In this document: positions 1 through 64,000 of the stretch, in pieces
How the letters are laid out: every line of letters starts with the position of its first letter
Numbering within the stretch: position 1 is the stretch's first letter
Assembly: GCA_965655095.1 (NCBI GenBank)
Contig: OZ296649.1
Coordinates: 15,996,001 to 16,060,000, forward strand
Length of the DNA: 64,000 bases
Direction of reading: 5' to 3'
DNA from: Haplodiscus bocki
Lineage: Eukaryota
Made by a program: the position numbers and the translations under genes
The notes under the pieces: model-generated
Database searches by the model: none
What the model saw: only the letters and a program-made list of their open reading frames with translations
What the model was told of the DNA's origin: nothing

Positions 1-1980
1 TTGGAAGGGCTCGCAATGACCGAATTCATTGTGAATCGGTTGAAGAGCGCTGAGACTCGCGATTGGATGTCCTCTCGTCCCGCTCTGAAAAAGGCCATCC
101 TGACCAACGACTTGAGTATGCCACATCTTGTCAACGTCGTTGCCAACATCATCGGCGCTTGGCCCCTGATTGTCTCCTACTTGAGGAGACGGGACGCAAA
201 GACGATGGGGATAGTCTTGTGGTAAAGTCTCCCTCTTTTCTGGTCGTGTTGGTGCAGTTTCCCGTATCCGCATTCATTGTGCCGTGTTTCGTTTCAGAAG
301 AAGGGAATTGACGGGTACTTCTACATGGACCAAATGGAGCGAATGAAGTTCCGTCTGCTGCATCTCCTTCTTGAAATCTGTAAGCAGTCCCATATATCGT
401 TGTCTCGTGTGATTTGCAGGGGGTACATAGTGGTTCCGGGGAAATTTGCTAGTCGTCCCCTGGGAACACACTAGTACCGCTCCACCGTGATTCCTTGTTT
501 TCTTTCGGGTGAATTTTATGCATCATAGCAGTGCATGGGTGGGCGCAATCAATCTCGCCTTGTCTATGATACATGTTTCTGTTTCAATTGCCAATAATTT
601 TGTTCACTCTTCCACTGCAGCAGATGAGGGTCACCACGCTTTTGGAGAGTTGGCGCGATTCATATTTTGCCTGCTGCAGAAAGTCAAGAAAGCGTCCGCA
701 TTGCCTCTTGTTGAACAGTGGGAAGAGTACGTTGTTCCCAATCATTCTCGATTTCCAGCAATCGATGATAAAAACTTTCTTGTTGGTACCCGTGTGATGG
801 CTGCGTTGGGTAAAGTCGGTAGCCATTATTTGCAGAAGGAATTCCCTCGTGATGCGCGTCGGTTTCTAGAAGATTTGGTGAATTGCGTTCTTCCAACCGT
901 TGCTGCACGCTCCGTCATCGGACAGGGTTTAAGTTGCTTCTGTCCTGCAACTGTGGTTGGCGGGGACGATGTGGTTCCTTTACAACTCTTTAACAAGCTC
1001 TTGGATGGGCTGCTGGAGAAGGGTTGGACCAATGGGAGCGAAGTTGAGGCGTGCCGGGCTGAATACCAGTCTTTTGTGCAGGAACAGCGGCAGCTTGAGC
1101 GGTCGTCCACGAGGAGCCGCCCTGACGTAGGTGACGTCCTGTCGTTTTGTTCTGCACAGGCTGGTTTTAGCGCTCGTCGGCACCTGTATAAAGTATGTAT
1201 CGTAGCCAAGCAGGCTTGTGGTTTCAACCCCTGTGAGTTGTCTCATACTTTCATGCAGCTGTGTTTTTCAGGTGTTCCAGTTGACAACGCTTGTGATCCG
1301 TGGGTCTTCAACACAATGTGAAGATTTCACTATCAAAATGGATCGTGTCGCCATCAAAAAGGAGAAAGTGCGTGGTGTCCTGCTTTGTGTGCAGGACTTC
1401 GTCGGAGCCCGCACTTCACACAGAGGATATTCTTTTCTGAAACAGACTTTACTATGTTGTCCGAATCTGTTGCTATCGCTGATAGCATTACGTCGAGTCC
1501 TGTTTAGGCGCCATGGAGTGTTGTTGCATCTGCCTCTGCAAGCCAGGTCATTGCTGATATGTGCGCCTGTTGGGATCGGGTGGTGTTACGTCGTCGCTCT
1601 GCCAAGGATACAAGTGAGCGCTGGTATCATGGTGGCAACCCTCGGAGTGAAACAGCGTCAAGGCCAGGGTTGAGAAAATCAGACGTCGTTGAGGAGGGGC
1701 GCGTTGAGTACGTGTCAGTTGATGCGCCTGCTCTTGGTCCTCCTGGGCCAAGCAAAATCCGTTCTCCATTCTTCAAGTGGAAGAGAAAAATCACCCGTAG
1801 TCCAGTGAAGTTGCCACGGAGATTTGAAATCTCAAGTCCTCCAGCTAGTCCCCCCAAGGCGTTCTTTAGTAGAGGACCCAAGTTTTGCATCTGCTTTGGC
1901 TGCACCAGCTTCTCGCGGGAAGTCTCGTCGGAGTGGGCGTGATCGTCGTGCCGCTCCAGTATTTCAAATGGGCTTTTCAT
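1..1980 (+). pseudogene. Spliced, decayed gene; C-terminal part resembles hAT-family transposase dimerisation region (5' end outside window)
   Basis: ORF pieces 1-225, 277-474, 509-1321 and 1218-1673 join through short GT-AG introns. Intron 1193-1271 gives in-frame RRHLYK|VFQLTTLVIRGSSTQCEDF. Intron 380-419 joins into the frame of ORF 509, with two stops explainable by C>T changes. The motif LVIRGSSTQCE resembles hAT 'L..P.SSA.CER.FS'. Confidence 0.4.
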
Positions 1981-2379
1981 AACTCAGAATTTAAAAATTC
2001 ATGGTTGTCTTTTGTAGTTTGACAATTTTATTGATTTCCTCTCTTTGTGCCTCGTCAAACTGCCTTTTGTATTAGTGTTTGACCTTGATTGTATATATAT
2101 TGTAGTCTGTTAGTCTAGAAAACAAATGAAAGAATAATTGAATAGTAGAGGAGAACCGGCCACATATGGAGAAACAAAATTTTATTGAATTTAGTGTTAG
2201 TGGCCGTGTTTTGAAATAGTTCAGACTGGGTAGCAAATGAGTAAGTCACCAGGGAGTAGCCACAGTAGAAGTGTGTAAGAAAAATTTGGGCTCCCACGTG
2301 TGTGCCACGTAGCGCGTTCCTTGAATTTGTGGAGCGACTACGTGCGCGCTACGTGGAACACACTTGTTGAGCGAACAAG

Positions 2380-5300
2380 CTAATATCGGTAGTCGTCATT
2401 GCAGTTAGGCTTGGGGTTATGACGCAAGTTGTATTTGGAACTGCAGGGATCGGTCGGACTATTTTGCGGTTGTTCCGAGGTCGATTCCACATCAGGTTCC
2501 ATATGTGGACACGTATCTGTTACGTCACTGACCTCGTCTGTGCAGAGGAAAATCTCTGCGGAACACACATGTGGATTTCCTGGTGTGTTCCTTGTTTCCT
2601 CCGTTGAATAGTCAGACTGTAGTGGAATTTCTTGAGTATTGGGTGGTGCCGCTTTATCGTTCTCGGCGTCGAAAATTGGCTGCTCAAAGTCATACTACCA
2701 CGCTTTTGCATATAAATCGTCGTGATGAAGACTCACTTCGGGATCGGATTTACATTCTTGAGGATTGACTGCTATGTCAGCTGGTGGCTGGCGGGGTGTG
2801 AACTGACGCATTTTCATCCGATGAAGAACTTGCGTCTTGTTGGTGCCAATTTTGCGTACCAAATAATTATTGTTGGGTAATACTTTTTCGAGAATATACG
2901 GGCCAATGCATCGGAATTCCGTGAATGGAATTTTGCTGCCTTGATGATCGGCTTTTGTATGCAAAATGTATACATACTCTGCTTGTTTAAGTTTTGAAGC
3001 GTTGGCTTTTTTGTCATAATAGGCCTTTTATTTAATGTACGCTTGCATGGTATTCTTGCGAACATCTTGATGGATCATTTCTGTTTGTTCAAGAACTTCT
3101 TGGGCAATTTGCGAGGTAGGAATGGGCTGCTGCAGTGGGTGAATTCTTAATTTTAAATCCAATACATTGTAAGGAATTCTGCCGTGAAAGACTCGGCTTG
3201 GCTCACAGCCAATACTTGTGTGGTAGGAAGTGTTGTATTTGAGGACTGCAATGTTAATGTATTTGTGCCACAATGATCTCCGCTCGCCTGTCTCAATCTT
3301 CAATGCTTGTTTGATTGACGCGTGACATCACTCAAGCAGCCAAGTTGCTTGAGCGTGCTTTGTAGTGGAGTGCTTTAGAGTAATGCCAAGGACGCCGGCC
3401 ACTTCTTCGATTACATGTTACAAAAAGGCTGTACCTTTATCTGAGATGAGCGTCGTTGGTAAGTAGGCGTGCTTAGTCATGATGTTAACTAAGACTTTAG
3501 CAAATGTTTTGGCGTCCTGATTTGATGTCGGGTATGCAAATGAATAGCAGGAAAACACATCCATAGCTGTCACAATGTTTTCATAACCACCAGATGGCGG
3601 TAATTCTGGCACCAAATCAATTTGCATGGCACCTTCGGGCGCAGTAATGTGCTCGTTTTGGTTTTGCAGGGGAGGGCGGGTGAAGCTACGATCAATACGT
3701 GATTCGCTAATACATTGCTCACATGACATGACCCACTCCCTGATTAGTTGCGCCATTTTCGGAAAATAATATTTTTCCCTGTAAGCAATTATTGTTTTAT
3801 AAATTCCTGGGTGCTTGCCAAATTCTCCACGCAAGCTGCGTAGAATTTCTTTAACTAACTGCTTGGGGATAAGATTTTGGCAGTATTTGACGCTACTTGT
3901 TTCTCCAAAAAATTTCTTGAACAGTAGGCCATCTTTAAGAATTATGCGGTCTTCATTTGCCTTGTAATCTTTGTATCATGAGTCTGTCATTAATAACACT
4001 TCATCGTACGGTTGGCCTAGAATTTTCGATTTCATGTTCTTCAGCACAAGATCGACATCCTGCTCTACTCGTATTTTTGCATTTGCTTTTATTCCGTTGA
4101 TGGAATACGACGTAGTGTTCCCGTCGATCTTTGTGAATTCTTTCACACTTGTCTTCACGGCGGGTGAATCTTCATTTGCTGCCCATTGCTTCGCATTTTG
4201 TCGTGATTGTTCATTTCGTTCAAGGGTCTGTTCTTCTGATTCATTAGTGTTGTCTGCGCGTGTGAAGAAGAATTGTTCTTCGTCAGCGACATCAGAGGAA
4301 GAGGCCGTCACTTCAATAGGTCTTGTGTGGATATCCTCCCTGATTTTGAGACGTATCTTCTCCGTAACTTTAAGTTCGAGTCTGGAAAGAAGGTCAGCTG
4401 CTGTGTTGACTGATCCAGCAAGGTGTGCTATTTTAAAGTTGAATTGCAACACATAATCACATGCATTCCAGAGTGTCGGTGGGATTGTCTTTTTTTGGAA
4501 AAAACGGGTGGCAGACTTCTTGTCTGTTAAGACAATTGTTGGCTTTGTTGCTTCCCATAAAATGTGTGCAAACTCGGGAAATGCCATATAGATTGCCAGA
4601 ATCTTTTTTGAGTATATGGACATCTTGAGTTGTGCAGGTGAGAAATTTTTTGAGCTAAATGCCACGGGGGCATACGTTTTCCGCTTTGACTGTATTTTCT
4701 GATTAGGATTGTCTTCGATCATTCGGGCATATCCTGCTCTTCTGAAGCTGGCATCCGTCATTAAGACGAGCTGTTTTCCTGGAATGGGTTGTTTCAATGC
4801 TAATTCACAAGCATCACTGAGAGCTTTATTGACTGAATCAAATATTTCTTTCAGTTCTGACGTAATATTGATTGGCACTTCCGTTTTAAGCAATTATTAG
4901 AACGGATCAAGTTTTTCAGCCGTTCTGAGAATACAATTTCTGTAGTAGTTCACGAAACCCAGATAGCGCTGTAGTGCCTTTTGCGATTTTGGGAAACTGA
5001 GTTTATCAAGGAAATTTTGAATTTTCCCAGCTTGCGGTGAGATTCCTTCTGGTGAAATTGTTCTTCCTAAGAACTCAGCTTGTCTGACTCCAAAATGACT
5101 TTTTTCAATTGTCAGTTTCAATCCTGCTTGGCGAACGCACTTGAAGACTGCCCGACTGTTCCGGGTAAGGTCCGTGGCATTATTGGCTGCAATTCCAATG
5201 TCGTCTACGTATTGAGCACATTGGTCAGCTTTGACGACTGGGTCCAAGTACTCGCGCTTGAAACTTGAAAAAGCAGACACAGGTGTGCTAAGACCTTGTG

Positions 5301-7382
5301 CAAGTCTTTTGTAGGCAAAAGTTCTGCTAGCGAAATTGGATGCAAGCTTCTCTACTGAGCGTTGGTCAGCCATCTGCAGACAGTGACAAGCTTGTGAGCC
5401 ATCTAGTTTGCAGAACAGTGACTTCCCTGCCAAGTGTTGTGCTGCATCTGACAGAGTGCTAACTGGATGGTTTTTGTTAGTATAGTCATCTGCAATCAGA
5501 CTGTTGATTTTCCGTAGACCCACAAGGAGACGCAATTTCCCGTTGGGCTTCCTTTGCGCGAATATGGGGCTAGCGTACTTGGTGAAGGGCAGTACTGTGA
5601 TGATTCCATATCTGTCCATTAGAGCCAATTCGACAATTAGGTGTTCTTTCAGGTGGTTCGGCATTGGTAGACTTTGGCTATAGACAACTTTATCATCTTT
5701 GGGAATTAATTTCAGCTTGAATTCCGTGTTCATCCCAATCTCCTTTCTGTGTCTGGCGAAAATGTCGTGATAATCAACCAGAATATCTTCAATTGCTTGT
5801 TTTCCATTTCTGTAAGAAGTGTATCGGTCCAATCAAGTTGTTTGAGAAATTTGTTTCGAGATTCTGTGCTCTCTTGTGGATTGAGTTTTTTTTTGTCTTT
5901 CAGTTCATTCAATTCTTTGAGGATTCTTGTCTGTATTGGAGTATAATCCTCAGGCTTTCCAGGATTTTCAGGTGTTGAGAACCAGAACGTGATGTCTTGC
6001 TGCTCGGGTTTATTCGTTCTGAGAAGTTCATTTAAGTAGGCAGTCAGGTCAGGATCGCCTTGTGGAATCATACTGAGGATTGCCATATCTACTGGTTTGA
6101 TGTGCTTGCACTGCTCCGAAGTAACCACGGAGAATTCTGTGTGTGTTTTTTTGATGAGATATGGTGATTCCGTTGTATTGGTCACTCTGACTGCTATTCT
6201 TTTGTCAATTATTGTCGACATTGAGTGGGAAATAAGCAGACTTGCTGTTTCCGTAAACTTCTCCAACGGTGTCACAGTGCTTGTAGTGTTCCATTTGGTT
6301 GGGTGGTCAATAAAGGCTGTGATTGTTTTTGGTGCCGTTGGTGGTATGGTCAGGGTTCCGTCAGTGGTGACTGGTTGCGGTTTGGTGGTTGTCTCACTTG
6401 AGGCTGTTTTAACTTGCATCGTCAAGTGGGGGAAAAGTATAAGTCCGTGTGTCGTGTCAATGACTACACTGTTGTTCCTCATGAAAAGCAATCCTAATAT
6501 TGGCCCTGTCAACTTCTTCATAACGACGAAATGTTCGGCAATTGAATTATCTCCAGTTTCAAATTTTAGTGTGGCTGTTGATAATGGTTTTTCTAACTGG
6601 CCATTGGCTACTTGTTTTTGAAAATTGGGAGGGTCGTCGATTTTGATAATATTGTTGGGGACTTTCTGTTTGATTGTTTCCGAGTCATCCTGGGCGATTG
6701 CACTGACAAATGCTCCTGAGTCCACCAGAGCATCTATCGTTAGGTTATTCTCAAAATCCAGAGGCACATAGAGCATTTCTTGCTTTCTTTTCAAGACTAC
6801 TGTAGAGGTTAATGGGAGATATACCTCATTTGTTTGTTCGTCTCCCACCAGCCCTTCTTCAAGTAGTGGGGTTGCAGTGGTGAGAGGTGGAATCGTTGTA
6901 CCTCCATTAGGGGTAGTCACTACGTGCTGTTCTGTATTTTGGATATTGGTAGAAGAATTCTTGGAGCAGTCAAGGAACGGTACTAGCTCATTCCCTGTTT
7001 GGTTTCCTGAAGACTGTTCCGTGGTGTCCACGTGGTTTTGTGGTTGGGTTCCCTTGGGTGGTAACGTTTGATTTGCTACATTTGTCTTTAGAGTCGAGTC
7101 ATTAGTAGTATTATTTAAATTGTCTTGGTTTGCAACGTTCTCCGTAGGTTGCTGCCAGACAACCTCAGGAAATGGTGCAAGTTTGAATATTTCACTTGTC
7201 TCCGGTCTGTCACTTGCAGCTCCGGAGTGAAGACGTGGCGTTTTTAGTTTAAAGCTTGGGCTGCAGCTTGGACTTTCCCATCTGAGTTGTTTTCTGCATT
7301 TGTTTGCTGGACTTGGTTTTGTCCATCTGGGCGTCGATTTCGGGGAGGCGGTCTGTTTGCTGCATTTGCCCCAAGGTAGCAT
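2380..7382 (-). pseudogene. pol: pol polyprotein (protease, RT, RNase H, integrase) with stops and frameshifts
   Basis: Protease LVDSGA (ORF 5730-7382); RT YVDD (4897-5832); RNase H LMTDASF (3976-4893); integrase zinc-finger residues (HPG...CEQC) and QIDLVP..ISDKG (3418-3834); GPY motif (2695-2964). IN lies after RH, which is Gypsy order. Confidence 0.93.
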
Positions 7383-8903
7383 TTCTCTGTGGAGCGGTTA
7401 TTTCTACCACATTTCTCACAGGGTGGAATGACAGGTCTCGATTTTCTGTCTCTGTGATTATTTTTATTGTTTCCCTTGGTATTGTTTGTAACTTTGTTGT
7501 TGTTGGGGTTAGAGTTTGTTTGGGCGCTTCCATTGTTGTTATTGGCACTATTTGTGTTATTTCGTGTTTGGTCTTTCTCTCGTTTGAGCTGACGACACTG
7601 ATTTTGATAGTGACCTGGTTTTTTACAATGGTGGCACGTTGGTCTGTGTTTGTTAGAATTTTGCTGTGGAGCTTGTTGCGTCACAGTGTTTATGGGCATT
7701 TCATCTGGAGTTTCCGAACCATTTAATTCTAACTCCCTTTCAAGATGCGCCACAATCTGTTCTTACGTGCCGTTTTCCAAATGCGCCTGGTTAATTGATT
7801 TCTTCAGGTGCTGAGGCATTTTGGCATAGATGAATTGTTCGATGATCGCTTGAGCTGCAACTCGGAATGAGTCTTTCGCCAGTTTCTGGAGCTCATCTAG
7901 AAAATCAGTTACCTTCCGGTTAGCGGGGTTAAAGATCAGCCGTTGAAACTTGTGTTTTGCTGTAGCCATTGACTGGGGTTTCACGTACTTTCTACGGAAC
8001 ACAGTCATGACTTCTCCCAAATTCTCTCTATTAGGGATAGTGATGTTTTGGAACGTCTGTAGAGCATCATCACGCATGAGAGAGTGGAAGTAGTTAAAGA
8101 TGTCTTCCTGCGTTAGCTGATTATGGATTTTCAAACTCGTTTGGAACAGATCTTCAAACAGTTCGAATTTCTCTGATTTCCCATCAAACGTAGGCATTGT
8201 CGTTTTGAGGGATTTAGGCACCTTCGATATTCGGCTAATGTTGTTACTGAAATTGGCTGAATTGGAGTAGTCCACAACCAAACCATTAGCGTCCAAGAAT
8301 TATCCATTACTTATCCCAAAATTAGGCATTAGAAACACTTCTCTTGAAACAGACTTGCAGTGCTATTTTTAAGCATCAGCAATTTTAGGTGCAAGTGCGT
8401 TTGCATGTTTAAATGTGCACTTTAATTGAAAACAATCTCGTTCCTAACAATGTCAAATCATTTTAGCTGTAATTGTGAGGGTAGGTTTCGGTCACCATGT
8501 GCGAATTGGTTTCTGCCTCTGGGCTTTGGAGTTGACCAGAGTGGTGAGGAAAGTACCCCACTTCGGGGTAGGGATCGTTTGAGGAGCGATCCCCATGAGT
8601 TTCTCGGTTTTCTGAATTAGAGTCTCCGGACGTTCTGTGAGCGGCTACAGAACAAGTCCGAATTTGTGGGCTCAGAAGGAACTTTTGCAGTTTCGATAAA
8701 GCACCCAAGATACGTGACTCTATTTTGCTGAACTCCTTAGAGATTTTCTTAGTTACCCTCCTCTCAATCTGCTCGGAGACTTGGGAGATGTAATCTTGGG
8801 TTAACTCAGGGTCAAGTACAGTCTGTCCTCTACTGCTTTAACTGCCTTCAGGCGTTTCTCGTGAAACTGCCGCTAATTTCCTCTTGTTTCTCAATGTTGC
8901 CAT
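7244..8903 (-). pseudogene. gag: gag with CCHC zinc knuckle(s), interrupted
   Basis: Starts MATLRNKRKL at 8903. Capsid-like segment MPTFDGKSEKFELFEDLF (7763-8296). Knuckle CHHCKKPGHYQNQC and a degenerate CEKCGRNNRSTEKC (7244-7753). Its end overlaps the pol frame. Confidence 0.88.
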
Positions 8904-9997
8904 ACTTCTCGAAGGAAAATCTTGTCCGTGGTGAAGACTGAATTTATTTGTATTTTGTATTAATAAATGGTCTCCTCTAAATCTGAAGGAAAGAGTTCCA
9001 ACAGTTCAAACAGTCAAAAGGGTGATTTCCAAAGAATAACAATACTCAAAGTTGCAATACTTTATGAAAGGTACAATACCGAACGAATACATTTTATATA
9101 ATAATAATTGTACTTTCAGTTTTCCTATTTATACCTTTCCTTGGCGGTAAACATAATTGTTTACACGCCAGATCAAGGTACAAATAGGGAAAAGTACTTT
9201 TATCATATTATTTATCAAAGAAAAGGGATGCCGACTCTGGCCGGAAAAAAACACCCTTCCGTCCATTTCTTCCCTCACGGACCGCGTCTCTCCCATCTTT
9301 CGACAGGAGGGAAGTGCGGTCCGATGCGACGGAAATGGACATCAAAAGTGGTTATTCCCGCGACCACACAATAAACAAAAACATAAACAAAATATCAAAG
9401 TTATTTCCATACAGGGAATAAATACTATAATACAAGATAAAAATTAATCTGAAGTATGGAAAAATTAGGTTTATAATATAAAAAGATTCATGATTACATG
9501 CTGCATCAATTAAAACCACTGTTTGGAACAAACTAGGCCTATTTGCTAGCCCGTTCTACGTTTCTACCAGCTCAGGCTTCACTTTGGCCGGAGCGTTTAG
9601 TGGCAGCTACGTAGCCGCTTGTGGCACTGCCTTCCGCAGTGCTACTGAGGAGAATGATTCTGGTGGCTACGTAGACGTCCCGTGTCCGTCCAAATTGAAA
9701 CAGCGTAGTAGCACAGCGGATTGGCCGAAATTCTGGTGACGTCACCAGATTAGTTACGACGGAACCGATACGGAACAAATATTCACTTTTAAAGTCAAGC
9801 TCTGTTCTAATAGTTAAGCTATTGAAAATATGTTAGAACTGTCAATCTAAATAGATTACTGCACAATCAAAAAGGTGGATTTATATAATAATTAGTTAGA
9901 TTATTTATATAAAATAGCACCTAAAAGTAATATAAAATATACAGTTATTATTCGTTTGCTCCGCACTTATTCCGTCCCAATAAGGATCAGTTCACCA

Positions 9998-10273
9998 GAA
10001 TTACACGTATCGGATACGTGCTTTTACATGGAATAAATATTATGGGACGATACGTAACTAATACGTATCGTCCACATAAATTACATGTGTACGTACTAGG
10101 TGGATACGTATCTACTACGTATCCTTAAAAAAAATTAATGAGTAAATGATGCAATAAATGTTTGAGTAGGTAAGTTTGAGTGTTTCTACAGTTCTAATTC
10201 CTGCTTGATGGACCTGCGATGTCCTTTACTGCTGGGATCGTCTGACCGCAGGCTTTGCAGACGTGCTGCGACA
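9998..10273 (-). repeat. 5' LTR of element A (starts TGTCGC), followed by putative PBS TGGTGAACTGATCC (9984-9997)
   Basis: Homologous to 41019-41269. Homology ends exactly at TGTCGC in both copies, and a TGG-initiated conserved motif follows in both. Confidence 0.7.
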
Positions 10274-12169
10274 GTAATTGATGCCATTTTGAAGCTAGCC
10301 TAAGAGCAGAAACTTCCAAAAGTTGAATGGTAAAATTTGAGTCTTCTCCAAGTTAGAATTGCAAGAAAATTACGGAGATAAATACGGATAAATACAAGAA
10401 GAGATTCTCCGAACAGAGTAGGTGAAAAAATTACCAATCATTTTCAAATCATTCATGCAGTTTGACAAGCGTTTAGTTTAAATTTTTCTTTTAATAAAGT
10501 TTGAAAATGCAACGGAACTTCTCCACTAACCGAAACATGCAAAATTTCCACTAAATTCTTGGAGACATTTCAATTCATTCTCATTTTCATCATTGTCAAG
10601 GTAGCAAACATCAATGTTAGTGGAATGACATCTTCGGCGCAAGAGCTCAACTTCTTCCCTCTAAGTGGGACATTTCTGCCCTGGATTATTTCCAAAAAAA
10701 AACACTTTGCAAACCATTGTATTTTTTTGCCTAATTTTTGCTCAATACTAGTTGGAATCATCCGTGCCAATAGAATGTTCGTGGGAGTAGCGACAGTAAC
10801 AATGACTTCCATTTTAAACAGTACTCTTGGAAAAACAATTGACCACTTCAGAAGGTTTTGTTTCTTTTTGTTGTTTTAAGATCTCCAGAATCAACGGAAT
10901 TCTATAAAAATTCGAAATTCGACAAAACTGGCATGGCTTCTCTGTGCCTGCGTAATAGTGAAGACGTTTATTCCCTCAAGCTACATATTTTGGTTTTAGA
11001 AATCTTTTGGACCGTAAGAAGATGGAACAGATGAAATATTTGCTGTCCGTTTGTTCTACAAATGGGAAAAAACAGAATTTTCCGCCTCACGATAAGAGGT
11101 TCTTCAAATCAGTTCAAAAAAACTTGAACAAGTTGCAAAAAATACATTCCTAATCCAAGAAAAATCAGCGCTGCTTTAAAAAGTTACCAAAAAAGAATGT
11201 ACAGCGCCGAATCAAAAATGGAACAGCGCTGATGATTTTTGAATCAGCTAATCAGCGCTAAATCTCTGAGATTTCAAACCTGGTTGCAAAGGAGATTGTT
11301 TAAAACGTGTTTTAAGTTCACATTTAGTTTTAAACGAAAAGGAGGCTGATGAAAATACAGACTTAGTACTGACAACGTTATTGAAGATGAAGCTGTTACT
11401 AGAATTTATTACTGGGAGAATAAAATGTTCAGATTTATTGCTTTTGGTCTCAAGCACTCACTGCATACGCGTGCAAAGTGTACAAAGTGTAATTCGTTGT
11501 GAGAACGATTTTGTTCCTCTTGTCTCCAGCACGAAAGAACTCCACCAGACTATGGAAGCACAAAAACTATCTCGACAACTAAAAAATGTTAATTTCCTGT
11601 TAAAACTACTAACGATCTCAATGAAAGTCAACAGGAAAAGGCCAATGTAGTCACTGCTGTGAGAACCTGAAAAGTTTCAGGAAAAGTACTTGGGCTACGT
11701 TGGAGAACTTGGTTGAGAAAAGAAACGCAGCAAAAAAACTGTCGCCTGACTCTTGGTATGCAGCAAACTTATTGCATTCTAAAACTGAAGGACAAATCTG
11801 TCAAGAGCAACTGAAAGTTTTCATCAGTGCTGATCAGTTGGCTTTAGGAAAACTATGATCGCAAACATCAAATTTTCAATTACAACGGTGTTAGAAAAAT
11901 ATGTTCTTTTGAAAGTGCAAAAACATTCCGGAAAGAAAGTTGATACCTGTATCTGAATTCAGGTGAAAAATTGTGTGAGAAAAGACCATACATTACGTAA
12001 CCGAAAACAGACTGTTTACTCTTATACGGTTGCACAACTGAACCGAAGACCTACCATATGATACAAAACTTGAATCGTAAATTGAAGATTCAATTTATTG
12101 AATAACGTTACATACTAGATGATCTTTAATTTACCATTGCAACTGTTTGTTGTTGTAACCGAGAATAAA

Positions 12170-15100
12170 ACATGGCTCAGTAAAACGATATCCTAACTGT
12201 ACTGAAACCAAAGAAACCACCGAAGAAAGACAAGAGACAAAACTAAACTACCATCCTAGGAGGACAGTGCCACTGACGGAAAGAATATTTACACGAGGAA
12301 TTGATGGCTGGAGGGATTCAAACACTATAATAGAAGCTTACACTGAACGGATATCGGACCACTAATAAAAAAGCCTGTACTGGAAAATGACAGCAGAAAC
12401 ATGGACCTATAAAAAAAGCTTTCCTATGGGCAATCAACCCGGAGGCACTGCACAAAAAAACGAGAGCAGAATACCGCATAAAGCGGGAAAAAGGAAAGGC
12501 AGCTAAATTAGTGGCACACTTTGACAGGTGTTACTGAGAACAGCGAAACCAATTAACAACAGAGAAGACTTCATTTGGGAACAACAAGTCGAGAAAAAAA
12601 CTCCCAGAGACCCTTCGAAAAAAATAGTTGAACTGGAGTGAGAAAGAAAGTTCCCACACCCCAGCGAAGAACTTCCCAGACCAAACTACCTGATATCCAC
12701 AGCCGACAAAAAGTTCAAAGATAAACTCATTTAAAGAAAAGTAACTAAATATATCGAAAAGCGAAACCGTCATGCAACAGAGCACATACGAACGAAAGAA
12801 CGAGAAAATCAAGAAAAATTGACGTGCTAATCTCAAACAAAAAATAACACACGAAGAACGAACCGAAACAAAACGAACAAAAATTCAGAAAAAACGACGT
12901 CCGACTGAAAGAACTCATCGGAAGAAATTGCATATTTTGTGATTCGGTTAATTGGAACCACTGACGTAATTGTCCGGATTTTGAACAAACCTGTCACAAT
13001 TGCAACAAAAATGGATGCCTCGCAGACAATTGTAGATGGAAAACAAAAAGAACAAGTGTTGACCGAAAAAGTAAAACAAATGAAGCGTAGCAAGTACAGC
13101 TACAAAACATTCAAGAAATTTGACGGAAGGGATCCAATGTATAGCTTATTGAAAAAGTCATTACATCATGACCGTGAAAGTAAATGAAAGACCAACAACG
13201 AATAATTGACACCGGATCTGCAATTTTTTTGGTTTCACTGAACGAAAAGAACTACAACAAAAAAACAAGGGAAGTCGAAAAACAATTGTCAAAATAAGAA
13301 CAAGAACGAATCAAATTCATCCGAAAAACCGAAGTAGTAACAGAAAAAAACTGAGCTGAATGCAAACGACTGGTTCTCATAACAGAAAAAAAAACAAAAA
13401 CAGATCGCTGAAGGTAACTGATTCTCCACGGGATTTCAAAATAACCAGCAAAACATTCCAACCGAAAACAAAGGACCGGGAACAAATTTTAGAGAAGTTT
13501 GGAAGTTGTTCCAAAGGAAAGTGACAAAAGACTGGAATAAAGTTGTACTTTAAGCCTGCACAAAAAAAACAGATCAATCTCCTACCTCTCACAAAACTTC
13601 CTAGAAAAAAATTAGCAGACAAATGTCGATTGCGCATATCGAATAGCTCAATTGTGGAAGAACATTGTATCGTATCTCTCTTTGAAGGAATTGTGAGCAA
13701 AAACAACACGAGGAATACTTTGTTCTCTTAAAGTAAAAGAAACAACATGTGCATAAAAGTCGAAAAAGTTATGCAAACCTGGAAAAAATACTCAATTGGA
13801 TATCAACTTCAATGTCAAGCAGAAACAGGAAACCACTATAGATCCCAAAATTGAAGTGATATTACGCATTTGAACAAACGAAACTTTCACAGGAAAGGAG
13901 CTAACAATATCGATTTGCAATTACTGGAAAGAACATACGCGAATATTGAGATATAAAAAACTTTACAACGGCCTAAGCAACATTCAAACTAAACTCTAAC
14001 AGAAAAGAAACTGAACGTTAATTTACCAAACAACCGTTTGGTTGGACGAAATTTTTATAATCATGTCTTTTTTTAATCAGAAGGAAGCAAAGAAGACCAA
14101 CAAAAATAAACTTTTTGGAAAACTAAGAGGTTCAAAAAATGCCAATTCCAGAACGTGCTAGATCACATCTTTTCTGAAAATCAAAATGCCGTGACAAAGA
14201 TCGATGAGAATGGACTGAAACAAAACGGAAACAAAACAAAAGTTGTTTTGGAGGTGCATACATGAAACACAATACAAGAAAGATATTCATTTTTCGAAGC
14301 AATACGATCTAGAGCAAAATTGCCAACGAAATATCACAAAGGGCAGCAGTTGGACCGAGACAACTATTGGAGAAAACGACAGAGGAATTGGAATAAAGGA
14401 ACAAAAGCAGAGTATGAGAACATAAAACGGATGATCTCCAAATTCTCTTGTCTTACACGTTTTGCCGAAGACCTAAAAAAGCAACAACCCATCAACCCAG
14501 CAAGCAATACCGGCATAGGCAAAAGACTCTGACTGAAACTAGAAGGCGGAGCAAAAAACTGAGGAAATTTCGAAGTTTTTTTGAAAATGATAATGAAAAA
14601 AGATTAATGGAGGGTTTAGAATTGTTTGCAATCTTACCGGGTCCAAAAAGATTTACCTTGAAAAACTAAGGGAAAAGTATACGTTTATGCAGACTACGAA
14701 GCATTAGTGCCGCTGATGATAAGTAATCGATTCAACTTACAGTATCCAGAACGTTTAAGGAAATGGTCACACAAACTAATCCATTTTGAAAAACCCAAAC
14801 AAACTTTCGCCTATTATGAAATTCACCGATTACCTGAGAAATTATGAGAAACAAGTAACCAGGGAGAAACAAAAAACTGCATTCAGAAAATTAGTTTGTC
14901 TTTTTCTATTCAATTGACATAAAATAAAATTTGGAGAAACGAACTTGACCAAGAAAATCGAAACGACAAGAGTTTTCCTTAACAAAGATGTGCTACCGAA
15001 CTCAATTACACGTTTTTTCATCTAGCCGAAACAGCAAAGATTTCCCAATTAAAACGGAGAATGTAAATGGGAATAAAGAAATTGAAGTGAACTCTAAAAA

Positions 15101-16990
15101 CAATTGGATCCATCAGGCCAAAACTACTCCATTAAAAAAATCGAAACACCGAATATTGTCATTATACCAACTAAAAAACACAAAAATTTTGACAGAGTAA
15201 CGATATTCAATTCAAAAAGTCCATGATTTCTCAACAACCAGTTTGCCTGAATAACGGGATTACGTCAAAATTCGCACCAAAACTGACACTGGAATTCATT
15301 TTATTTTTTTGAAGACCATGTCGAAAGCGGCAATCAAGAAAACTAATTTCCATACATGAGATCGAAGCGTTGCGAAATGAAATAGTTAGGGACGAAAAAT
15401 AAGTGTCCGGGAACCATTCGTTCTATGCAGCGAAGAACTAAGATTCCAAGGCTCGGTACTAAGAGACTGTATTCCATTACAAACCTTGTCAGAAAAGTGT
15501 GAGCTACCTGACGGCCAGAAAAACTTGGAAGAGACGAGCTGATAATGAATGATTTAGAGCTGTAATAACGAAAGAGTGGGGAAAACCGATGCGGTGGGCT
15601 AATATTCGAAAACATTTTCAAAACAACCGCTAATGATTTAGTCAAAAAATCAGACACCAGAAACAACGAGATAGTATGAGGGGACAATGTCCCGATGATT
15701 GATTTCAAATAGTTTGGTGTCTTGGAGAAAACCAAACACTACTTGAAGATGAAATAAATCAGCCACGAAAACAAACTGGGTCCAAGGGCTCATGAGAACA
15801 TAACAAAAGCCGAATCAAATTTTGAGATTGTTGTGAAAACCAGCAATATCAGAAACACTCGGTTGATGCGGAAGTGGGATATATGAAGTTCTGCATTAAG
15901 AAAGGAAAAAAAGGGAGAAAAAATGCCGGATTACTACAAAGGTTCAATTTGAACAAACCATCAAAAAGATGGGGACTGCTAATTAGTGGAGACAAGAGTT
16001 TAAACGTGGTGAATCGCGGGACTGTTGTTGTAAACTTCTCACGTTTCTGTCACCAGGGAATAACGAAACCGGTGACAGACAGTTAAAAATTCTGATGATC
16101 AAAGTGTGAGGAAGAGCCATGAAAAAAAGATCAAAACTTGCACGTCATGAATGAGTTCCAGTAAGAATTCAAAATATCAATTTTCAATCACCAAAAAAAA
16201 ACGAATGAAATGTTCGGCGGAACTGCGACATGAAATAATACTCAATTTTTCCGGGAAATTGGACAGTCAAGGGGTGGGAGACGAACCGATTATGTTATTA
16301 GCGGTAGACTGGTTCAGCGAATGGCCATCATTGGAATAAGATAAAAAGATGAAATCAAAGATGTTATCAAACGTTCGGAAGATTTTTAAAACCTACACCG
16401 CGTGCTAACAAAATATAAAAAAGGTTGAAGACAGTACTTTTTCATCAAAAGAACACAAAGTGGTCTGTAAAAGCAAAAACATCGAAGCCGAAAGTTGTAT
16501 ATGCGGATGACGTACTTAGACAGAACAGTCGAATGGGCTGTTCGGAGATCGAAAAACAGTTTTTTTTGCAATATTGATCAAGAAAACCGGACTCACCAGC
16601 AGTGTGGACTCAGCAAAACGAATCATGCTGTTTGGGAATCAGAAGCGAACATAAAAAGTACCGTTCAATGTTTATCACGGATGTAGGCAGCGAACGAAAA
16701 CAATCAAATTTTTTAGAGACCGTGAATTTTTCTTCTCTGATTGATCCGTCGAACTTTCAATTTTTCTTAAAAATACCTGGTTAACATTGGACATCATTCT
16801 GATCAAAAACTCGGTTGGTACGTTTTTCTTGTAAGATTCAGCATCATTGCATTTGAGAGCAAGACAACTTAGTGACATCTCCCAGGTTTCAATTGATTTC
16901 CGTTGCACTTTTGTTCAGAGATAATTTACTGGCGGGCATGAACCTAAATATTCAAAGTTTCGTGCAGAGGGGGGTTGTACTGTTCTACGG
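12170..16990 (+). mobile_element. Highly degenerate Ty3/Gypsy retrotransposon (element B)
   Basis: Zinc-knuckle remnant CHNCNK (~12990); integrase remnant LNFSGKL...LLAVDWFSEWP (16151-16339); purine tract AGAGGGGGG followed by TGTAC near 16967-16980 (PPT and LTR start). No long ORFs remain. Confidence 0.6.
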
Positions 16991-17002
16991 CTAGTCAATT
17001 GA

Positions 17003-17690
17003 CTACTTACTTTCTGCGTATTCGATAGCTGTTTTGAGATGTTGTTCAACTGTCCAAGCTTGTTCTCTTAGTTGAAAGAAGAACGATCCAAAGAATTTAG
17101 AGCACCCATTTAGTGTTCGGAACTTTTCGCCAAACAGATGGGAGAGTTCTGTAGTTGTGCAAATAGTGTCCTCAAAAAATTTTGAAAATTGAAAAGATTT
17201 AGATTTCAAGACAAAAGAAGAGAACTTGCAGAAGTTTGAAAACGAGTCTCGTTTGTAATTCTCTGTGAGAGTGAAGGAAAGTTGTGAACTTCTCATTTTC
17301 CGTCCAACCGCTCAATATTTCAAAATTCAAGGTTTTCTCAAATTTATCGCCAAAAACGGCAGGCATAGGGCCGAGGCGTACCAATTATTTTGATCGCAGT
17401 TTGAAGGAGCAGCAAAAACGGTGTTAGCATGACAAGTGTCAAAAATAGGACTTGGAGATTTTCACGGAGTACCGTTCGTTAAGCAATCAGGTCTAGCGCC
17501 GAAGGTAAGGTGCCGGCAACTAGAAAGGCATCGTTTAAATTTCGTTCTAGGCATGTAAACTTTGTCTTGAATTTTTCAAACTTGCAATTCGAGCTCTGTA
17601 ATCGCTGTCACACTACAATTCCTTGAAAATGTAAACTAATAATTTTTATTTCACGTTGTTTAAAGTTATCACGGTTCAAAATTTGCTCTT
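17003..17690 (-). repeat. Copy 1 of a ~690 bp diverged duplicated coding segment (copy 2 at 30278-30960)
   Basis: Shared blocks include TTTAGAGCACCCATTTAGTGTT, CCGTTCGTTAAG and CGCCGAAGGTA. Both copies end at a minus-strand GTAA splice donor. Confidence 0.8.
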
Positions 17691-17699
17691 ATTTTAACG

Positions 17700-18245
17700 G
17701 GGTAAGTCGTCACCCCACTGATAATGATTTGAAACCGATGTTGCCACCATCGGGATCTTTAAGGGACCATCCATCAGTTTCACTAAAAGGTGTCTTATGA
17801 GTGATGTAGTAATAGCAGTGTACTGTGGTTTTTGTGGTGGAGTCAGCCGCAGAATTAGGTCAATTACGCTCCTGCGTCTTTTGGTGATTCAGCACGTGCG
17901 TCCAACTGTTACAGGGTTCCAATTGATCTCTAATTTCGAGACATATCGTTTTGGGCCTGAGCCATCTTGTAAAAAATCAACAAAATTCCTAGCAGAAGTT
18001 GTCAAAGAAAATGTCGCCAAAGTGTCAATAGTTGAAGCTGAACCAAATAGATAGGGAATGAGGTAAAATTTGTATCCATACGGGCGGGACATAAAAATGG
18101 GGTTACAAATTCTTGTGGTGAGAACATTTTTCGTCCATGTCCAAAAACAAATACCTGGCAGAGTAAAGAACGAAATTCACGGATGACACTTACCAGAGAA
18201 AAACCCTGTATTGCAAAGTCCAAGCTGACAAATTTGATCGTTCAT
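17700..18245 (-). pseudogene. TRAF-type MATH domain ORF (frameshifted)
   Basis: ICNPIFMSRPYGYKFYLIPYLFGSASTIDTLATFSL..RNFVDFL and, after a frameshift, WLRPKTICLEIRDQ. These match the TRAF-C pattern S.PFY...GYK.....Y.NG...G.HLS.F.....G.YD.LL.WPF..K..L.L.DQ. Confidence 0.65.
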
Positions 18246-18270
18246 TGATGCATATTGAGATTATAAGGCT

Positions 18271-18274
<4 letters not shown>

Positions 18275-18303
<29 letters not shown>
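18275..18303 (+). repeat. (AG)14 microsatellite
   Basis: Read directly from the sequence. Confidence 0.98.
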
Positions 18304-18305
<2 letters not shown>

Positions 18306-19478
18306 TGCGTAAAAGTTTCGGAAACAAAACGTTTTACTGAACATTTCTTCCCATTTTCTAAAGCCTTTAGGGAAGTAATTATAGAGTAGCAGTTGATTGA
18401 GAAATTTTAATTTTCTGAGGATGAAGGAGAGTGAAATTGCTTTGAAACTATTATGATAGTAGTTGAAAGATGGTGCTTCCGGTTTTTTGGTTGTGATGTG
18501 AATACTAAGTAGTAGAAGGGTTGATTGTATCGAGCATGCCGGCCAAAGTGTTTGGTTTCTGTTCGGATAGGTAGTTTTTGTATGCTGAGACGAGTCATTT
18601 GAGGTCCCACGTGTGTTTTGAAGAGGATAAATTATGATAAATGGCAGGTGATTAGAGTCTTTTTTCGCATGATGTTTTTGCGAAAACAAAGAATAAAAGA
18701 TTTTTAACGTTAGTGTGCGATAAAAGACCGAATTGGGACAACGAGTGGCCGGGAAGGGAGAAGAGTGTTCTGGGTGGTGATCTCTTGTCTTTCAATGTCC
18801 AGAAAGAATTTTCCCACGAAGCAAACTCTGCTCTCAGTTCAGAGTGTAAATGAGAGTTAAATCTGGGGCTTACTACTGGTGATGCCAAAAAGCAAAGTGT
18901 TCTCCTTTATGATGCCGAGCAAGGGCTACCCGGTCCCCTCTGCCAAGGCTATCACTTTTTCCCTGTTCGACGAGGCAAAGTCGTCTTCGAGGTTGAATAC
19001 GTTTGTCACTAGGAGGCAAGGAATTTTGTTCACTTTCTCGAATTGTTGACGACAAACCAAGAGGTTCAGAACGACCAGTAGCCGTAGTAGCAACGGAGTT
19101 CGTGGCAACGCAAATCATGTTTGGAGTCGCAGGGACGATGTTCAGTTGGGCGTCTGCAGAAGCAAGTCCAGCTGGAAATGTTGTTGTGAGAAAGGGTGCT
19201 GGAAAAAAAGTAAGCACAAGATCAATGGGATGTTCCAACAATGCGAGCGCGCTTGCGAATGAAAGTCTGGTTCCACGTCACCGAAAATTAGTAGATAGTC
19301 GTCACTATCTCGCCCTAACTGAGATGATTGAAGATCTAAACGTCGGAAAAACAAAAGCGATGATGGTTCAGATTTTAAACAGGCGACATAATAAGTGTTG
19401 CAGAGTGTATGGCAGAATAGAGGTGCTTTTTTTCGTATCCTGTTACATATCTTGAGTGTCTTTTGTTACACATTAGCT

Positions 19479-21465
19479 TTATTCCGTCTGCTCAAAAACG
19501 ACCATGGCTGGGGCACGAAGGTTTTCTACGGACGTTAGATGGGATGTTAGAAAGATGTTAAAAGAGGCACTCAGGAGGGTCCGACGAAACTCTGAGTAGA
19601 GCTAGTGATGTTCTCTCTTCTCTTGGATTTCACTATCATGACTACCATGTCGATGGATAGTTAAAGGATCAAAAAGACTGAAAAGTAAAACCCGCATTGT
19701 CTTAGCACGTAGACAAAAGGTCCAAAGGTGTCTAAGACCTGATCGCTAAAATACCAAAAAGAGCTGATTTTGTCTACAAAAAAGTAGTTTCTTGTGATGT
19801 AATAGCCGAAGACGTCAGTTCTTTCTGGAGGAAGAGTTTATACGGTAAGATTCTGTGGAAAGTTCTTCAATGCTGTTCTCAAAGCAGCAGTAACTAGAAT
19901 TTTTTCCCAAAATCCTCGAGGTTCACTTCAAGGTTACATCCCAGCGTCTTGGACTGCGGTGAAAAGATAACAAAACTGGCTTTTATCTCGAAGTGCAAAC
20001 TCTACAAGTTATTTCTGGTGTACCATGCCAGGAGTCAACTTTAAACAAAATTCTTCTTGGTCCCTGTCGAGCTAGAAATTGATCATCGTCCCATCAGAGC
20101 AATTCTGAACATTGGGTAAGTCTGTCGTGTAATGACATCAACGACATGAATTTCACCTCTGTGTGGGATTGGATTTTTATCGTAGCAGTGGATCGTTGTT
20201 TGAAGCCGGGATTGAAACTTTGAGCTTTTTCTAGCGAAGCTAAGCTGCCATCTGTTTCTTAAAATTTTTTCTGATCTCCATTACACATTCAACATGCCCA
20301 GCGGGGTTTTTTCAGTTCAAGTTTCAAGTTTGTTAGGGTCTGAGTATTCACCTGCTGTCACTGATTGTGTAGTAACTGGATCTTTTTTCCTCGGATTAAA
20401 GGCGATTTTTGGATGAAAAAGTAATCATTGTTTGTTTGAGCTGCATCTTATAGTCCCTAATGAAGTCGCTTTTACTGCATGCTGCTTGTGACTTATGCGT
20501 CGCTACCATTTTGGGGATTATGGGTAAAAATGTGACCAAAATCGTTTTTCTCCATCGCCATCAAGACTTTTAGGTTTTTAGTCATGCCTTTTTTTTCTCA
20601 ACTCGTGTTCCATCCAGTGTCTAAGTCGAGAACTTCGCTCAAACAATTCATATAGAATGAGTCATAATGTGTTTAAAAAAGCGTGGGCTTTCTGCAGTGT
20701 TTTTGAAGATTGTTTTTGACTTTGAATTGGAATTCAAAATTGGAATCAGGTCTAACGATAACGTAAAATTTCATGTTATGTTTCACCGCGTTCACTTCTG
20801 CAATTCCGAGAAGTGAGAGCTCGCGAAATCCGGGTAGTCTCAAGTGTGAGCGAATGTGCCCCTGAATTAGTTTCGCATCCCAACTCCTATAAGTTTTATG
20901 GTAAAATTTGTCCTGCTTCGAATAAAATTCTCCCATTTTCCTTTGCAGGATCAAACGTTGTTTGCATTTGAGTTAGAAAAAGGTCGACTCCTTCGCAACA
21001 CAAACATTTCGGTTATAATCACTGTAAGACTAAACAGGTTTGTCTTGTGTGAGTCAAATTCCATTGAAGGGTCTGGCAAGATAACATTTTTCCTTGGAAA
21101 GTTTCTGACATTGTTCGAAAGAAATGACTATATCTGTTGTATTTTCAGTAAAAGAGTTGTCACTTCTACTGTGACCGTCCGATCCACAGTGCATTTTTTT
21201 GTTGTTGTATTCGAAGTTTCAATGCGTTCAATTTTTTTCCGGAAGCGCTTGTTACAAAGTGTGTGTTTCGTTTTGCTGATTTGAAATTCTTGTTGTCTGA
21301 TGTGGCTTGGTTGTGCCTGGTTTGCTGCGTAGAGAGTTATTTTGTGTCACGTCACTGCAATCGAATTTGTCCACTTTCAGAGCCGGAGCAATATGGTCTC
21401 CGTTTGGAACTAAATATTAAACTAAATGTACAAAACTACAAATTTTTGAGAAAGATTGACTTCAT
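19479..21465 (-). pseudogene. env: env: chuvirus-like class III fusion glycoprotein, decayed
   Basis: Signal-like start MKSIFLKNL*FCTFSLIFSS; KFDCSD (~21360); MHCGSDGHS...ISFEQCQKL (21100-21194); C-terminal TM region FGPFVYVLRQCGFYFSVFLIL*LSIDMVVMIVK (19630-19727). Total length is about 2 kb. Confidence 0.6.
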
Positions 21466-21479
21466 GGCTGATTTTCTCT

Positions 21480-22772
21480 GCGGAAAATTCATCTCTTTTT
21501 TTTCTGAAAGGTAGCTATCGAAAAGACGTTGTCAAAGCAGGCTGTAAAAAGAAACCGGCAGCTTTGTTGCCAAAAACACAAAGCTGGAGCTACGTTTTTT
21601 TTGTAGTAAGTCAAATACTGGAAAACAACGAGATTGTTATTGACTGGACTGAAAATGGTGTTCGAAAAGTGCCAAAGGAAAATTTCTCTAACCTCAATTT
21701 TTGATTTGAAGCTATGAAAATCAGCTTTAGTTCGTGTCATACTTTTTTATCCTGAGCCAAGGGTCATCGGTTGACATTGGAGAAAAGGCTCTCTTGAAAA
21801 GTGTTTCTGAACCGGACGGTCTCGAATGAAGATCAGGAAGTTTTACGATTTCAAACAAAGCCGAGGGAAGGTTAGTTAGGTTTTCCGGTTCCAGTATAGT
21901 GAGTTTTTGTTCCAAAACCCATATTGAAGTTGTCGCAGACACTGCATTCCAATAACAATTGGTCTGTCTTCCCGCCAGGCGAAATTCATTTTTTTCTCAA
22001 GTTGATTACTAGTTGCCGTGTACTTCCAAAGAAACTTCGTGTTCAGCTCAAGTGTAATAAATTTTCTGGATGCATGCAGAATGTTCATTGATCTCTGCTA
22101 CCGGGCGGAAAATCTTCAATTTTCTGTCATTGTGTTGTTTCCACGCTCCTATGTGAAGAGTTTTAGAGCGATTAAATTCTCAACAACAGTCTGCATTCGA
22201 TATTTTTGTATGCTCTTGTTCGTAACAATTTTCGATTGTTTTGCTTCCGAAGTTTCGATTTTGGCTTCCGGCTTGTGCCGGTATTGGGTTTTTGTATATT
22301 TTTTCCGCGGCTAATGTTCTGATTCTTTGAAGCACTAGATTTTCACCTATACTTCGTTAATAGTTTCCTGTGTTTTTTTCAAAGTTCTCGGTAGCTGGAT
22401 TATAGGTTACTCATCTCACACTTTAATTATTTCGTTGACTTGCAGGAAAACAATTGTCATCTGGTTGGTGGGAATTTTCCATTGAAAAAAACCTGAGAGT
22501 GAAAACTCGTGGTTTTTTGGCTGAATTGAAGGATACAAAAGAGCGCTAATTTTTCTTCTTTCAACTCTCTGCAGTTGTGAGCAAATGTTTTTAGTTGAGT
22601 ATCGGTTCAGGTTAGCATTAGTTGCTCTCCGGTTCGATCCCGTTAATGAATATCTGACTTACCTGATAATAGTGTTTCAAATAATTCCTTTTCTGAAAAA
22701 TATCGTTTGCTAACTGATGAGTAGATGAACAAAAATTGGGAAGAGGATGAAGAAAGAAAAGGTGTTCTTCAT
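21480..22772 (-). pseudogene. Second accessory, signal-peptide-bearing (env-like/secreted) ORF, decayed
   Basis: Begins MKNTFSFFILFPIFVHLLIS (hydrophobic leader) at 22772. Collinear ORF fragments at 21876-22088, 21727-21942 and 21489-21740. Confidence 0.4.
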
Positions 22773-24282
22773 TTCCTTTCAGCAGGATAATTTTCAACGG
22801 CTTTTTGCAACAAAGTTTATTGTCGTCGATCTTCTTTTGTTATGTTCGGCTTTCTTTTGTCGCAAGCAAGCCTCCTGGGGAAAATCGATGAAGGTGTCTA
22901 CATGGTCGGCCGTATTTGACGGTGGTAAAAGAAGTTACTAAACAACATTTTTTCAAAGATTTGAGGGTTCTAGAAAACTCTAGTAGGATGGTGGGTCTGG
23001 CTCCTTTGCAGTAACGTCTTCTCTTCGTCTGTTCTTTGTTGTTGCAGAATGACAAAGTCACCGCCCGTCGTTTTGTACGTGGAAGGATTAAAAAGTGAGA
23101 GTCCTTCCCCAGACCTTTCTCCCTTCCATGCCACCGCAAAAGAGTCATTCGTGGTTGACTTTTACAAATCTGGAGAGCCCTAATTTTTGGCAGGATGGTT
23201 GGATAACCTTTGTGAGTCTTCAACCGGGAGAAACCCTGCCTGTCGTCCCGCAGTGCACAGTGTTTGTAAGATTTCGTGTCTTCGTGAAAAGTCTGCATGG
23301 GATCACGGGGAAACTTTGGTTTTAGCTCCATCTGGTAGGGTTTGTTTGGTCGAGCGTCGACCGATATTTCCCGGGTACCTCCGACTCACAGAGGTGAAGA
23401 GGGAGGACACTGTTCAACTTAGTGGTGCGAGATCTTTGGAAGAATTCCAGGTGCGTCTGAAAGTTCTGGCGGAAGCAGGAGGCTTCTGTGGCTTGGGTTG
23501 GGCAACTCCTGCCGGCAGGGTTATGCCTCCGAAGGTTTAATTCAATACCAATCTACTAACACTGTGCATGGGAAGCATCAAGATAGATTGGGATTGCACT
23601 CACAAAGACACAAAAAACTTCCGTTGAGAACCATCTAACCATCTGTTGAGTCATCCTAATCTTTTAAGAAGTAATGTCCTAGCTGACCTGAGCTACGTAT
23701 AGACTGAAATAAATAAAGAGATAATTTTTTTATATAAATAGTAGGAACTCTTCCATAAAAAGCTCAAGGTGATCAAGTGAACAATAACACAAAACTTTGC
23801 CACTTTTGGAAACTCCAAATTAATTTGAAGGTTGAATTTATCAGGAGAACAGACTTAGAATCGTGTGGAGACATAGGTGTCACATATACGGTTAGAATCC
23901 CGGTCGGATAGTTGCAACAGATTTTAGTAACGAGGATTGTCTGCAGATCAATACCGGACAGAGAAGTGGCCGCTATCCACAGACCATCAGGGTAGATGTA
24001 GTGATTTTCAGGTTTTTGCTCTAGCTTAGAAAACATCAAAGTAAAAGTGAACCCGGGGTTTTTCAATATCTTGAACAACAAAGCATTTCGAGAAGCCTTT
24101 TTAGTGTAAGGAAGGATTAAAAACACTGTTTAACTGTGAGCAAGTACTTTTCGGATTTGATAGCCTTGGCAGGTGCAATTATGGATTAACGAGTAGGATT
24201 TGAGTTCGTTTGATTGAGTTCTTCAATGTTTTGGCTCCGTGGTTACAGTTTCGTTTGTTACGTATAAATTGTTCGATCGTAG

Positions 24283-27200
24283 TCAACGGCTTGGTAAATG
24301 GTTAAGTTGATAGTTGTTGACTGAAGATAAGTTTTGGGTAATATAGAGAAGCGAAATTATCGGGATTATCAGGTAAAAACGGCGAAAATAATTAAATTGA
24401 ACCATAAGGAAAATCACTGCTGGCGGGGCTGACAGGTTTCTGTGTAGTAACTGTCGGAGCCATAGCAAGTGGGCCAGCCAGGAAAGCAATGTAGTCACCG
24501 TTGATTGGTTCCCTAGAGCTGTTAATCTTTCCAATGCGTTGTTCTGAAAACTTTTCAAAAAAATTGTCATGTCTTTGGTCCCTTGGCACCTACTCATCGA
24601 TCAACGCAGTTAAAGAATCTTCTTTTGTATAATACTCAACCAAGTGATTGCGATGTACTGTTTGCAAAACGGATGGGACTTTATCGTCTTAGATTTGATA
24701 AGTATGGCTAGTTATCCACTTGCTAACCGCGAATGAGCCCAATCGGCGTTGCTGGAGTTTTTGCATTTTAGAAGAGTCTTGTCTTTGAGCTTCGTAAAAT
24801 AGTTTCTGACCTACTTCCAAGTGATGTCCCACTTGAAGCTTCTTTCTGCAAGCGTAGGCACGGGTTGTTTGTTCAGGCCATAGTTCAGGAAGTGAAGAAC
24901 AGTTGCGTCTGAAATCAAGTTCTTCATCAAGAAGAGCTTGAGACAGCTGGGGTCGGAGGAAGTTGTTAAGCAGTTCAAACTTTATAGATGTGAGTAGTTT
25001 TAATGAAGAGGTAAGCGTGTACTGTTTTCGAAACAGCACGTTTTCGTTTCTAGAAAAGGCTTCTTTAACAGGCATTGGTGTTTATGGTTCGCTTCCAGAA
25101 ACAATCTCTTTGGGTGTTTCGCTCCTAATGTAATTAACACTAGTACTGAGGGCGAAATCAAGTTTGGGCGCAAGAAGAGCTCAGTTGGTAACAGCGTCGT
25201 TCGAGAAAGTTCTCCATTAACGAACAATATGCTGGTTTTTTGTTTCCACTTTGCCATTCGTTCAAGACGAGTGTACAGATCATGAGCGGGCAGTTTTGCC
25301 CATTTTTTTCAGCCAGTAATTGAAGTCAGTGTTGAAAGGTACGGTTCTTTTGTTGTGTATAATAGACTGGAGAGTTTTGAAAAGAGGAATCCATTTTGCA
25401 ACCGCAGCATTAGTAGCTTGCGCACCAGTGTTAGTAACAAGGTAAACCATCAGAAACCGACAGAAAGGGAAATATTAGGAAAGATTGTGTATTTCGAAAA
25501 ATAGGTGGGTGGAGGTATTCTGTATGGTCAATTTGTATCGTACAAACCGAGGTGGCGTTCCCCTGTCGTTCTTCCAGAAGTACCTGGCGTAGGTGTTTCG
25601 GTTCTGGTTGTTTGGTTTGAAAACCAGGGTAGTCGGTGGTCACAGCGGAGATCTAGTCGAACATGCTTGGCCAGTATTAGAATGGTTTAGCGTTAGCATA
25701 GGTTATAGAGGCTCCGATGTATCCACTCATCTCCGTGTGATGTCCCAATCAGAAAGAGGAAAAAACGTGAGATAAAGGCTCACTGATTCCCACATTGCCT
25801 TTGTGTAGATTACCAAAAAGCTCGTTATTACAAAAGAGTTGTCTTGGTTGTTCGATGACTGAACTGTTGACAATTTTGTGGTAACCTCTAGGTTGTCGAT
25901 TTTCCGCTGTTTTTGGGTCAGCGGATTTACCTTCTTGAATCCGGGAGCCTGCATATATGAGCACTGGGTCCGTGAGTTGCTCTTGTGAAATGGACGAAAT
26001 ATCAGAGGCTATGACTCTTGCAACTTCAACTAACTTGATGATCAAACCCTGAGTTCCAGATGAGGGGCATCGCTAGCTGACAGTTATTTTTTGTCTAAAG
26101 AGGCGTCAGGTGTGCCTTATACCGAGACATGAGCAGTTCAGGCTTTGTATAGTCAGTAATGAGAATTGGCTTTGTTTATGCAAATATAGCCTACCTCGTG
26201 CCTGTTTCTATCTTCATCTTTTTTCAAAAACTCCTCATCGTGTGAAGGAAGAACAGTTTCTTCAGCCTTTGTTGTACCAGATAAACTACTGGAAGTGTAG
26301 GTTCCCTAAGGGTTTTCAGATGGTGGTGAAGAGACAAGCGACTGAGATCTTCAAAACCGACGAAACTGGTTTATGGACTAATCCATTCGGATACAGTCTG
26401 CGGTTGACTGAACTTAGAGCGTTAGAAAATCGGTGTTGACCCTTTTAAGAGAAACGTGCTGTTCATCGTTGTGCATGCGAAGTTTCGTTTAGTCCTTGCT
26501 TTGATGGCTATGAATTGAGTAAATGTCGTTACCGGAGTCGGTTGAGTTATACTCGTGTTTCATCTTTTACGTGACAGGTTGGCCAAGTTGATCAAAAACT
26601 GGATCTTTCCCCAAACTTCTTTGCTTTCGTTGGCGATGCGGGTTTTTGTCACTTGTTACCTTTTGACTGAGTTTATCTGGAAAAACAATGTTAGATCTGG
26701 GGTCCGTATAGTTTTCGAAATTTGGAATTTCGGTATTATAACTTGTCTTTCGACAAAATGGTAAGGCATCTTTCTTCTCGTCCCCGTAGGTGGAAGATGG
26801 GTTTATGATTGTGATACGAAAAAAACTGGGAAAAGGGAATGAAATATGTAGTGCTAGTAAGTTTGTAAAGCTGAGACAGTTTCGCGCAGCTCACCGTGGA
26901 ATGTTCACACATTCTGTTCATCTTTTTCGAATTTTGAGAAGTGAAAGTTATTCTCCATTTCCTGTCTGGAAACTGATACTTAGGCAACATCCGGTTCCAA
27001 CGTTGGAGAAGTCCACATGAATTTGGACATGATACTCAGTAGACGGAATTGCGAGAACAGTGTCTTCGCGAAATATAACTTTAATCAATTGGAATCTTCC
27101 TTCGTGTTCGCTTGTCCAGCAAAACAAAGCCGAATCTCCAATGAGTTTGTGGAAAATCTCGCTTTCTACATCAAAATGGTGTCACAACTGTAAAATCCAA

Positions 27201-28300
27201 GGAATCCCAACACCTTCATAACATCGCGTTTCGACTCAGGTGATTTGATTTTTTCTGGATCCTTGACCTGCGTAGCGACTACTTGTTGCCCATCGGAGGA
27301 AAAATTATTTCAAATAAATTTTTACTTTTTTGAAAAAAGAAAATGGTTTCTAGAACGCAATTCTCAGGTTGTTTTTCAGAAGCAACTTTTGATACTCTTG
27401 AATGATCGAAAAAAAGTTGCCTTTAACCTGACAATTAGCTCGTTTGCTTTCCTGATTCAAAATTTAAATCTTTCTTTGTTGGTTACGTCCAAAGAAAAGA
27501 ATTTCATCTGTCGTTGAGGCAGCTCTTTTTTGATGATTTCTCCTATTCACGATCAAAATCGGAATATCGCCCGAGTCAGTTTGAATTGAATAAACAGAAG
27601 GTTCACGAAAGTGAGACCGGTTGATACCGCTTCTCCTTCGTGTTGGAAAGTGGATCCAGAAAGAAAGTGAGATATCGGATTTTCAAGAGAGTATTTCCAG
27701 CATGTGGCCGTTTCCGCCTCAACGTGACTTTTGGAGAGTAATCGTACATTTAAAGTCCGAGAGACGTAAGGAAATGTTCTTGTTTCGAAGAAGGTTACCA
27801 TAACAGACAGTTTTAGGGAAATGACGCTTTTGGATTACTTGGTCAGTCAAAAATTAAGGGCGAAACTTGGCCTTGACACAAGTCCATCCCATTGTAGTTT
27901 TGCACTTTCATTTCGATGATCCAGGCAGGTAACGGAAGGGAACCTTCTCCGTTAGGATCATGGCTGAAATTTTTACCAGCATAATCAATCATGGGCAATT
28001 TTTGTCCCAAATATATTTTGGTGGGTTAGTTTGCTACTTTTATGCAACATTCTAGGATGTTGAATTTGAGAGATCTCTCTAAAAATGCGGCAGTTAATAA
28101 ATCAGCAGAAGTCTTCAGTGTCTTGCAAAAATTCAATTTTATCTCCACTATCTTTCTTGGCGTCGCTGGTGGCAAAACAGAAATTATTGAAGCTAACTTT
28201 TGAATTGATAGATGGTCCGAGCTGCATTTTGGAGACCTCAGTAGTTTAATGGACGGAAATCCGGCAATTACTTGGTAGAATGTTCTCAAGAAAAGAGGAT
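24283..28300 (-). pseudogene. pol: pol remnant of element C
   Basis: RNase H and integrase/GPF-like motifs as above, with many stops and frameshifts. The RT core is not clearly recognisable. Confidence 0.75.
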
Positions 28301-29166
28301 GAAAGCATTAGAGTTGGGTTGGTTGTTAGTTTGCGGAAATCTTTGCTCATAAAACACAAAATTGTTAGATTTTTGACCATTAGGTCTCCGGAAAACTTAA
28401 AAATCAGGCGTGTTTGATTGTGATGACTGATGTGGCTGATTTTGTGATGGGTTTTGTCTTATAAAATTGTCTGTGAATGTGATGCGTGTTCATTCATTGT
28501 TCATTTTCGTACCCGTTTTTTCCCCTGGAAATTTGTTGTGTACATTGTGGCCAGAGTGATTGTTTTACGTAGTGCGGTTTTGTCGTTTTGTTATGGTTGG
28601 GGTCGGTTCATCGTAAGTCTTCTAGTTCGCTTACTCTGTGTTCCTGTGGCTCTGAACGAAGATCTTCCATTTTTTGTCCCAAAGATTTCAATTCCGTGGG
28701 AACCGTTTGCCCCATCAGCAGTTAAAATTTCATAAAAAGTGAAAATAATTTTGCCAATTTGATAAGCAGCGCGTCTGGGTTAGCACTCATCAATCGTTAG
28801 GAATCACAATCTCGGTTTTAGAAATTCGAATGAGACTTGGGAGGGTTAGAGGTTAAGGTGGAGTCAGTAGAAAAGCCACAACAGTAGCAAAAGAAAGCTA
28901 TGCTTAAATCACGCTTCATCCAAAATTGGTCAAGATAGATTTGCACTGAGTCACTTGAAGAGACTTTGTCTTGATTTTCGAAATTCAGCTCCAGAAACTC
29001 CAAGTATGAAGATCTAATTGTTTTTTATTACCTAAAAATTAGGAAAACGACCAAAACTGATATCAACGAGCCTGAAGAAATAAGCACATTGGAATCCAGT
29101 GTTCTGTAGCTTTCGCTCATACTTTAACATCATCATATAATTTCAGCGTCACTGGTCGGACCACTT

Positions 29167-29459
29167 TGTGGCACGGAATATGAGGATGGAACTTATTCAG
29201 TTCATTTCGACTTTCTATTCAAATTTTTCTTTACGGTCTCAATGGCGCAACTCGTCAATCAGAGAGGTGCAACCGCTGTTGCTAAGTGGAGAAGTTTAAG
29301 TCTTAAAGTTGCCTTGCCGGCCCGCGTGAACAAAGTAATGCGTGAATTCACAAGCTAGGACTTGGATGATTGTTAGGTAGCGGTGAGTGTTTGAGCAAGA
29401 ATAAATTTGAATGAATGGTAGCTAGTTCAATTTTCAATGCACTAAGTTCTACGTTCACA
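29167..29459 (-). repeat. Putative 5' LTR of element C
   Basis: Bounded by inverted TGTG...CACA ends. On the minus strand it is followed 3 nt later by TGGTCCGACCAGTG (PBS-like), upstream of the gag/pol remnants. No partner LTR was seen. Confidence 0.5.
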
Positions 29460-30277
29460 AAACTCCAAGACAACGATTTCAAACATGAAGCTAACATTGC
29501 TCGATTAGACGGGGAATTCACTTTTTTACTGTCTAAGTAGAAGTAAGCAACCTTAACATTTATCAGGTCAAAAAATCCAAAGTGAGTTTCATTAGCAACC
29601 TCAAACTTTGCTTTTTAGGATAAAATACAGTAGCACATTTTTCTATCACTAGGAAAACATTTTTCGCAGATGAATGTAGCTCCAGAGTTTTTAGTCTTCT
29701 TGAACCTCACAAACAACAATAGAAAGTTTTTCGGCATCAATTAGTTGCGGTCTTTTTATTTCCTTTTAGTTAGGGCGAACAGTATAATCATCCATTTTGT
29801 AGCTTTTTTGTTGTATAAGTAGTTATTTACTTTGTTTTTTTAGTCCTAAGACCAGGTAGTCCGAATGACGAATCAACCTAACGAAGTTTTTCATGTCCCG
29901 GTTTTAACTTGTCAACCCAGAAGAAAATCTAGGATTCTTTTTCTACTTGGTTCTGTTCACGATCAGAAGATGGGTTAGCAACCAAGACGGGATAACTCGC
30001 GTTATGGCGTAGCAACCGAGCGATGTCTCTCAAAATTCAGGAAGTTTCCATCGGTTCACCCTCGGACCTCATTCTGATCAGGAGTTGGGTTAGGAGGTTT
30101 TTTTGGAATACTCAACATCATTGCACTCGAAAGCAGGGCCACTGATTGACTGCTCTTAGGCTTCAGGTGATTACCGTTACGTTCTTATTCAGAGACAAAT
30201 TACCAACGGGAGTGATCCAAAATATTCCAAGTTTCGGCTAGAGTGTGGTACTCTTCTAGGCCTAATCATCTAAATAT

Positions 30278-30960
30278 TTACTTTTCGCTGTTTTAATAGC
30301 TGATGCTAGATTTTGTTCAACTCTCTATGTTTGTTTTTTTTTGTTGTAAGCAAAACGATTGAGACGTTTTAGAGCACCCATTTAGTGTTTGGATTTTTCC
30401 GCCAGTTAGGTTGAAGTCTTTTGCAGTTGTACAATTTGTCTCCTCAAAATCTTTAGAAATGGTTGCAGATTAAAGTTTCAATATAAAAGAAGAGGATTTG
30501 CAGAAATTTAAAAACGATTCCCGTTGGTGGTTAACAGTGAAGGAACGTTTTCAGATTCACAATTTTCGTCCGGCCACTCAACTTTTCAAAGTTCAAGATT
30601 TCTCGAAAGTTGTTGCCAAATATGGTAAGCATGGGTGCAAGACGTACTAAAGATGGTGGTCACAGACTGAAGGAGCCCAAAAAACGGTACTCGCATGACA
30701 AGTGCAGAAAATAGGAGAGTTTGACGGAGTTCCGTTCGTTAAGAAATCATGTCTAACGCCGAAGGTATGGTGGTAGCAAATAGAAGAGCTTCGTATACCT
30801 TTCCTTCTAAGCATGTCAACGAATTTTCGATGTTTTCAATTGTGCACTTCCAATTTTCTTATCACTCTCACACTTCAATTCCTTCAATATGTTAGTTACT
30901 CTTTATAATTTAATTACGTCATTGTTTAAATTTAGCACGGTTTAAAATTGGTTATCGTCA
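30278..30960 (-). repeat. Copy 2 of the duplicated spliced coding segment (see 17003-17690)
   Basis: Collinear similarity with 17003-17690. Confidence 0.8.
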
Positions 30961-31867
30961 TTCCTAACTCGACACGAGAATGCAACAAATTGATTATTTG
31001 AAAAAAAAAACAGATGTAGTATAAGCTCTTTCAGGAACACTCCATTCTCTATGGAGGTAATTTCAGTACTATGGGTTAGGTTCTGTCGGATCTGAATAGG
31101 TTTGTCTTTTGAAAGAGTGCCAATTGAGCCTATGGTATGCAATTTCTCAACTGGTTAAAGTTTCGAGATTTGTGATGAACATGCTTGTAGATTCAAACTT
31201 TTTTAGACGAACCCTTTTCTTGCAACTGTATTTTTCTGGCAGATTGTTAAAAAACGGGTGGCTTAATTAACGAAGGGCTACTTTATTGCGTCTGTTTCAA
31301 AAGTTGTAATGGGTTAATGTTTGCAGTTTGTTCGTACTTCTGAAGCTGTCGGGTCATTGATCACCTAATACAAAATCCTTGAGCTTCAATTTTTCATTCA
31401 GTCTTTCGAACTGTTAACTGGATCGGACTGAATCCTGAAAATTTGGAAAATTTTCGAAAAAAGCCCAGAACTAGAAAAAACTAAGAGCTAAAAATGAGCT
31501 GAAATAATTCTTGATACGTAAATTTACTATATTCACGTATTTTCAGTGCCGCGTATCTTTTATCACATAGTGGCATGTTTAACGCCATCGACCCTTTACA
31601 GGGTATTTGACTGAATTATTTATCCACGATATGGCTATAGTTTATAAGCTATATCAATGTATTGAATATACACTCGGCTTTTCTGTTAACTCTAACCCCC
31701 ACACCATAGAAGATATGCGAAATACTAAGCGGCGCAGTGCTTTAACTCACGCGCGAGCGTACTTTAGCCAATCACAGACGAGTTTTCTTCTCAAGGGGGG
31801 GCACCAAAAATCTTGTTACTACTAGTGTGCGTGTAGAGGGGGTGGGAGTTTGTAGAAAGGATTCACA

Positions 31868-34445
31868 TACCGTAATTTATGGCGTAAAAGACCCCTTTTC
31901 ATAATGTCGCATTACCGGTAACGCTAAACATTAAATTAGTAACTAACCTTTTAGGTGGGGACGGGCACAGCACAAAGGGCACAAAGGATATAGAAACAGC
32001 TGGTGATGGAATTTGATAATTGGGATTACACAATTCCAATTCTATGAAAAAATCTAATTTTTCCACGACTCGCCATTTCTCTACCTGCTCCAGCTGTTAC
32101 CAACATGCTTGGTGGGTATCGTTCACTCATTAGTACCATGAATGGCAGCATGGTGTTTTTGTTGAAAATCATTTACGCCACGACAACAACACAACTTGTT
32201 TTTTCCCGCCTAATGGACGGGAGCCTCTCTTCATTTTGAATTCATCAACTTTCGCTACCACCATCTCTTTTCTGTTCTTCAAAATTATTCTTGAACAAGA
32301 ATCTCATCTCAACCTCGCAAAAAAAAATCTAAGACAAGTTCGAAAACTGTCTTAGCAAAATTTTTCTCGATTCCTACAAAAAATTCCAAGTCAAGTTCAA
32401 AAGTTGTCTTGGCGATAAACCAATCTGGATTCATTCGAGTTCCTCCTTAGACAAGTCTCACTGGAAAACCTTTTTGGAGCCAATTTCAAAAACTGGAACA
32501 GGTAGAAGAGCATCCAACTTCCCGGCATGACGATTGAGCAATGGCATACGTTAGTAACGAGTTCAGTTAACCAATTAATCAGACCGAGCTATCTCTCTGG
32601 TTATTTTATTTCATCCCTTTCCAACTGAAACACTAATCCAGAATTCCAATAGACTTTTGTCTCGGTTGAAGAAAAGAAAAAAAAGGACTTCACCTCATTG
32701 GCTGCTTTACCGTGGTACAGGCGTCTTAGCTTTAGCGTGGTACAGGCGCTTTACTTCCGCTTGAAGGCTGAAGATTTGAACAAATGTGTCGGCTCCTTAC
32801 CTTAACCTAACCTTTTAACCTAACCAACTTAAGCCTAAGAACTTTATCTAATTAACTTTAACCTAATTTAATTTCATATAATTGTTTTCCTTAACCTCAT
32901 TTCCTACAAAAATAAAACACATGTAACATCCCTGTTCGCATTGCCCAGCTTGATTGGTGTTCGGACTTCAACCGCTGACGGTTAAGGGGACCATAACAGA
33001 ACTGTCTCGGTTGACTGCGTAATGCATGTTACCGAATTTTATATTAAAAGATAACATTGGATAATGGTGTTGAGTCTAACTTTTGAAACTGTAAAACACA
33101 TGAAGTTTTCCCACTCGCACAGAGGCTTGACCTTGTTATCTTAATCGCCGGTCGAACAAAAGGGAACCTAAGAACTTTTTCGGTGTCTGACCATAATGCT
33201 AGCTACTGAGTGTAGAAAAAACGATTATAGTATTATATAGTACAGAGTAATTACGGTAAAAGCTGAATTTAACACAATCGAAATTAAGAGAATAAAAGCG
33301 CCAGAAAAAGTGAACATTAAACGGTTCTCCCTGGCCCAAACCACTGAAATTAGCTTCCCTGACCAATTTGTTTTGAACCCATTTTTTAAAAAAATGGATT
33401 AGAAAGGACACATTTGGTGTCCTTGAATTATTTCCTGAAGGATATCTTTTAAAAGTTTGATTTTAGTTCGCGGATTGTTTTACCAAGATCCGGTATTTAA
33501 TTTTCCTTTCAATTTAAATGAGAATCGAATCACACGACGAGCTGAATGATCTTAATTCACTGCCCAAGAATTAATAGCTGAATTTTTAATTCCTATTGTT
33601 TTTCAGAATTTTCAAAATTGGTTTAGGGTTGAAGCGGAAATTTTTTCTTCGACTAAAATCAAAATCATAAAAGACTCCAAATATTTCGTTCCAAAATGGA
33701 TTCAATCTACCATTCAAGCCCCTCATCTTGCGCAGTTGTTGTTTTTTCGAGTCGTTCAGCTGCTACCATTTTTTCCATAAACTGTGATTTCAACCATTGA
33801 TTTTGTACCTACCATTAATCGCTCACAAGTACTTGCCATACGAATTTACGCACTTTTGTTCGCAGGGTCGGTAGGAAACATGAGTTAGAAATACACAAGA
33901 GTATGCTCATTGAGACTTTTTCGCTTTTGTTTAAAACCAACTGTTACAACCAGCGCTATTGTGACTAAACTAACAAAAAGGAAATTTGGTAAATTACCAG
34001 CTCGGATGAAATAAAGATAATTTTTTTCGTTTTTTTCCCCATATTCAACCCGCGAAACTGACCAAAATGTAGCCCCCATCTTGAGGGAGTCTTATATGCC
34101 GAGGAAACCAATCATAACTCAAACAAATGATCTAAATTGTACAAAAATGTGACATACAGACAAACGAACACGATTTTGCTGGGTTTGATGGACAAGATTT
34201 TTCAATTTTAATTTTTTGTTGTTTCGATGAAAACATTTTATTACCTAGATAGTCTTTTATAACCTTGTGATGTTTTTATGATACTTTTACACAAGCATTT
34301 TGTTTTCGAATAATCAACCCTCAATCTTTTTTTTCGTTTTCAAGTACGAATACCGACATTTTTAATAAGGGGTTTTATACTAAATCCTATTTTTTTTGCT
34401 TTATGATTTGAAGAGGGTCTTATACGTTGAGGGGTCTTTCACGCC
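31868..34445. mobile_element. Possible Tc1/pogo-type non-autonomous element remnant
   Basis: Left end TACCGTAATTTATGGCGTAAAAGACCCC; partial inverted match GGGGTCTTTCACGCC at 34431-34445. The outer part of the right TIR is missing. Confidence 0.3.
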
Positions 34446-34464
34446 TGACTTTATCAAATACCCC

Positions 34465-35545
34465 CCGGGTCGAACTATTTTGGGAAAACGCCGCTTTTTT
34501 CCGGTATGGTGGCGTAAACACCGCTGACGCCGTTAACTTACAAACAAAAGGCCGTTAACGCCTTCATACCGACAAAAAAACGCTGTTAACGCCGTTAGCG
34601 TTCCGGTTGTGCGCCGTTAACGCTGTTTCACCAGAAAAAACTTGTGTCTCCAAAAAGCTGATTTTCTCAGTCCATGAAGATTGAGAAACTCATGGTCAAT
34701 CATTTATTTGACAAAGGATTACGAAGCTTTTAGAGAATATTTCCACGAAAGTGTGGGAGAACTGCAGGGGACTGGAGTCTGGGCCTGAACGTGGCGGCGT
34801 TGGTAGTGTCATTGAACTTGTAATGGCCAAGGAAGTTTACCAAAAAATTGATCATTTTACGACTTGACTATTTGGAGTCTTGCAGAAGTTTTGACAGCTT
34901 TAACCTGGAGACCTCTCTCAAAAAATTTTTAGTTTAGTAGTTCCTGCTTACAAGGTCCATCTTCAGTTGTTGCCTTCGAGGTTTTGTGGTTTGTTTGCTT
35001 TGGTCTCTATTGCCAAACGTGAAAGTTTTGAGTTTTTAGGCTGAAAGAATCAAACGGTTATTAGGTGAAACCAATATTTTCGGAAGGACCTTCAATTTTT
35101 GTATTTTTCTTTGTAATGGTGGAGCGCTGGATCTTCTCCGAAACGTGGTAGACCTGTCAGTGTCATTGACCATGTCACGACCAGCTGAGACTACATAAAA
35201 TTTGAGCATTTCAAGACTTGACTTCTCAATTCTGGTTTTGCAAAGTTCCAACCGTTTTGATCTTATTTCCTTTTTTTTTAAAGTTTTGTTTAGTTTATTT
35301 CTTACTGTTTACAAGGACCATATTCAATTGTTGTATTTAGGGGCCGTGTGTTCCACTGGGTTGTTTGGTCTAGGCTAGAAATATATTACTTTATACCGAC
35401 AAAAAAATGCCGTTAACGCCGCTATTTTTCCGGTTAAACGCCGTTAACGCCGCTCTTTTCCGGTTAATAACGGCTTCTGTGGCTAATTTTGACCGCTGTT
35501 AACGCCCTTATACCGGAAAAATTTCGGCCAATATCTTGACCCCGG
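34465..35545. mobile_element. Non-autonomous DNA transposon (MITE-like) with TIRs and subterminal GCCGTTAAC repeats
   Basis: Ends CCGGGTCGAACTATT ... AATATCTTGACCCCGG form an imperfect inverted pair. Clusters of (C)GCCGTTAAC(GCC) lie at 34490-34625 and 35395-35515. Confidence 0.75.
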
Positions 35546-38500
35546 CCTGTAAGGCTCTAGGGCGTTAAAAATGCCATATATGGATTTATAAATGTTTCAA
35601 TGCAAATACATGACTGTTCAATGCAAATTATATGTTCAATACAGATTTCACATGACTTGATTTTGTGCGCTGCTCTGTACATATATTTCAGACAGATCAA
35701 AACGTTTGATGTGCGCACTTCCAATTAACCTGTCAACAACCTGTCAATAATAGTTTGTATTAACTTTACGTTGGGCTCTTTCACAACATCAAGTCTTCCA
35801 GAGTCTTTGCTTTAGATCCAAAGTGCTTAAAGCTGACGTACACAATGGTCGAACGGCCCATATTTTATTTAGACAAATGTGGAAAATTCCGAAGAGCTTC
35901 GCGTTCTTCAAATTCATTGGTTCAAAGAATGTTGCTTAGAAGTGTTAATTATGTAGTCGTAACGCTACAGCTGTCGCAATTCGTTTCAACCTGTGAAAAT
36001 CGCTTGAAAGAACATTCGGCTAAGATATTGGTCGGTCAACTAATTGAAGGCCCGTCTTTGATCGAATGGGCTTAGAAGCCTCAAGGCCTGATTTGAAAGA
36101 ACTTCACAACTCTTGTTACATATTTTGGTCAAAGTAAAAATGAACAATGTTAATGAAAACATAGAAATCCGTAGTTATCAGAAGTTGACTGGCTCAATAA
36201 GTGCGTCAGAAGGATTGACCCTGATTACATTTTTTTAACGAATACATCAAGCCTCAAACATTTAACGGCTGGTAAATTAAAATTGAAAAACTGTAATCCG
36301 CGTAATTGACTTTCATTGAAAACCAAGGTTAAAACCAAGATTATTCAGCGCTGCTCAGAGATTTTAAGGTAAAATACGACGCTTAATTTTTCATATAGAG
36401 TTGATCAGCACTGAAATTCTCTGTGACTTTAAGTCAGGAGTTTTTAGAAACCTGATTGCAACTATTCTCAACCTTTTGGCTTGATAACTATTCAAATCAA
36501 AAATGGTTGAAAATCACAAAATGATGGCGGAAAAGACAGAAAAAAGACAAAACATTTTATGCAGAACTGAATAACAAAAACGCCCTCCTAGAGTTTCTTC
36601 TCAGATTAGTTTGGGCTATTTAAGAAACTAAAAGTTGCCCATTCACTGTTGTACTGGTTTTTTTTTCTCTTGGAATATTGACGAAACAAACAGAAGAACG
36701 GGTTTTGACAATCGAATTTAGACTTCGGATACATACAAAGGGTGCTATTATCAGAATATTTTGGTTAAAAGCTACAAAAAATTCTCAGAAAAAAAGCAGA
36801 ATTAACGATAGAACAAAAGAAAAGACCAAAAATTGTAAAAAACTATACGAACTTACTATAACTGGTACTTTAGAGGAGAATAATTGAAACTGAGGGTTAT
36901 AAGGATAGCATTTTTTTGAAAATTTTCGACCATTATTCATCAAAAATAAAATGTATTTAAGAAAATAGGCCTATAGGGGGGGGGGGTCAACATTTTGGAA
37001 GTAAGTTTCCCCAGTTGACCTTGCAGGTCTGGTATCACTTGCTTGTTGCATCAATACTTGCAGAAAAACGTTTTGAAGAACATGGAAAAATTTAGAATTT
37101 AGCATGGACGTTTCAAACAAAAAATTCACGCAACATCAAAAAAATTGCAAGAAGTTGCCTGCAATGTGGAAATTCTGAAGAAACTTCAATGTAAAATATT
37201 GACGAAATTTTACAGAAGATATTTTCGGATAAAAGTCTTTTCTCTTGACAACTACCCCCCCTCCCACACTTACACCCATAGAACCAACGGTCCCTCAGCA
37301 CAATCATGGATGAGCGAATTGATAAGTGGCGTAAGGTGTTCAACACACGCGAGTTTGACTTTTGGCTGAACAGAGAAGAGTTCATTTATGCTTGGGCAGA
37401 TAATTATTTATCGATTACTATGCTGGGGGGGGGGGGGGGGGGGTTGATTGATAAGCACAAATTTATACACTACTTTTGAACAAAATACTATTAGCTATTT
37501 ACTAGCTCTCCCATAATAGTCTGACATCAGATATTATGAGATTAGCAGGGTTTGAATTAAAGAATATTCGTTTCTTTTCGCGCCAATATTTCATTTCTGT
37601 ATTTCTTTCTCAAATTTGTGTATTTTTTCAAAAATTGGTGAAATTTTGTTGAATATCCAATTTTTTGCGACAAACATATTTTCACAAGATACCTTCCATA
37701 TTGAAAAGCACGTGAAATGAGTAAATTATCACGACAATTGCAAGTTTTAATTAAAAAGATAATAAAAAAAATTTCTAGGAAATATAATCTTGAAAACAAG
37801 AATGGAACCACTGCTGCAAGCTGATAAGTTGCAGATAACTTTTCACGAAAATTCCCCATAATGCAAGAAAGAACAATGTGAATTTTGCCAGCATCACACA
37901 AAATAAATGCATGTAAGTTTTGGCCTGAATCATGAAAAATCTAAGAAAGTCTGTTTGGAAGCATGCTTGTTCATAAAAACTTTCCCTGCAACGCCAACTA
38001 GGATTTTGATTGCAACTTCTATGACAAAAATAATTCAATGATTTCTTATGAAAACTCTATAGAAAAATGATCAAACGCAACTTTTTATTTTAACATTTTC
38101 TGTTCTTTTGGACTATGATTTTTTATAGTTGAAATGTAAAAACCGACAAAAGAGCGTTCCAATTAGTGTCAACCTAAATTACATCAACTTTCGATTGCGA
38201 CTCTGGCAAAAAATAGATGAGTGCTTTTTGAGAAAATTGTTTCGGAAAAAAGACTAAGTCTGGCATTTTGCCGACATTTTTTCAATATTTGTGGAAAGGA
38301 ATAATTAGATTAGTCGAAGCACAAGAAATTTTTTATTGAAAGTTTGCCCTCTTTGTTGTCATTCCATCATGAAAGACTGGAATCGAGAGAAGACTTTTTG
38401 AGGTAAGTATATCATTTTTTTTTGATTTTCGCCCATTGAGTCGTTTTTAGTTTTGGCAAGGAGAAATGGCTATAATGAAAAATCGAAAAAACAGCTTTGT

Positions 38501-39112
38501 GACTATGCAAAAACATTTATATTTTCTTGCTTCTGCAAAAGTGCTCTGGCCCAAGTACTGCCTCGAGACAAAACTGATTGCGTTATATAAGTGAAGCAAA
38601 AATGCAACGCTCTTCAAATCGGATTAGCTCTGTGTGATTGCTAAATCTCAAATGCGCCCTCCACTGCTCAGTAATGAAACTATTTTTCTTTATAGTTTTT
38701 GTTGCTGTTCCAAGAGACTGCCGCTGAGCATAGTAACTCTAATCATCGTTCCATCATCACTTTTGCTCTACAGTTAGGCATTGATCTCACAGTTCTTGTT
38801 TCAGGGACATAACGCTGAATATAGTGGATGAACGACAGCTTGATCACCTTACATTATAAATCACACATCATACATTAATGTATTTTACCTTCCATGCCCA
38901 CAGCCGCAGCCTCTAAACGCGCACAACACATTGACAAATGGGATCTTGTTATTCCGTATATGAAGACTCCCTCAATGTGCAGTGTATATAATTTACGTGA
39001 ACGGACATCTATTCAAAAATGGTAACATATTGGCAGAAAAACTTGCTATTTAGTTGATCAAGAAGTTCTTTTTTGGGGGAGGGGAAGGGGCTGTGGGGTA
39101 TTGGATGATTAC

Positions 39113-39334
39113 CTTGGGTACGAATACAAGGCAGAGAGTGATTGTGGTTGCGAATATGATGAGGGTGGACAAGAGTATGAAACTGTGGTCTGCGTCATCA
39201 ATCACTGACGTCACTCCGATGCTGACTAGACACACTAACATGACCACGTACACATTGATGCCTATATATTTGGAGTCATTCAAAGCTGGAATCGTCACTG
39301 AACGCGTCTCCCACGCCAGAAAACACCCGAACAG
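39113..39334 (-). CDS. GABBR2: Internal exon (ICL3-TM6-TM7) of GABA-B receptor subunit 2-like class C GPCR
   Basis: A 222-nt phase-0 exon between ttgttag and gtaatc translates as LFGCFLAWETRSVTIPALNDSKYIGINVY...TTITLCLVFVPK. This closely matches the GABA-B2 signature LFGCFLAWETR.V.IPALNDSKYIG and TITLCLVFVPK. Confidence 0.88.
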
Positions 39335-39467
39335 CTAACAAGGGAAAAAAAATTTTGCCATTTACAAAAGAAGCTAAATCTAAATTGTTCATGATAAGTC
39401 TATAGTGTAAAAACGGCGCATGTAAATTCGCACTAAAAAGCAGGAAAAATTATCTACGGCCCGCATC

Positions 39468-39667
39468 NNNNNNNNNNNNNNNNNNNNNNNNNNNNNNNNN
39501 NNNNNNNNNNNNNNNNNNNNNNNNNNNNNNNNNNNNNNNNNNNNNNNNNNNNNNNNNNNNNNNNNNNNNNNNNNNNNNNNNNNNNNNNNNNNNNNNNNNN
39601 NNNNNNNNNNNNNNNNNNNNNNNNNNNNNNNNNNNNNNNNNNNNNNNNNNNNNNNNNNNNNNNNNNN
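39468..39667. other. Assembly gap (200 N)
   Basis: Run of exactly 200 N. Confidence 1.
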
Positions 39668-41269
39668 TACGGAACAAGTCCGAACCTGTGGGTTCAGAAC
39701 AAATTCATAAAGTTTAGACAAAGCACCTAAAATACTAGACTCCCTCTGGCTGAATTCTTTTGAAAGTTTTTCAGTTACTCTCCCTCCGATCTCTTCAGAA
39801 ACCTGGGAGATGTTTTCTTGAGCCATTTCTGGCTCAAGCGTGTTCTGTGACTGAGTGTTTCTTGTGTTTTCAGCTGTTTCTCTCGAAACTGATGCTAATT
39901 TTTTCCTTTTCCTCAAAGTTGCCATGCTACTGAGGAAAAACTTCTTTCCGCTGTTAAGACTGAATTGAAGTTTTTCATAAAACGAAAGTGTTGATCTCCT
40001 CTTGTTATGAGGGACAAGGGTTTCAATAAATCCAAACAGTTAATGATATCGAATTCAATACAAAACCGAAAGGCTACAAATCATATAACAAGAACAGTAC
40101 TTTCATTTCTCCTATTTTTACCCTTCCTTGGCGAGAAACATAAATGTTTACACGCCAAATTAGGGTACAAATAGGGGAAAGTACATTAATCATAATGTTT
40201 ATTAAAAAAAATGCCGACTCTGGCGGGAAATAAACAGTTCTCCATCCACTTCTAATTCTCAAGGACCGCGTCTTTTCGATCTTTTGACGGAAAAAGTACT
40301 GGTCCAATCCGTCAAAAATGGACATAAAAGTGGTTTTTCTCGCGCCGACACGATAAATAATAACATAAACAAAAGATCAAAGAAGTTTTCCTTAAGAGGA
40401 AATTAAGTGTAATACAACGGAAAATCAATGAATTACATAAAATAAAGTTCATTTAAATGCTCGAACAATTCATGTTTACATGTGGTTACACACTGCATCG
40501 ATTAAATTCACTGTTGGGAACCAAAATAGGCTTTTTTCTAGTCCGTTCCACTTTCCGACCAGCTCATGCTTCACTTTGGTCGGAGCGTTCCGGAACGACC
40601 ACGTAGCCTCTTGTAGCACTGCTCTCCGCAGTGCTAAGTGCTACTGAGGAGAAAGAATCGGGTGGCTACGTAACCGTTCCGAGTCCATCCAAAGTGACAC
40701 AGCATAGTAGGACAAGGGATTCGCTGAAATTTTAGTGACGTCACAAGATTAGTTACGACGGAACACATACGGAACAAATATTCACTTTTGAAGTCACGCT
40801 CTGTAGTATTAGTTAATCGCTGTTGAAAACTTGTTGAAACCGTCTATCGAATTAAATTACTTACTGCACAAGTCAATTAAAAGGTGACTTTATATAATCC
40901 TTAGTTAGATTAATTATATAGAAATAGCACCTAACAATTGTATAAAACTTCAGTAGGGAAGTAAATGAATATCCGTTTGCTCCGTATCTGCTCCGTCCCA
41001 ATCAGGATCAGTTTACCAGAATTACACGTATAGGGTACGTGTTTTTTACCTGAACTACATATTATGGGAGGATACGTAACTACTACGTATCTTTAACATA
41101 CAATTGATGAAATATGATGCGCTGTATGTTCGTTAATAATATTATATGTTTATTAATTCCTTAAATACAAATTTAGTGTCTTCAGAGTTTTAATCCTTAG
41201 TTGACGGTCCTGGAATGTCCTTTTTTGAGACAATCGTCTGTCGGCAGGCCTCGCAGACGTGGTGCGACA
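39668..41269 (-). mobile_element. Second copy of the element A family: LTR, PBS, leader and gag start, truncated by the gap
   Basis: MATLRKRKKLASVSRET...ILGALSKL..NPQVRTCSV parallels the gag at 8903. Leader and LTR are collinear with 8904-10273. Confidence 0.92.
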
Positions 41270-44200
41270 CAATGACATTACTCTATTTTTCATTTTCATA
41301 TTACTCAACGCGGGTTGTTATAAAAGCATATATCATTCCTGACCAAATTTCTCTTTACTTCCAACAAATAAAAAGCTACCGAAAGAATAAAGCCTACACC
41401 CAACTACTTTGTAGACATATACAAATACAAGTATGTGAAAGTAAGCGTTAAAATTTTTTGAGTGTCTCATGCTTTTATACAAGCCGCCCACCCTGCGAAT
41501 ACGTGTATACGGAAAAACTTCTATGGTCAACTCAGTTGAGCATCTCTGTCGAAGAACCCAATTAATGGGTTTTCGTGAAGATTAGGCGATATGCGATCTT
41601 TTCGCCCCCCGATGTCAAATCTCACTGAATCTGAGCTAAAATCATCTGACTGTCTCCTGGTGAGACGGAGAAAAAGTTAACAAAGCTGTTTATGTAACAT
41701 TAACTGGTTGAATAATCATAATTTACGCTAAACTTGTTTCCAACGAACGATTAAAGATCGTAACAGTTCTTTTTTTTTCAATGATTCTGATGGAAATAAA
41801 AGTATTCAACATAACTAAAGGGTAAAACTATGGAATAAAAGGCAACTGGTTGAAAAATTATACTTTCCTACTTTTTAGACGAAAGAAAAATTAAAATGCA
41901 TACACTATAAAAAAACGTGAAATTCAGTTTTGTAACACTAAACCCATAACACAAAACGTAAACTTAAAAAAAACATTGCATGTAATTCTTACACTTTTTA
42001 AGTGTTTTTCTGGCGTATTTGCAAATCTGCATTGGCAATGCTGATTTGTGTGTAGCTGGAAAAAAGAACATAGAAAAAAACAGAAAAAAAACATGATCAT
42101 TTGAAGTGGAGGAATAACGGTTGTCCTTTTATCACAACTTTTACAAATTCGTTAAAATCTCTCCGTTTGTGAATAAATGATCTATTCTTGAACAATGCTA
42201 TTATAAAATATCTAAATAATATAGTTTTTTTCATCACAAAAAATTTGAGAAGACCTTTATAACCCAAATAAAGAGTTAGGCAAATTAATTTCTGATTAAA
42301 ATGATTTAGTTACTACTCATGAATTTCCCATTTCTTTTTATTACCTTAAGTACAACAGTCTATACAATCATAATGTTTTTTCTCTCTAGCTTCATTAAGG
42401 TGCAGAAAGTGATTTTTAGATAAAACATGATCTTCCATATTTGTTGCCACTTTTTAAATAAACTTCACAAATTAAACTGTTAACTTCGCTATGGTTTCTA
42501 TAAACTAACTTTTATACTATTATATTAATTATTTTTAGAATAATTTGCTTAAAAAACTTTGCACAATACTGATTTCTCCTTCTTCTTTGTCTTTGCCAAC
42601 CGAATCGTTGCCTTCCGCCCGCATAGGCGCTTAGGTGCTGAGTTCAAGACTTGTGGAGAACAGCAGCCAAAATAGCAATGATTCCCGCTCCATTAAAAAC
42701 TTTGGCTTAAGTATATATGAGACAACGATATGAAACGGGCCAAAAGTATGATATGAACACTTGATGAAAAACTTCATTTTAATCAGACATCTCACATTCA
42801 ATCAACTGATCGCAATTAGGCTACGTATAAATGTATCGTGTGGTCAGATTTTTTGTCAGTGAAAAGGAGGAAAGAGCCCCGATATCACCGTTCAAAAACC
42901 CTTCATTTCTGACAATTTCTTAAAAGAACTTTTAAGAAGTGAAAAAAAATATTCTAGTTTTGCAGCAGTAAGTTGGTGATGCAAAACTGCAAAAAATTTT
43001 CGATAAATCGAACTATGCTTCCTCTTGTTCCTGCACGCACTCAGCATGCGGCACAAACAAATTAAATTAGTTCGTTACCACTAAAATTAAAAAATTGCTA
43101 AAAAGTTTTGGTTTTTCTACTTTCCAGGAATAATTTTCTGGTGGTAGCCCGCCCAAAAAGTCGACACTCGAAACATTACGAGAACTGAGTTTCTTTGAAA
43201 GAACACCACTATCTACGTCGAATGATGACTTGAAGCTTTGAGAGAGTAACGTGGTAAACTCACCCAAAAACTAATTGAAAACAGTAAAGCCCTTCGCTCA
43301 ATTCGACGCTGAAGTGCTTAGCTTAAGGCTCGCGCAAAGCAACTGTCGGTAGAGCAATGAATCTGCAACTGAAACAGGCTTTGATTTTTGCCTTCTGCCA
43401 TGGAAAGCAAACTTAGGAACGCTTGAAAAAAGCAGCTAACTCAGATTTCTGACATTATTTTCGGTGGTGGCACAATTGTTGCCAAAAAAACCTTTTAGTC
43501 TGGTTTTAGAAGACGACTTCTGGTTCACATCATCCTTGAAAACAGGAATGTACAACGCTGGGATCACTGCTCGAAAACTTCTCAATTGTCAAGTCTTGAA
43601 AACTTCAGGAAGAATCAATTTAATCCAAAAAAACCGTGATGTTTTTATGGACAATTAAGGCCATGTAATACAATGTTCCTCAGGTCAGTCAACACGTTGA
43701 ACATACGCATTATCTCCGCTCGTGACCTAGAAAACTTAGAAAATTCTGTGCTGGAGCAACGCTAAACGAGAAAACTTCCCACTAAAAAATGTCCTTTAAA
43801 GCTTTGAAAAACTCAAGATATGCAAACTTTTCTACTAGGGTTAAATAGACAAAATTTTCAACATGTGCCACTTAGAAAATATAGTCTGATTTCCAACTGT
43901 TCACTTTATAACGCAAGTTTTTTTCAGTTGAAAACAAATTTTCTAAACAGGGTTTTCCATCACAAACTTCTCGTAGCTACGGAAAAACCTCCGTATGATA
44001 TAGTGGGAGTTTTCTTTTCAGTTCAACAAAAGAGCAACTGCGGTTTTGATTTCGCCAAAGTTTTCCAATTTGTGAAGTTTTCCACTTGCGTAAGTTTTCT
44101 TTCCAGTCTACTCCTACTGCTTAATTTCGGAACTTGCAGCACCATTTTAAAAAAATAACATTGTAGATGTTTGTGAATTTGCTGCAATTTCGCAACTGAC

Positions 44201-47200
44201 TGTATCGTTAAATAGGCCTAGAGGAAGGTCCTCCTACTTATAAACCTAAGTTTGCACAATTAATTCTCACTCTGATAATAAAAATGGCAAAGTTCGTTTC
44301 CAGGTACTGGACGTAAAAAAAAAATCAGTCTGTAAAACATTTGGAACTATTTCCAACACTAGTCCAAAATCTTACAAGAGCTAAAAAACATAGGCCCTAA
44401 GAAACATAGCGCATGGGCTTGGATCAGCGATTCTCAAAAACCGTTGGCACACAGGAAAGGGCTCAACACGAAAGCAGAAACGCCCTTGAAGTAATATATT
44501 TGCAGAAAAATGAGCTAGAACAATCAGCACTATCCAGATCGAAAATCTTTTTTTTTCGGAAAAAGATCATCTTTGCCTATGGTTCTCAGATTAGGTTTTC
44601 CTATGAACTCCAGAAGGCAGAAACTGAAACAGCAATGTTCAAAAGTAGCTTGAGCAGAAAGATGAAATAAACATGCAAAATTCGGCAAATTAAAACTCAA
44701 CATTTCATCTCCAAAATTGGTTCTGACTTCCGGAGAGAAAAATGCACACACCGAAAAAAAACACGCCACTCATGTCTTGAAACGCAAACAGCAGAACCAT
44801 CCCCAGCTACAATTGCCAATCAGCACTTTCTAAACTTGAAATTTTGTTCACGACACGTCAAGGCAACAAGGAGAAATATTTGAAAAAAATTGTCAAGCAC
44901 CTTTCCAGGTTACATTGCACTAACATCACAATCGACATTTTCTCAACTTGTTCGTTACCTGATGGTTCTGCTGAGCAGCTATGACCAAGTTCACAACTAT
45001 AAGGCGGGTCCGATGAATAAAAAAAATCATAACTGTCCAAAGCGGATACGACGTCGGAAAAATTTTGGGATAAAAATAGGTTCCCCTTTAATCCTTATTC
45101 CGTTTTCCACCGAATTGGGATGACTTAATTGAGAACAACCGTGAGTTTACACTTTTATAAGTATGTTGGCTGAGAAAAATTTATTTTTTCATTTTTGTGC
45201 TCTCACTTGTACTATGATAGTACGCATCGTCCTTCTTGCCCTCGCACGCAGTTTCGCTGTATTTTTAAAGAAAAATTGCAAACTTTTCAACCACTCGGGC
45301 GAAATAATGAGAGGCAGTTGCTAAAGTGATTACCAAAAAGCGTCCAAAAAAGAAATAAAAACCAGCAACACAATAAGTACTTCGTGCGTTAAAATTTTGC
45401 ACAGTCCCAAAAAGCCCAAAAATTTTGTTGCGGATAAATCCGGCGCCGGAAAAATCCTTGGGAGAAATAAACTCATACTGAAACCCTTAGAGATCGAAAA
45501 CACAATCTTTGTTAGCTTTTGCACAACTATATTAAATTCCGGAAATGAAAAACCGGTTAAGGACCAACGCCATGTGATCGAAAATTGTAAAGAAGGTCTT
45601 TTAGTGATGACCCTACAACTAAACAATATACTATGAAAACATTCAAAGGACGTCTCACCGAAATTTATTCGAATTGCATTGGAAACGGAGCAAATAGCGC
45701 AGCAAACAATAGCTAGTTTGGAGCGACATTCATAAGTGTATTAATATTGCAAAGCTTGCGCAGCATAATTTTTTTAGCCGTCTGCCACTGGAACTCGAAA
45801 TTCAAAGGCAATTTTTTTCGAAACTATAAAAAACAGACAAAACACTTTTTACCAATGAAAATTAGGTTTCGCAGAAGCGACAGTGTAATTTTAACCAACA
45901 TTTAAAAAACTAGAAGTTGTCAAAAAACAACATTGAAAAACTCTAAGGACTTGAAATTAGCGAAATAGTGAATTCTCGTTTCACTTACGTCAAAAGTGAA
46001 CGAAAATGAATTCAAAGTACAGTGGTTTTAATACGAACGCAAACAAGGACAAATGAGTGACTTTGAAACGGTTTATTATAATGTTCACGGCCGTCAGCAG
46101 TCTAGGTATTAATAAATTTCCGCTAACGCGACCGAAAATTAGTACTTTCTTTCACAAATGTCCCTAAACGCACATCCAACGCCCTCAAAAATGGAGAAAG
46201 ATCTGGTCAAACGGTTTGCAACATTCAAACCTACATCCCAAAGGGGATCTTAAGTTTGGAAAAAACTCAAATTCAGCCTAAAAAATTGTTGAAAAATGGT
46301 TACGAACAAAATTGCATTGGAAACGTTGGTAAAAGAATGAAATTTTAGTTAGGTTTAAAAAAATCGTTGTAGGAAAACTACGCAACGGAAACAGGTTGGA
46401 ACGGGCTTGGACAGAAGACATTCGGATGATCCAGCATGCCAGAAAAAAGGATGGATTGCTTTCTCTCATTGTAAAGAACCAGAGTTGCAACGGTCAAAAA
46501 ACTCCTAAAAAGGCAAAAAACGCCAAACTTTCCATTTCTTTGTAAATTTGTGAATTATTAGTGAATAAAAATCAACTGGGTTAATGAATATCCAACGCAT
46601 TTGACTAACTGGAATGATAAATGACTATAGAAAAAACCTATCAAGCTACGAAATGACGCCCCGCTAAATTCCAGCAGGCTAAAATTACGGATCTTTGATA
46701 ATTTCGACTTGCAAAACGGCTGACTCCCTTCTCTAGCAGCCCAAAACCAACAGGAAGCTCACTTTTTGACACAAGCTTCTCAACAGATTCCCCCAGGAAG
46801 CAGAGCACAAGTTTTCTGATATTTTGCCTACTTGTTGAAAAATCGACTTTGTAGCTGGACCTAGGTAGTTAAAAACGGCAAAAAAGTAATTCTGCAAAAA
46901 ACTGAACATTTGTTTGAGACCAACTGAACAGCTCAAATGTTCATTGGAAGCTCGTCCTTGAATATAGTGACAAAAAACCAACACCGCTCTGGAAAAAATA
47001 CGTAGAGAAAAAAGTCATCGAAATGACCAAAAAGCGACGTTTCAGACATGAGAAGTTGACTTCCTGCAAAAAATTCTTTTCTCAACGCGAAAAATGATTA
47101 TGAGTAAAACAAAACAGTTGACGGTGAAATCAATATCAAAAACTTCGTGTTATCAAATGCTAAAACTACACTGCCGGCGTTTGTCTCAGACACAATTCTT

Positions 47201-50200
47201 TGCATTTGCATGAAATTTATGTTATGGTTGTGTAAAAAGAGACATTTCAATGGTTCCATTTGATGCTAATCGATTGTGCTTGATGACAAGAAAACTTACA
47301 AATCAGCCGAATAAATCGAACTAACAAAAATCAAATAAAAATGAAGAATTTATTAATTAATTTTTCAATACTCCAGTTGTGCTAATGATACACCCGATTT
47401 TTTGAATCATAACTTGTGTAAGCGGAGATAATAAATTTTTAATAGTAGCAAGACTGGTGAATTTTGTACCAAAAAAGATCAAACAAAATAACCAAGGAAA
47501 AACAGCCATATGTATAAATATTGGATACCAATAAACGATTGATTGATGAAATGGCCTAAAACAGCCCTAGCGTTGAAAACAGTAATTAACTGAGCCATAG
47601 GAGAAAGGAGCGTACCAACACACTGCCTAAAGGGAGTGAATTGAATTGCAAGCAGAATGCTGTTATTCGAAGCCGTTTAACTTCAAGTTAGTCCGGAACT
47701 GAAGGTGGAAGATGGACTCCGATAGGTTGTTTTTGCAATAGTTTTGATGTGGACAGTCCGGGACTGTCAGTTTCGAATAAAATATTCGGTTGTGAGACTA
47801 GTGCGTTCACAACTTTGAGCTTTTGTTGCTAGCAAAAGCGTGGTATTCGTGTTATTCAGACTGTCAACGCGAAGTTGTTATACCTTCTCAGGGCGCTTGA
47901 TGCTTCTTATTTGATCAAAATACAGATCTGTTTTTTGAAAAAGTTTGGATCTGTAAGTACGAGCCTGAAAGATTTTCATTCATTGCTGTTGTTTCATTTC
48001 TTATCTTGTTCACTAGCAGGAAAAGTTTGTCGTAAAGCTTTGACTGTTAAGGCATTTTTTTTGCCAAGCAATTGATTTCTTTGATCTATTCATCCAGCAG
48101 CTTAGAGCGACGAGACAGCGCTTTCAGTTGAACAGTAAATACTGAGTTAGGCATATACTTTGCAAAAGAACCCCCATCCGTCTTGATTGTTTTTGGAATT
48201 ATATTTTGTGGATCTCTGTGCGTTCCCCTTCTCGTGAAGTTGTACCACGTTCGTTTTAAACGAGTTTGAAGTTACGTCCTGAAAAATCAACAGAAAAAAA
48301 ACCCGCCTTCAACCAATCTTCACTTACCGTTGCTGCCTAAATGAATCTGTTGACTTCATTTCGAGTAAGTTCAGAAAAATCTGATTTGCCTTTCAAAAGC
48401 TGACCGAACTTTTTTCTTTCAGTCATACAAAAATGGCTTCCTGATTACATCTGTCCTCTGATGGTTGAAGCCCTTACAACGTTCGTCACATTTGGAAAAA
48501 AAATGACAAGGTTATCAAAACGAAAAGTATTGAATTTGTTAATTTGTCAATGCCCAGCTTGCTACGTAAACCTCTGGGCAATTATTTGTAAATATGGGTT
48601 ATAGTGTGAATGACTTTAGAGTGAAAGTCAGAGCACTCTCTCAACGTCCTTCTATCACTTTATTAAGTCAGCCAGTTAAACGTAAATAAATTCCATCGTT
48701 TCTTTTTTAGGTGAATATTTGGGAAAACACAAAAATCCAAATTAAGGGTTGGTATCCACAACTTTAGTTTACTTTTTGATTTTTGATAACTTGGTACGTA
48801 ATTTATAGATTAGGAGGACACAATCCTCTTCTCTACTACACTATCATCTCCAACCACAACTCTCAACCTGTTTCAGAAATCTGAATGTTCAAAATTGAAT
48901 TTATCCATTATATTCAGATCATACGTTCATGAAAAGCAGAAATTTATTCATTTATTACGTTCAATGTATAAAATTAATTCAATTAGGAGAATAATCTTTT
49001 CGCACTTTCACGGAAATTTTTCCCATCAACTATACATGAATTTGACAAAGCATCAATTCACATTGTCATCAACACTAGCAGCCTATTCGGTTGCTGTTAC
49101 ATCATTAACCAACATTTGAACCAATTTTAACACGGAATACGTTTTGCAGTTTTTCAAATCTTTTACCGGTTACGTATGCTTGAGGTAACTGATTACCCTA
49201 CTCCCACACACTCCGAATCATTAGGAGAACTTGTAAACTCACAGTCCAAGTCGGAGTTCAATAGCCGACCAAATTACGTAATCAAAGTATAACCATTTCA
49301 CAAATTTCACATTTTTCCACTTTTACAACCGTTGACGCCGACATTAATGGCTCTCGAATTTAGGCCATGTGATCAGCAGTAATTACGGAGACGCCTAACC
49401 TTTGAACGGTTGAATTAAAAATCCATTTGCACCGTTGTTTGTGGTCACAGCAGGACAGTTCGTTTTCATCTTTGAGATTTTTAGCCAAGCTTTTAATTCT
49501 TCTATAAAAGGCAACATCGCGTAGGTGCTCTTCACTCACAAAAATTGCCGCCGTCCGGAAGAATCCACGCGGGACATGCTTCAATCATGCTGGCCTAACT
49601 GACAAGCAGCGAAAACCGGGGATAATTATTGCGCATTGAATGAATGGAAAAAGTACCATTTTAGGTAGAAATATGAAGAAACTCCTGCAGTGATTTCCCC
49701 GATAAATTTGATGCCGCATGCATTTAGTTGTCACTTGACCAGAAATGTGGCACAATCTTTTGGAACAATTTAGTGTACATTTCAAGCGTTGGTTGATTCT
49801 AAATTTACAACGTTAATCATCATAAGCAACCTTGGTTAAATTTGTAAGGAAGCGCTCGTTGTGATCAAAAGAATTGCAATTTTCGGCAATTTTATGCAAT
49901 CAAATCACAAAACCTTTTCATTACTTGAAACATCAATTTCATTCCAGATTGATACATGTTTTCAAGTTTATACCGTACAACTTTGGGAATCTATATCAAA
50001 AAAGCCTTTGTGGCTGGTGCAATTTCTCTACAAAGAAAGTTGCCAAAAATTACGAAAACCAACGAGCATATTAGAGAGATTAAATATGTCGGCACTTCGG
50101 ACTTAAAATAATTAAATAGACATCCCACAGATTACATTCAAACATTTTTTCATTCAATTTACAAGTCTTTTCGCAGCTATTGAAAATTGCAAGACTAGTA

Positions 50201-50464
50201 CTTTCAGAGGATCTTTTTGTTAATACGGTGAACCCCGTCCCCAAAAAAAGTCCGAACGAACAAATGTAAATATGTCATATCTAATCTTTTCGAATTCCAC
50301 ACATGTTATGTGGAGACGTACAATAATTTCCAAACAACGTCACGTTTATATTCCAATCTTCAGCTTGCAATAAATTTTCGTAGTATCAGTCACTTGAAAC
50401 CACTTCTGATTAACTTTTTTCATCAGAGTTCAGTGTTGTTATCACAAAAAGATCCTTTACGTAT

Positions 50465-50895
50465 TTACGAGGGTGGCACGAAAGATCGACCACCCATTGT
50501 CTTCTTTTCAACTTTTTCTTCAGTGGGCAAGGCCCGGTTCAGAACTTTGATGAAATGCGAAGTCTGCGCCCTCATTCTGGAGTGGACGTAGGCTTTGGAA
50601 CACTTTAGATGGTAATGCAGATAGTTCCTGAAACTGAGACACAACTTGATAGCATTCATTTGTTTGGCCTGGCCAGAAATCACTTGTTGTCTCAAAGATA
50701 AGACGACATAAGCGGCTCTACTGTTGTCGAAATTGGAGAACACGTCAGCTACCTCGATCGGCGCTTTTCCGATAAACGCCCGAATGCCAGGACCTGGGAC
50801 TCTGGTTTCGGAAAATTCCTGAATGAATACTTTGCCAATCTCAAAGTCGTCATCTTCGTCAAATTTTGTGCGGTAGGTTAATTCCACTTGGTCGC
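50465..50895 (-). CDS. ARPC2: Terminal exon of Arp2/3 complex subunit 2 (p34-Arc)-like gene
   Basis: DDDFEIGKVFIQEF and FRNYLHYHLKCSKAYVHSRMRAQTSHFIKVLNRALP..EKKTMGGRSF match the ARPC2 C-terminus. Acceptor tttgtgtcacag ends at 50896. The frame is intact to the stop codon. Confidence 0.88.
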
Positions 50896-53800
50896 CTGTG
50901 ACACAAATCAATAGTTAATACTACTAGAGACGACATCATAGGAACCAAAGGTGCAAGGCTTTCAGCTATGAGTTGCATAGTTAACGCATTTTCTGAAGTG
51001 ATTTTGTTTAGCTGAAACTTTAGGTCATTTTCGCCCATACTCAATTATACTCATACATGGACCCTGGAAAATAAATCGTCTAATTTTAAATTCAGAAATC
51101 AGTCTTTTTGAACCTCCAAGATAAGTTGATTTCCTAAAGCGATGGAACAAAAAACTTAGCGGGCCCGTATCGAGAAAATAGGCTCCTGATGGGTCTCGAA
51201 TATTGAAGCAAAAATTCTCTCGATTTCGTGAAATAATTCCAAAGATGAACACGATATCCATTTTTCAAAATGAAGGCTTTTCCACAAAAAATGTAACAGC
51301 TCCCCTCTTCAAATAAAGTCAATATATTCCAAAAGTATCACGCTCTTGAACTAGACGACGGAAAAACTGAATGGCCAGATATTGAAACAAAAATGTTTGA
51401 TCCAGAGAAGTTATTGCACTTTCCGGTGAAAAGCGACCAAGATTCTACCCTTTTTGGGGGAAATATGTCGCTGTATTAGTTGAGTATAGAATAATCGCTA
51501 CATTCTGACTCACACAGCAGAGGGGCTAGATAAATTCATTCAAGAAAAAGCGATATTAGACAGCACGATATGAAAACAGTCCGAAGTCCCAAAAAAATTC
51601 ATTGCGTAAATTCATAAATCCGCAAAATTTATCAGATTTTGTAACTTCATGCCGATTCACTATGGAATAGTAACTACTGATTCGTGAGGCAAGAAAATTT
51701 TGCGCGTTTTTTTCAATAATTGGTCAAATTTAAAAAATCTAGCTCTGTATAGATTTAAAATGGATTCATAGCTGGGAGAACTGGGAGAATGACTGGCAAG
51801 GCACAAAATGCGAAAGTACTAAAAAACTCAAAACAACAAGTTTCCTATTTGATATATTAACACAACAGCAAAGCGGAACTTCGCAGCAATTTCTAATTTA
51901 TCAGTTGAGATCAAAGATCCTGAAAGACATTTGAAACCATGATCGGAGACGTGACTGACACTTAAATCAGCTGTCAAATCAAAAGTTTATTCGAAAAAAT
52001 GGAATTCTCTCACGTGCCTGTCACGGACTCTCATATGATCTGTCAATCATGTCTTTTTAGGTTACGCCATTTTGCAGCCCAACGCTCAAAAGATTTCTAC
52101 GCTAAACAACGTGAATACAACAATTTAGTACCTACACAAGTCTCATTCAAAACATTGATATGTCACATATGACCTGTTAGGACGCTGTTGTTCATTACAG
52201 ACCAACGTTTCAAAAAATAGGGCCCTGACGCGCCTCGACATGAAAGTAGAAGATTCCAAAAATTCTGTCACACTTTTAAAAAAGTCAAAGAGTCGTATCA
52301 AAAATGAACACGAGGTCAATTTTTCGAAAATGAGGCTTTTTCACTATAGATGAAAACTTGTCCCTCTTCTAAATATATTACTCATAGAATGCACAAAGAT
52401 TGCAAACACAATATCTGGTCCAGGACGTTGATTGTCGCACTTTTAGTGAACTCCCTATTCACATACCAACGTTTTGAAAAACCATTCAAAGAAATGAATG
52501 ACGAGAAGTGTCGTATGGATTTACTACTATTGATTAGCAGCCTTCAGTTGGCAGAGGGGTGGTAATTCAAAAATGAAGTTGCCATATTAACCTTTTCAGT
52601 CAATTTTAGGACACTTTTTGGAAAATTTTCAGATTTACTTCAAAATTATTACCGATCTATTTTTCAAATCAATCAAGAATGGAATAGTAGCTGAAAAGTT
52701 GATTTAAAAAGAAAAGGTGTGAAAACCCTACGAAATGTTTCTGTTAAATTACCACATTTCCATGAAATTCAGAAGAAATTAAAATTTGACACAGATCATT
52801 TTTGTCAAGAACGCTGATATGAAGCGCAAAAATCCCAAAAACTCCAAACTAGCTTATTCGGCTACATCAAAACAATCAAAAATAAAGACAATAAGAATGT
52901 AGTGCTAGACTCGCAGCAAAATCTTCTCTTGCAACAAAAACCATACCATAATCTTCAAGGATATAAAGGATCTATATTGAGTTTTTTTCACAATCAATCG
53001 ATTGTAATTTTCTTCCAGTAAAACATATTGGAGAAAACTCTTATCGCAACCAAAAATGAGTGGAGAACATTGGAGTCCTTTTGTTATGTCAATGCTAAAT
53101 CTGGTAATTTCAGTCCAGGATATACGACTCAAATTTCACAAAAAATTTTTCAAATAGCCCGACCTTGGTAATTTTCCGTTTAGAGAAGCCTGAAAAATTT
53201 TCTGATCACAAGCGAATATTCGTAGGTAAAGAATTGAATTCTCTTCACGATGCTACTTTAAAATCTGGGTCACTTTTAGACTTAGCTTCCGCAACATAGA
53301 ATTGAAATATGACAAAAAAAAGATCAAAATAGTCCAAATAGCTCGACTCACAAGTTTCTATTGCGAAAAAACCCATCGAACAGTTTCGTGACCTCAACTA
53401 ATTGTACTAGAGAATCAATAGGTGTCATTTTGTTTGGCCGTGTAAAATCTGCGTGGATCTTGCATTTGCCTTCCAGTATAATTGAAGTTACTATAATTTT
53501 CAGAACAGGTCGATTTTCGATATTTATCCGCAAAAAAAACTTTCAGCCCGCAACCAAAAAAAAACATCTGCTAGATTGGACCCTTCCTCTTGTTGCTATA
53601 CAAAACTGAAGTAATTCGACAAATTAGCCGTAAACATTTTTTAAAACTCAATAAGGCAAAAAAGATCGGTTTCCAAAATCCCTCAGGAAAAAACCTATCG
53701 ATGACACACACAATCGCAACCAAACTTTGCTACGTGACAAAAAAATGTCTCTTCTTGATCCGTGTGCAAAAACTAAGCGATTGAGAGGCCCATAATCGTA

Positions 53801-55834
53801 AACAAACGACTCCACTGTCGGCGCCAAAACTCAACAATTTAGCTATGGAAAATGGACACTTTTGAAGCTGTTGGAAACATACGTTTCATCAGAAAACCAC
53901 TTGTTGAAACCAAGAAGAGCCTTTAGCATGAATTTCGATTAAATAAACCTCACAAGCGAAGAAAAACGCATATTGGGTGCATTAACAGAGATGAAAGACA
54001 TACCTTAGCTTATAACCCCAAGTTGACCCTTCAAGTGATTCTGAAATTTTCAAAGTGATGCTACCTCACCATTTTCGTTCTTTTGCGCCATATTCTGCAG
54101 ATATAAAAGCGAAAGTTTCCTCTCAAATGGGCCATTTCCGACGTCTTTTTTACCCGATGTTTGCCAATTGCGTTCACGCCACATCGGCAAGTTTGTTCAC
54201 GCTGATGAACGTGAGAATAGTTTTTGACCAAATTGTAGTAAATTTGCCGTAGAATGCGACTGAAATAGTAAGATTTGTCAAAAAGTTCCAAATTTGGGTC
54301 TTTTTTGACAAAATAAAGTTTCTTCGAAAAAAACTTGAATTTTTTCCAAAGCCCTAAATGTGGCAAATTTGCTGTAGAAAGAGTATCAAATGGAATTATT
54401 TCCTAAAAGTGTCATTTCCGCCCTAATTATGAGGTTTTTTTTTGAACAAATAGTCAGAAAACTTTGAACGTGGGGAAAAAAAGAAAGGTGATGAAGAAAG
54501 TGTTTTTTCGAAAAAAAAAACGTTCCCATCTGTTTAAAAGCCTTCTTTACAGAAACGGGAAGGCGCAAAATATGCCGCTGGTAGCCGGCCGTCTTGTTAT
54601 GTATCCTCCTAAATTGGCCCAGTGACCCTACATATCAAGTATTAGCCACGTCCCAGAAAAAAAATATTTTCCACGCCGTAGGACCCTCTTCTTAGCTGAA
54701 AGTTTAACATGTTAGGAGTTTGAACTTGTCTGGACGTTATAAGAGATTCAAAAATGATGTCAATACTAAAGTGTTCCATATATGCAGTAGATTACCTAAG
54801 ACGGGTTTTGAGACGTTTAGCTCCACGACGGGACATTTGTAATAATGCGAAATAGTCGTTATTTCACCACAAAATTAGCCTAATTTTCCTATTTTTACCA
54901 TAAATCCCATATAAACTGCAAGTTTCTAACATAGTTTTGCTTCACCGATAAATTCAAATCAATAGATTACAAAAATTGATCATGGTTCAATTGTTTGACA
55001 GGTTTGACTTTGGTTCAAATTTTAACTTGACAAAAACGGGAAGGTTTCACACGTTTGGAGTCAAATTTGTTGTTTTATATCGCTTCATTTGACTTCCTGT
55101 TATTTCAGCCTTCAAAAACACCAAACTCCTTTCAACCCAAATACTGCAAGTGCTTTGGATTGAATTTATTCAAATTCCTTTTTTAAAAATCGATGTTTTT
55201 CTGCAAATTAGATATATGGCCAGTTTTCGTTAATTCTGATTAATCTGCTCATAAGTTTCATGACCATACATGAGAATCAGTCCTTTCAATGATGTTGTTT
55301 GTTACGTAAACAATGTCTTCTAATAGTTATTCAGACGGATTGGAATACAAGCTAGAGTCAGATTGTTATCAATTGGATATTTTCATGTTCGTTTCTTCAT
55401 AGTCGAGCGTTAAAAAATCTTAGTGAAAGCCGAGACTATTATCTCAGCATCGCCAGTTCCAAGAAATATAAAAAGAGGAATTTCTCAACTTAGGAAAATC
55501 ATGACTTGAGTTCTATTCAAAGACACCTGTGTCCCACTAACTTTGTTCTCTTTTCATTAGTAGAAAGTAGAGAGAACCAGGGACCAGCATAAGTCCCTCG
55601 GTATGCGAAAGAACATAGTCTCCTCTTTAAACCTGATCAAAATTTAGGCGCTTTGGAGCCAGAAATTGAACAACCATAGCTATTTTGAAGGGGTCAGAGA
55701 ACGACAAAAAATGCGGATTAAACACAAAACTACATAGCTCAGTTAACTTCAAACTTTTATACAAGTGTAGTGAGTACGAATGGCTCTTTACAAGCATTTA
55801 TAAGTAAAAAGTAAATAAAAACACTGATTTTTAA

Positions 55835-56212
55835 GCGACAATGGCATTGTCAAAAGATCATTCGACTACGGCGCGAACGGTCCCAGGTTCGAGTCTGGAC
55901 CACTTCCGCCTTTTTTGTTGAAACCTTGGGACTTGTGTCAAATGTGACCGGATCCTAAAAAGATGAAGGCTATGTTATGACACTTTCTTGCGCAAGGGTA
56001 ATAATAAGAAATTTTCCAACTCACCTTAACGCTCAGCCTTGCTCATTCGGTCAATCCCGCCGGCGTTTGCGAAAAAAGAAAATGTAAAATCTACAGGCAT
56101 TAGGACAACCTTAACGACTTAACACTTAGGATAAACCGGCTGCAACAGACGGTCTTCCTTTCAGTCAGAAGGTGCAAAAAGATAGCTTTAGTTCAGTTTT
56201 AAATTAGTTCAG
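55835..56212 (+). mobile_element. tRNA-derived SINE-like element (Arg-ACG-like head)
   Basis: Anticodon-like arm TTCGA-CTACGGC-GCGAA and T-arm/B-box CCAG-GTTCGAGT-CTGG (55883-55898). No proper acceptor stem. The tail carries TTAGTTCAG twice. Confidence 0.5.
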
Positions 56213-56808
56213 ATTACATATAAGTAGTATAGGAAGGGGGGTTTAGAGCCACTTATGACTCTTTCCATTTTAGGACGTGCCGTTAGAGCCACTTCTTGCT
56301 CCTCAATCTTAATATGTTACCAACTCCTAGTTTAACTTTATGACAGCTCCAACAGCTCATCTAGTTCATCCTTGCGACAGCTATGACAGTTGTTTGAAAA
56401 AAAAACAAACTGAAGTACGATTGGCATATTTTGAACGATGTCAAAGAGTTTAAAGTTAAACTTCTGTTAAATATGCAAAACTAACCTGCAAGATTTGATC
56501 CACACCAAGTTTGCATGCAGGAAGCGCAAAGAATGAAAAATAAAAGTTAATTGCAACTGTGAGGAGTCGAAAAAATCGACTTCCCACAGACACCAATATG
56601 ATGTTAAACCAGATCGCAGCTAGCACAGTCCAACAACCAGAGCACGTTGTTCTCGGACGATAACCGAAACTACGGGAAGGGCAATGGAACTGTGCTAGCA
56701 ACAACGTCAATTGATTCTGAAAAAAACCATAGATACGGAAATTTCAAAATTGCATAACCTGATAAGAGATAAGTGAAATCACTGACCATTCTACTGTGAA
56801 ATTTCGCG

Positions 56809-57637
56809 ATGACAAGTGTGCTGAGAGAAGTTCCATCACAATTCCATTACTTGGTTTTCTCATCTACTGAAGAAGGCGAATGGGAAGAGCATGAAGAGCC
56901 CCCTTTGAAAATTGTTAGGTATGCGAATGAGTTTCAGCAAACAAAACTGCCCGAAAGCTTTTGTCGCTCCCTAAAAACCCTGTTAAGCAGCACACATTGC
57001 GAATATACCATACGATGCCACAACACAGGAAATTTTTCTGAAACACAAGCTGTTTGTTCGAACTTTACTGAAGAGCATTATCACACTTTCCTCTACTTGA
57101 AAGCTTTCGTGGGAGCCGAAAACTTCATGAAAGAAAGCATCAGCGAAAATATCACAAGAGCAAAACCACATTTAAAAATTCGAAACTGCTTTGTCAAGTT
57201 GTTTACAGTATCGTATCTGGAGAACTGTATAAAGAAGAGAGGCAAGTTATGGAGGCAACCGACTCTTCATACATGGCGAGAGAATGAAATCGATGTTGCA
57301 AGCTAAATCAACAAAAGACTTGGGATGCAAATTTGAAAACGTGTGGGAATTACAGCGATCTTGTTACACTGAGTTTGACGAGAATGAAGACGCCGAGAAA
57401 CTATCTTATCTGTGCAGAAAATTGGCGGAGCTGCAGAAGTCCAACGCAATTTTCAAAGATTCTGTGATTGATTTCATCAATTTGCTTCAACGTGGTTTCG
57501 GGAACATCAACATTGCTCACCACAATAATGTTCTCAAAGTGGATCTTGGATATTCCAATGCCCAGTGCCAATGTTTTGAATGCACCCAAGCTTCAGACTC
57601 TGTATTCGAGGGCAATGAGAGAATATTTCAAAGTTGA
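56809..57637 (+). CDS. Polinton hypothetical protein(s) (two overlapping ORFs, 56809-57306 and 57284-57637, perhaps one frameshifted gene)
   Basis: ORF track; same strand as the other element genes; no recognised motif. Confidence 0.45.
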
Positions 57638-57666
57638 TCCTAATTTGCTTTCTTTCATAGATTAGA

Positions 57667-58161
57667 ATGCTCAATTTGTGTAGACAATTCATTATCAATT
57701 GGAAACTGGACAAACGCAGTTGGTTTTTCGGTTACGTAGAGATCATGCGAGAGTTAGTTGATGTACAACAATTGAAAGACAATTTCGACCAAGTAAATTA
57801 TCTTTTTCCGAGAATTCCGAAAAGTAAAAACGCGTTTCTGGCAGTTTGCTACTGTCTAGATAAAAACGTAATTCTACATGATATAAACGATTTCGCTCCC
57901 TATGGCGGGCTAATAGGTCCCGGCAAAAACTACATGGATCGTTGCTTGAAATATTTCAAACTTTTCCGTATGCATGCGGTTTTTCATGACGCGTTTGGAT
58001 TCATGAAGAGTGATTTCGATTTAGGTCCGGCTTATATTTACGCAGTTACAGAAAAACCGTTGTTTGTGAATAACATGCTGCTTGGACATTTATCTGGTTT
58101 AGCGTACTGGCTTCATCTGAATTTGTTCCACGGAACACTTTACGAGCAGTTTGCATTCTAA
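57667..58161 (+). CDS. Phospholipase A2-like (parvoviral/PLA2X-type motif) protein
   Basis: YGGLIGPGKN followed about 20 residues later by HAVFHDAFG (GPG loop plus HD dyad). Confidence 0.5.
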   Translation: MLNLCRQFIINWKLDKRSWFFGYVEIMRELVDVQQLKDNFDQVNYLFPRIPKSKNAFLAVCYCLDKNVILHDINDFAPYGGLIGPGKNYMDRCLKYFKLFRMHAVFHDAFGFMKSDFDLGPAYIYAVTEKPLFVNNMLLGHLSGLAYWLHLNLFHGTLYEQFAF

Positions 58162-58185
58162 TCATTACAAAAATAGGCGAGCTCG

Positions 58186-59310
58186 ATGTCAGTTGCACTG
58201 GAGTTGCCTGCGATTACCATCTCATTACCTATTTCCGAGAGAGTCTTGCTGAAGGGTTCTCTTTCAACGCCAAATCCCAAAATTTTGATAGAGCAAAATA
58301 GCAATGGTAAGCAATCGAAAATTCGTCTGACCTCAACTGAGCTAGCAAGACTAAACCAAACAATTCAAATCCTATTCAACTTATACGCACGCATTCAAAA
58401 ACCACTTATCACAATGAAAAAAGATACTACGAGCTTAGCTTCCGAAGTGACTGAGGAATCAACAATCAAGCCTGTAGCCGTAGACTTGGCAGATCACGTA
58501 AACCTAAAAGATTTCATCTTTGATGGTAATGAAACAGAAAGACCTCCATTTCAGTTCAATTGCGGCTGCTGTTCGGACAAAATTGAATGTAACCGCTCAC
58601 CGCTCCTTTTTAGTACTGTTCTTTCAATACTTCATGAATGCTTCATTTCCATTGTAGGACCGTGTGGGAGCGGCAAAACACAATTAGTATCGAATATGTT
58701 GAAGAATCAAAGCAAAATTTTCCAACCATGTTTTGATAAAATTGTTTACCAATACAATCATTACCAGAAACATTTCGACATCCTCTTGGTCAACTGTGCC
58801 AGTCAAAAGTATTCCATTGAGTTTCATCAGGGCCTTAACTGGTCAGCAGTTGAAAAATGCGAAGCTCGAAAACTGAGAACACTTGTGGTGATTGACGATT
58901 TGTATCAACAAGCCTGCGAAGATGAATACCTTCTAAACTTGGTAATTGCGAGAAGACATCGAAATATTCAGTTGATTGCAGTGAAGCACAATCTTTTCCA
59001 ACAATCAAAGCATTCAAAAACAATCGAATTGAATGTTACAGAGATGATTTTGTTCAAGAGCCCCCGTGACCTGGAACAGATAGGAGTGCTCGGCCGACAG
59101 ATGGGAGACCGACAACTACAAATCGACGCAAATAAAAAGGCAACACAGGCCCCTTTCGATCATTTGATGATTGATTTTGATTCGCACACGGATGCCAAAA
59201 TAAAATTCTGCTCCAACTGCTCGGGAACTGGACCATCAGTTTTCTTTGTATCATCAAGCAATACCGGAGAAAACTTGACCAATGAGTCAACAAGAGCTTT
59301 ATATGCTTGA
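58186..59310 (+). CDS. A32/FtsK-like genome packaging ATPase with long N-terminal extension
   Basis: Walker A GPCGSGKT, Walker B LVVIDD, and RHRNI and FKSPRD motifs typical of Polinton ATPases. Confidence 0.9.
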   Translation: MSVALELPAITISLPISERVLLKGSLSTPNPKILIEQNSNGKQSKIRLTSTELARLNQTIQILFNLYARIQKPLITMKKDTTSLASEVTEESTIKPVAVDLADHVNLKDFIFDGNETERPPFQFNCGCCSDKIECNRSPLLFSTVLSILHECFISIVGPCGSGKTQLVSNMLKNQSKIFQPCFDKIVYQYNHYQKHFDILLVNCASQKYSIEFHQGLNWSAVEKCEARKLRTLVVIDDLYQQACEDEYLLNLVIARRHRNIQLIAVKHNLFQQSKHSKTIELNVTEMILFKSPRDLEQIGVLGRQMGDRQLQIDANKKATQAPFDHLMIDFDSHTDAKIKFCSNCSGTGPSVFFVSSSNTGENLTNESTRALYA

Positions 59311-59612
59311 ATTCTTTGTTAAATTGCACCAATAGTTAGGCGTTTGTATCTTTTACATTGTCCAAAGGAAATAAAAAATTTTTCTGTAACTGTCTTTTCA
59401 ACATTGTCAGGGGGCATATTGCAATGGCTGATAATTTTTCCAAGAAAAAACTTGGGAGGCACAGAATATTGATAGAAATTTTGTGTAACAAGAAAGTGGG
59501 ATTACTGCGAAAGCGACAACTTTTGTCAGCTAGCCGTGGATTGAAACTGCTCGCTTTGATACAACCTTCGATTTCACGTCATTTAGAAATACGCCATGCC
59601 ATCGAGCGGTAG
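59303..59612 (+). pseudogene. Conserved small basic Polinton/adintovirus protein (frameshifted start)
   Basis: FCNCLFNIVRGHI...KKKLGRHR...KRQLL...GLKLLALI matches the 'CEC..N...G.....L.R.K...KR..L...GG.L..L' pattern seen downstream of Polinton ATPases. Confidence 0.6.
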
Positions 59613-60132
59613 GACAAAAGAATTCATCCTTACAACACTCGATGATAACTCATCGCTTGCAGCGGGCAAAATCTCAAATGACAAACACACTTTCGTGAAC
59701 CCCAATGACATTAGAAGTAGGAGTCCGGAAATTTGTGCAAAAAGTAACCTCGAAAACTCAATCGATACTCCTCGTGACTTCCCAAGAGCATCAGAATGTG
59801 CGCAAATGAATTTGAAAACAAGGTTCGGCAAAGCAACGAGCACTCTCTCTGACGCCAAACGAACTGAGGACGCAGCGACAGCTGTGAAGTCACAAAATGT
59901 CATTTTGGACCTTTTGTCTTGCGGGTTGAGTGGTGGCAAGGTCGAGCGAGCCCGACAAATCCTCAGAAGAATCAGCAATATTGAGCATGTTTCTATCAAC
60001 ATCATTTCTGGGAGAATCTGCCTACACGACACAGACACAGGATTGGCAAATTTAGATTTTCTTTCCGATATTCAAATACCTACTAAAAAGATTGACGATT
60101 TAAGCCTGGACTTGGTGAGACGTTTGCGTTAA
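59596..60132 (+). CDS. Conserved uncharacterised Polinton protein
   Basis: 178-aa ORF between the ATPase cluster and the integrase, containing RARQIL...SIN..GRI...NLDFL. Confidence 0.55.
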   Translation: MPSSGRTKEFILTTLDDNSSLAAGKISNDKHTFVNPNDIRSRSPEICAKSNLENSIDTPRDFPRASECAQMNLKTRFGKATSTLSDAKRTEDAATAVKSQNVILDLLSCGLSGGKVERARQILRRISNIEHVSINIISGRICLHDTDTGLANLDFLSDIQIPTKKIDDLSLDLVRRLR

Positions 60133-60330
60133 CCAGAATATCTTCTCGCAAACACTTTTGCTAAAAAAAGTGGCATCAGAAATTAAAAGTGGCTAAAACG
60201 AAAACGATGAAAGCCCATTCACATCATATCCTCGACCCAATAATGAACACGCCAAATGGCTGCGTCTACACTGAAGTGAACCACAACTGTCAAAACCATC
60301 CCAAGAAGAGGGAGGTAGTTCTAGTTCATC

Positions 60331-61549
60331 ATGGCTAAACGACGAAATGCACGCGCAAAAAAATACACTTGTGGCAACTGTCAAAAAGCTCTCGGAAAGG
60401 ATCGCGTAAACAACCCTCCATCTGGTGCAACGTTTGCGGTTGGGTTCATTACAAATGCAGTGGTTTGACAACTGTAACCGAGTACGCAAAATATAGAGGG
60501 AGGAATTTCTTGTGTTCAAAGTGTTCAAGAACGCGTCGTTTGGTTCCAGCGACTCGAGAAACGATAGCATACAGTAAGCTGCATAACATACACACGTCCT
60601 GTCAAAATCCTGCCTCTTTTGGAAGCCGGAGTTCCCTAAAGAAGCAGTCAAACGGCACCTTCAAAGAAGTTGACAATTTCCTACGAAAAAGTGAGACCTA
60701 CACAAAATTTAAACAAGCTCGCAGAAACTTCACAAGACTAAAAGTTCAAAGTTACCGACTCAACGAAATCTGGTCAATTGACTTGGCTGATACGCAGCAG
60801 CTCTCAGAATTCAATCAGGGAATAACGTTTCTTTTTGTTGCAGTGGATACACTCAGCCGATTCGTGTGGGTTGTTCCACTCAAACGAAAAACAGCAGCAG
60901 CCTGTCGACAAGCTCTGATTGACGTCATTGATGGCAATAAAAGGGGTCCACCAGTTTTGCAATCTCGGTTCTGCGGTGGATCGAGGCCTGTATCGCCAAA
61001 CCCGGAAAAAATTTGGGTAGATAAAAGCCGGGAAATTGCACGCGAATTTGCCAACTTTTGTCAACAAACGGGAATTCATCTCTATTCGACTTGTAGTGAA
61101 ATCAAATCGGTGTTTCCTGAGAGGAACATTAGATCAATCAAAGCTCTAAATTTCAAATATCTTCATGAAAACAACGCTGAAGTGTACCATGAAAAATTAC
61201 AACCATTTGTTGACATCATCAATTCTAAAATCAACCGGGTCACCAAGCTGGCGCCAAACCAGGTGAAAAAGTCTGACGAATCGTTTCTAGTATCCTTACA
61301 AAAGTCTAACGCCATCAAAAAACCAAAGTTCAAACTAGGACAACACGTTCGCATTCGGCGCAAAATAGTTCTTTTTCATCGTGGATATCGCATTCAATTT
61401 ACTGAGGAGGTATTCCAGATTGCAGCAGTAAAAACACTGAATCCTCCATTTACCCACTAAGAGATTGCAATAACCAGTTGATTCAAGGAAAATTCTACCA
61501 GAGCGAGCTAGTACAATTCGAGAAAGACAACGAGCAGAGCACACAATAA
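60331..61549 (+). pseudogene. Retroviral-like (c-integrase) DDE integrase with N-terminal PHD finger; two frameshifts
   Basis: ATG at 60331 gives MAKRRNARAKKYTCGNC, then after a shift at ~60385 WCNVCGWVHYKC...CSKC. Core motifs WSIDLAD, AVDTLSRF, WVDK.REI, ERNIRSIK. C-terminus FKLGQHVRI..RGY...TEEVF and, after a shift at ~61450, LRD...IQGKFYQSEL. Confidence 0.9.
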
Positions 61550-61567
61550 TTGGCTATAAAGTGAAAT

Positions 61568-62557
61568 ATGAGTCAACAGCAAAGTTTCACCATCAACTTA
61601 GTCTCTAACGCTTCCATGTCAACGTTTCCCGATAACACGCTTGCTAAATTCACAACCTTACTGCTACAATCCCTGGTCTTCCACGGTACATGGGAGGTTG
61701 CCTTGGTGGAGTTGTCATGGCCCGGCTTGATTGAAAACGTGACAGAAGGTCTGTTCAGCTATCAACTTAATCGAGATGATCAAAACCGTGATACATCAAC
61801 ACAAGAAACTATTGTTGAGCGGCCGCGTTTTGGTAACGGAATCGTTTCCATGTATGTTCCCAGAAAACTGCTCAAACGGAACAGTTCTACGCTTGAAGAA
61901 GAATTTTCTCCAGAGAAGTATTTTTCCATAACGAAAGGCTGTTACAGTTCGGTCAATTCTATCCTCCAATCCATGCGCGACAACCTCTGCAGCAGTGTTG
62001 GATGGGATATCAGTCAATTGCCACTTAGCTGGGACATTTGCGAAGCATCCCAGTTACTGCACCTCAAATTCAACACGACTTCAAATAAGGAAAACAAAAA
62101 AATCCGACTCAAAGCCGTTTCCGAAGATTTGGAAAACATACTCGGTTTGGAATACTTAGTTGACTATATTCAAACAAATAATGACTCCAAACAGCCTGAA
62201 GGAAGTCATGATTTGGAGGTGCCGCAAGACTGTAAAAAACCAAAAATGTTGAAAGACACGGCGAAATGAGCGAGCAAATTGGTAACTATCCTGTTGATCT
62301 AACAGCAGGATGTCACACTATGTTTGTTTATTGTGATTTGGTTCAAAACGAAATACTCGGAGACACACAAACAGCACTACTCAGGGCCGTACCACTTGGT
62401 GACAACAAAAGACAGCGAACGTTCACCAGAATTCAATGGCGTCGAGTCTTTAATTCATTCATTAACCATTGCTCTTCGAAATGAAGCAGGCGGTCTCATT
62501 CCTTTTTTGAGTCGAGGAAGAACAAACTTGACTTTGCAATTTAGACAAACAAAATAA
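61568..62557 (+). pseudogene. Minor capsid protein (penton, single jelly-roll), frameshifted
   Basis: N-terminus FTINLVSNAS..FPDNT..KFT.LL......WEVALVEL.WP; C-terminus MFVYCDLVQ...GD...LLRAVP and IALRNEAGGLIPF..G...LTLQF. Confidence 0.88.
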
Positions 62558-62839
62558 ATTCCAACGCAACAGCCCACGTTTTTTTTGCTTTCATTGTGGT
62601 TGTTGTAGTCATCCTTCTTAGCTCCAGCGTGCTTCTTTCTAAACTTTGTCAATTTCCTCAGTCTCTACTTTGGAAGAACAGTCGTGCTCCTTGTAGGCAG
62701 CTTCCATCCATCCATCTAAATAACAGCAACAGAAGTTGTCCGTTTACCATCTGTAACAAGAGTCAGTCCCAAAAGAGCATCTCCTTTACTGTGGTCGTTA
62801 GAAAAAGAGACACAGAGATTTAGAAAACGGGCCAGTTTT

Positions 62840-63424
62840 GTGGATGCTCACTTCGCCAATCAAATCGGGCAAAAGATGATTCGAACTCCCAATGCAGTCG
62901 CTTTTCGCGGGCCGGCGCGTCAGTGTGGATCTGGAGGATTGGGAGCATTCGCCATGCGTATGGGCCGCGTGGCAATCCCTCTCGTAAAACAATACGTCAT
63001 GCCTGTGGCCAAAGAATTTGGAAAGAACTTATTATCGTCATTTGTGCCGGAAATCACAAACGTCATCTCGGGTAGGAAAAGACCAAAGACTGTGCTGGAG
63101 AAAACATTGAAAAAAAAGCGCTTCAAAAACCATTGCTTCGACCACCTCCGCCGCTTCTTCAAGAAGACTTATTGCTCGCGCATATACATAAAAAAAAACA
63201 ATTGCAAGTGTATCTGGATTGTGCGACCGGTTGCCACGCCGCGGCGGGCGGCGCGGGCGGGCTGGCGAGTGACGAGCGATGGAGCCGGCAGTAATCGGGC
63301 GGGCAGCGGGCCGTCGTCTGGGCGGCGAACACGAGACAATAAAGTGAAAGAAGTCATTAATCGGAAAAAGTTTGCTGCGAGAAGTCGGTCCGATTTACTC
63401 TTTGGTGTGGCGTTCAACAACTAG
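62840..63424 (+). CDS. Basic core/virion protein with adenain-type cleavage-like site
   Basis: RQCGSGGLGAFAMRMGRVAIPLVK (Q.G.G followed by an amphipathic helix), R/K-rich, immediately upstream of the major capsid gene. Confidence 0.7.
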   Translation: MDAHFANQIGQKMIRTPNAVAFRGPARQCGSGGLGAFAMRMGRVAIPLVKQYVMPVAKEFGKNLLSSFVPEITNVISGRKRPKTVLEKTLKKKRFKNHCFDHLRRFFKKTYCSRIYIKKNNCKCIWIVRPVATPRRAARAGWRVTSDGAGSNRAGSGPSSGRRTRDNKVKEVINRKKFAARSRSDLLFGVAFNN

Positions 63425-63468
63425 TAAAGAACTTGATTAGCAAGAATCACATAACGAAGGAAGGAGTG

Positions 63469-64000
63469 ATGAATACCAGCAGTAGCAACCAAAACCTCTA
63501 TTTTGGAGCCTCAAGTGAAAATGCAAATCCCGTAACCCACAGCGCTCTAGATTTTTTTGAGAAACCGTCCGTACTGATAAATTACGAAGGATCTTTCGAT
63601 CAAGAAGTCTTTCCTCATGTAGGTTGCACGGGGCCTCAGCTCGATTTTTTTGTCACATCAGGCAAAAAAAAACTGCATTGATTTGAACCGAATTTGTTTG
63701 GGATTGCACGTAAAATTATACAACCCAGATGGGAAAGATGCTGCAACGCCAGCCAAATTACTTTTTTCCAACAACACGCAACACTCTTTGGTTTCACACG
63801 TTGAATTAATTCTGAATGGCAAATTGATATCCAGTAGCAACAACAACTACCATCGCGCCGCCTTTGTCGAAACAGAATTAACAACAGACCCAGTTAGCTA
63901 AAGTACATGGACCGTTTGCCAAGGCTACCGTTATCGACCAAACAAAGAAAAAAATTTAGAAGTGAAAAACAAAATCATGAGAAAATTTGCTGATTATGGT
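63469..64000 (+). pseudogene. Major capsid protein (double jelly-roll), N-terminal part; frameshift and stop
   Basis: SALDFF..P........P......LDFFV....CIDL..I.L..KL and NN..HSL.S.VEL.LNGKLISSSNNNY...AFVET.L. Frameshift in the A-run at 63664-63672; TAA at 63899-63901. Confidence 0.9.

Follow-up and report, generated by a model that had tools for sequence, protein, structure and literature searches.

The window analysed here, a 64,000-nucleotide stretch of the Haplodiscus bocki genome (contig OZ296649.1, positions 15,996,001 to 16,060,000), carries a decayed minus-strand copy of a Ty3/Gypsy element at 16780-30974. From its 5' to its 3' end, the copy retains the following features (omega values were counted in related copies):

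29167..30974, minus strand: 5' LTR of about 1.8 kb, starting TGTC and ending CA, colinear with the 1.86-1.96-kb LTRs of younger copies
29146..29163, minus strand: primer-binding site, 3 nt past the LTR end and the same as that of five younger copies
28938..29120, minus strand: remnant of leader ORF u1, 61 aa, hydrophobic (tblastn 44%, E 2e-10; omega 0.43, weak selection)
28823..28891, minus strand: remnant of leader ORF u2, a 43-aa single-TM peptide and paralogue of u3 (tblastn E 0.005; omega 0.21 in relatives)
28244..28694, minus strand: gag remnants, most of gag being deleted (Retrotrans_gag in a relative)
24150..28250, minus strand: pol remnants comprising protease, C-terminal half of reverse transcriptase (RT), RNase H and integrase (Pfam and PDB matches on relatives)
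23733..24012, minus strand: remnant of ORF A, 124 aa in relatives (tblastn E 5e-8; omega 0.26; ATG kept in 14/14)
23061..23500, plus strand: antisense ORF B, 154-235 aa in relatives, with one in-frame stop (tblastn E 5e-16; omega 0.16; ATG kept in 12/12)
22254..22460, minus strand: remnant of ORF C1, 73 aa, followed in relatives by its tandem paralogue C2 (DNA match 60-64%)
21717..22058, minus strand: remnant of ORF D, 112 aa (tblastn E 6e-12; omega 0.13)
19428..21452, minus strand: env remnant, a class III (Monjiviricetes/gB-type) fusion glycoprotein (PF24664 E 1e-41 in a relative; Atlas score 0.96; omega 0.13)
18713..19277, minus strand: remnant of ORF E, with a low-confidence N-terminal half, a basic helix and a small beta-barrel (C-terminal omega 0.14)
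17755..18629, minus strand: remnant of ORF F, a coiled coil plus TRAF-C (MATH) domain without a RING (PF21355 E 2e-17; human TRAF1 E 1e-13; omega 0.22)
17710..17719, minus strand: polypurine tract-like motif, the same as that 5' of the 3' LTR in five younger copies
16780..17705, minus strand: 3' LTR, of which only the first 900 nt or so survive (72% identical to the 5' LTR; K2P 0.31)

The original prediction had recognised an LTR at 29167-29459 and no 3' LTR. The former is indeed LTR sequence, but only the 3' end of the longer repeat at 30974-29167. A truncated 3' LTR does exist, running from 17705 to about 16780 and matching its partner over approximately 900 nt. Supporting this, self-comparison of the window recovers a direct repeat between 16789-17683 and 30064-30949 (72% identity, E 1e-131). 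With both LTRs placed, the element in the window spans about 14.2 kb, compared to about 18.3 kb in fuller copies. The K2P distance of its LTR pair (0.31, versus 0.003-0.048 in eleven measured pairs of other copies) indicates that this copy is far older. Its decay is extensive: the longest stop-free frame between 15 and 32 kb of the window is at most 181 aa, the target site duplication (TSD) is unreadable, and u3, u4, most of gag, the macrodomain and the N-terminal half of RT have been lost, the last two through a deletion at about 27420. No tRNA was found for the primer-binding site; the one pattern match, with two mismatches, does not fall on a tRNA gene. Overall, the window probably carries what is left of an ancient insertion, with internal deletions, from a Ty3/Gypsy (Metaviridae-type) lineage that comprises several subfamilies and has the construction of a complex retrovirus. 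The repeats that surround it may be akin to acoel worm repeats.

The wider family was sought across the 1.5-Gb genome (6,626 contigs) using the LTR end, the direct repeat, pol and the 3' region as queries, with 40-45 scored matches apiece. The LTR end alone had 39 other genomic matches among the 40 scored, and several matches of the four queries cluster at window-like spacing. Seventeen loci were fetched, 7 + 1 for their co-located matches and nine on a single-module match, and three third-subfamily loci found via TRAF brought the gene-order table to 20. In the reference copy (L023/L024), the order is u1, u2, u3, u4, gag, pol, A, B (antisense), C1, C2, D, env, E and F. All 16 query modules occur in one fixed order at 14 of the 20 loci, while the remaining six hold a colinear subset. 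Six of the nine loci chosen on a single-module match are among the complete ones, and a tandem locus kept outside the table (L052-L055) has an identical gene order.

Fuller copies are bounded by LTRs of 1.86-1.96 kb with 7-bp inverted-repeat ends (TG..CA). In the five copies checked, a primer-binding site lies 3' of the 5' LTR and a purine-rich tract 5' of the 3' LTR; the 4-bp TSD is perfect in four and has a single mismatch in the fifth. Between its LTRs and TSDs, one and the same unit thus includes gag, pol (PR-Macro-RT-RH-IN) and an env of the class III fusion type, together with some ten small accessory ORFs, all in a fixed order. The predicted retrovirus-like Gypsy lineage of more than 12 kb is therefore borne out by copies of about 18.3 kb with their modules ordered between paired LTRs, and pol is not followed directly by a polypurine tract and LTR. 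Instead, the gap between pol and env is about 2.6 kb and holds five ORFs.

Three subfamilies retain u4, B, C, D, env, E and F, with env identities of 55-78% between them. In the third, u4 is triplicated, and u1-u3 and A were not detected. The integrase tree leaves the three subfamilies unresolved and the env tree is a quick version only, so congruence between the two is not claimed.

Linkage was also approached from the last gene. A TRAF-domain search of the genome gave 2,967 first-look candidates, of which 150 were scored and every seventh of these taken, giving 20 loci (one substituted, as it was already in the set). Env and E lie upstream of TRAF in 12 of them, five are internally deleted derivatives, two are element-type TRAFs alone and one is a non-element gene. 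Other element genes therefore sit directly upstream in 17 of the 20, rather than the modules occurring independently of one another. Similarly, ORF B has at least 150 genomic copies, and one of these 150 lies at the expected place in 27 of 37 pol loci. That independent insertions simply accumulated here by chance is extremely improbable. Heavy decay, LTRs only 72% alike, the lack of a readable TSD and the two lone TRAFs, with no further module within 4.5 kb upstream, are what such a pile-up would leave, but the window is colinear from end to end with LTR-bounded copies, which refutes it. A derivative without pol and with little of env left has likewise proliferated, so env is dispensable in cis. 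A candidate TRAF inside the LTR, raised by matches 18 kb apart, was rejected: the two pairs examined represent a tandem element and an extra upstream TRAF remnant.

The predicted gag and pol remnants were confirmed, and relatives encode a Gag of 480 aa and a Pol of about 1,800 aa. Pfam matches on a relative's 1,835-aa ORF give the Gypsy order PR-RT-RH-IN (the protease match is weak, E 0.05), which is shared by a metagenome element described below (L074). The closest solved RT is that of Ty3 (E 2e-34), ahead of foamy virus (3e-23) and MLV-type enzymes (4e-13) when ranked by match score. Pol order, Ty3-like RT, TG..CA LTRs, primer-binding site, polypurine tract and short TSD together place the family in Ty3/Gypsy (Metaviridae). 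A macrodomain that matches the one of human TARG1/OARD1 (E 6e-23) sits between protease and RT, and 15 of 18 copies retain a Lys and a GCGLD motif, which we take to be the catalytic residues of TARG1/OARD1. Macro domains have been noted in some Repbase retroelements. In the literature searched, which included the accessible parts of PMC6338049 and PMC8532177 and excluded Repbase and subscription journals, no macrodomain within a Gypsy pol was found.

Of the genes downstream of pol, env corresponds to the predicted glycoprotein of about 2 kb. The window remnant shares 36-61% identity with a relative's env and contains 25 stops and three frame changes. In relatives, Env is 715 aa long with 15-16 Cys and, by hydropathy, a signal peptide and one TM segment. 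Its Atlas neighbours are gB and rhabdovirus G. At E<=0.001, database searches found 1,589 relatives when representatives of 50% clusters were compared, and none in viral_contigs. Its role as an entry gene is thus backed by homology, as predicted; the host-modulating genes proposed alongside it are suggested by the homology of TRAF and the macrodomain.

ORF E follows env. An earlier call of ORFs at 18873-19455 proved partly right: the minus-strand frame at 18873-19277 is the N-terminal part of E, while the plus-strand frame at 18997-19455 is its antisense shadow (omega 1.18). The C-terminal helix and small beta-barrel of E are confidently modelled. Fold searches gave weak small-barrel matches (Tudor/chromo/KOW-like, best Z 4.1) and no viral structural match at E<=0.001.

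Outside this genome, ten metagenome loci were recovered. For example, L074 is a 13.2-kb element (identities of 37% in gag, 70% in RT and 40% in env) with two ORF-E paralogues after env. L073 carries env and then E, whereas in L080 pol and env are accompanied by three large ORFs of unknown kind. The linkage in L073 and L074 indicates that env plus E is a feature of a wider clade. Since L074 has no macrodomain and no TRAF, that clade as a whole does not depend on either. So far, the macrodomain, TRAF and small ORFs are known only from the lineage in this genome and its close database relatives.

ORF F corresponds to the MATH-like ORF of the original prediction, which had also proposed a spliced gene without placing it on the sequence. 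The latter is unsupported, as TRAF is a single ORF in relatives. A candidate for it in U3 (17003-17311) has no codon periodicity (0.36/0.34/0.35, versus 0.35/0.28/0.50 in env), and a coding gene in U3 was ruled out by this and by omega across frames. In relatives, F is 308 aa long with only two Cys and no RING match. This is a TRAF1-like layout, with the coiled coil and TRAF-C of TRAF adaptors and without the N-terminal RING and zinc fingers of TRAF2-6. On alignment to TRAF1, the putative receptor-binding groove motifs (the TRAF1 positions presumably forming that groove) differ, making receptor binding doubtful. About 30 relatives of roughly 308 aa exist in the protein database, and no longer TRAF relative was seen among 223 candidates, which is weak evidence. 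As 19 of the 20 sampled TRAF-domain matches in this genome are transposon copies, such matches would inflate counts of immune genes.

The remaining accessory ORFs are small. The leader ORFs u1-u3 encode hydrophobic peptides of 41-61 aa, and u2/u3 and C1/C2 form paralogue pairs. Sequence profiles are only suggestive of u4, A and D being paralogues as well (HMM E 0.025-0.3; u4-D profile probability 31%). No database homologues were found for nine of the 11 accessory ORFs: u4, A, B, C and D matched nothing compared, D had no usable Atlas match, and B gave an AlphaFold model of too low confidence to use (pLDDT 43). The original prediction had missed ORFs A, C1 and D as well as the leader ORFs. Its antisense ORF pair at 23095-23540 reflects genuine antisense coding, albeit by one stop-broken gene, B. 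Its signal-peptide ORF from 22772 fared worse: this frame stops after 20 codons, lies in a spacer without coding signal and has no homologue in 80 loci (best E 0.26).

Selection was gauged by counting, in six frames, the synonymous and non-synonymous variants shared by at least two of 9-15 copies. Alongside the values listed above, omega was 0.14 for u3, 0.20 for u4, 0.31 for C1 (whose protein match in the window is weak) and 0.23 for C2; the positive controls gag and RT gave 0.08 and 0.03. Ten of the 11 accessory ORFs are thus under purifying selection when read in the proper frame (omega 0.13-0.31), E at its C-terminus only. The annotated frame had the lowest omega of the six for u2, u3, u4, A-D, env, the E C-terminus and F. 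Selection was weak or absent in u1 and in the N-terminal half of E (0.81). LTR windows and two spacers (0.49-1.8) and a decoy leader ORF (0.98) had no preferred frame. In neutral DNA the counting method tends to give values under 1 (LTR windows, 0.5-1.4), and it is crude and applied to related copies, so selection p-values are only indicative. Env is as constrained as any accessory gene. Singleton variants are less constrained (0.36-0.63 across env and those accessory ORFs that are under selection), suggesting that selection acts during replication and decay follows insertion.

This pattern bears on whether the extra ORFs are captured cargo, domesticated or mutualistic and kept for the benefit of the host rather than the element. 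TRAF and TARG1 are host-type domains and the genome also holds non-element MATH genes, which would fit, but the constraint sits in variants common to dispersed copies (0.13-0.31) while singletons are relaxed. Moreover, in a fast tree with midpoint rooting only, the MATH domains of the element separate from five non-element ones (support 97). Such a host function is therefore very unlikely.

How the small ORFs are expressed can be partly read from their flanks. A pyrimidine-rich tract and an AG lie just before the B ATG in 14 of 14 copies, and also in the second subfamily, which makes splicing of an antisense RNA the probable source of B. For the sense ORFs the picture is mixed, with the upstream AG poorly retained in several (u4 3/15, C2 6/15, D 7/15, F 6/14), and a general splicing model is not supported. 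The small ORFs would need sub-genomic RNAs or re-initiation.

Judging from its anatomy, the element would copy itself by ordinary LTR retrotransposition. In Drosophila errantiviruses, Env has been shown to pass particles between cells, and by analogy the Env described here would do the same. The accessory proteins would work in the element's favour and against the host. ADP-ribose marks would be removed by the macrodomain, and the TRAF, having no RING, would function as an adaptor or decoy in apoptosis or in signalling of the TNF-receptor/Toll type. Membranes would be the site of action of the single-TM peptides, while ORF E, with its basic helix and SH3/Tudor-like barrel, may bind nucleic acid. 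Taken together, we tentatively propose a recently mobile complex metavirus, infectious from cell to cell, in which a lentivirus/deltaretrovirus strategy may have evolved independently. It would carry an entry protein of class III, act against innate immunity through a TRAF decoy and a de-ADP-ribosylase, and also encode viroporin-like peptides, an expanding set of u4/A/D paralogues and an antisense regulator made by splicing. Defective satellites with a signal-peptide env::MATH fusion would accompany it.

The same structure could instead belong to a purely intracellular retrotransposon whose accessory proteins serve its own life cycle, through particle assembly, RNA export, integration targeting or evasion of piRNA silencing, with Env used in cell-cell spread or vestigial and no immune antagonism. 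We consider this rather unlikely, although several observations agree with it, namely the nine accessory ORFs that match nothing known, the weakly Tudor/chromo/KOW-like barrel of E, the divergent groove motifs of F and the lack of an env relative in viral_contigs. Against these, Env keeps its signal peptide, TM segment and cysteines under constraint equal to that of the accessory genes, TRAF-C is a signalling domain and the TARG1-type domain an ADP-ribose domain. In addition, a fish iridovirus TRAF is described as acting on host apoptosis (PMC3352826, accessible text). That protein, ISKNV ORF111L, is a virus-borne TRAF-like protein acting on host death signalling in a large fish DNA virus, and is likened to F by description (PMC3352826). 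The TRAF-like protein and TARG1-type macrodomain of the family point to anti-retroelement defences beyond piRNAs, involving TNF-receptor/Toll signalling and ADP-ribosylation, and the nine ORFs that lack known homologues may represent new families of effectors.

Single parts of this architecture have precedents. Gypsy elements with a gB-type env are widespread, and these 'ancient errantiviruses' share with the present family a Ty3/gypsy gag-pol-env layout, a class III fusogen, multiple copies, LTRs and a primer-binding site (PMC13524379, in the text available). The separate env after pol, with its signal peptide and TM anchor, is likewise found here. That survey accepted pol-env gaps of no more than 1,000 nt and regions of up to 10 kb, with some manual extension (PMC13524379), in contrast to the gap of about 2.6 kb with five ORFs in the present family. 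TRAF, Macro and accessory have no matches in its main text, and the 'macro' matches displayed from its supplement are species names. Elements of this kind would tend to escape surveys in which the pol-env gap or the element length is capped.

The premise of the original prediction that Gypsy elements usually carry at most a single env overlooks extra ORFs reported in rotifer (PMC5408684) and planarian (PMC6431247) elements. Planarian Burro/GYPSM1, as far as the accessible account goes, is a giant gypsy-like element of more than 30 kb with env homology, an env between gag and pol in a polyprotein of about 5,000 aa, BIR, BCL2 and ankyrin domains, and a MATH_TRAF_C domain that in Dugesia tigrina is a separate accessory ORF (PMC6431247). 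The family described here likewise has a MATH_TRAF_C domain but has no such polyprotein with in-frame env; its ORFs are separate and short, env follows pol, TRAF is last and the macrodomain sits in pol. Bdelloid rotifer LTR elements also carry extra ORFs beside gag and pol, including small TM proteins, yet the available text describes a single ORF3 of variable type (env, GDSL esterase or DEDDy exonuclease), not some ten fixed ORFs (PMC5408684). Oikopleura Tor elements, similarly env-bearing invertebrate LTR elements, have three ORFs, and the splicing or internal promoter described for their env offers a model for expression here (PMC4402516, in part). Given the precedents in gB-type env, Burro MATH_TRAF_C and rotifer ORFs, the family is not categorically new. 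In the literature searched, with Repbase and subscription journals outside its scope, no report was found of a Gypsy element combining about ten separate selected accessory ORFs, an antisense gene and a TARG1-type domain.

Complex vertebrate retroviruses offer a parallel in organisation, and HBZ of HTLV-1 and Vpu of HIV are examples of their accessory genes. Accessory genes around env, an antisense gene and small TM proteins are common to both, and the accessible text of one source treats accessory genes as a hallmark of this vertebrate group (PMC2238898). Unlike complex Retroviridae, the present family has an RT nearer to Ty3 than to foamy virus or MLV and a class III env rather than a class I SU-TM, and none of the sequence searches linked it to retroviral accessory genes by homology. 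Its gene-rich copies reach a complexity that is, as a rule, the preserve of viruses like HIV, and about ten selected accessory ORFs in an invertebrate Gypsy element would show that the complex strategy also arose independently in Metaviridae.

A pol-less, non-autonomous derivative of the main Gypsy element has multiplied in the H. bocki genome, with copies at loci L064/L065 (where the repeat unit is ~7.8 kb), L081, L093, L095, L097 and L099. These copies retain u4 copies, gag and ORF D. At L064, L095 and L099, the first ~110 codons of env, the fusion glycoprotein gene, are joined in frame to the MATH domain, giving at L095 an open frame of 283 aa with a signal peptide, while L093 and L097 carry only a short env piece.

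Copies at L064/L065, like those at L052-L055, are arranged head-to-tail with 99.2-99.98% identity, which could reflect either recent tandem duplication or an assembly artefact. In subfamilies 2 and 3, ~60-bp tandem arrays lie inside the LTR regions (L050 6656-7489; L052/L054; L058), and the subfamily-2 LTR exceeds 3 kb. A short repeat in the window (32277-32413) resembles these arrays.

Other features were also identified in the window:
1-10273, (-): second LTR-type element, distinct from the main one (RVT_1; DUF1759/Retrotrans_gag)
39668-41269: recurrence of its 5' 1.6 kb (71% identity)
50468-50914, (-): exon of a host gene for the p34 subunit of Arp2/3 (PF04045; E 1e-34)
56800-64000, (+): remnant with packaging ATPase and integrase domains, which we take to be Polinton/Maverick-like
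58177-59307: A32-type packaging ATPase, within this remnant
60339-61457: rve integrase, within this remnant

This recurrence of the second element's 5' part abuts a 200-N assembly gap (39468-39667).

Intronless ORFs of ~395 aa that combine a coiled coil with MATH were also found outside the main element's clade (L060 4496-5689; L061 5192-6367). The L060 ORF adjoins a hAT-like ORF, and is possibly another mobile carrier of TRAF-C.

Env-bearing Gypsy elements akin to the main element are present in two metagenome contigs from other samples. In the 17-kb contig L080, env is flanked by unassigned ORFs of 295, 1,032 and at least 617 aa, and L074 (13.2 kb) encodes two ORF-E paralogues with coiled-coil tails.

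Follow-up and report, generated by a model that had tools for sequence, protein, structure and literature searches.

The segment between positions 19375 and 21465 of the window (the whole 64,000-nucleotide stretch of DNA analyzed here) is very probably the dead env gene of an old Ty3/Gypsy gag-pol-env insertion of the HSV/gB-type errantivirus kind, with the env inherited together with the pol lineage. The gene runs on the minus strand from a Met codon at 21465 to a stop codon at 19377–19375, both read from the sequence, and comprises about 697 codons. The first-pass annotation had recognized an env here, but its length of about 660 codons, ending at 19479, was too short by about 100 nucleotides. 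All env motifs quoted in it are present on the minus strand, with FDCS (21365), HCGSDGHS (21191), and ISFEQCQKL (21125) in one frame and YFSVFLI (19687) in another; no frame is open across the region. They align to conserved positions of the family, namely cysteines 39, 97, and 123 of P0025, the closest of the relatives mapped to the region, as well as its transmembrane helix.

In tblastn, the match to P0025 covers its residues 8–717 (21452–19378 in the window), with 301 of 592 aligned codons identical (50.8%, counted over ungapped single-frame pieces), and the same 592 codons are interrupted by 17 stops and no fewer than 8 frame changes. The intact relative P0002 yields four collinear HSPs with a joint E of 3e-96, the region is matched by 204 of the 209 relatives mapped back to it, and the best env piece scores 149 bits, whereas none of 200 triplet shuffles of this DNA exceeded 25 bits. 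Among the 14 cysteines conserved across 46 relatives, seven are kept in the window, four are changed, and three are not covered. Uninterrupted gag, pol, and env frames are absent, pol being also in pieces, and the copy in the window is a dead element and not an active errantivirus. Since a contig reproduces the frame breaks, the decay of env is genomic: one contig of 11,045 nt (run X1) spans 18315–29326 with 12 other letters and four gaps relative to the window, and a contig over pol and env from run X4 (sample and study of X1) has 17 other letters and six gaps, both runs being possibly the window's own source and thus no independent support. Contig depth is flat over the locus, which indicates a copy without close siblings at the DNA level. 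Between 92 and 94% of sampled env-region words are present in four public DNA data sets, all from one organism and one study.

Table 1. Features of the decayed element and its flanks, in window coordinates.
Feature	Positions	Strand	Basis or remark
0.9-kb direct repeat, downstream copy, candidate 3' LTR	16789–17683		72% identical to 30064–30949
Stop-free frame of 134 codons after env	18876–19277	minus	no similarity found
env pseudogene, PF24664 / class III (chuvirus-G/gB-type) fusion glycoprotein	19375–21465	minus	tblastn with intact relatives; tree
Transmembrane block, one stop inside	19630–19693	minus	aligns to hydrophobic segment 603–633 of P0002
N-terminal motifs FDCS/HCGSDGHS/ISFEQCQKL	21100–21365	minus	each with a conserved Cys, family positions 39, 97, 123
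Decayed signal-peptide region	21415–21465	minus	aligned to hydrophobic N-terminus, residues 1–23, of P0025
Stretch between integrase match and env, 3.07 kb	21466–24535		~2 kb longer than the L003 interval (~1 kb)
Decayed integrase (zinc-binding, core, SH3-like part)	24536–25796	minus	tblastn with L003 integrase, joint E 8e-50; 29–41% identity
Decayed RT C-terminal part and RNase H	26357–27430	minus	E 5e-17; 28–51% identity to L003 pieces
Decayed aspartic protease region	27607–28215	minus	tblastn with L003 pol, E 4e-04
Possible gag remnant, weak	28593–28694	minus	24-bit ungapped match to L003 gag; not significant alone
0.9-kb direct repeat, upstream copy, candidate 5' LTR	30064–30949		72% identical to 16789–17683

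A search with the main frame, its stops read as X, returned four relatives among 7,968 candidates, the best being P0002, an intact protein of 717 aa (E 4.5e-57), and an unindexed search with the window env returned 72. In turn, P0002 retrieved 202 clusters among 4,821 candidates, with up to 850 members per cluster, and P0203 retrieved 38 relatives with identity down to 28%; among 46 aligned relatives, identity goes down to 25%. Seven of the 15 members listed for the P0002 cluster are 717–719 aa long. From sequence and prediction, intact relatives have 14 conserved cysteines, sequons, a signal peptide, and a single C-terminal transmembrane helix, and they occupy the env position; the hydrophobic segments occur in each of P0002, P0025, and P0191. 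A quick tree of 28 rows, selected among 236 proteins and L004, was built with no viral outgroup and used for subfamily placement only; both halves of the window env group in it with P0002, P0020, P0023, and P0025 (SH-aLRT 100), on long branches of their own. Judged by sequence, the window env appears to be an old dead copy in the P0002/P0025 subfamily, which still has full-length members. We infer from P0005 (a mosaic protein described below) and from the many broken copies that the nearest relatives stem from this host or from one close to it.

No named virus or named animal element is found among the 120 clusters listed of the 202, or among the 38 or 72 matches, and sequence searches with family members returned no viral glycoprotein sequence. 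Scans of viral contigs with P0002, A2, and P0191 confirmed no relative among 14, 22, and 5 pattern matches, respectively, while a metagenome scan with the family alignment yielded four loci (L001–L004) from 36 pattern matches. No paper on this particular env family was found in the literature covered, subscription papers and Repbase lying outside that coverage.

The frames of the window env, with stops read as X, match no Pfam env family, each of them holding only a part of the gene; the type of the protein was therefore determined on its intact natural relatives. The earlier assignment of a chuvirus-like class III env rather than a baculovirus-F-like one is supported by them. The profile PF24664 (Monjiviricetes_fusion) is matched by all 27 aligned relatives (alignment A1, E 0.01 or better, best E 7.7e-44) and spans most of the protein in the intact ones, with 131.7 bits for P0002 (E 3e-38, curated cut-off 27 bits) and 94–130 bits for the env of L002, L003, and L004. 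All 120 clusters listed of the 202 match it as well, none of the 120 being named. In the Atlas, the clusters nearest to P0002 are those of PF24664 (0.97), followed by gB and rhabdovirus G, at a recognition value below the threshold of the tool, and a comparison of P0191 with unnamed clusters gave a best score of 0.84, to be taken as a lead only. Neither the window frame nor profile A1 retrieved anything significant from the PDB by sequence.

The AlphaFold2 models of P0002 and P0025, built from alignments of 27 and 46 rows, reach mean pLDDT values of 48 and 66, respectively, and pTM values of 0.32–0.33; they include a β-rich region (60–300), a helix (353–397), and a transmembrane helix near residues 601–639. 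A PH-like domain with an inserted elongated β fusion domain, as well as a long central helix, is predicted for both proteins (matches over 59–305 and 35–516), the β-rich PH plus fusion domain at pLDDT 65–92. A Foldseek comparison, which the first-pass annotation had proposed as a check, was run on these two models and gave class III matches, the best not being class I. Against BFVD, the model of P0025 matches first the glycoproteins of Tacheng tick virus 4, of chu-related viruses, of a xinmovirus, and of Wenling crustacean virus 14 (E 2e-29 to 6e-25 and 13–16% identity in the ten best rows), with herpes gB at rank 15 (E 7e-17); the weaker model also finds chu-/xinmo-like G, with a best E of 3e-17. 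Against the PDB, the best rows are herpes gB, the GP of Dhori and Bourbon viruses, and baculovirus GP64. In the exhaustive VIA aligner, run over 48,161 chains, each of the first 11 rows is a class III fusogen, with a best Z of 7.4, which the tool places in the common range; whole-chain TM-scores are low (0.10–0.26). Each of these searches is modest when taken alone, and it is because the fold searches agree with the profile match that the profile and the predicted fold of the relatives support a class III fusogen.

The solved class III fusogens (herpesvirus gB, rabies and Chandipura G, thogotovirus GP, baculovirus GP64) share with the models the PH-like domain, the inserted fusion domain, and the long central helix, whereas the family is only 6–14% identical to them (Z no higher than 7.4), has one predicted PH-like domain region, and is known here as monomer models. 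The best predicted-fold matches are glycoproteins of Chuviridae, Xinmoviridae, and related viruses (Tacheng tick virus 4, Wenling crustacean virus 14, Drosophila unispina virus 1), from which the family differs in being encoded by retroelements, about 60 residues longer, and only 13–16% identical, with no single viral family standing out as the donor. The models suggest that the label "HSV/gB-type" hides nearer relatives, as the predicted fold resembles chu-/xinmo-like G much more than it does herpes gB. A class I protein of the baculovirus or paramyxovirus F type, like the env of Drosophila gypsy, is extremely unlikely. The single class I row in VIA, Newcastle disease virus F (Z 4.6), covers only 51 residues of the central helix; against it stand the β-rich PH plus fusion domain, an F-type Pfam family in none of the 27 aligned relatives, a furin-type R-x-K/R-R site in none of P0002, P0025, and P0191, and the two BFVD searches, in which none of the top 50 rows bears the name F protein.

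The attribution to a Gypsy-order element in the first-pass annotation is supported by a decayed Gypsy-type pol upstream of env: protease, RT/RNase H, and integrase follow each other on the minus strand in the order typical of Metaviridae (Table 1), and PF17919 (RT_RNaseH_2) is matched at E 1.2e-06, just under its curated cut-off. BEL/Pao elements have the same order of protease, RT, RNase H, and integrase, so that the order does not separate the two groups. In the related element L003, a record of 13.2 kb, gag is followed by protease-RT-RNase H, then by integrase, and then by a PF24664 env, after which come further ORFs. Its Pfam matches are PF03732, PF13975, PF00078, PF17919, PF17917, PF17921, PF00665, and PF24626, with no other family at E 0.01; we take these profiles to be Gypsy markers, BEL/Pao being expected to show Peptidase_A17. 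The pol of L003 is 28–51% identical to the window pol pieces upstream of env and 22–27% identical to the other Gypsy element of the window, and its env shares 38% identity with P0025. Two distant elements thus combine a related pol with a related env, which points to long joint inheritance and to co-descent of pol and env, on the basis of these two elements only. The pol of L003 is split at 5162–5204 into two overlapping frames before the integrase, either by a real frameshift or by an assembly error.

The regions around env and pol are less clear. The stretch between the integrase match and env contains no Pfam match in six frames, no similarity to L001–L004 or to the rest of the window, and no long repeats. 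The stop-free frame after env may be the remnant of an accessory ORF, comparable to the ORFs that follow env in L003 (9651–12095), L002 (2541–3493), and L004 (2868–3356); the two long ORFs of L003 have a short internal motif in common, as seen by eye, and sub-threshold Pfam matches of the coiled-coil type. Direct repeats of 0.9 kb flank the region 13.3 kb apart, their ends having no clear terminal signature. Their level of divergence (72% identity) would, by our estimate, fit the decay of env, and they match no Pfam family, whereas their translations resemble what we take to be LINE ORF2 (the endonuclease end and linker). They may be an LTR pair or two LINE-like ORF2 fragments. Neither a primer-binding site nor a target-site duplication was identified around the element, and Rfam and tRNA scans gave nothing. 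A 70-base piece at 29296–29365 has a contig depth several hundred-fold above its surroundings; in other copies of this piece, the plus-strand sequence just before it is a string that begins with TGG and resembles a tRNA primer-binding site, and this string is absent from the window and from L003.

The long frames of the window are transposon genes, belonging to a Gypsy element at about 2.7–10 kb and to a Polinton-like cluster at 57–63 kb; the DNA is most probably that of an animal. The former (2698–10082, minus strand) is less decayed than the element described here and belongs to a different lineage, with gag including a zinc knuckle, protease, RT, RNase H, and integrase; it scarcely matches the middle pol, and the 2.7 kb past its integrase contain no env. 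Its 5' 1.4 kb recur at 39668–41105 (73%), beside a 200-base N gap (39468–39667). The first 144 residues of P0005 are 79% identical to the start of its gag (8472–8903 and 39668–39925 in the window), and the remainder of P0005 is the middle of the env family, so that, by sequence, this protein appears to connect the two families, either as a chimera or through an internal deletion. At 491–1939 on the plus strand (50% GC), antisense to the left-hand element, lie three stop-free frames of 144–276 codons that overlap each other, the longest having no Pfam match. The cluster at 57661–63421 (plus strand), which we take to be Polinton/Maverick-like, includes a Pox_A32-type ATPase (58177–59307, E 6e-07) and a retroviral-type integrase (60339–61457, E 1e-06), with other ORFs around them. 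Short imperfect 31-base repeats and a duplication spaced by 827 bases are present at 34516–35521.

The env might also not belong to the upstream pol, a nest or chimera having placed the env of one Gypsy family, such as that at 2.7–10 kb, beside the pol of another. The integrase–env gap of 3 kb, compared with about 1 kb in L003, the joining of the two families in P0005, and the unproven status of the LTR pair would agree with such an arrangement. However, pol and env are on the same strand, in the expected order, and similarly decayed, the upstream pol belongs with that of L003, a lineage carrying the PF24664 env family, and the left-hand element has neither an env within 2.7 kb past its integrase nor similarity to the middle element in pol. 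A chimera is thus improbable. Even less probable is a free-standing EVE, in which the mRNA of a chuvirus glycoprotein would have been copied into DNA and inserted a single time, next to transposon remnants with no relation to it. Arthropod EVEs flanked by LTR fragments are described as common in the available parts of PMC10084718, and the locus, by its flat depth, is single-copy at the DNA level. The copy nests, however, among the numerous full-length members of a large multi-copy family (202 clusters, and the tree), the gag-pol-env element L003 contains an intact member, and the minus-strand frames of 15000–31600 contain no RdRp or nucleoprotein family.

The proposal of an independent capture of env by the Gypsy element is not supported in that form: L003 shares the pairing of pol and env, and Gypsy elements with such an env have been published (PMC13524379). 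Inheritance within an old lineage that already bore the env is more likely than independent capture, and from the sequences a capture, if any, would be old and ancestral to the whole clade. In the accessible parts of that paper (Chary and Hayashi, eLife 2026), Gypsy elements with a Chuviridae-like or gB-type env are described in many animal groups; the 114 such elements, in which a glycoprotein like the Chuviridae-like one of mosquito BEL/Pao elements adjoins a gypsy pol, were found with mosquito BEL/Pao baits, no global tree is given for the gB-type env, and the entry of gB-type errantiviruses is described as unknown. In mosquitoes, Anakin is a Pao element that captured glycoproteins 25–50% identical to chuvirus G, according to the parts of Dezordi et al. 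(2020, PMC7642597) consulted, and PMC12440569 appears, as far as its available text goes, only to restate this case. Six endogenization events, as well as gypsy fragments beside such glycoproteins, are described by Dezordi et al. (2023, PMC10084718, available in part). Like the element in the window, Anakin is an LTR retroelement with a chuvirus-like glycoprotein of the gB fold in the env position, as reported in PMC7642597; it is a BEL/Pao element, though, whereas the pol here is Gypsy-like, and the 25–50% identity range given there for chuvirus-derived EVEs is not reached, the ten best structural alignments having 13–16%.

An origin that differs from the preferred explanation in the source of the gene only is that the ancestor of the clade took its glycoprotein from a jingchuviral or other monjiviricete RNA virus, separately from BEL/Pao elements (Anakin) and from the other gB-type errantiviruses. 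We regard this as possible, though rather unlikely. RNA-virus glycoproteins (E 2e-29) rank well ahead of herpes gB (E 7e-17, rank 15) in the fold search, the family looks like a separate clade with no named animal-element or virus protein among the matches listed, and several endogenizations of Jingchuvirales glycoproteins have been published (PMC10084718, as far as available). On the other hand, the gB-type envs already published are also described as Chuviridae-like in the accessible text of PMC13524379, so that the same fold ranking would be expected of them, and missing names are weak evidence for a separate clade, since most of the proteins searched are nameless. The identity to viral G (13–16%) is far below the 25–50% of mosquito chuvirus-derived EVEs (PMC7642597, available in part). 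Moreover, the top fold rows mix Chuviridae, Xinmoviridae, and other lineages; as the best folds are common to Chuviridae, Xinmoviridae, and other Monjiviricetes at 13–16% identity, no donor can be named. That the family forms a deep, undescribed clade of monjiviricete-type fusogens within one Gypsy lineage, either captured separately or sister to the source of the chuvirus and xinmovirus glycoproteins, and present in many hundreds of copies in an unsurveyed animal group, is a wider reading that we consider unlikely.

The preferred explanation, an env long inherited with its Gypsy pol, brings the element close to the HSV/gB-type errantiviruses. As described in the available parts of PMC13524379, these share with it multi-copy families, a length of 12–15 kb, and a Ty3/gypsy pol with a class III env after it; this env has a signal peptide, conserved cysteines, and a single transmembrane helix, and it lacks a constant furin site. 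The arrangement of gypsy pol followed by class III-type env is present here, with the pol in the window, the type of the env determined through intact relatives, and an intact example in L003. The difference is that the copy in the window is dead and would fail the intactness filter applied in that paper. Six motifs of the env family are absent from its supplements (table cells longer than 400 characters covered in part), and acoel names do not occur in its available text or in seven of its supplements, which says nothing about the host. The host may lie outside the phyla surveyed there. By analogy, the element would have worked like a gB-type errantivirus, the testable features being present except for intactness; the published elements are divided into pol clades and cysteine-bridge classes (C1–C3).

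Class III fusogens act as uncleaved trimers, the fusion loops of which insert into a membrane, and refolding of the trimers merges the membranes. The intact env would have been a type I membrane glycoprotein of about 717 aa, with a PH-like domain, a β fusion domain, and a central helix of about 45 residues. In the manner of gB, VSV G, and GP64, its uncleaved trimers would sit on Gag-Pol particles, insert their fusion loops, refold, and merge the membranes of particle and target. We can speculate that such fusion would let the element pass between cells, for example from soma to germline, as does Drosophila gypsy. The env gene would long have been inherited with the pol lineage rather than captured by the element in the window, whose copy would have decayed neutrally and would make no functional protein.

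The locus itself is a fossil of little weight, and the pairing of a class III env with a Gypsy pol is already known, the copy in the window adding a member. The family, in turn, enlarges the known range of gB/chuvirus-type retroelement envelopes by a divergent and apparently large group, its 202 clusters including several that hold hundreds of members. It bears on the open issue of whether there was one pre-Cambrian acquisition of env, as argued, with no global tree, in the accessible parts of PMC13524379, or whether there were repeated captures from RNA viruses in arthropods, the opposing view of PMC7642597 and PMC10084718 in the parts available. If the reading as a deep separate clade were true, the family would represent a separate origin of an infectious retroelement and would provide a test case for the direction of transfer of class III fusogens between RNA viruses and retroelements.
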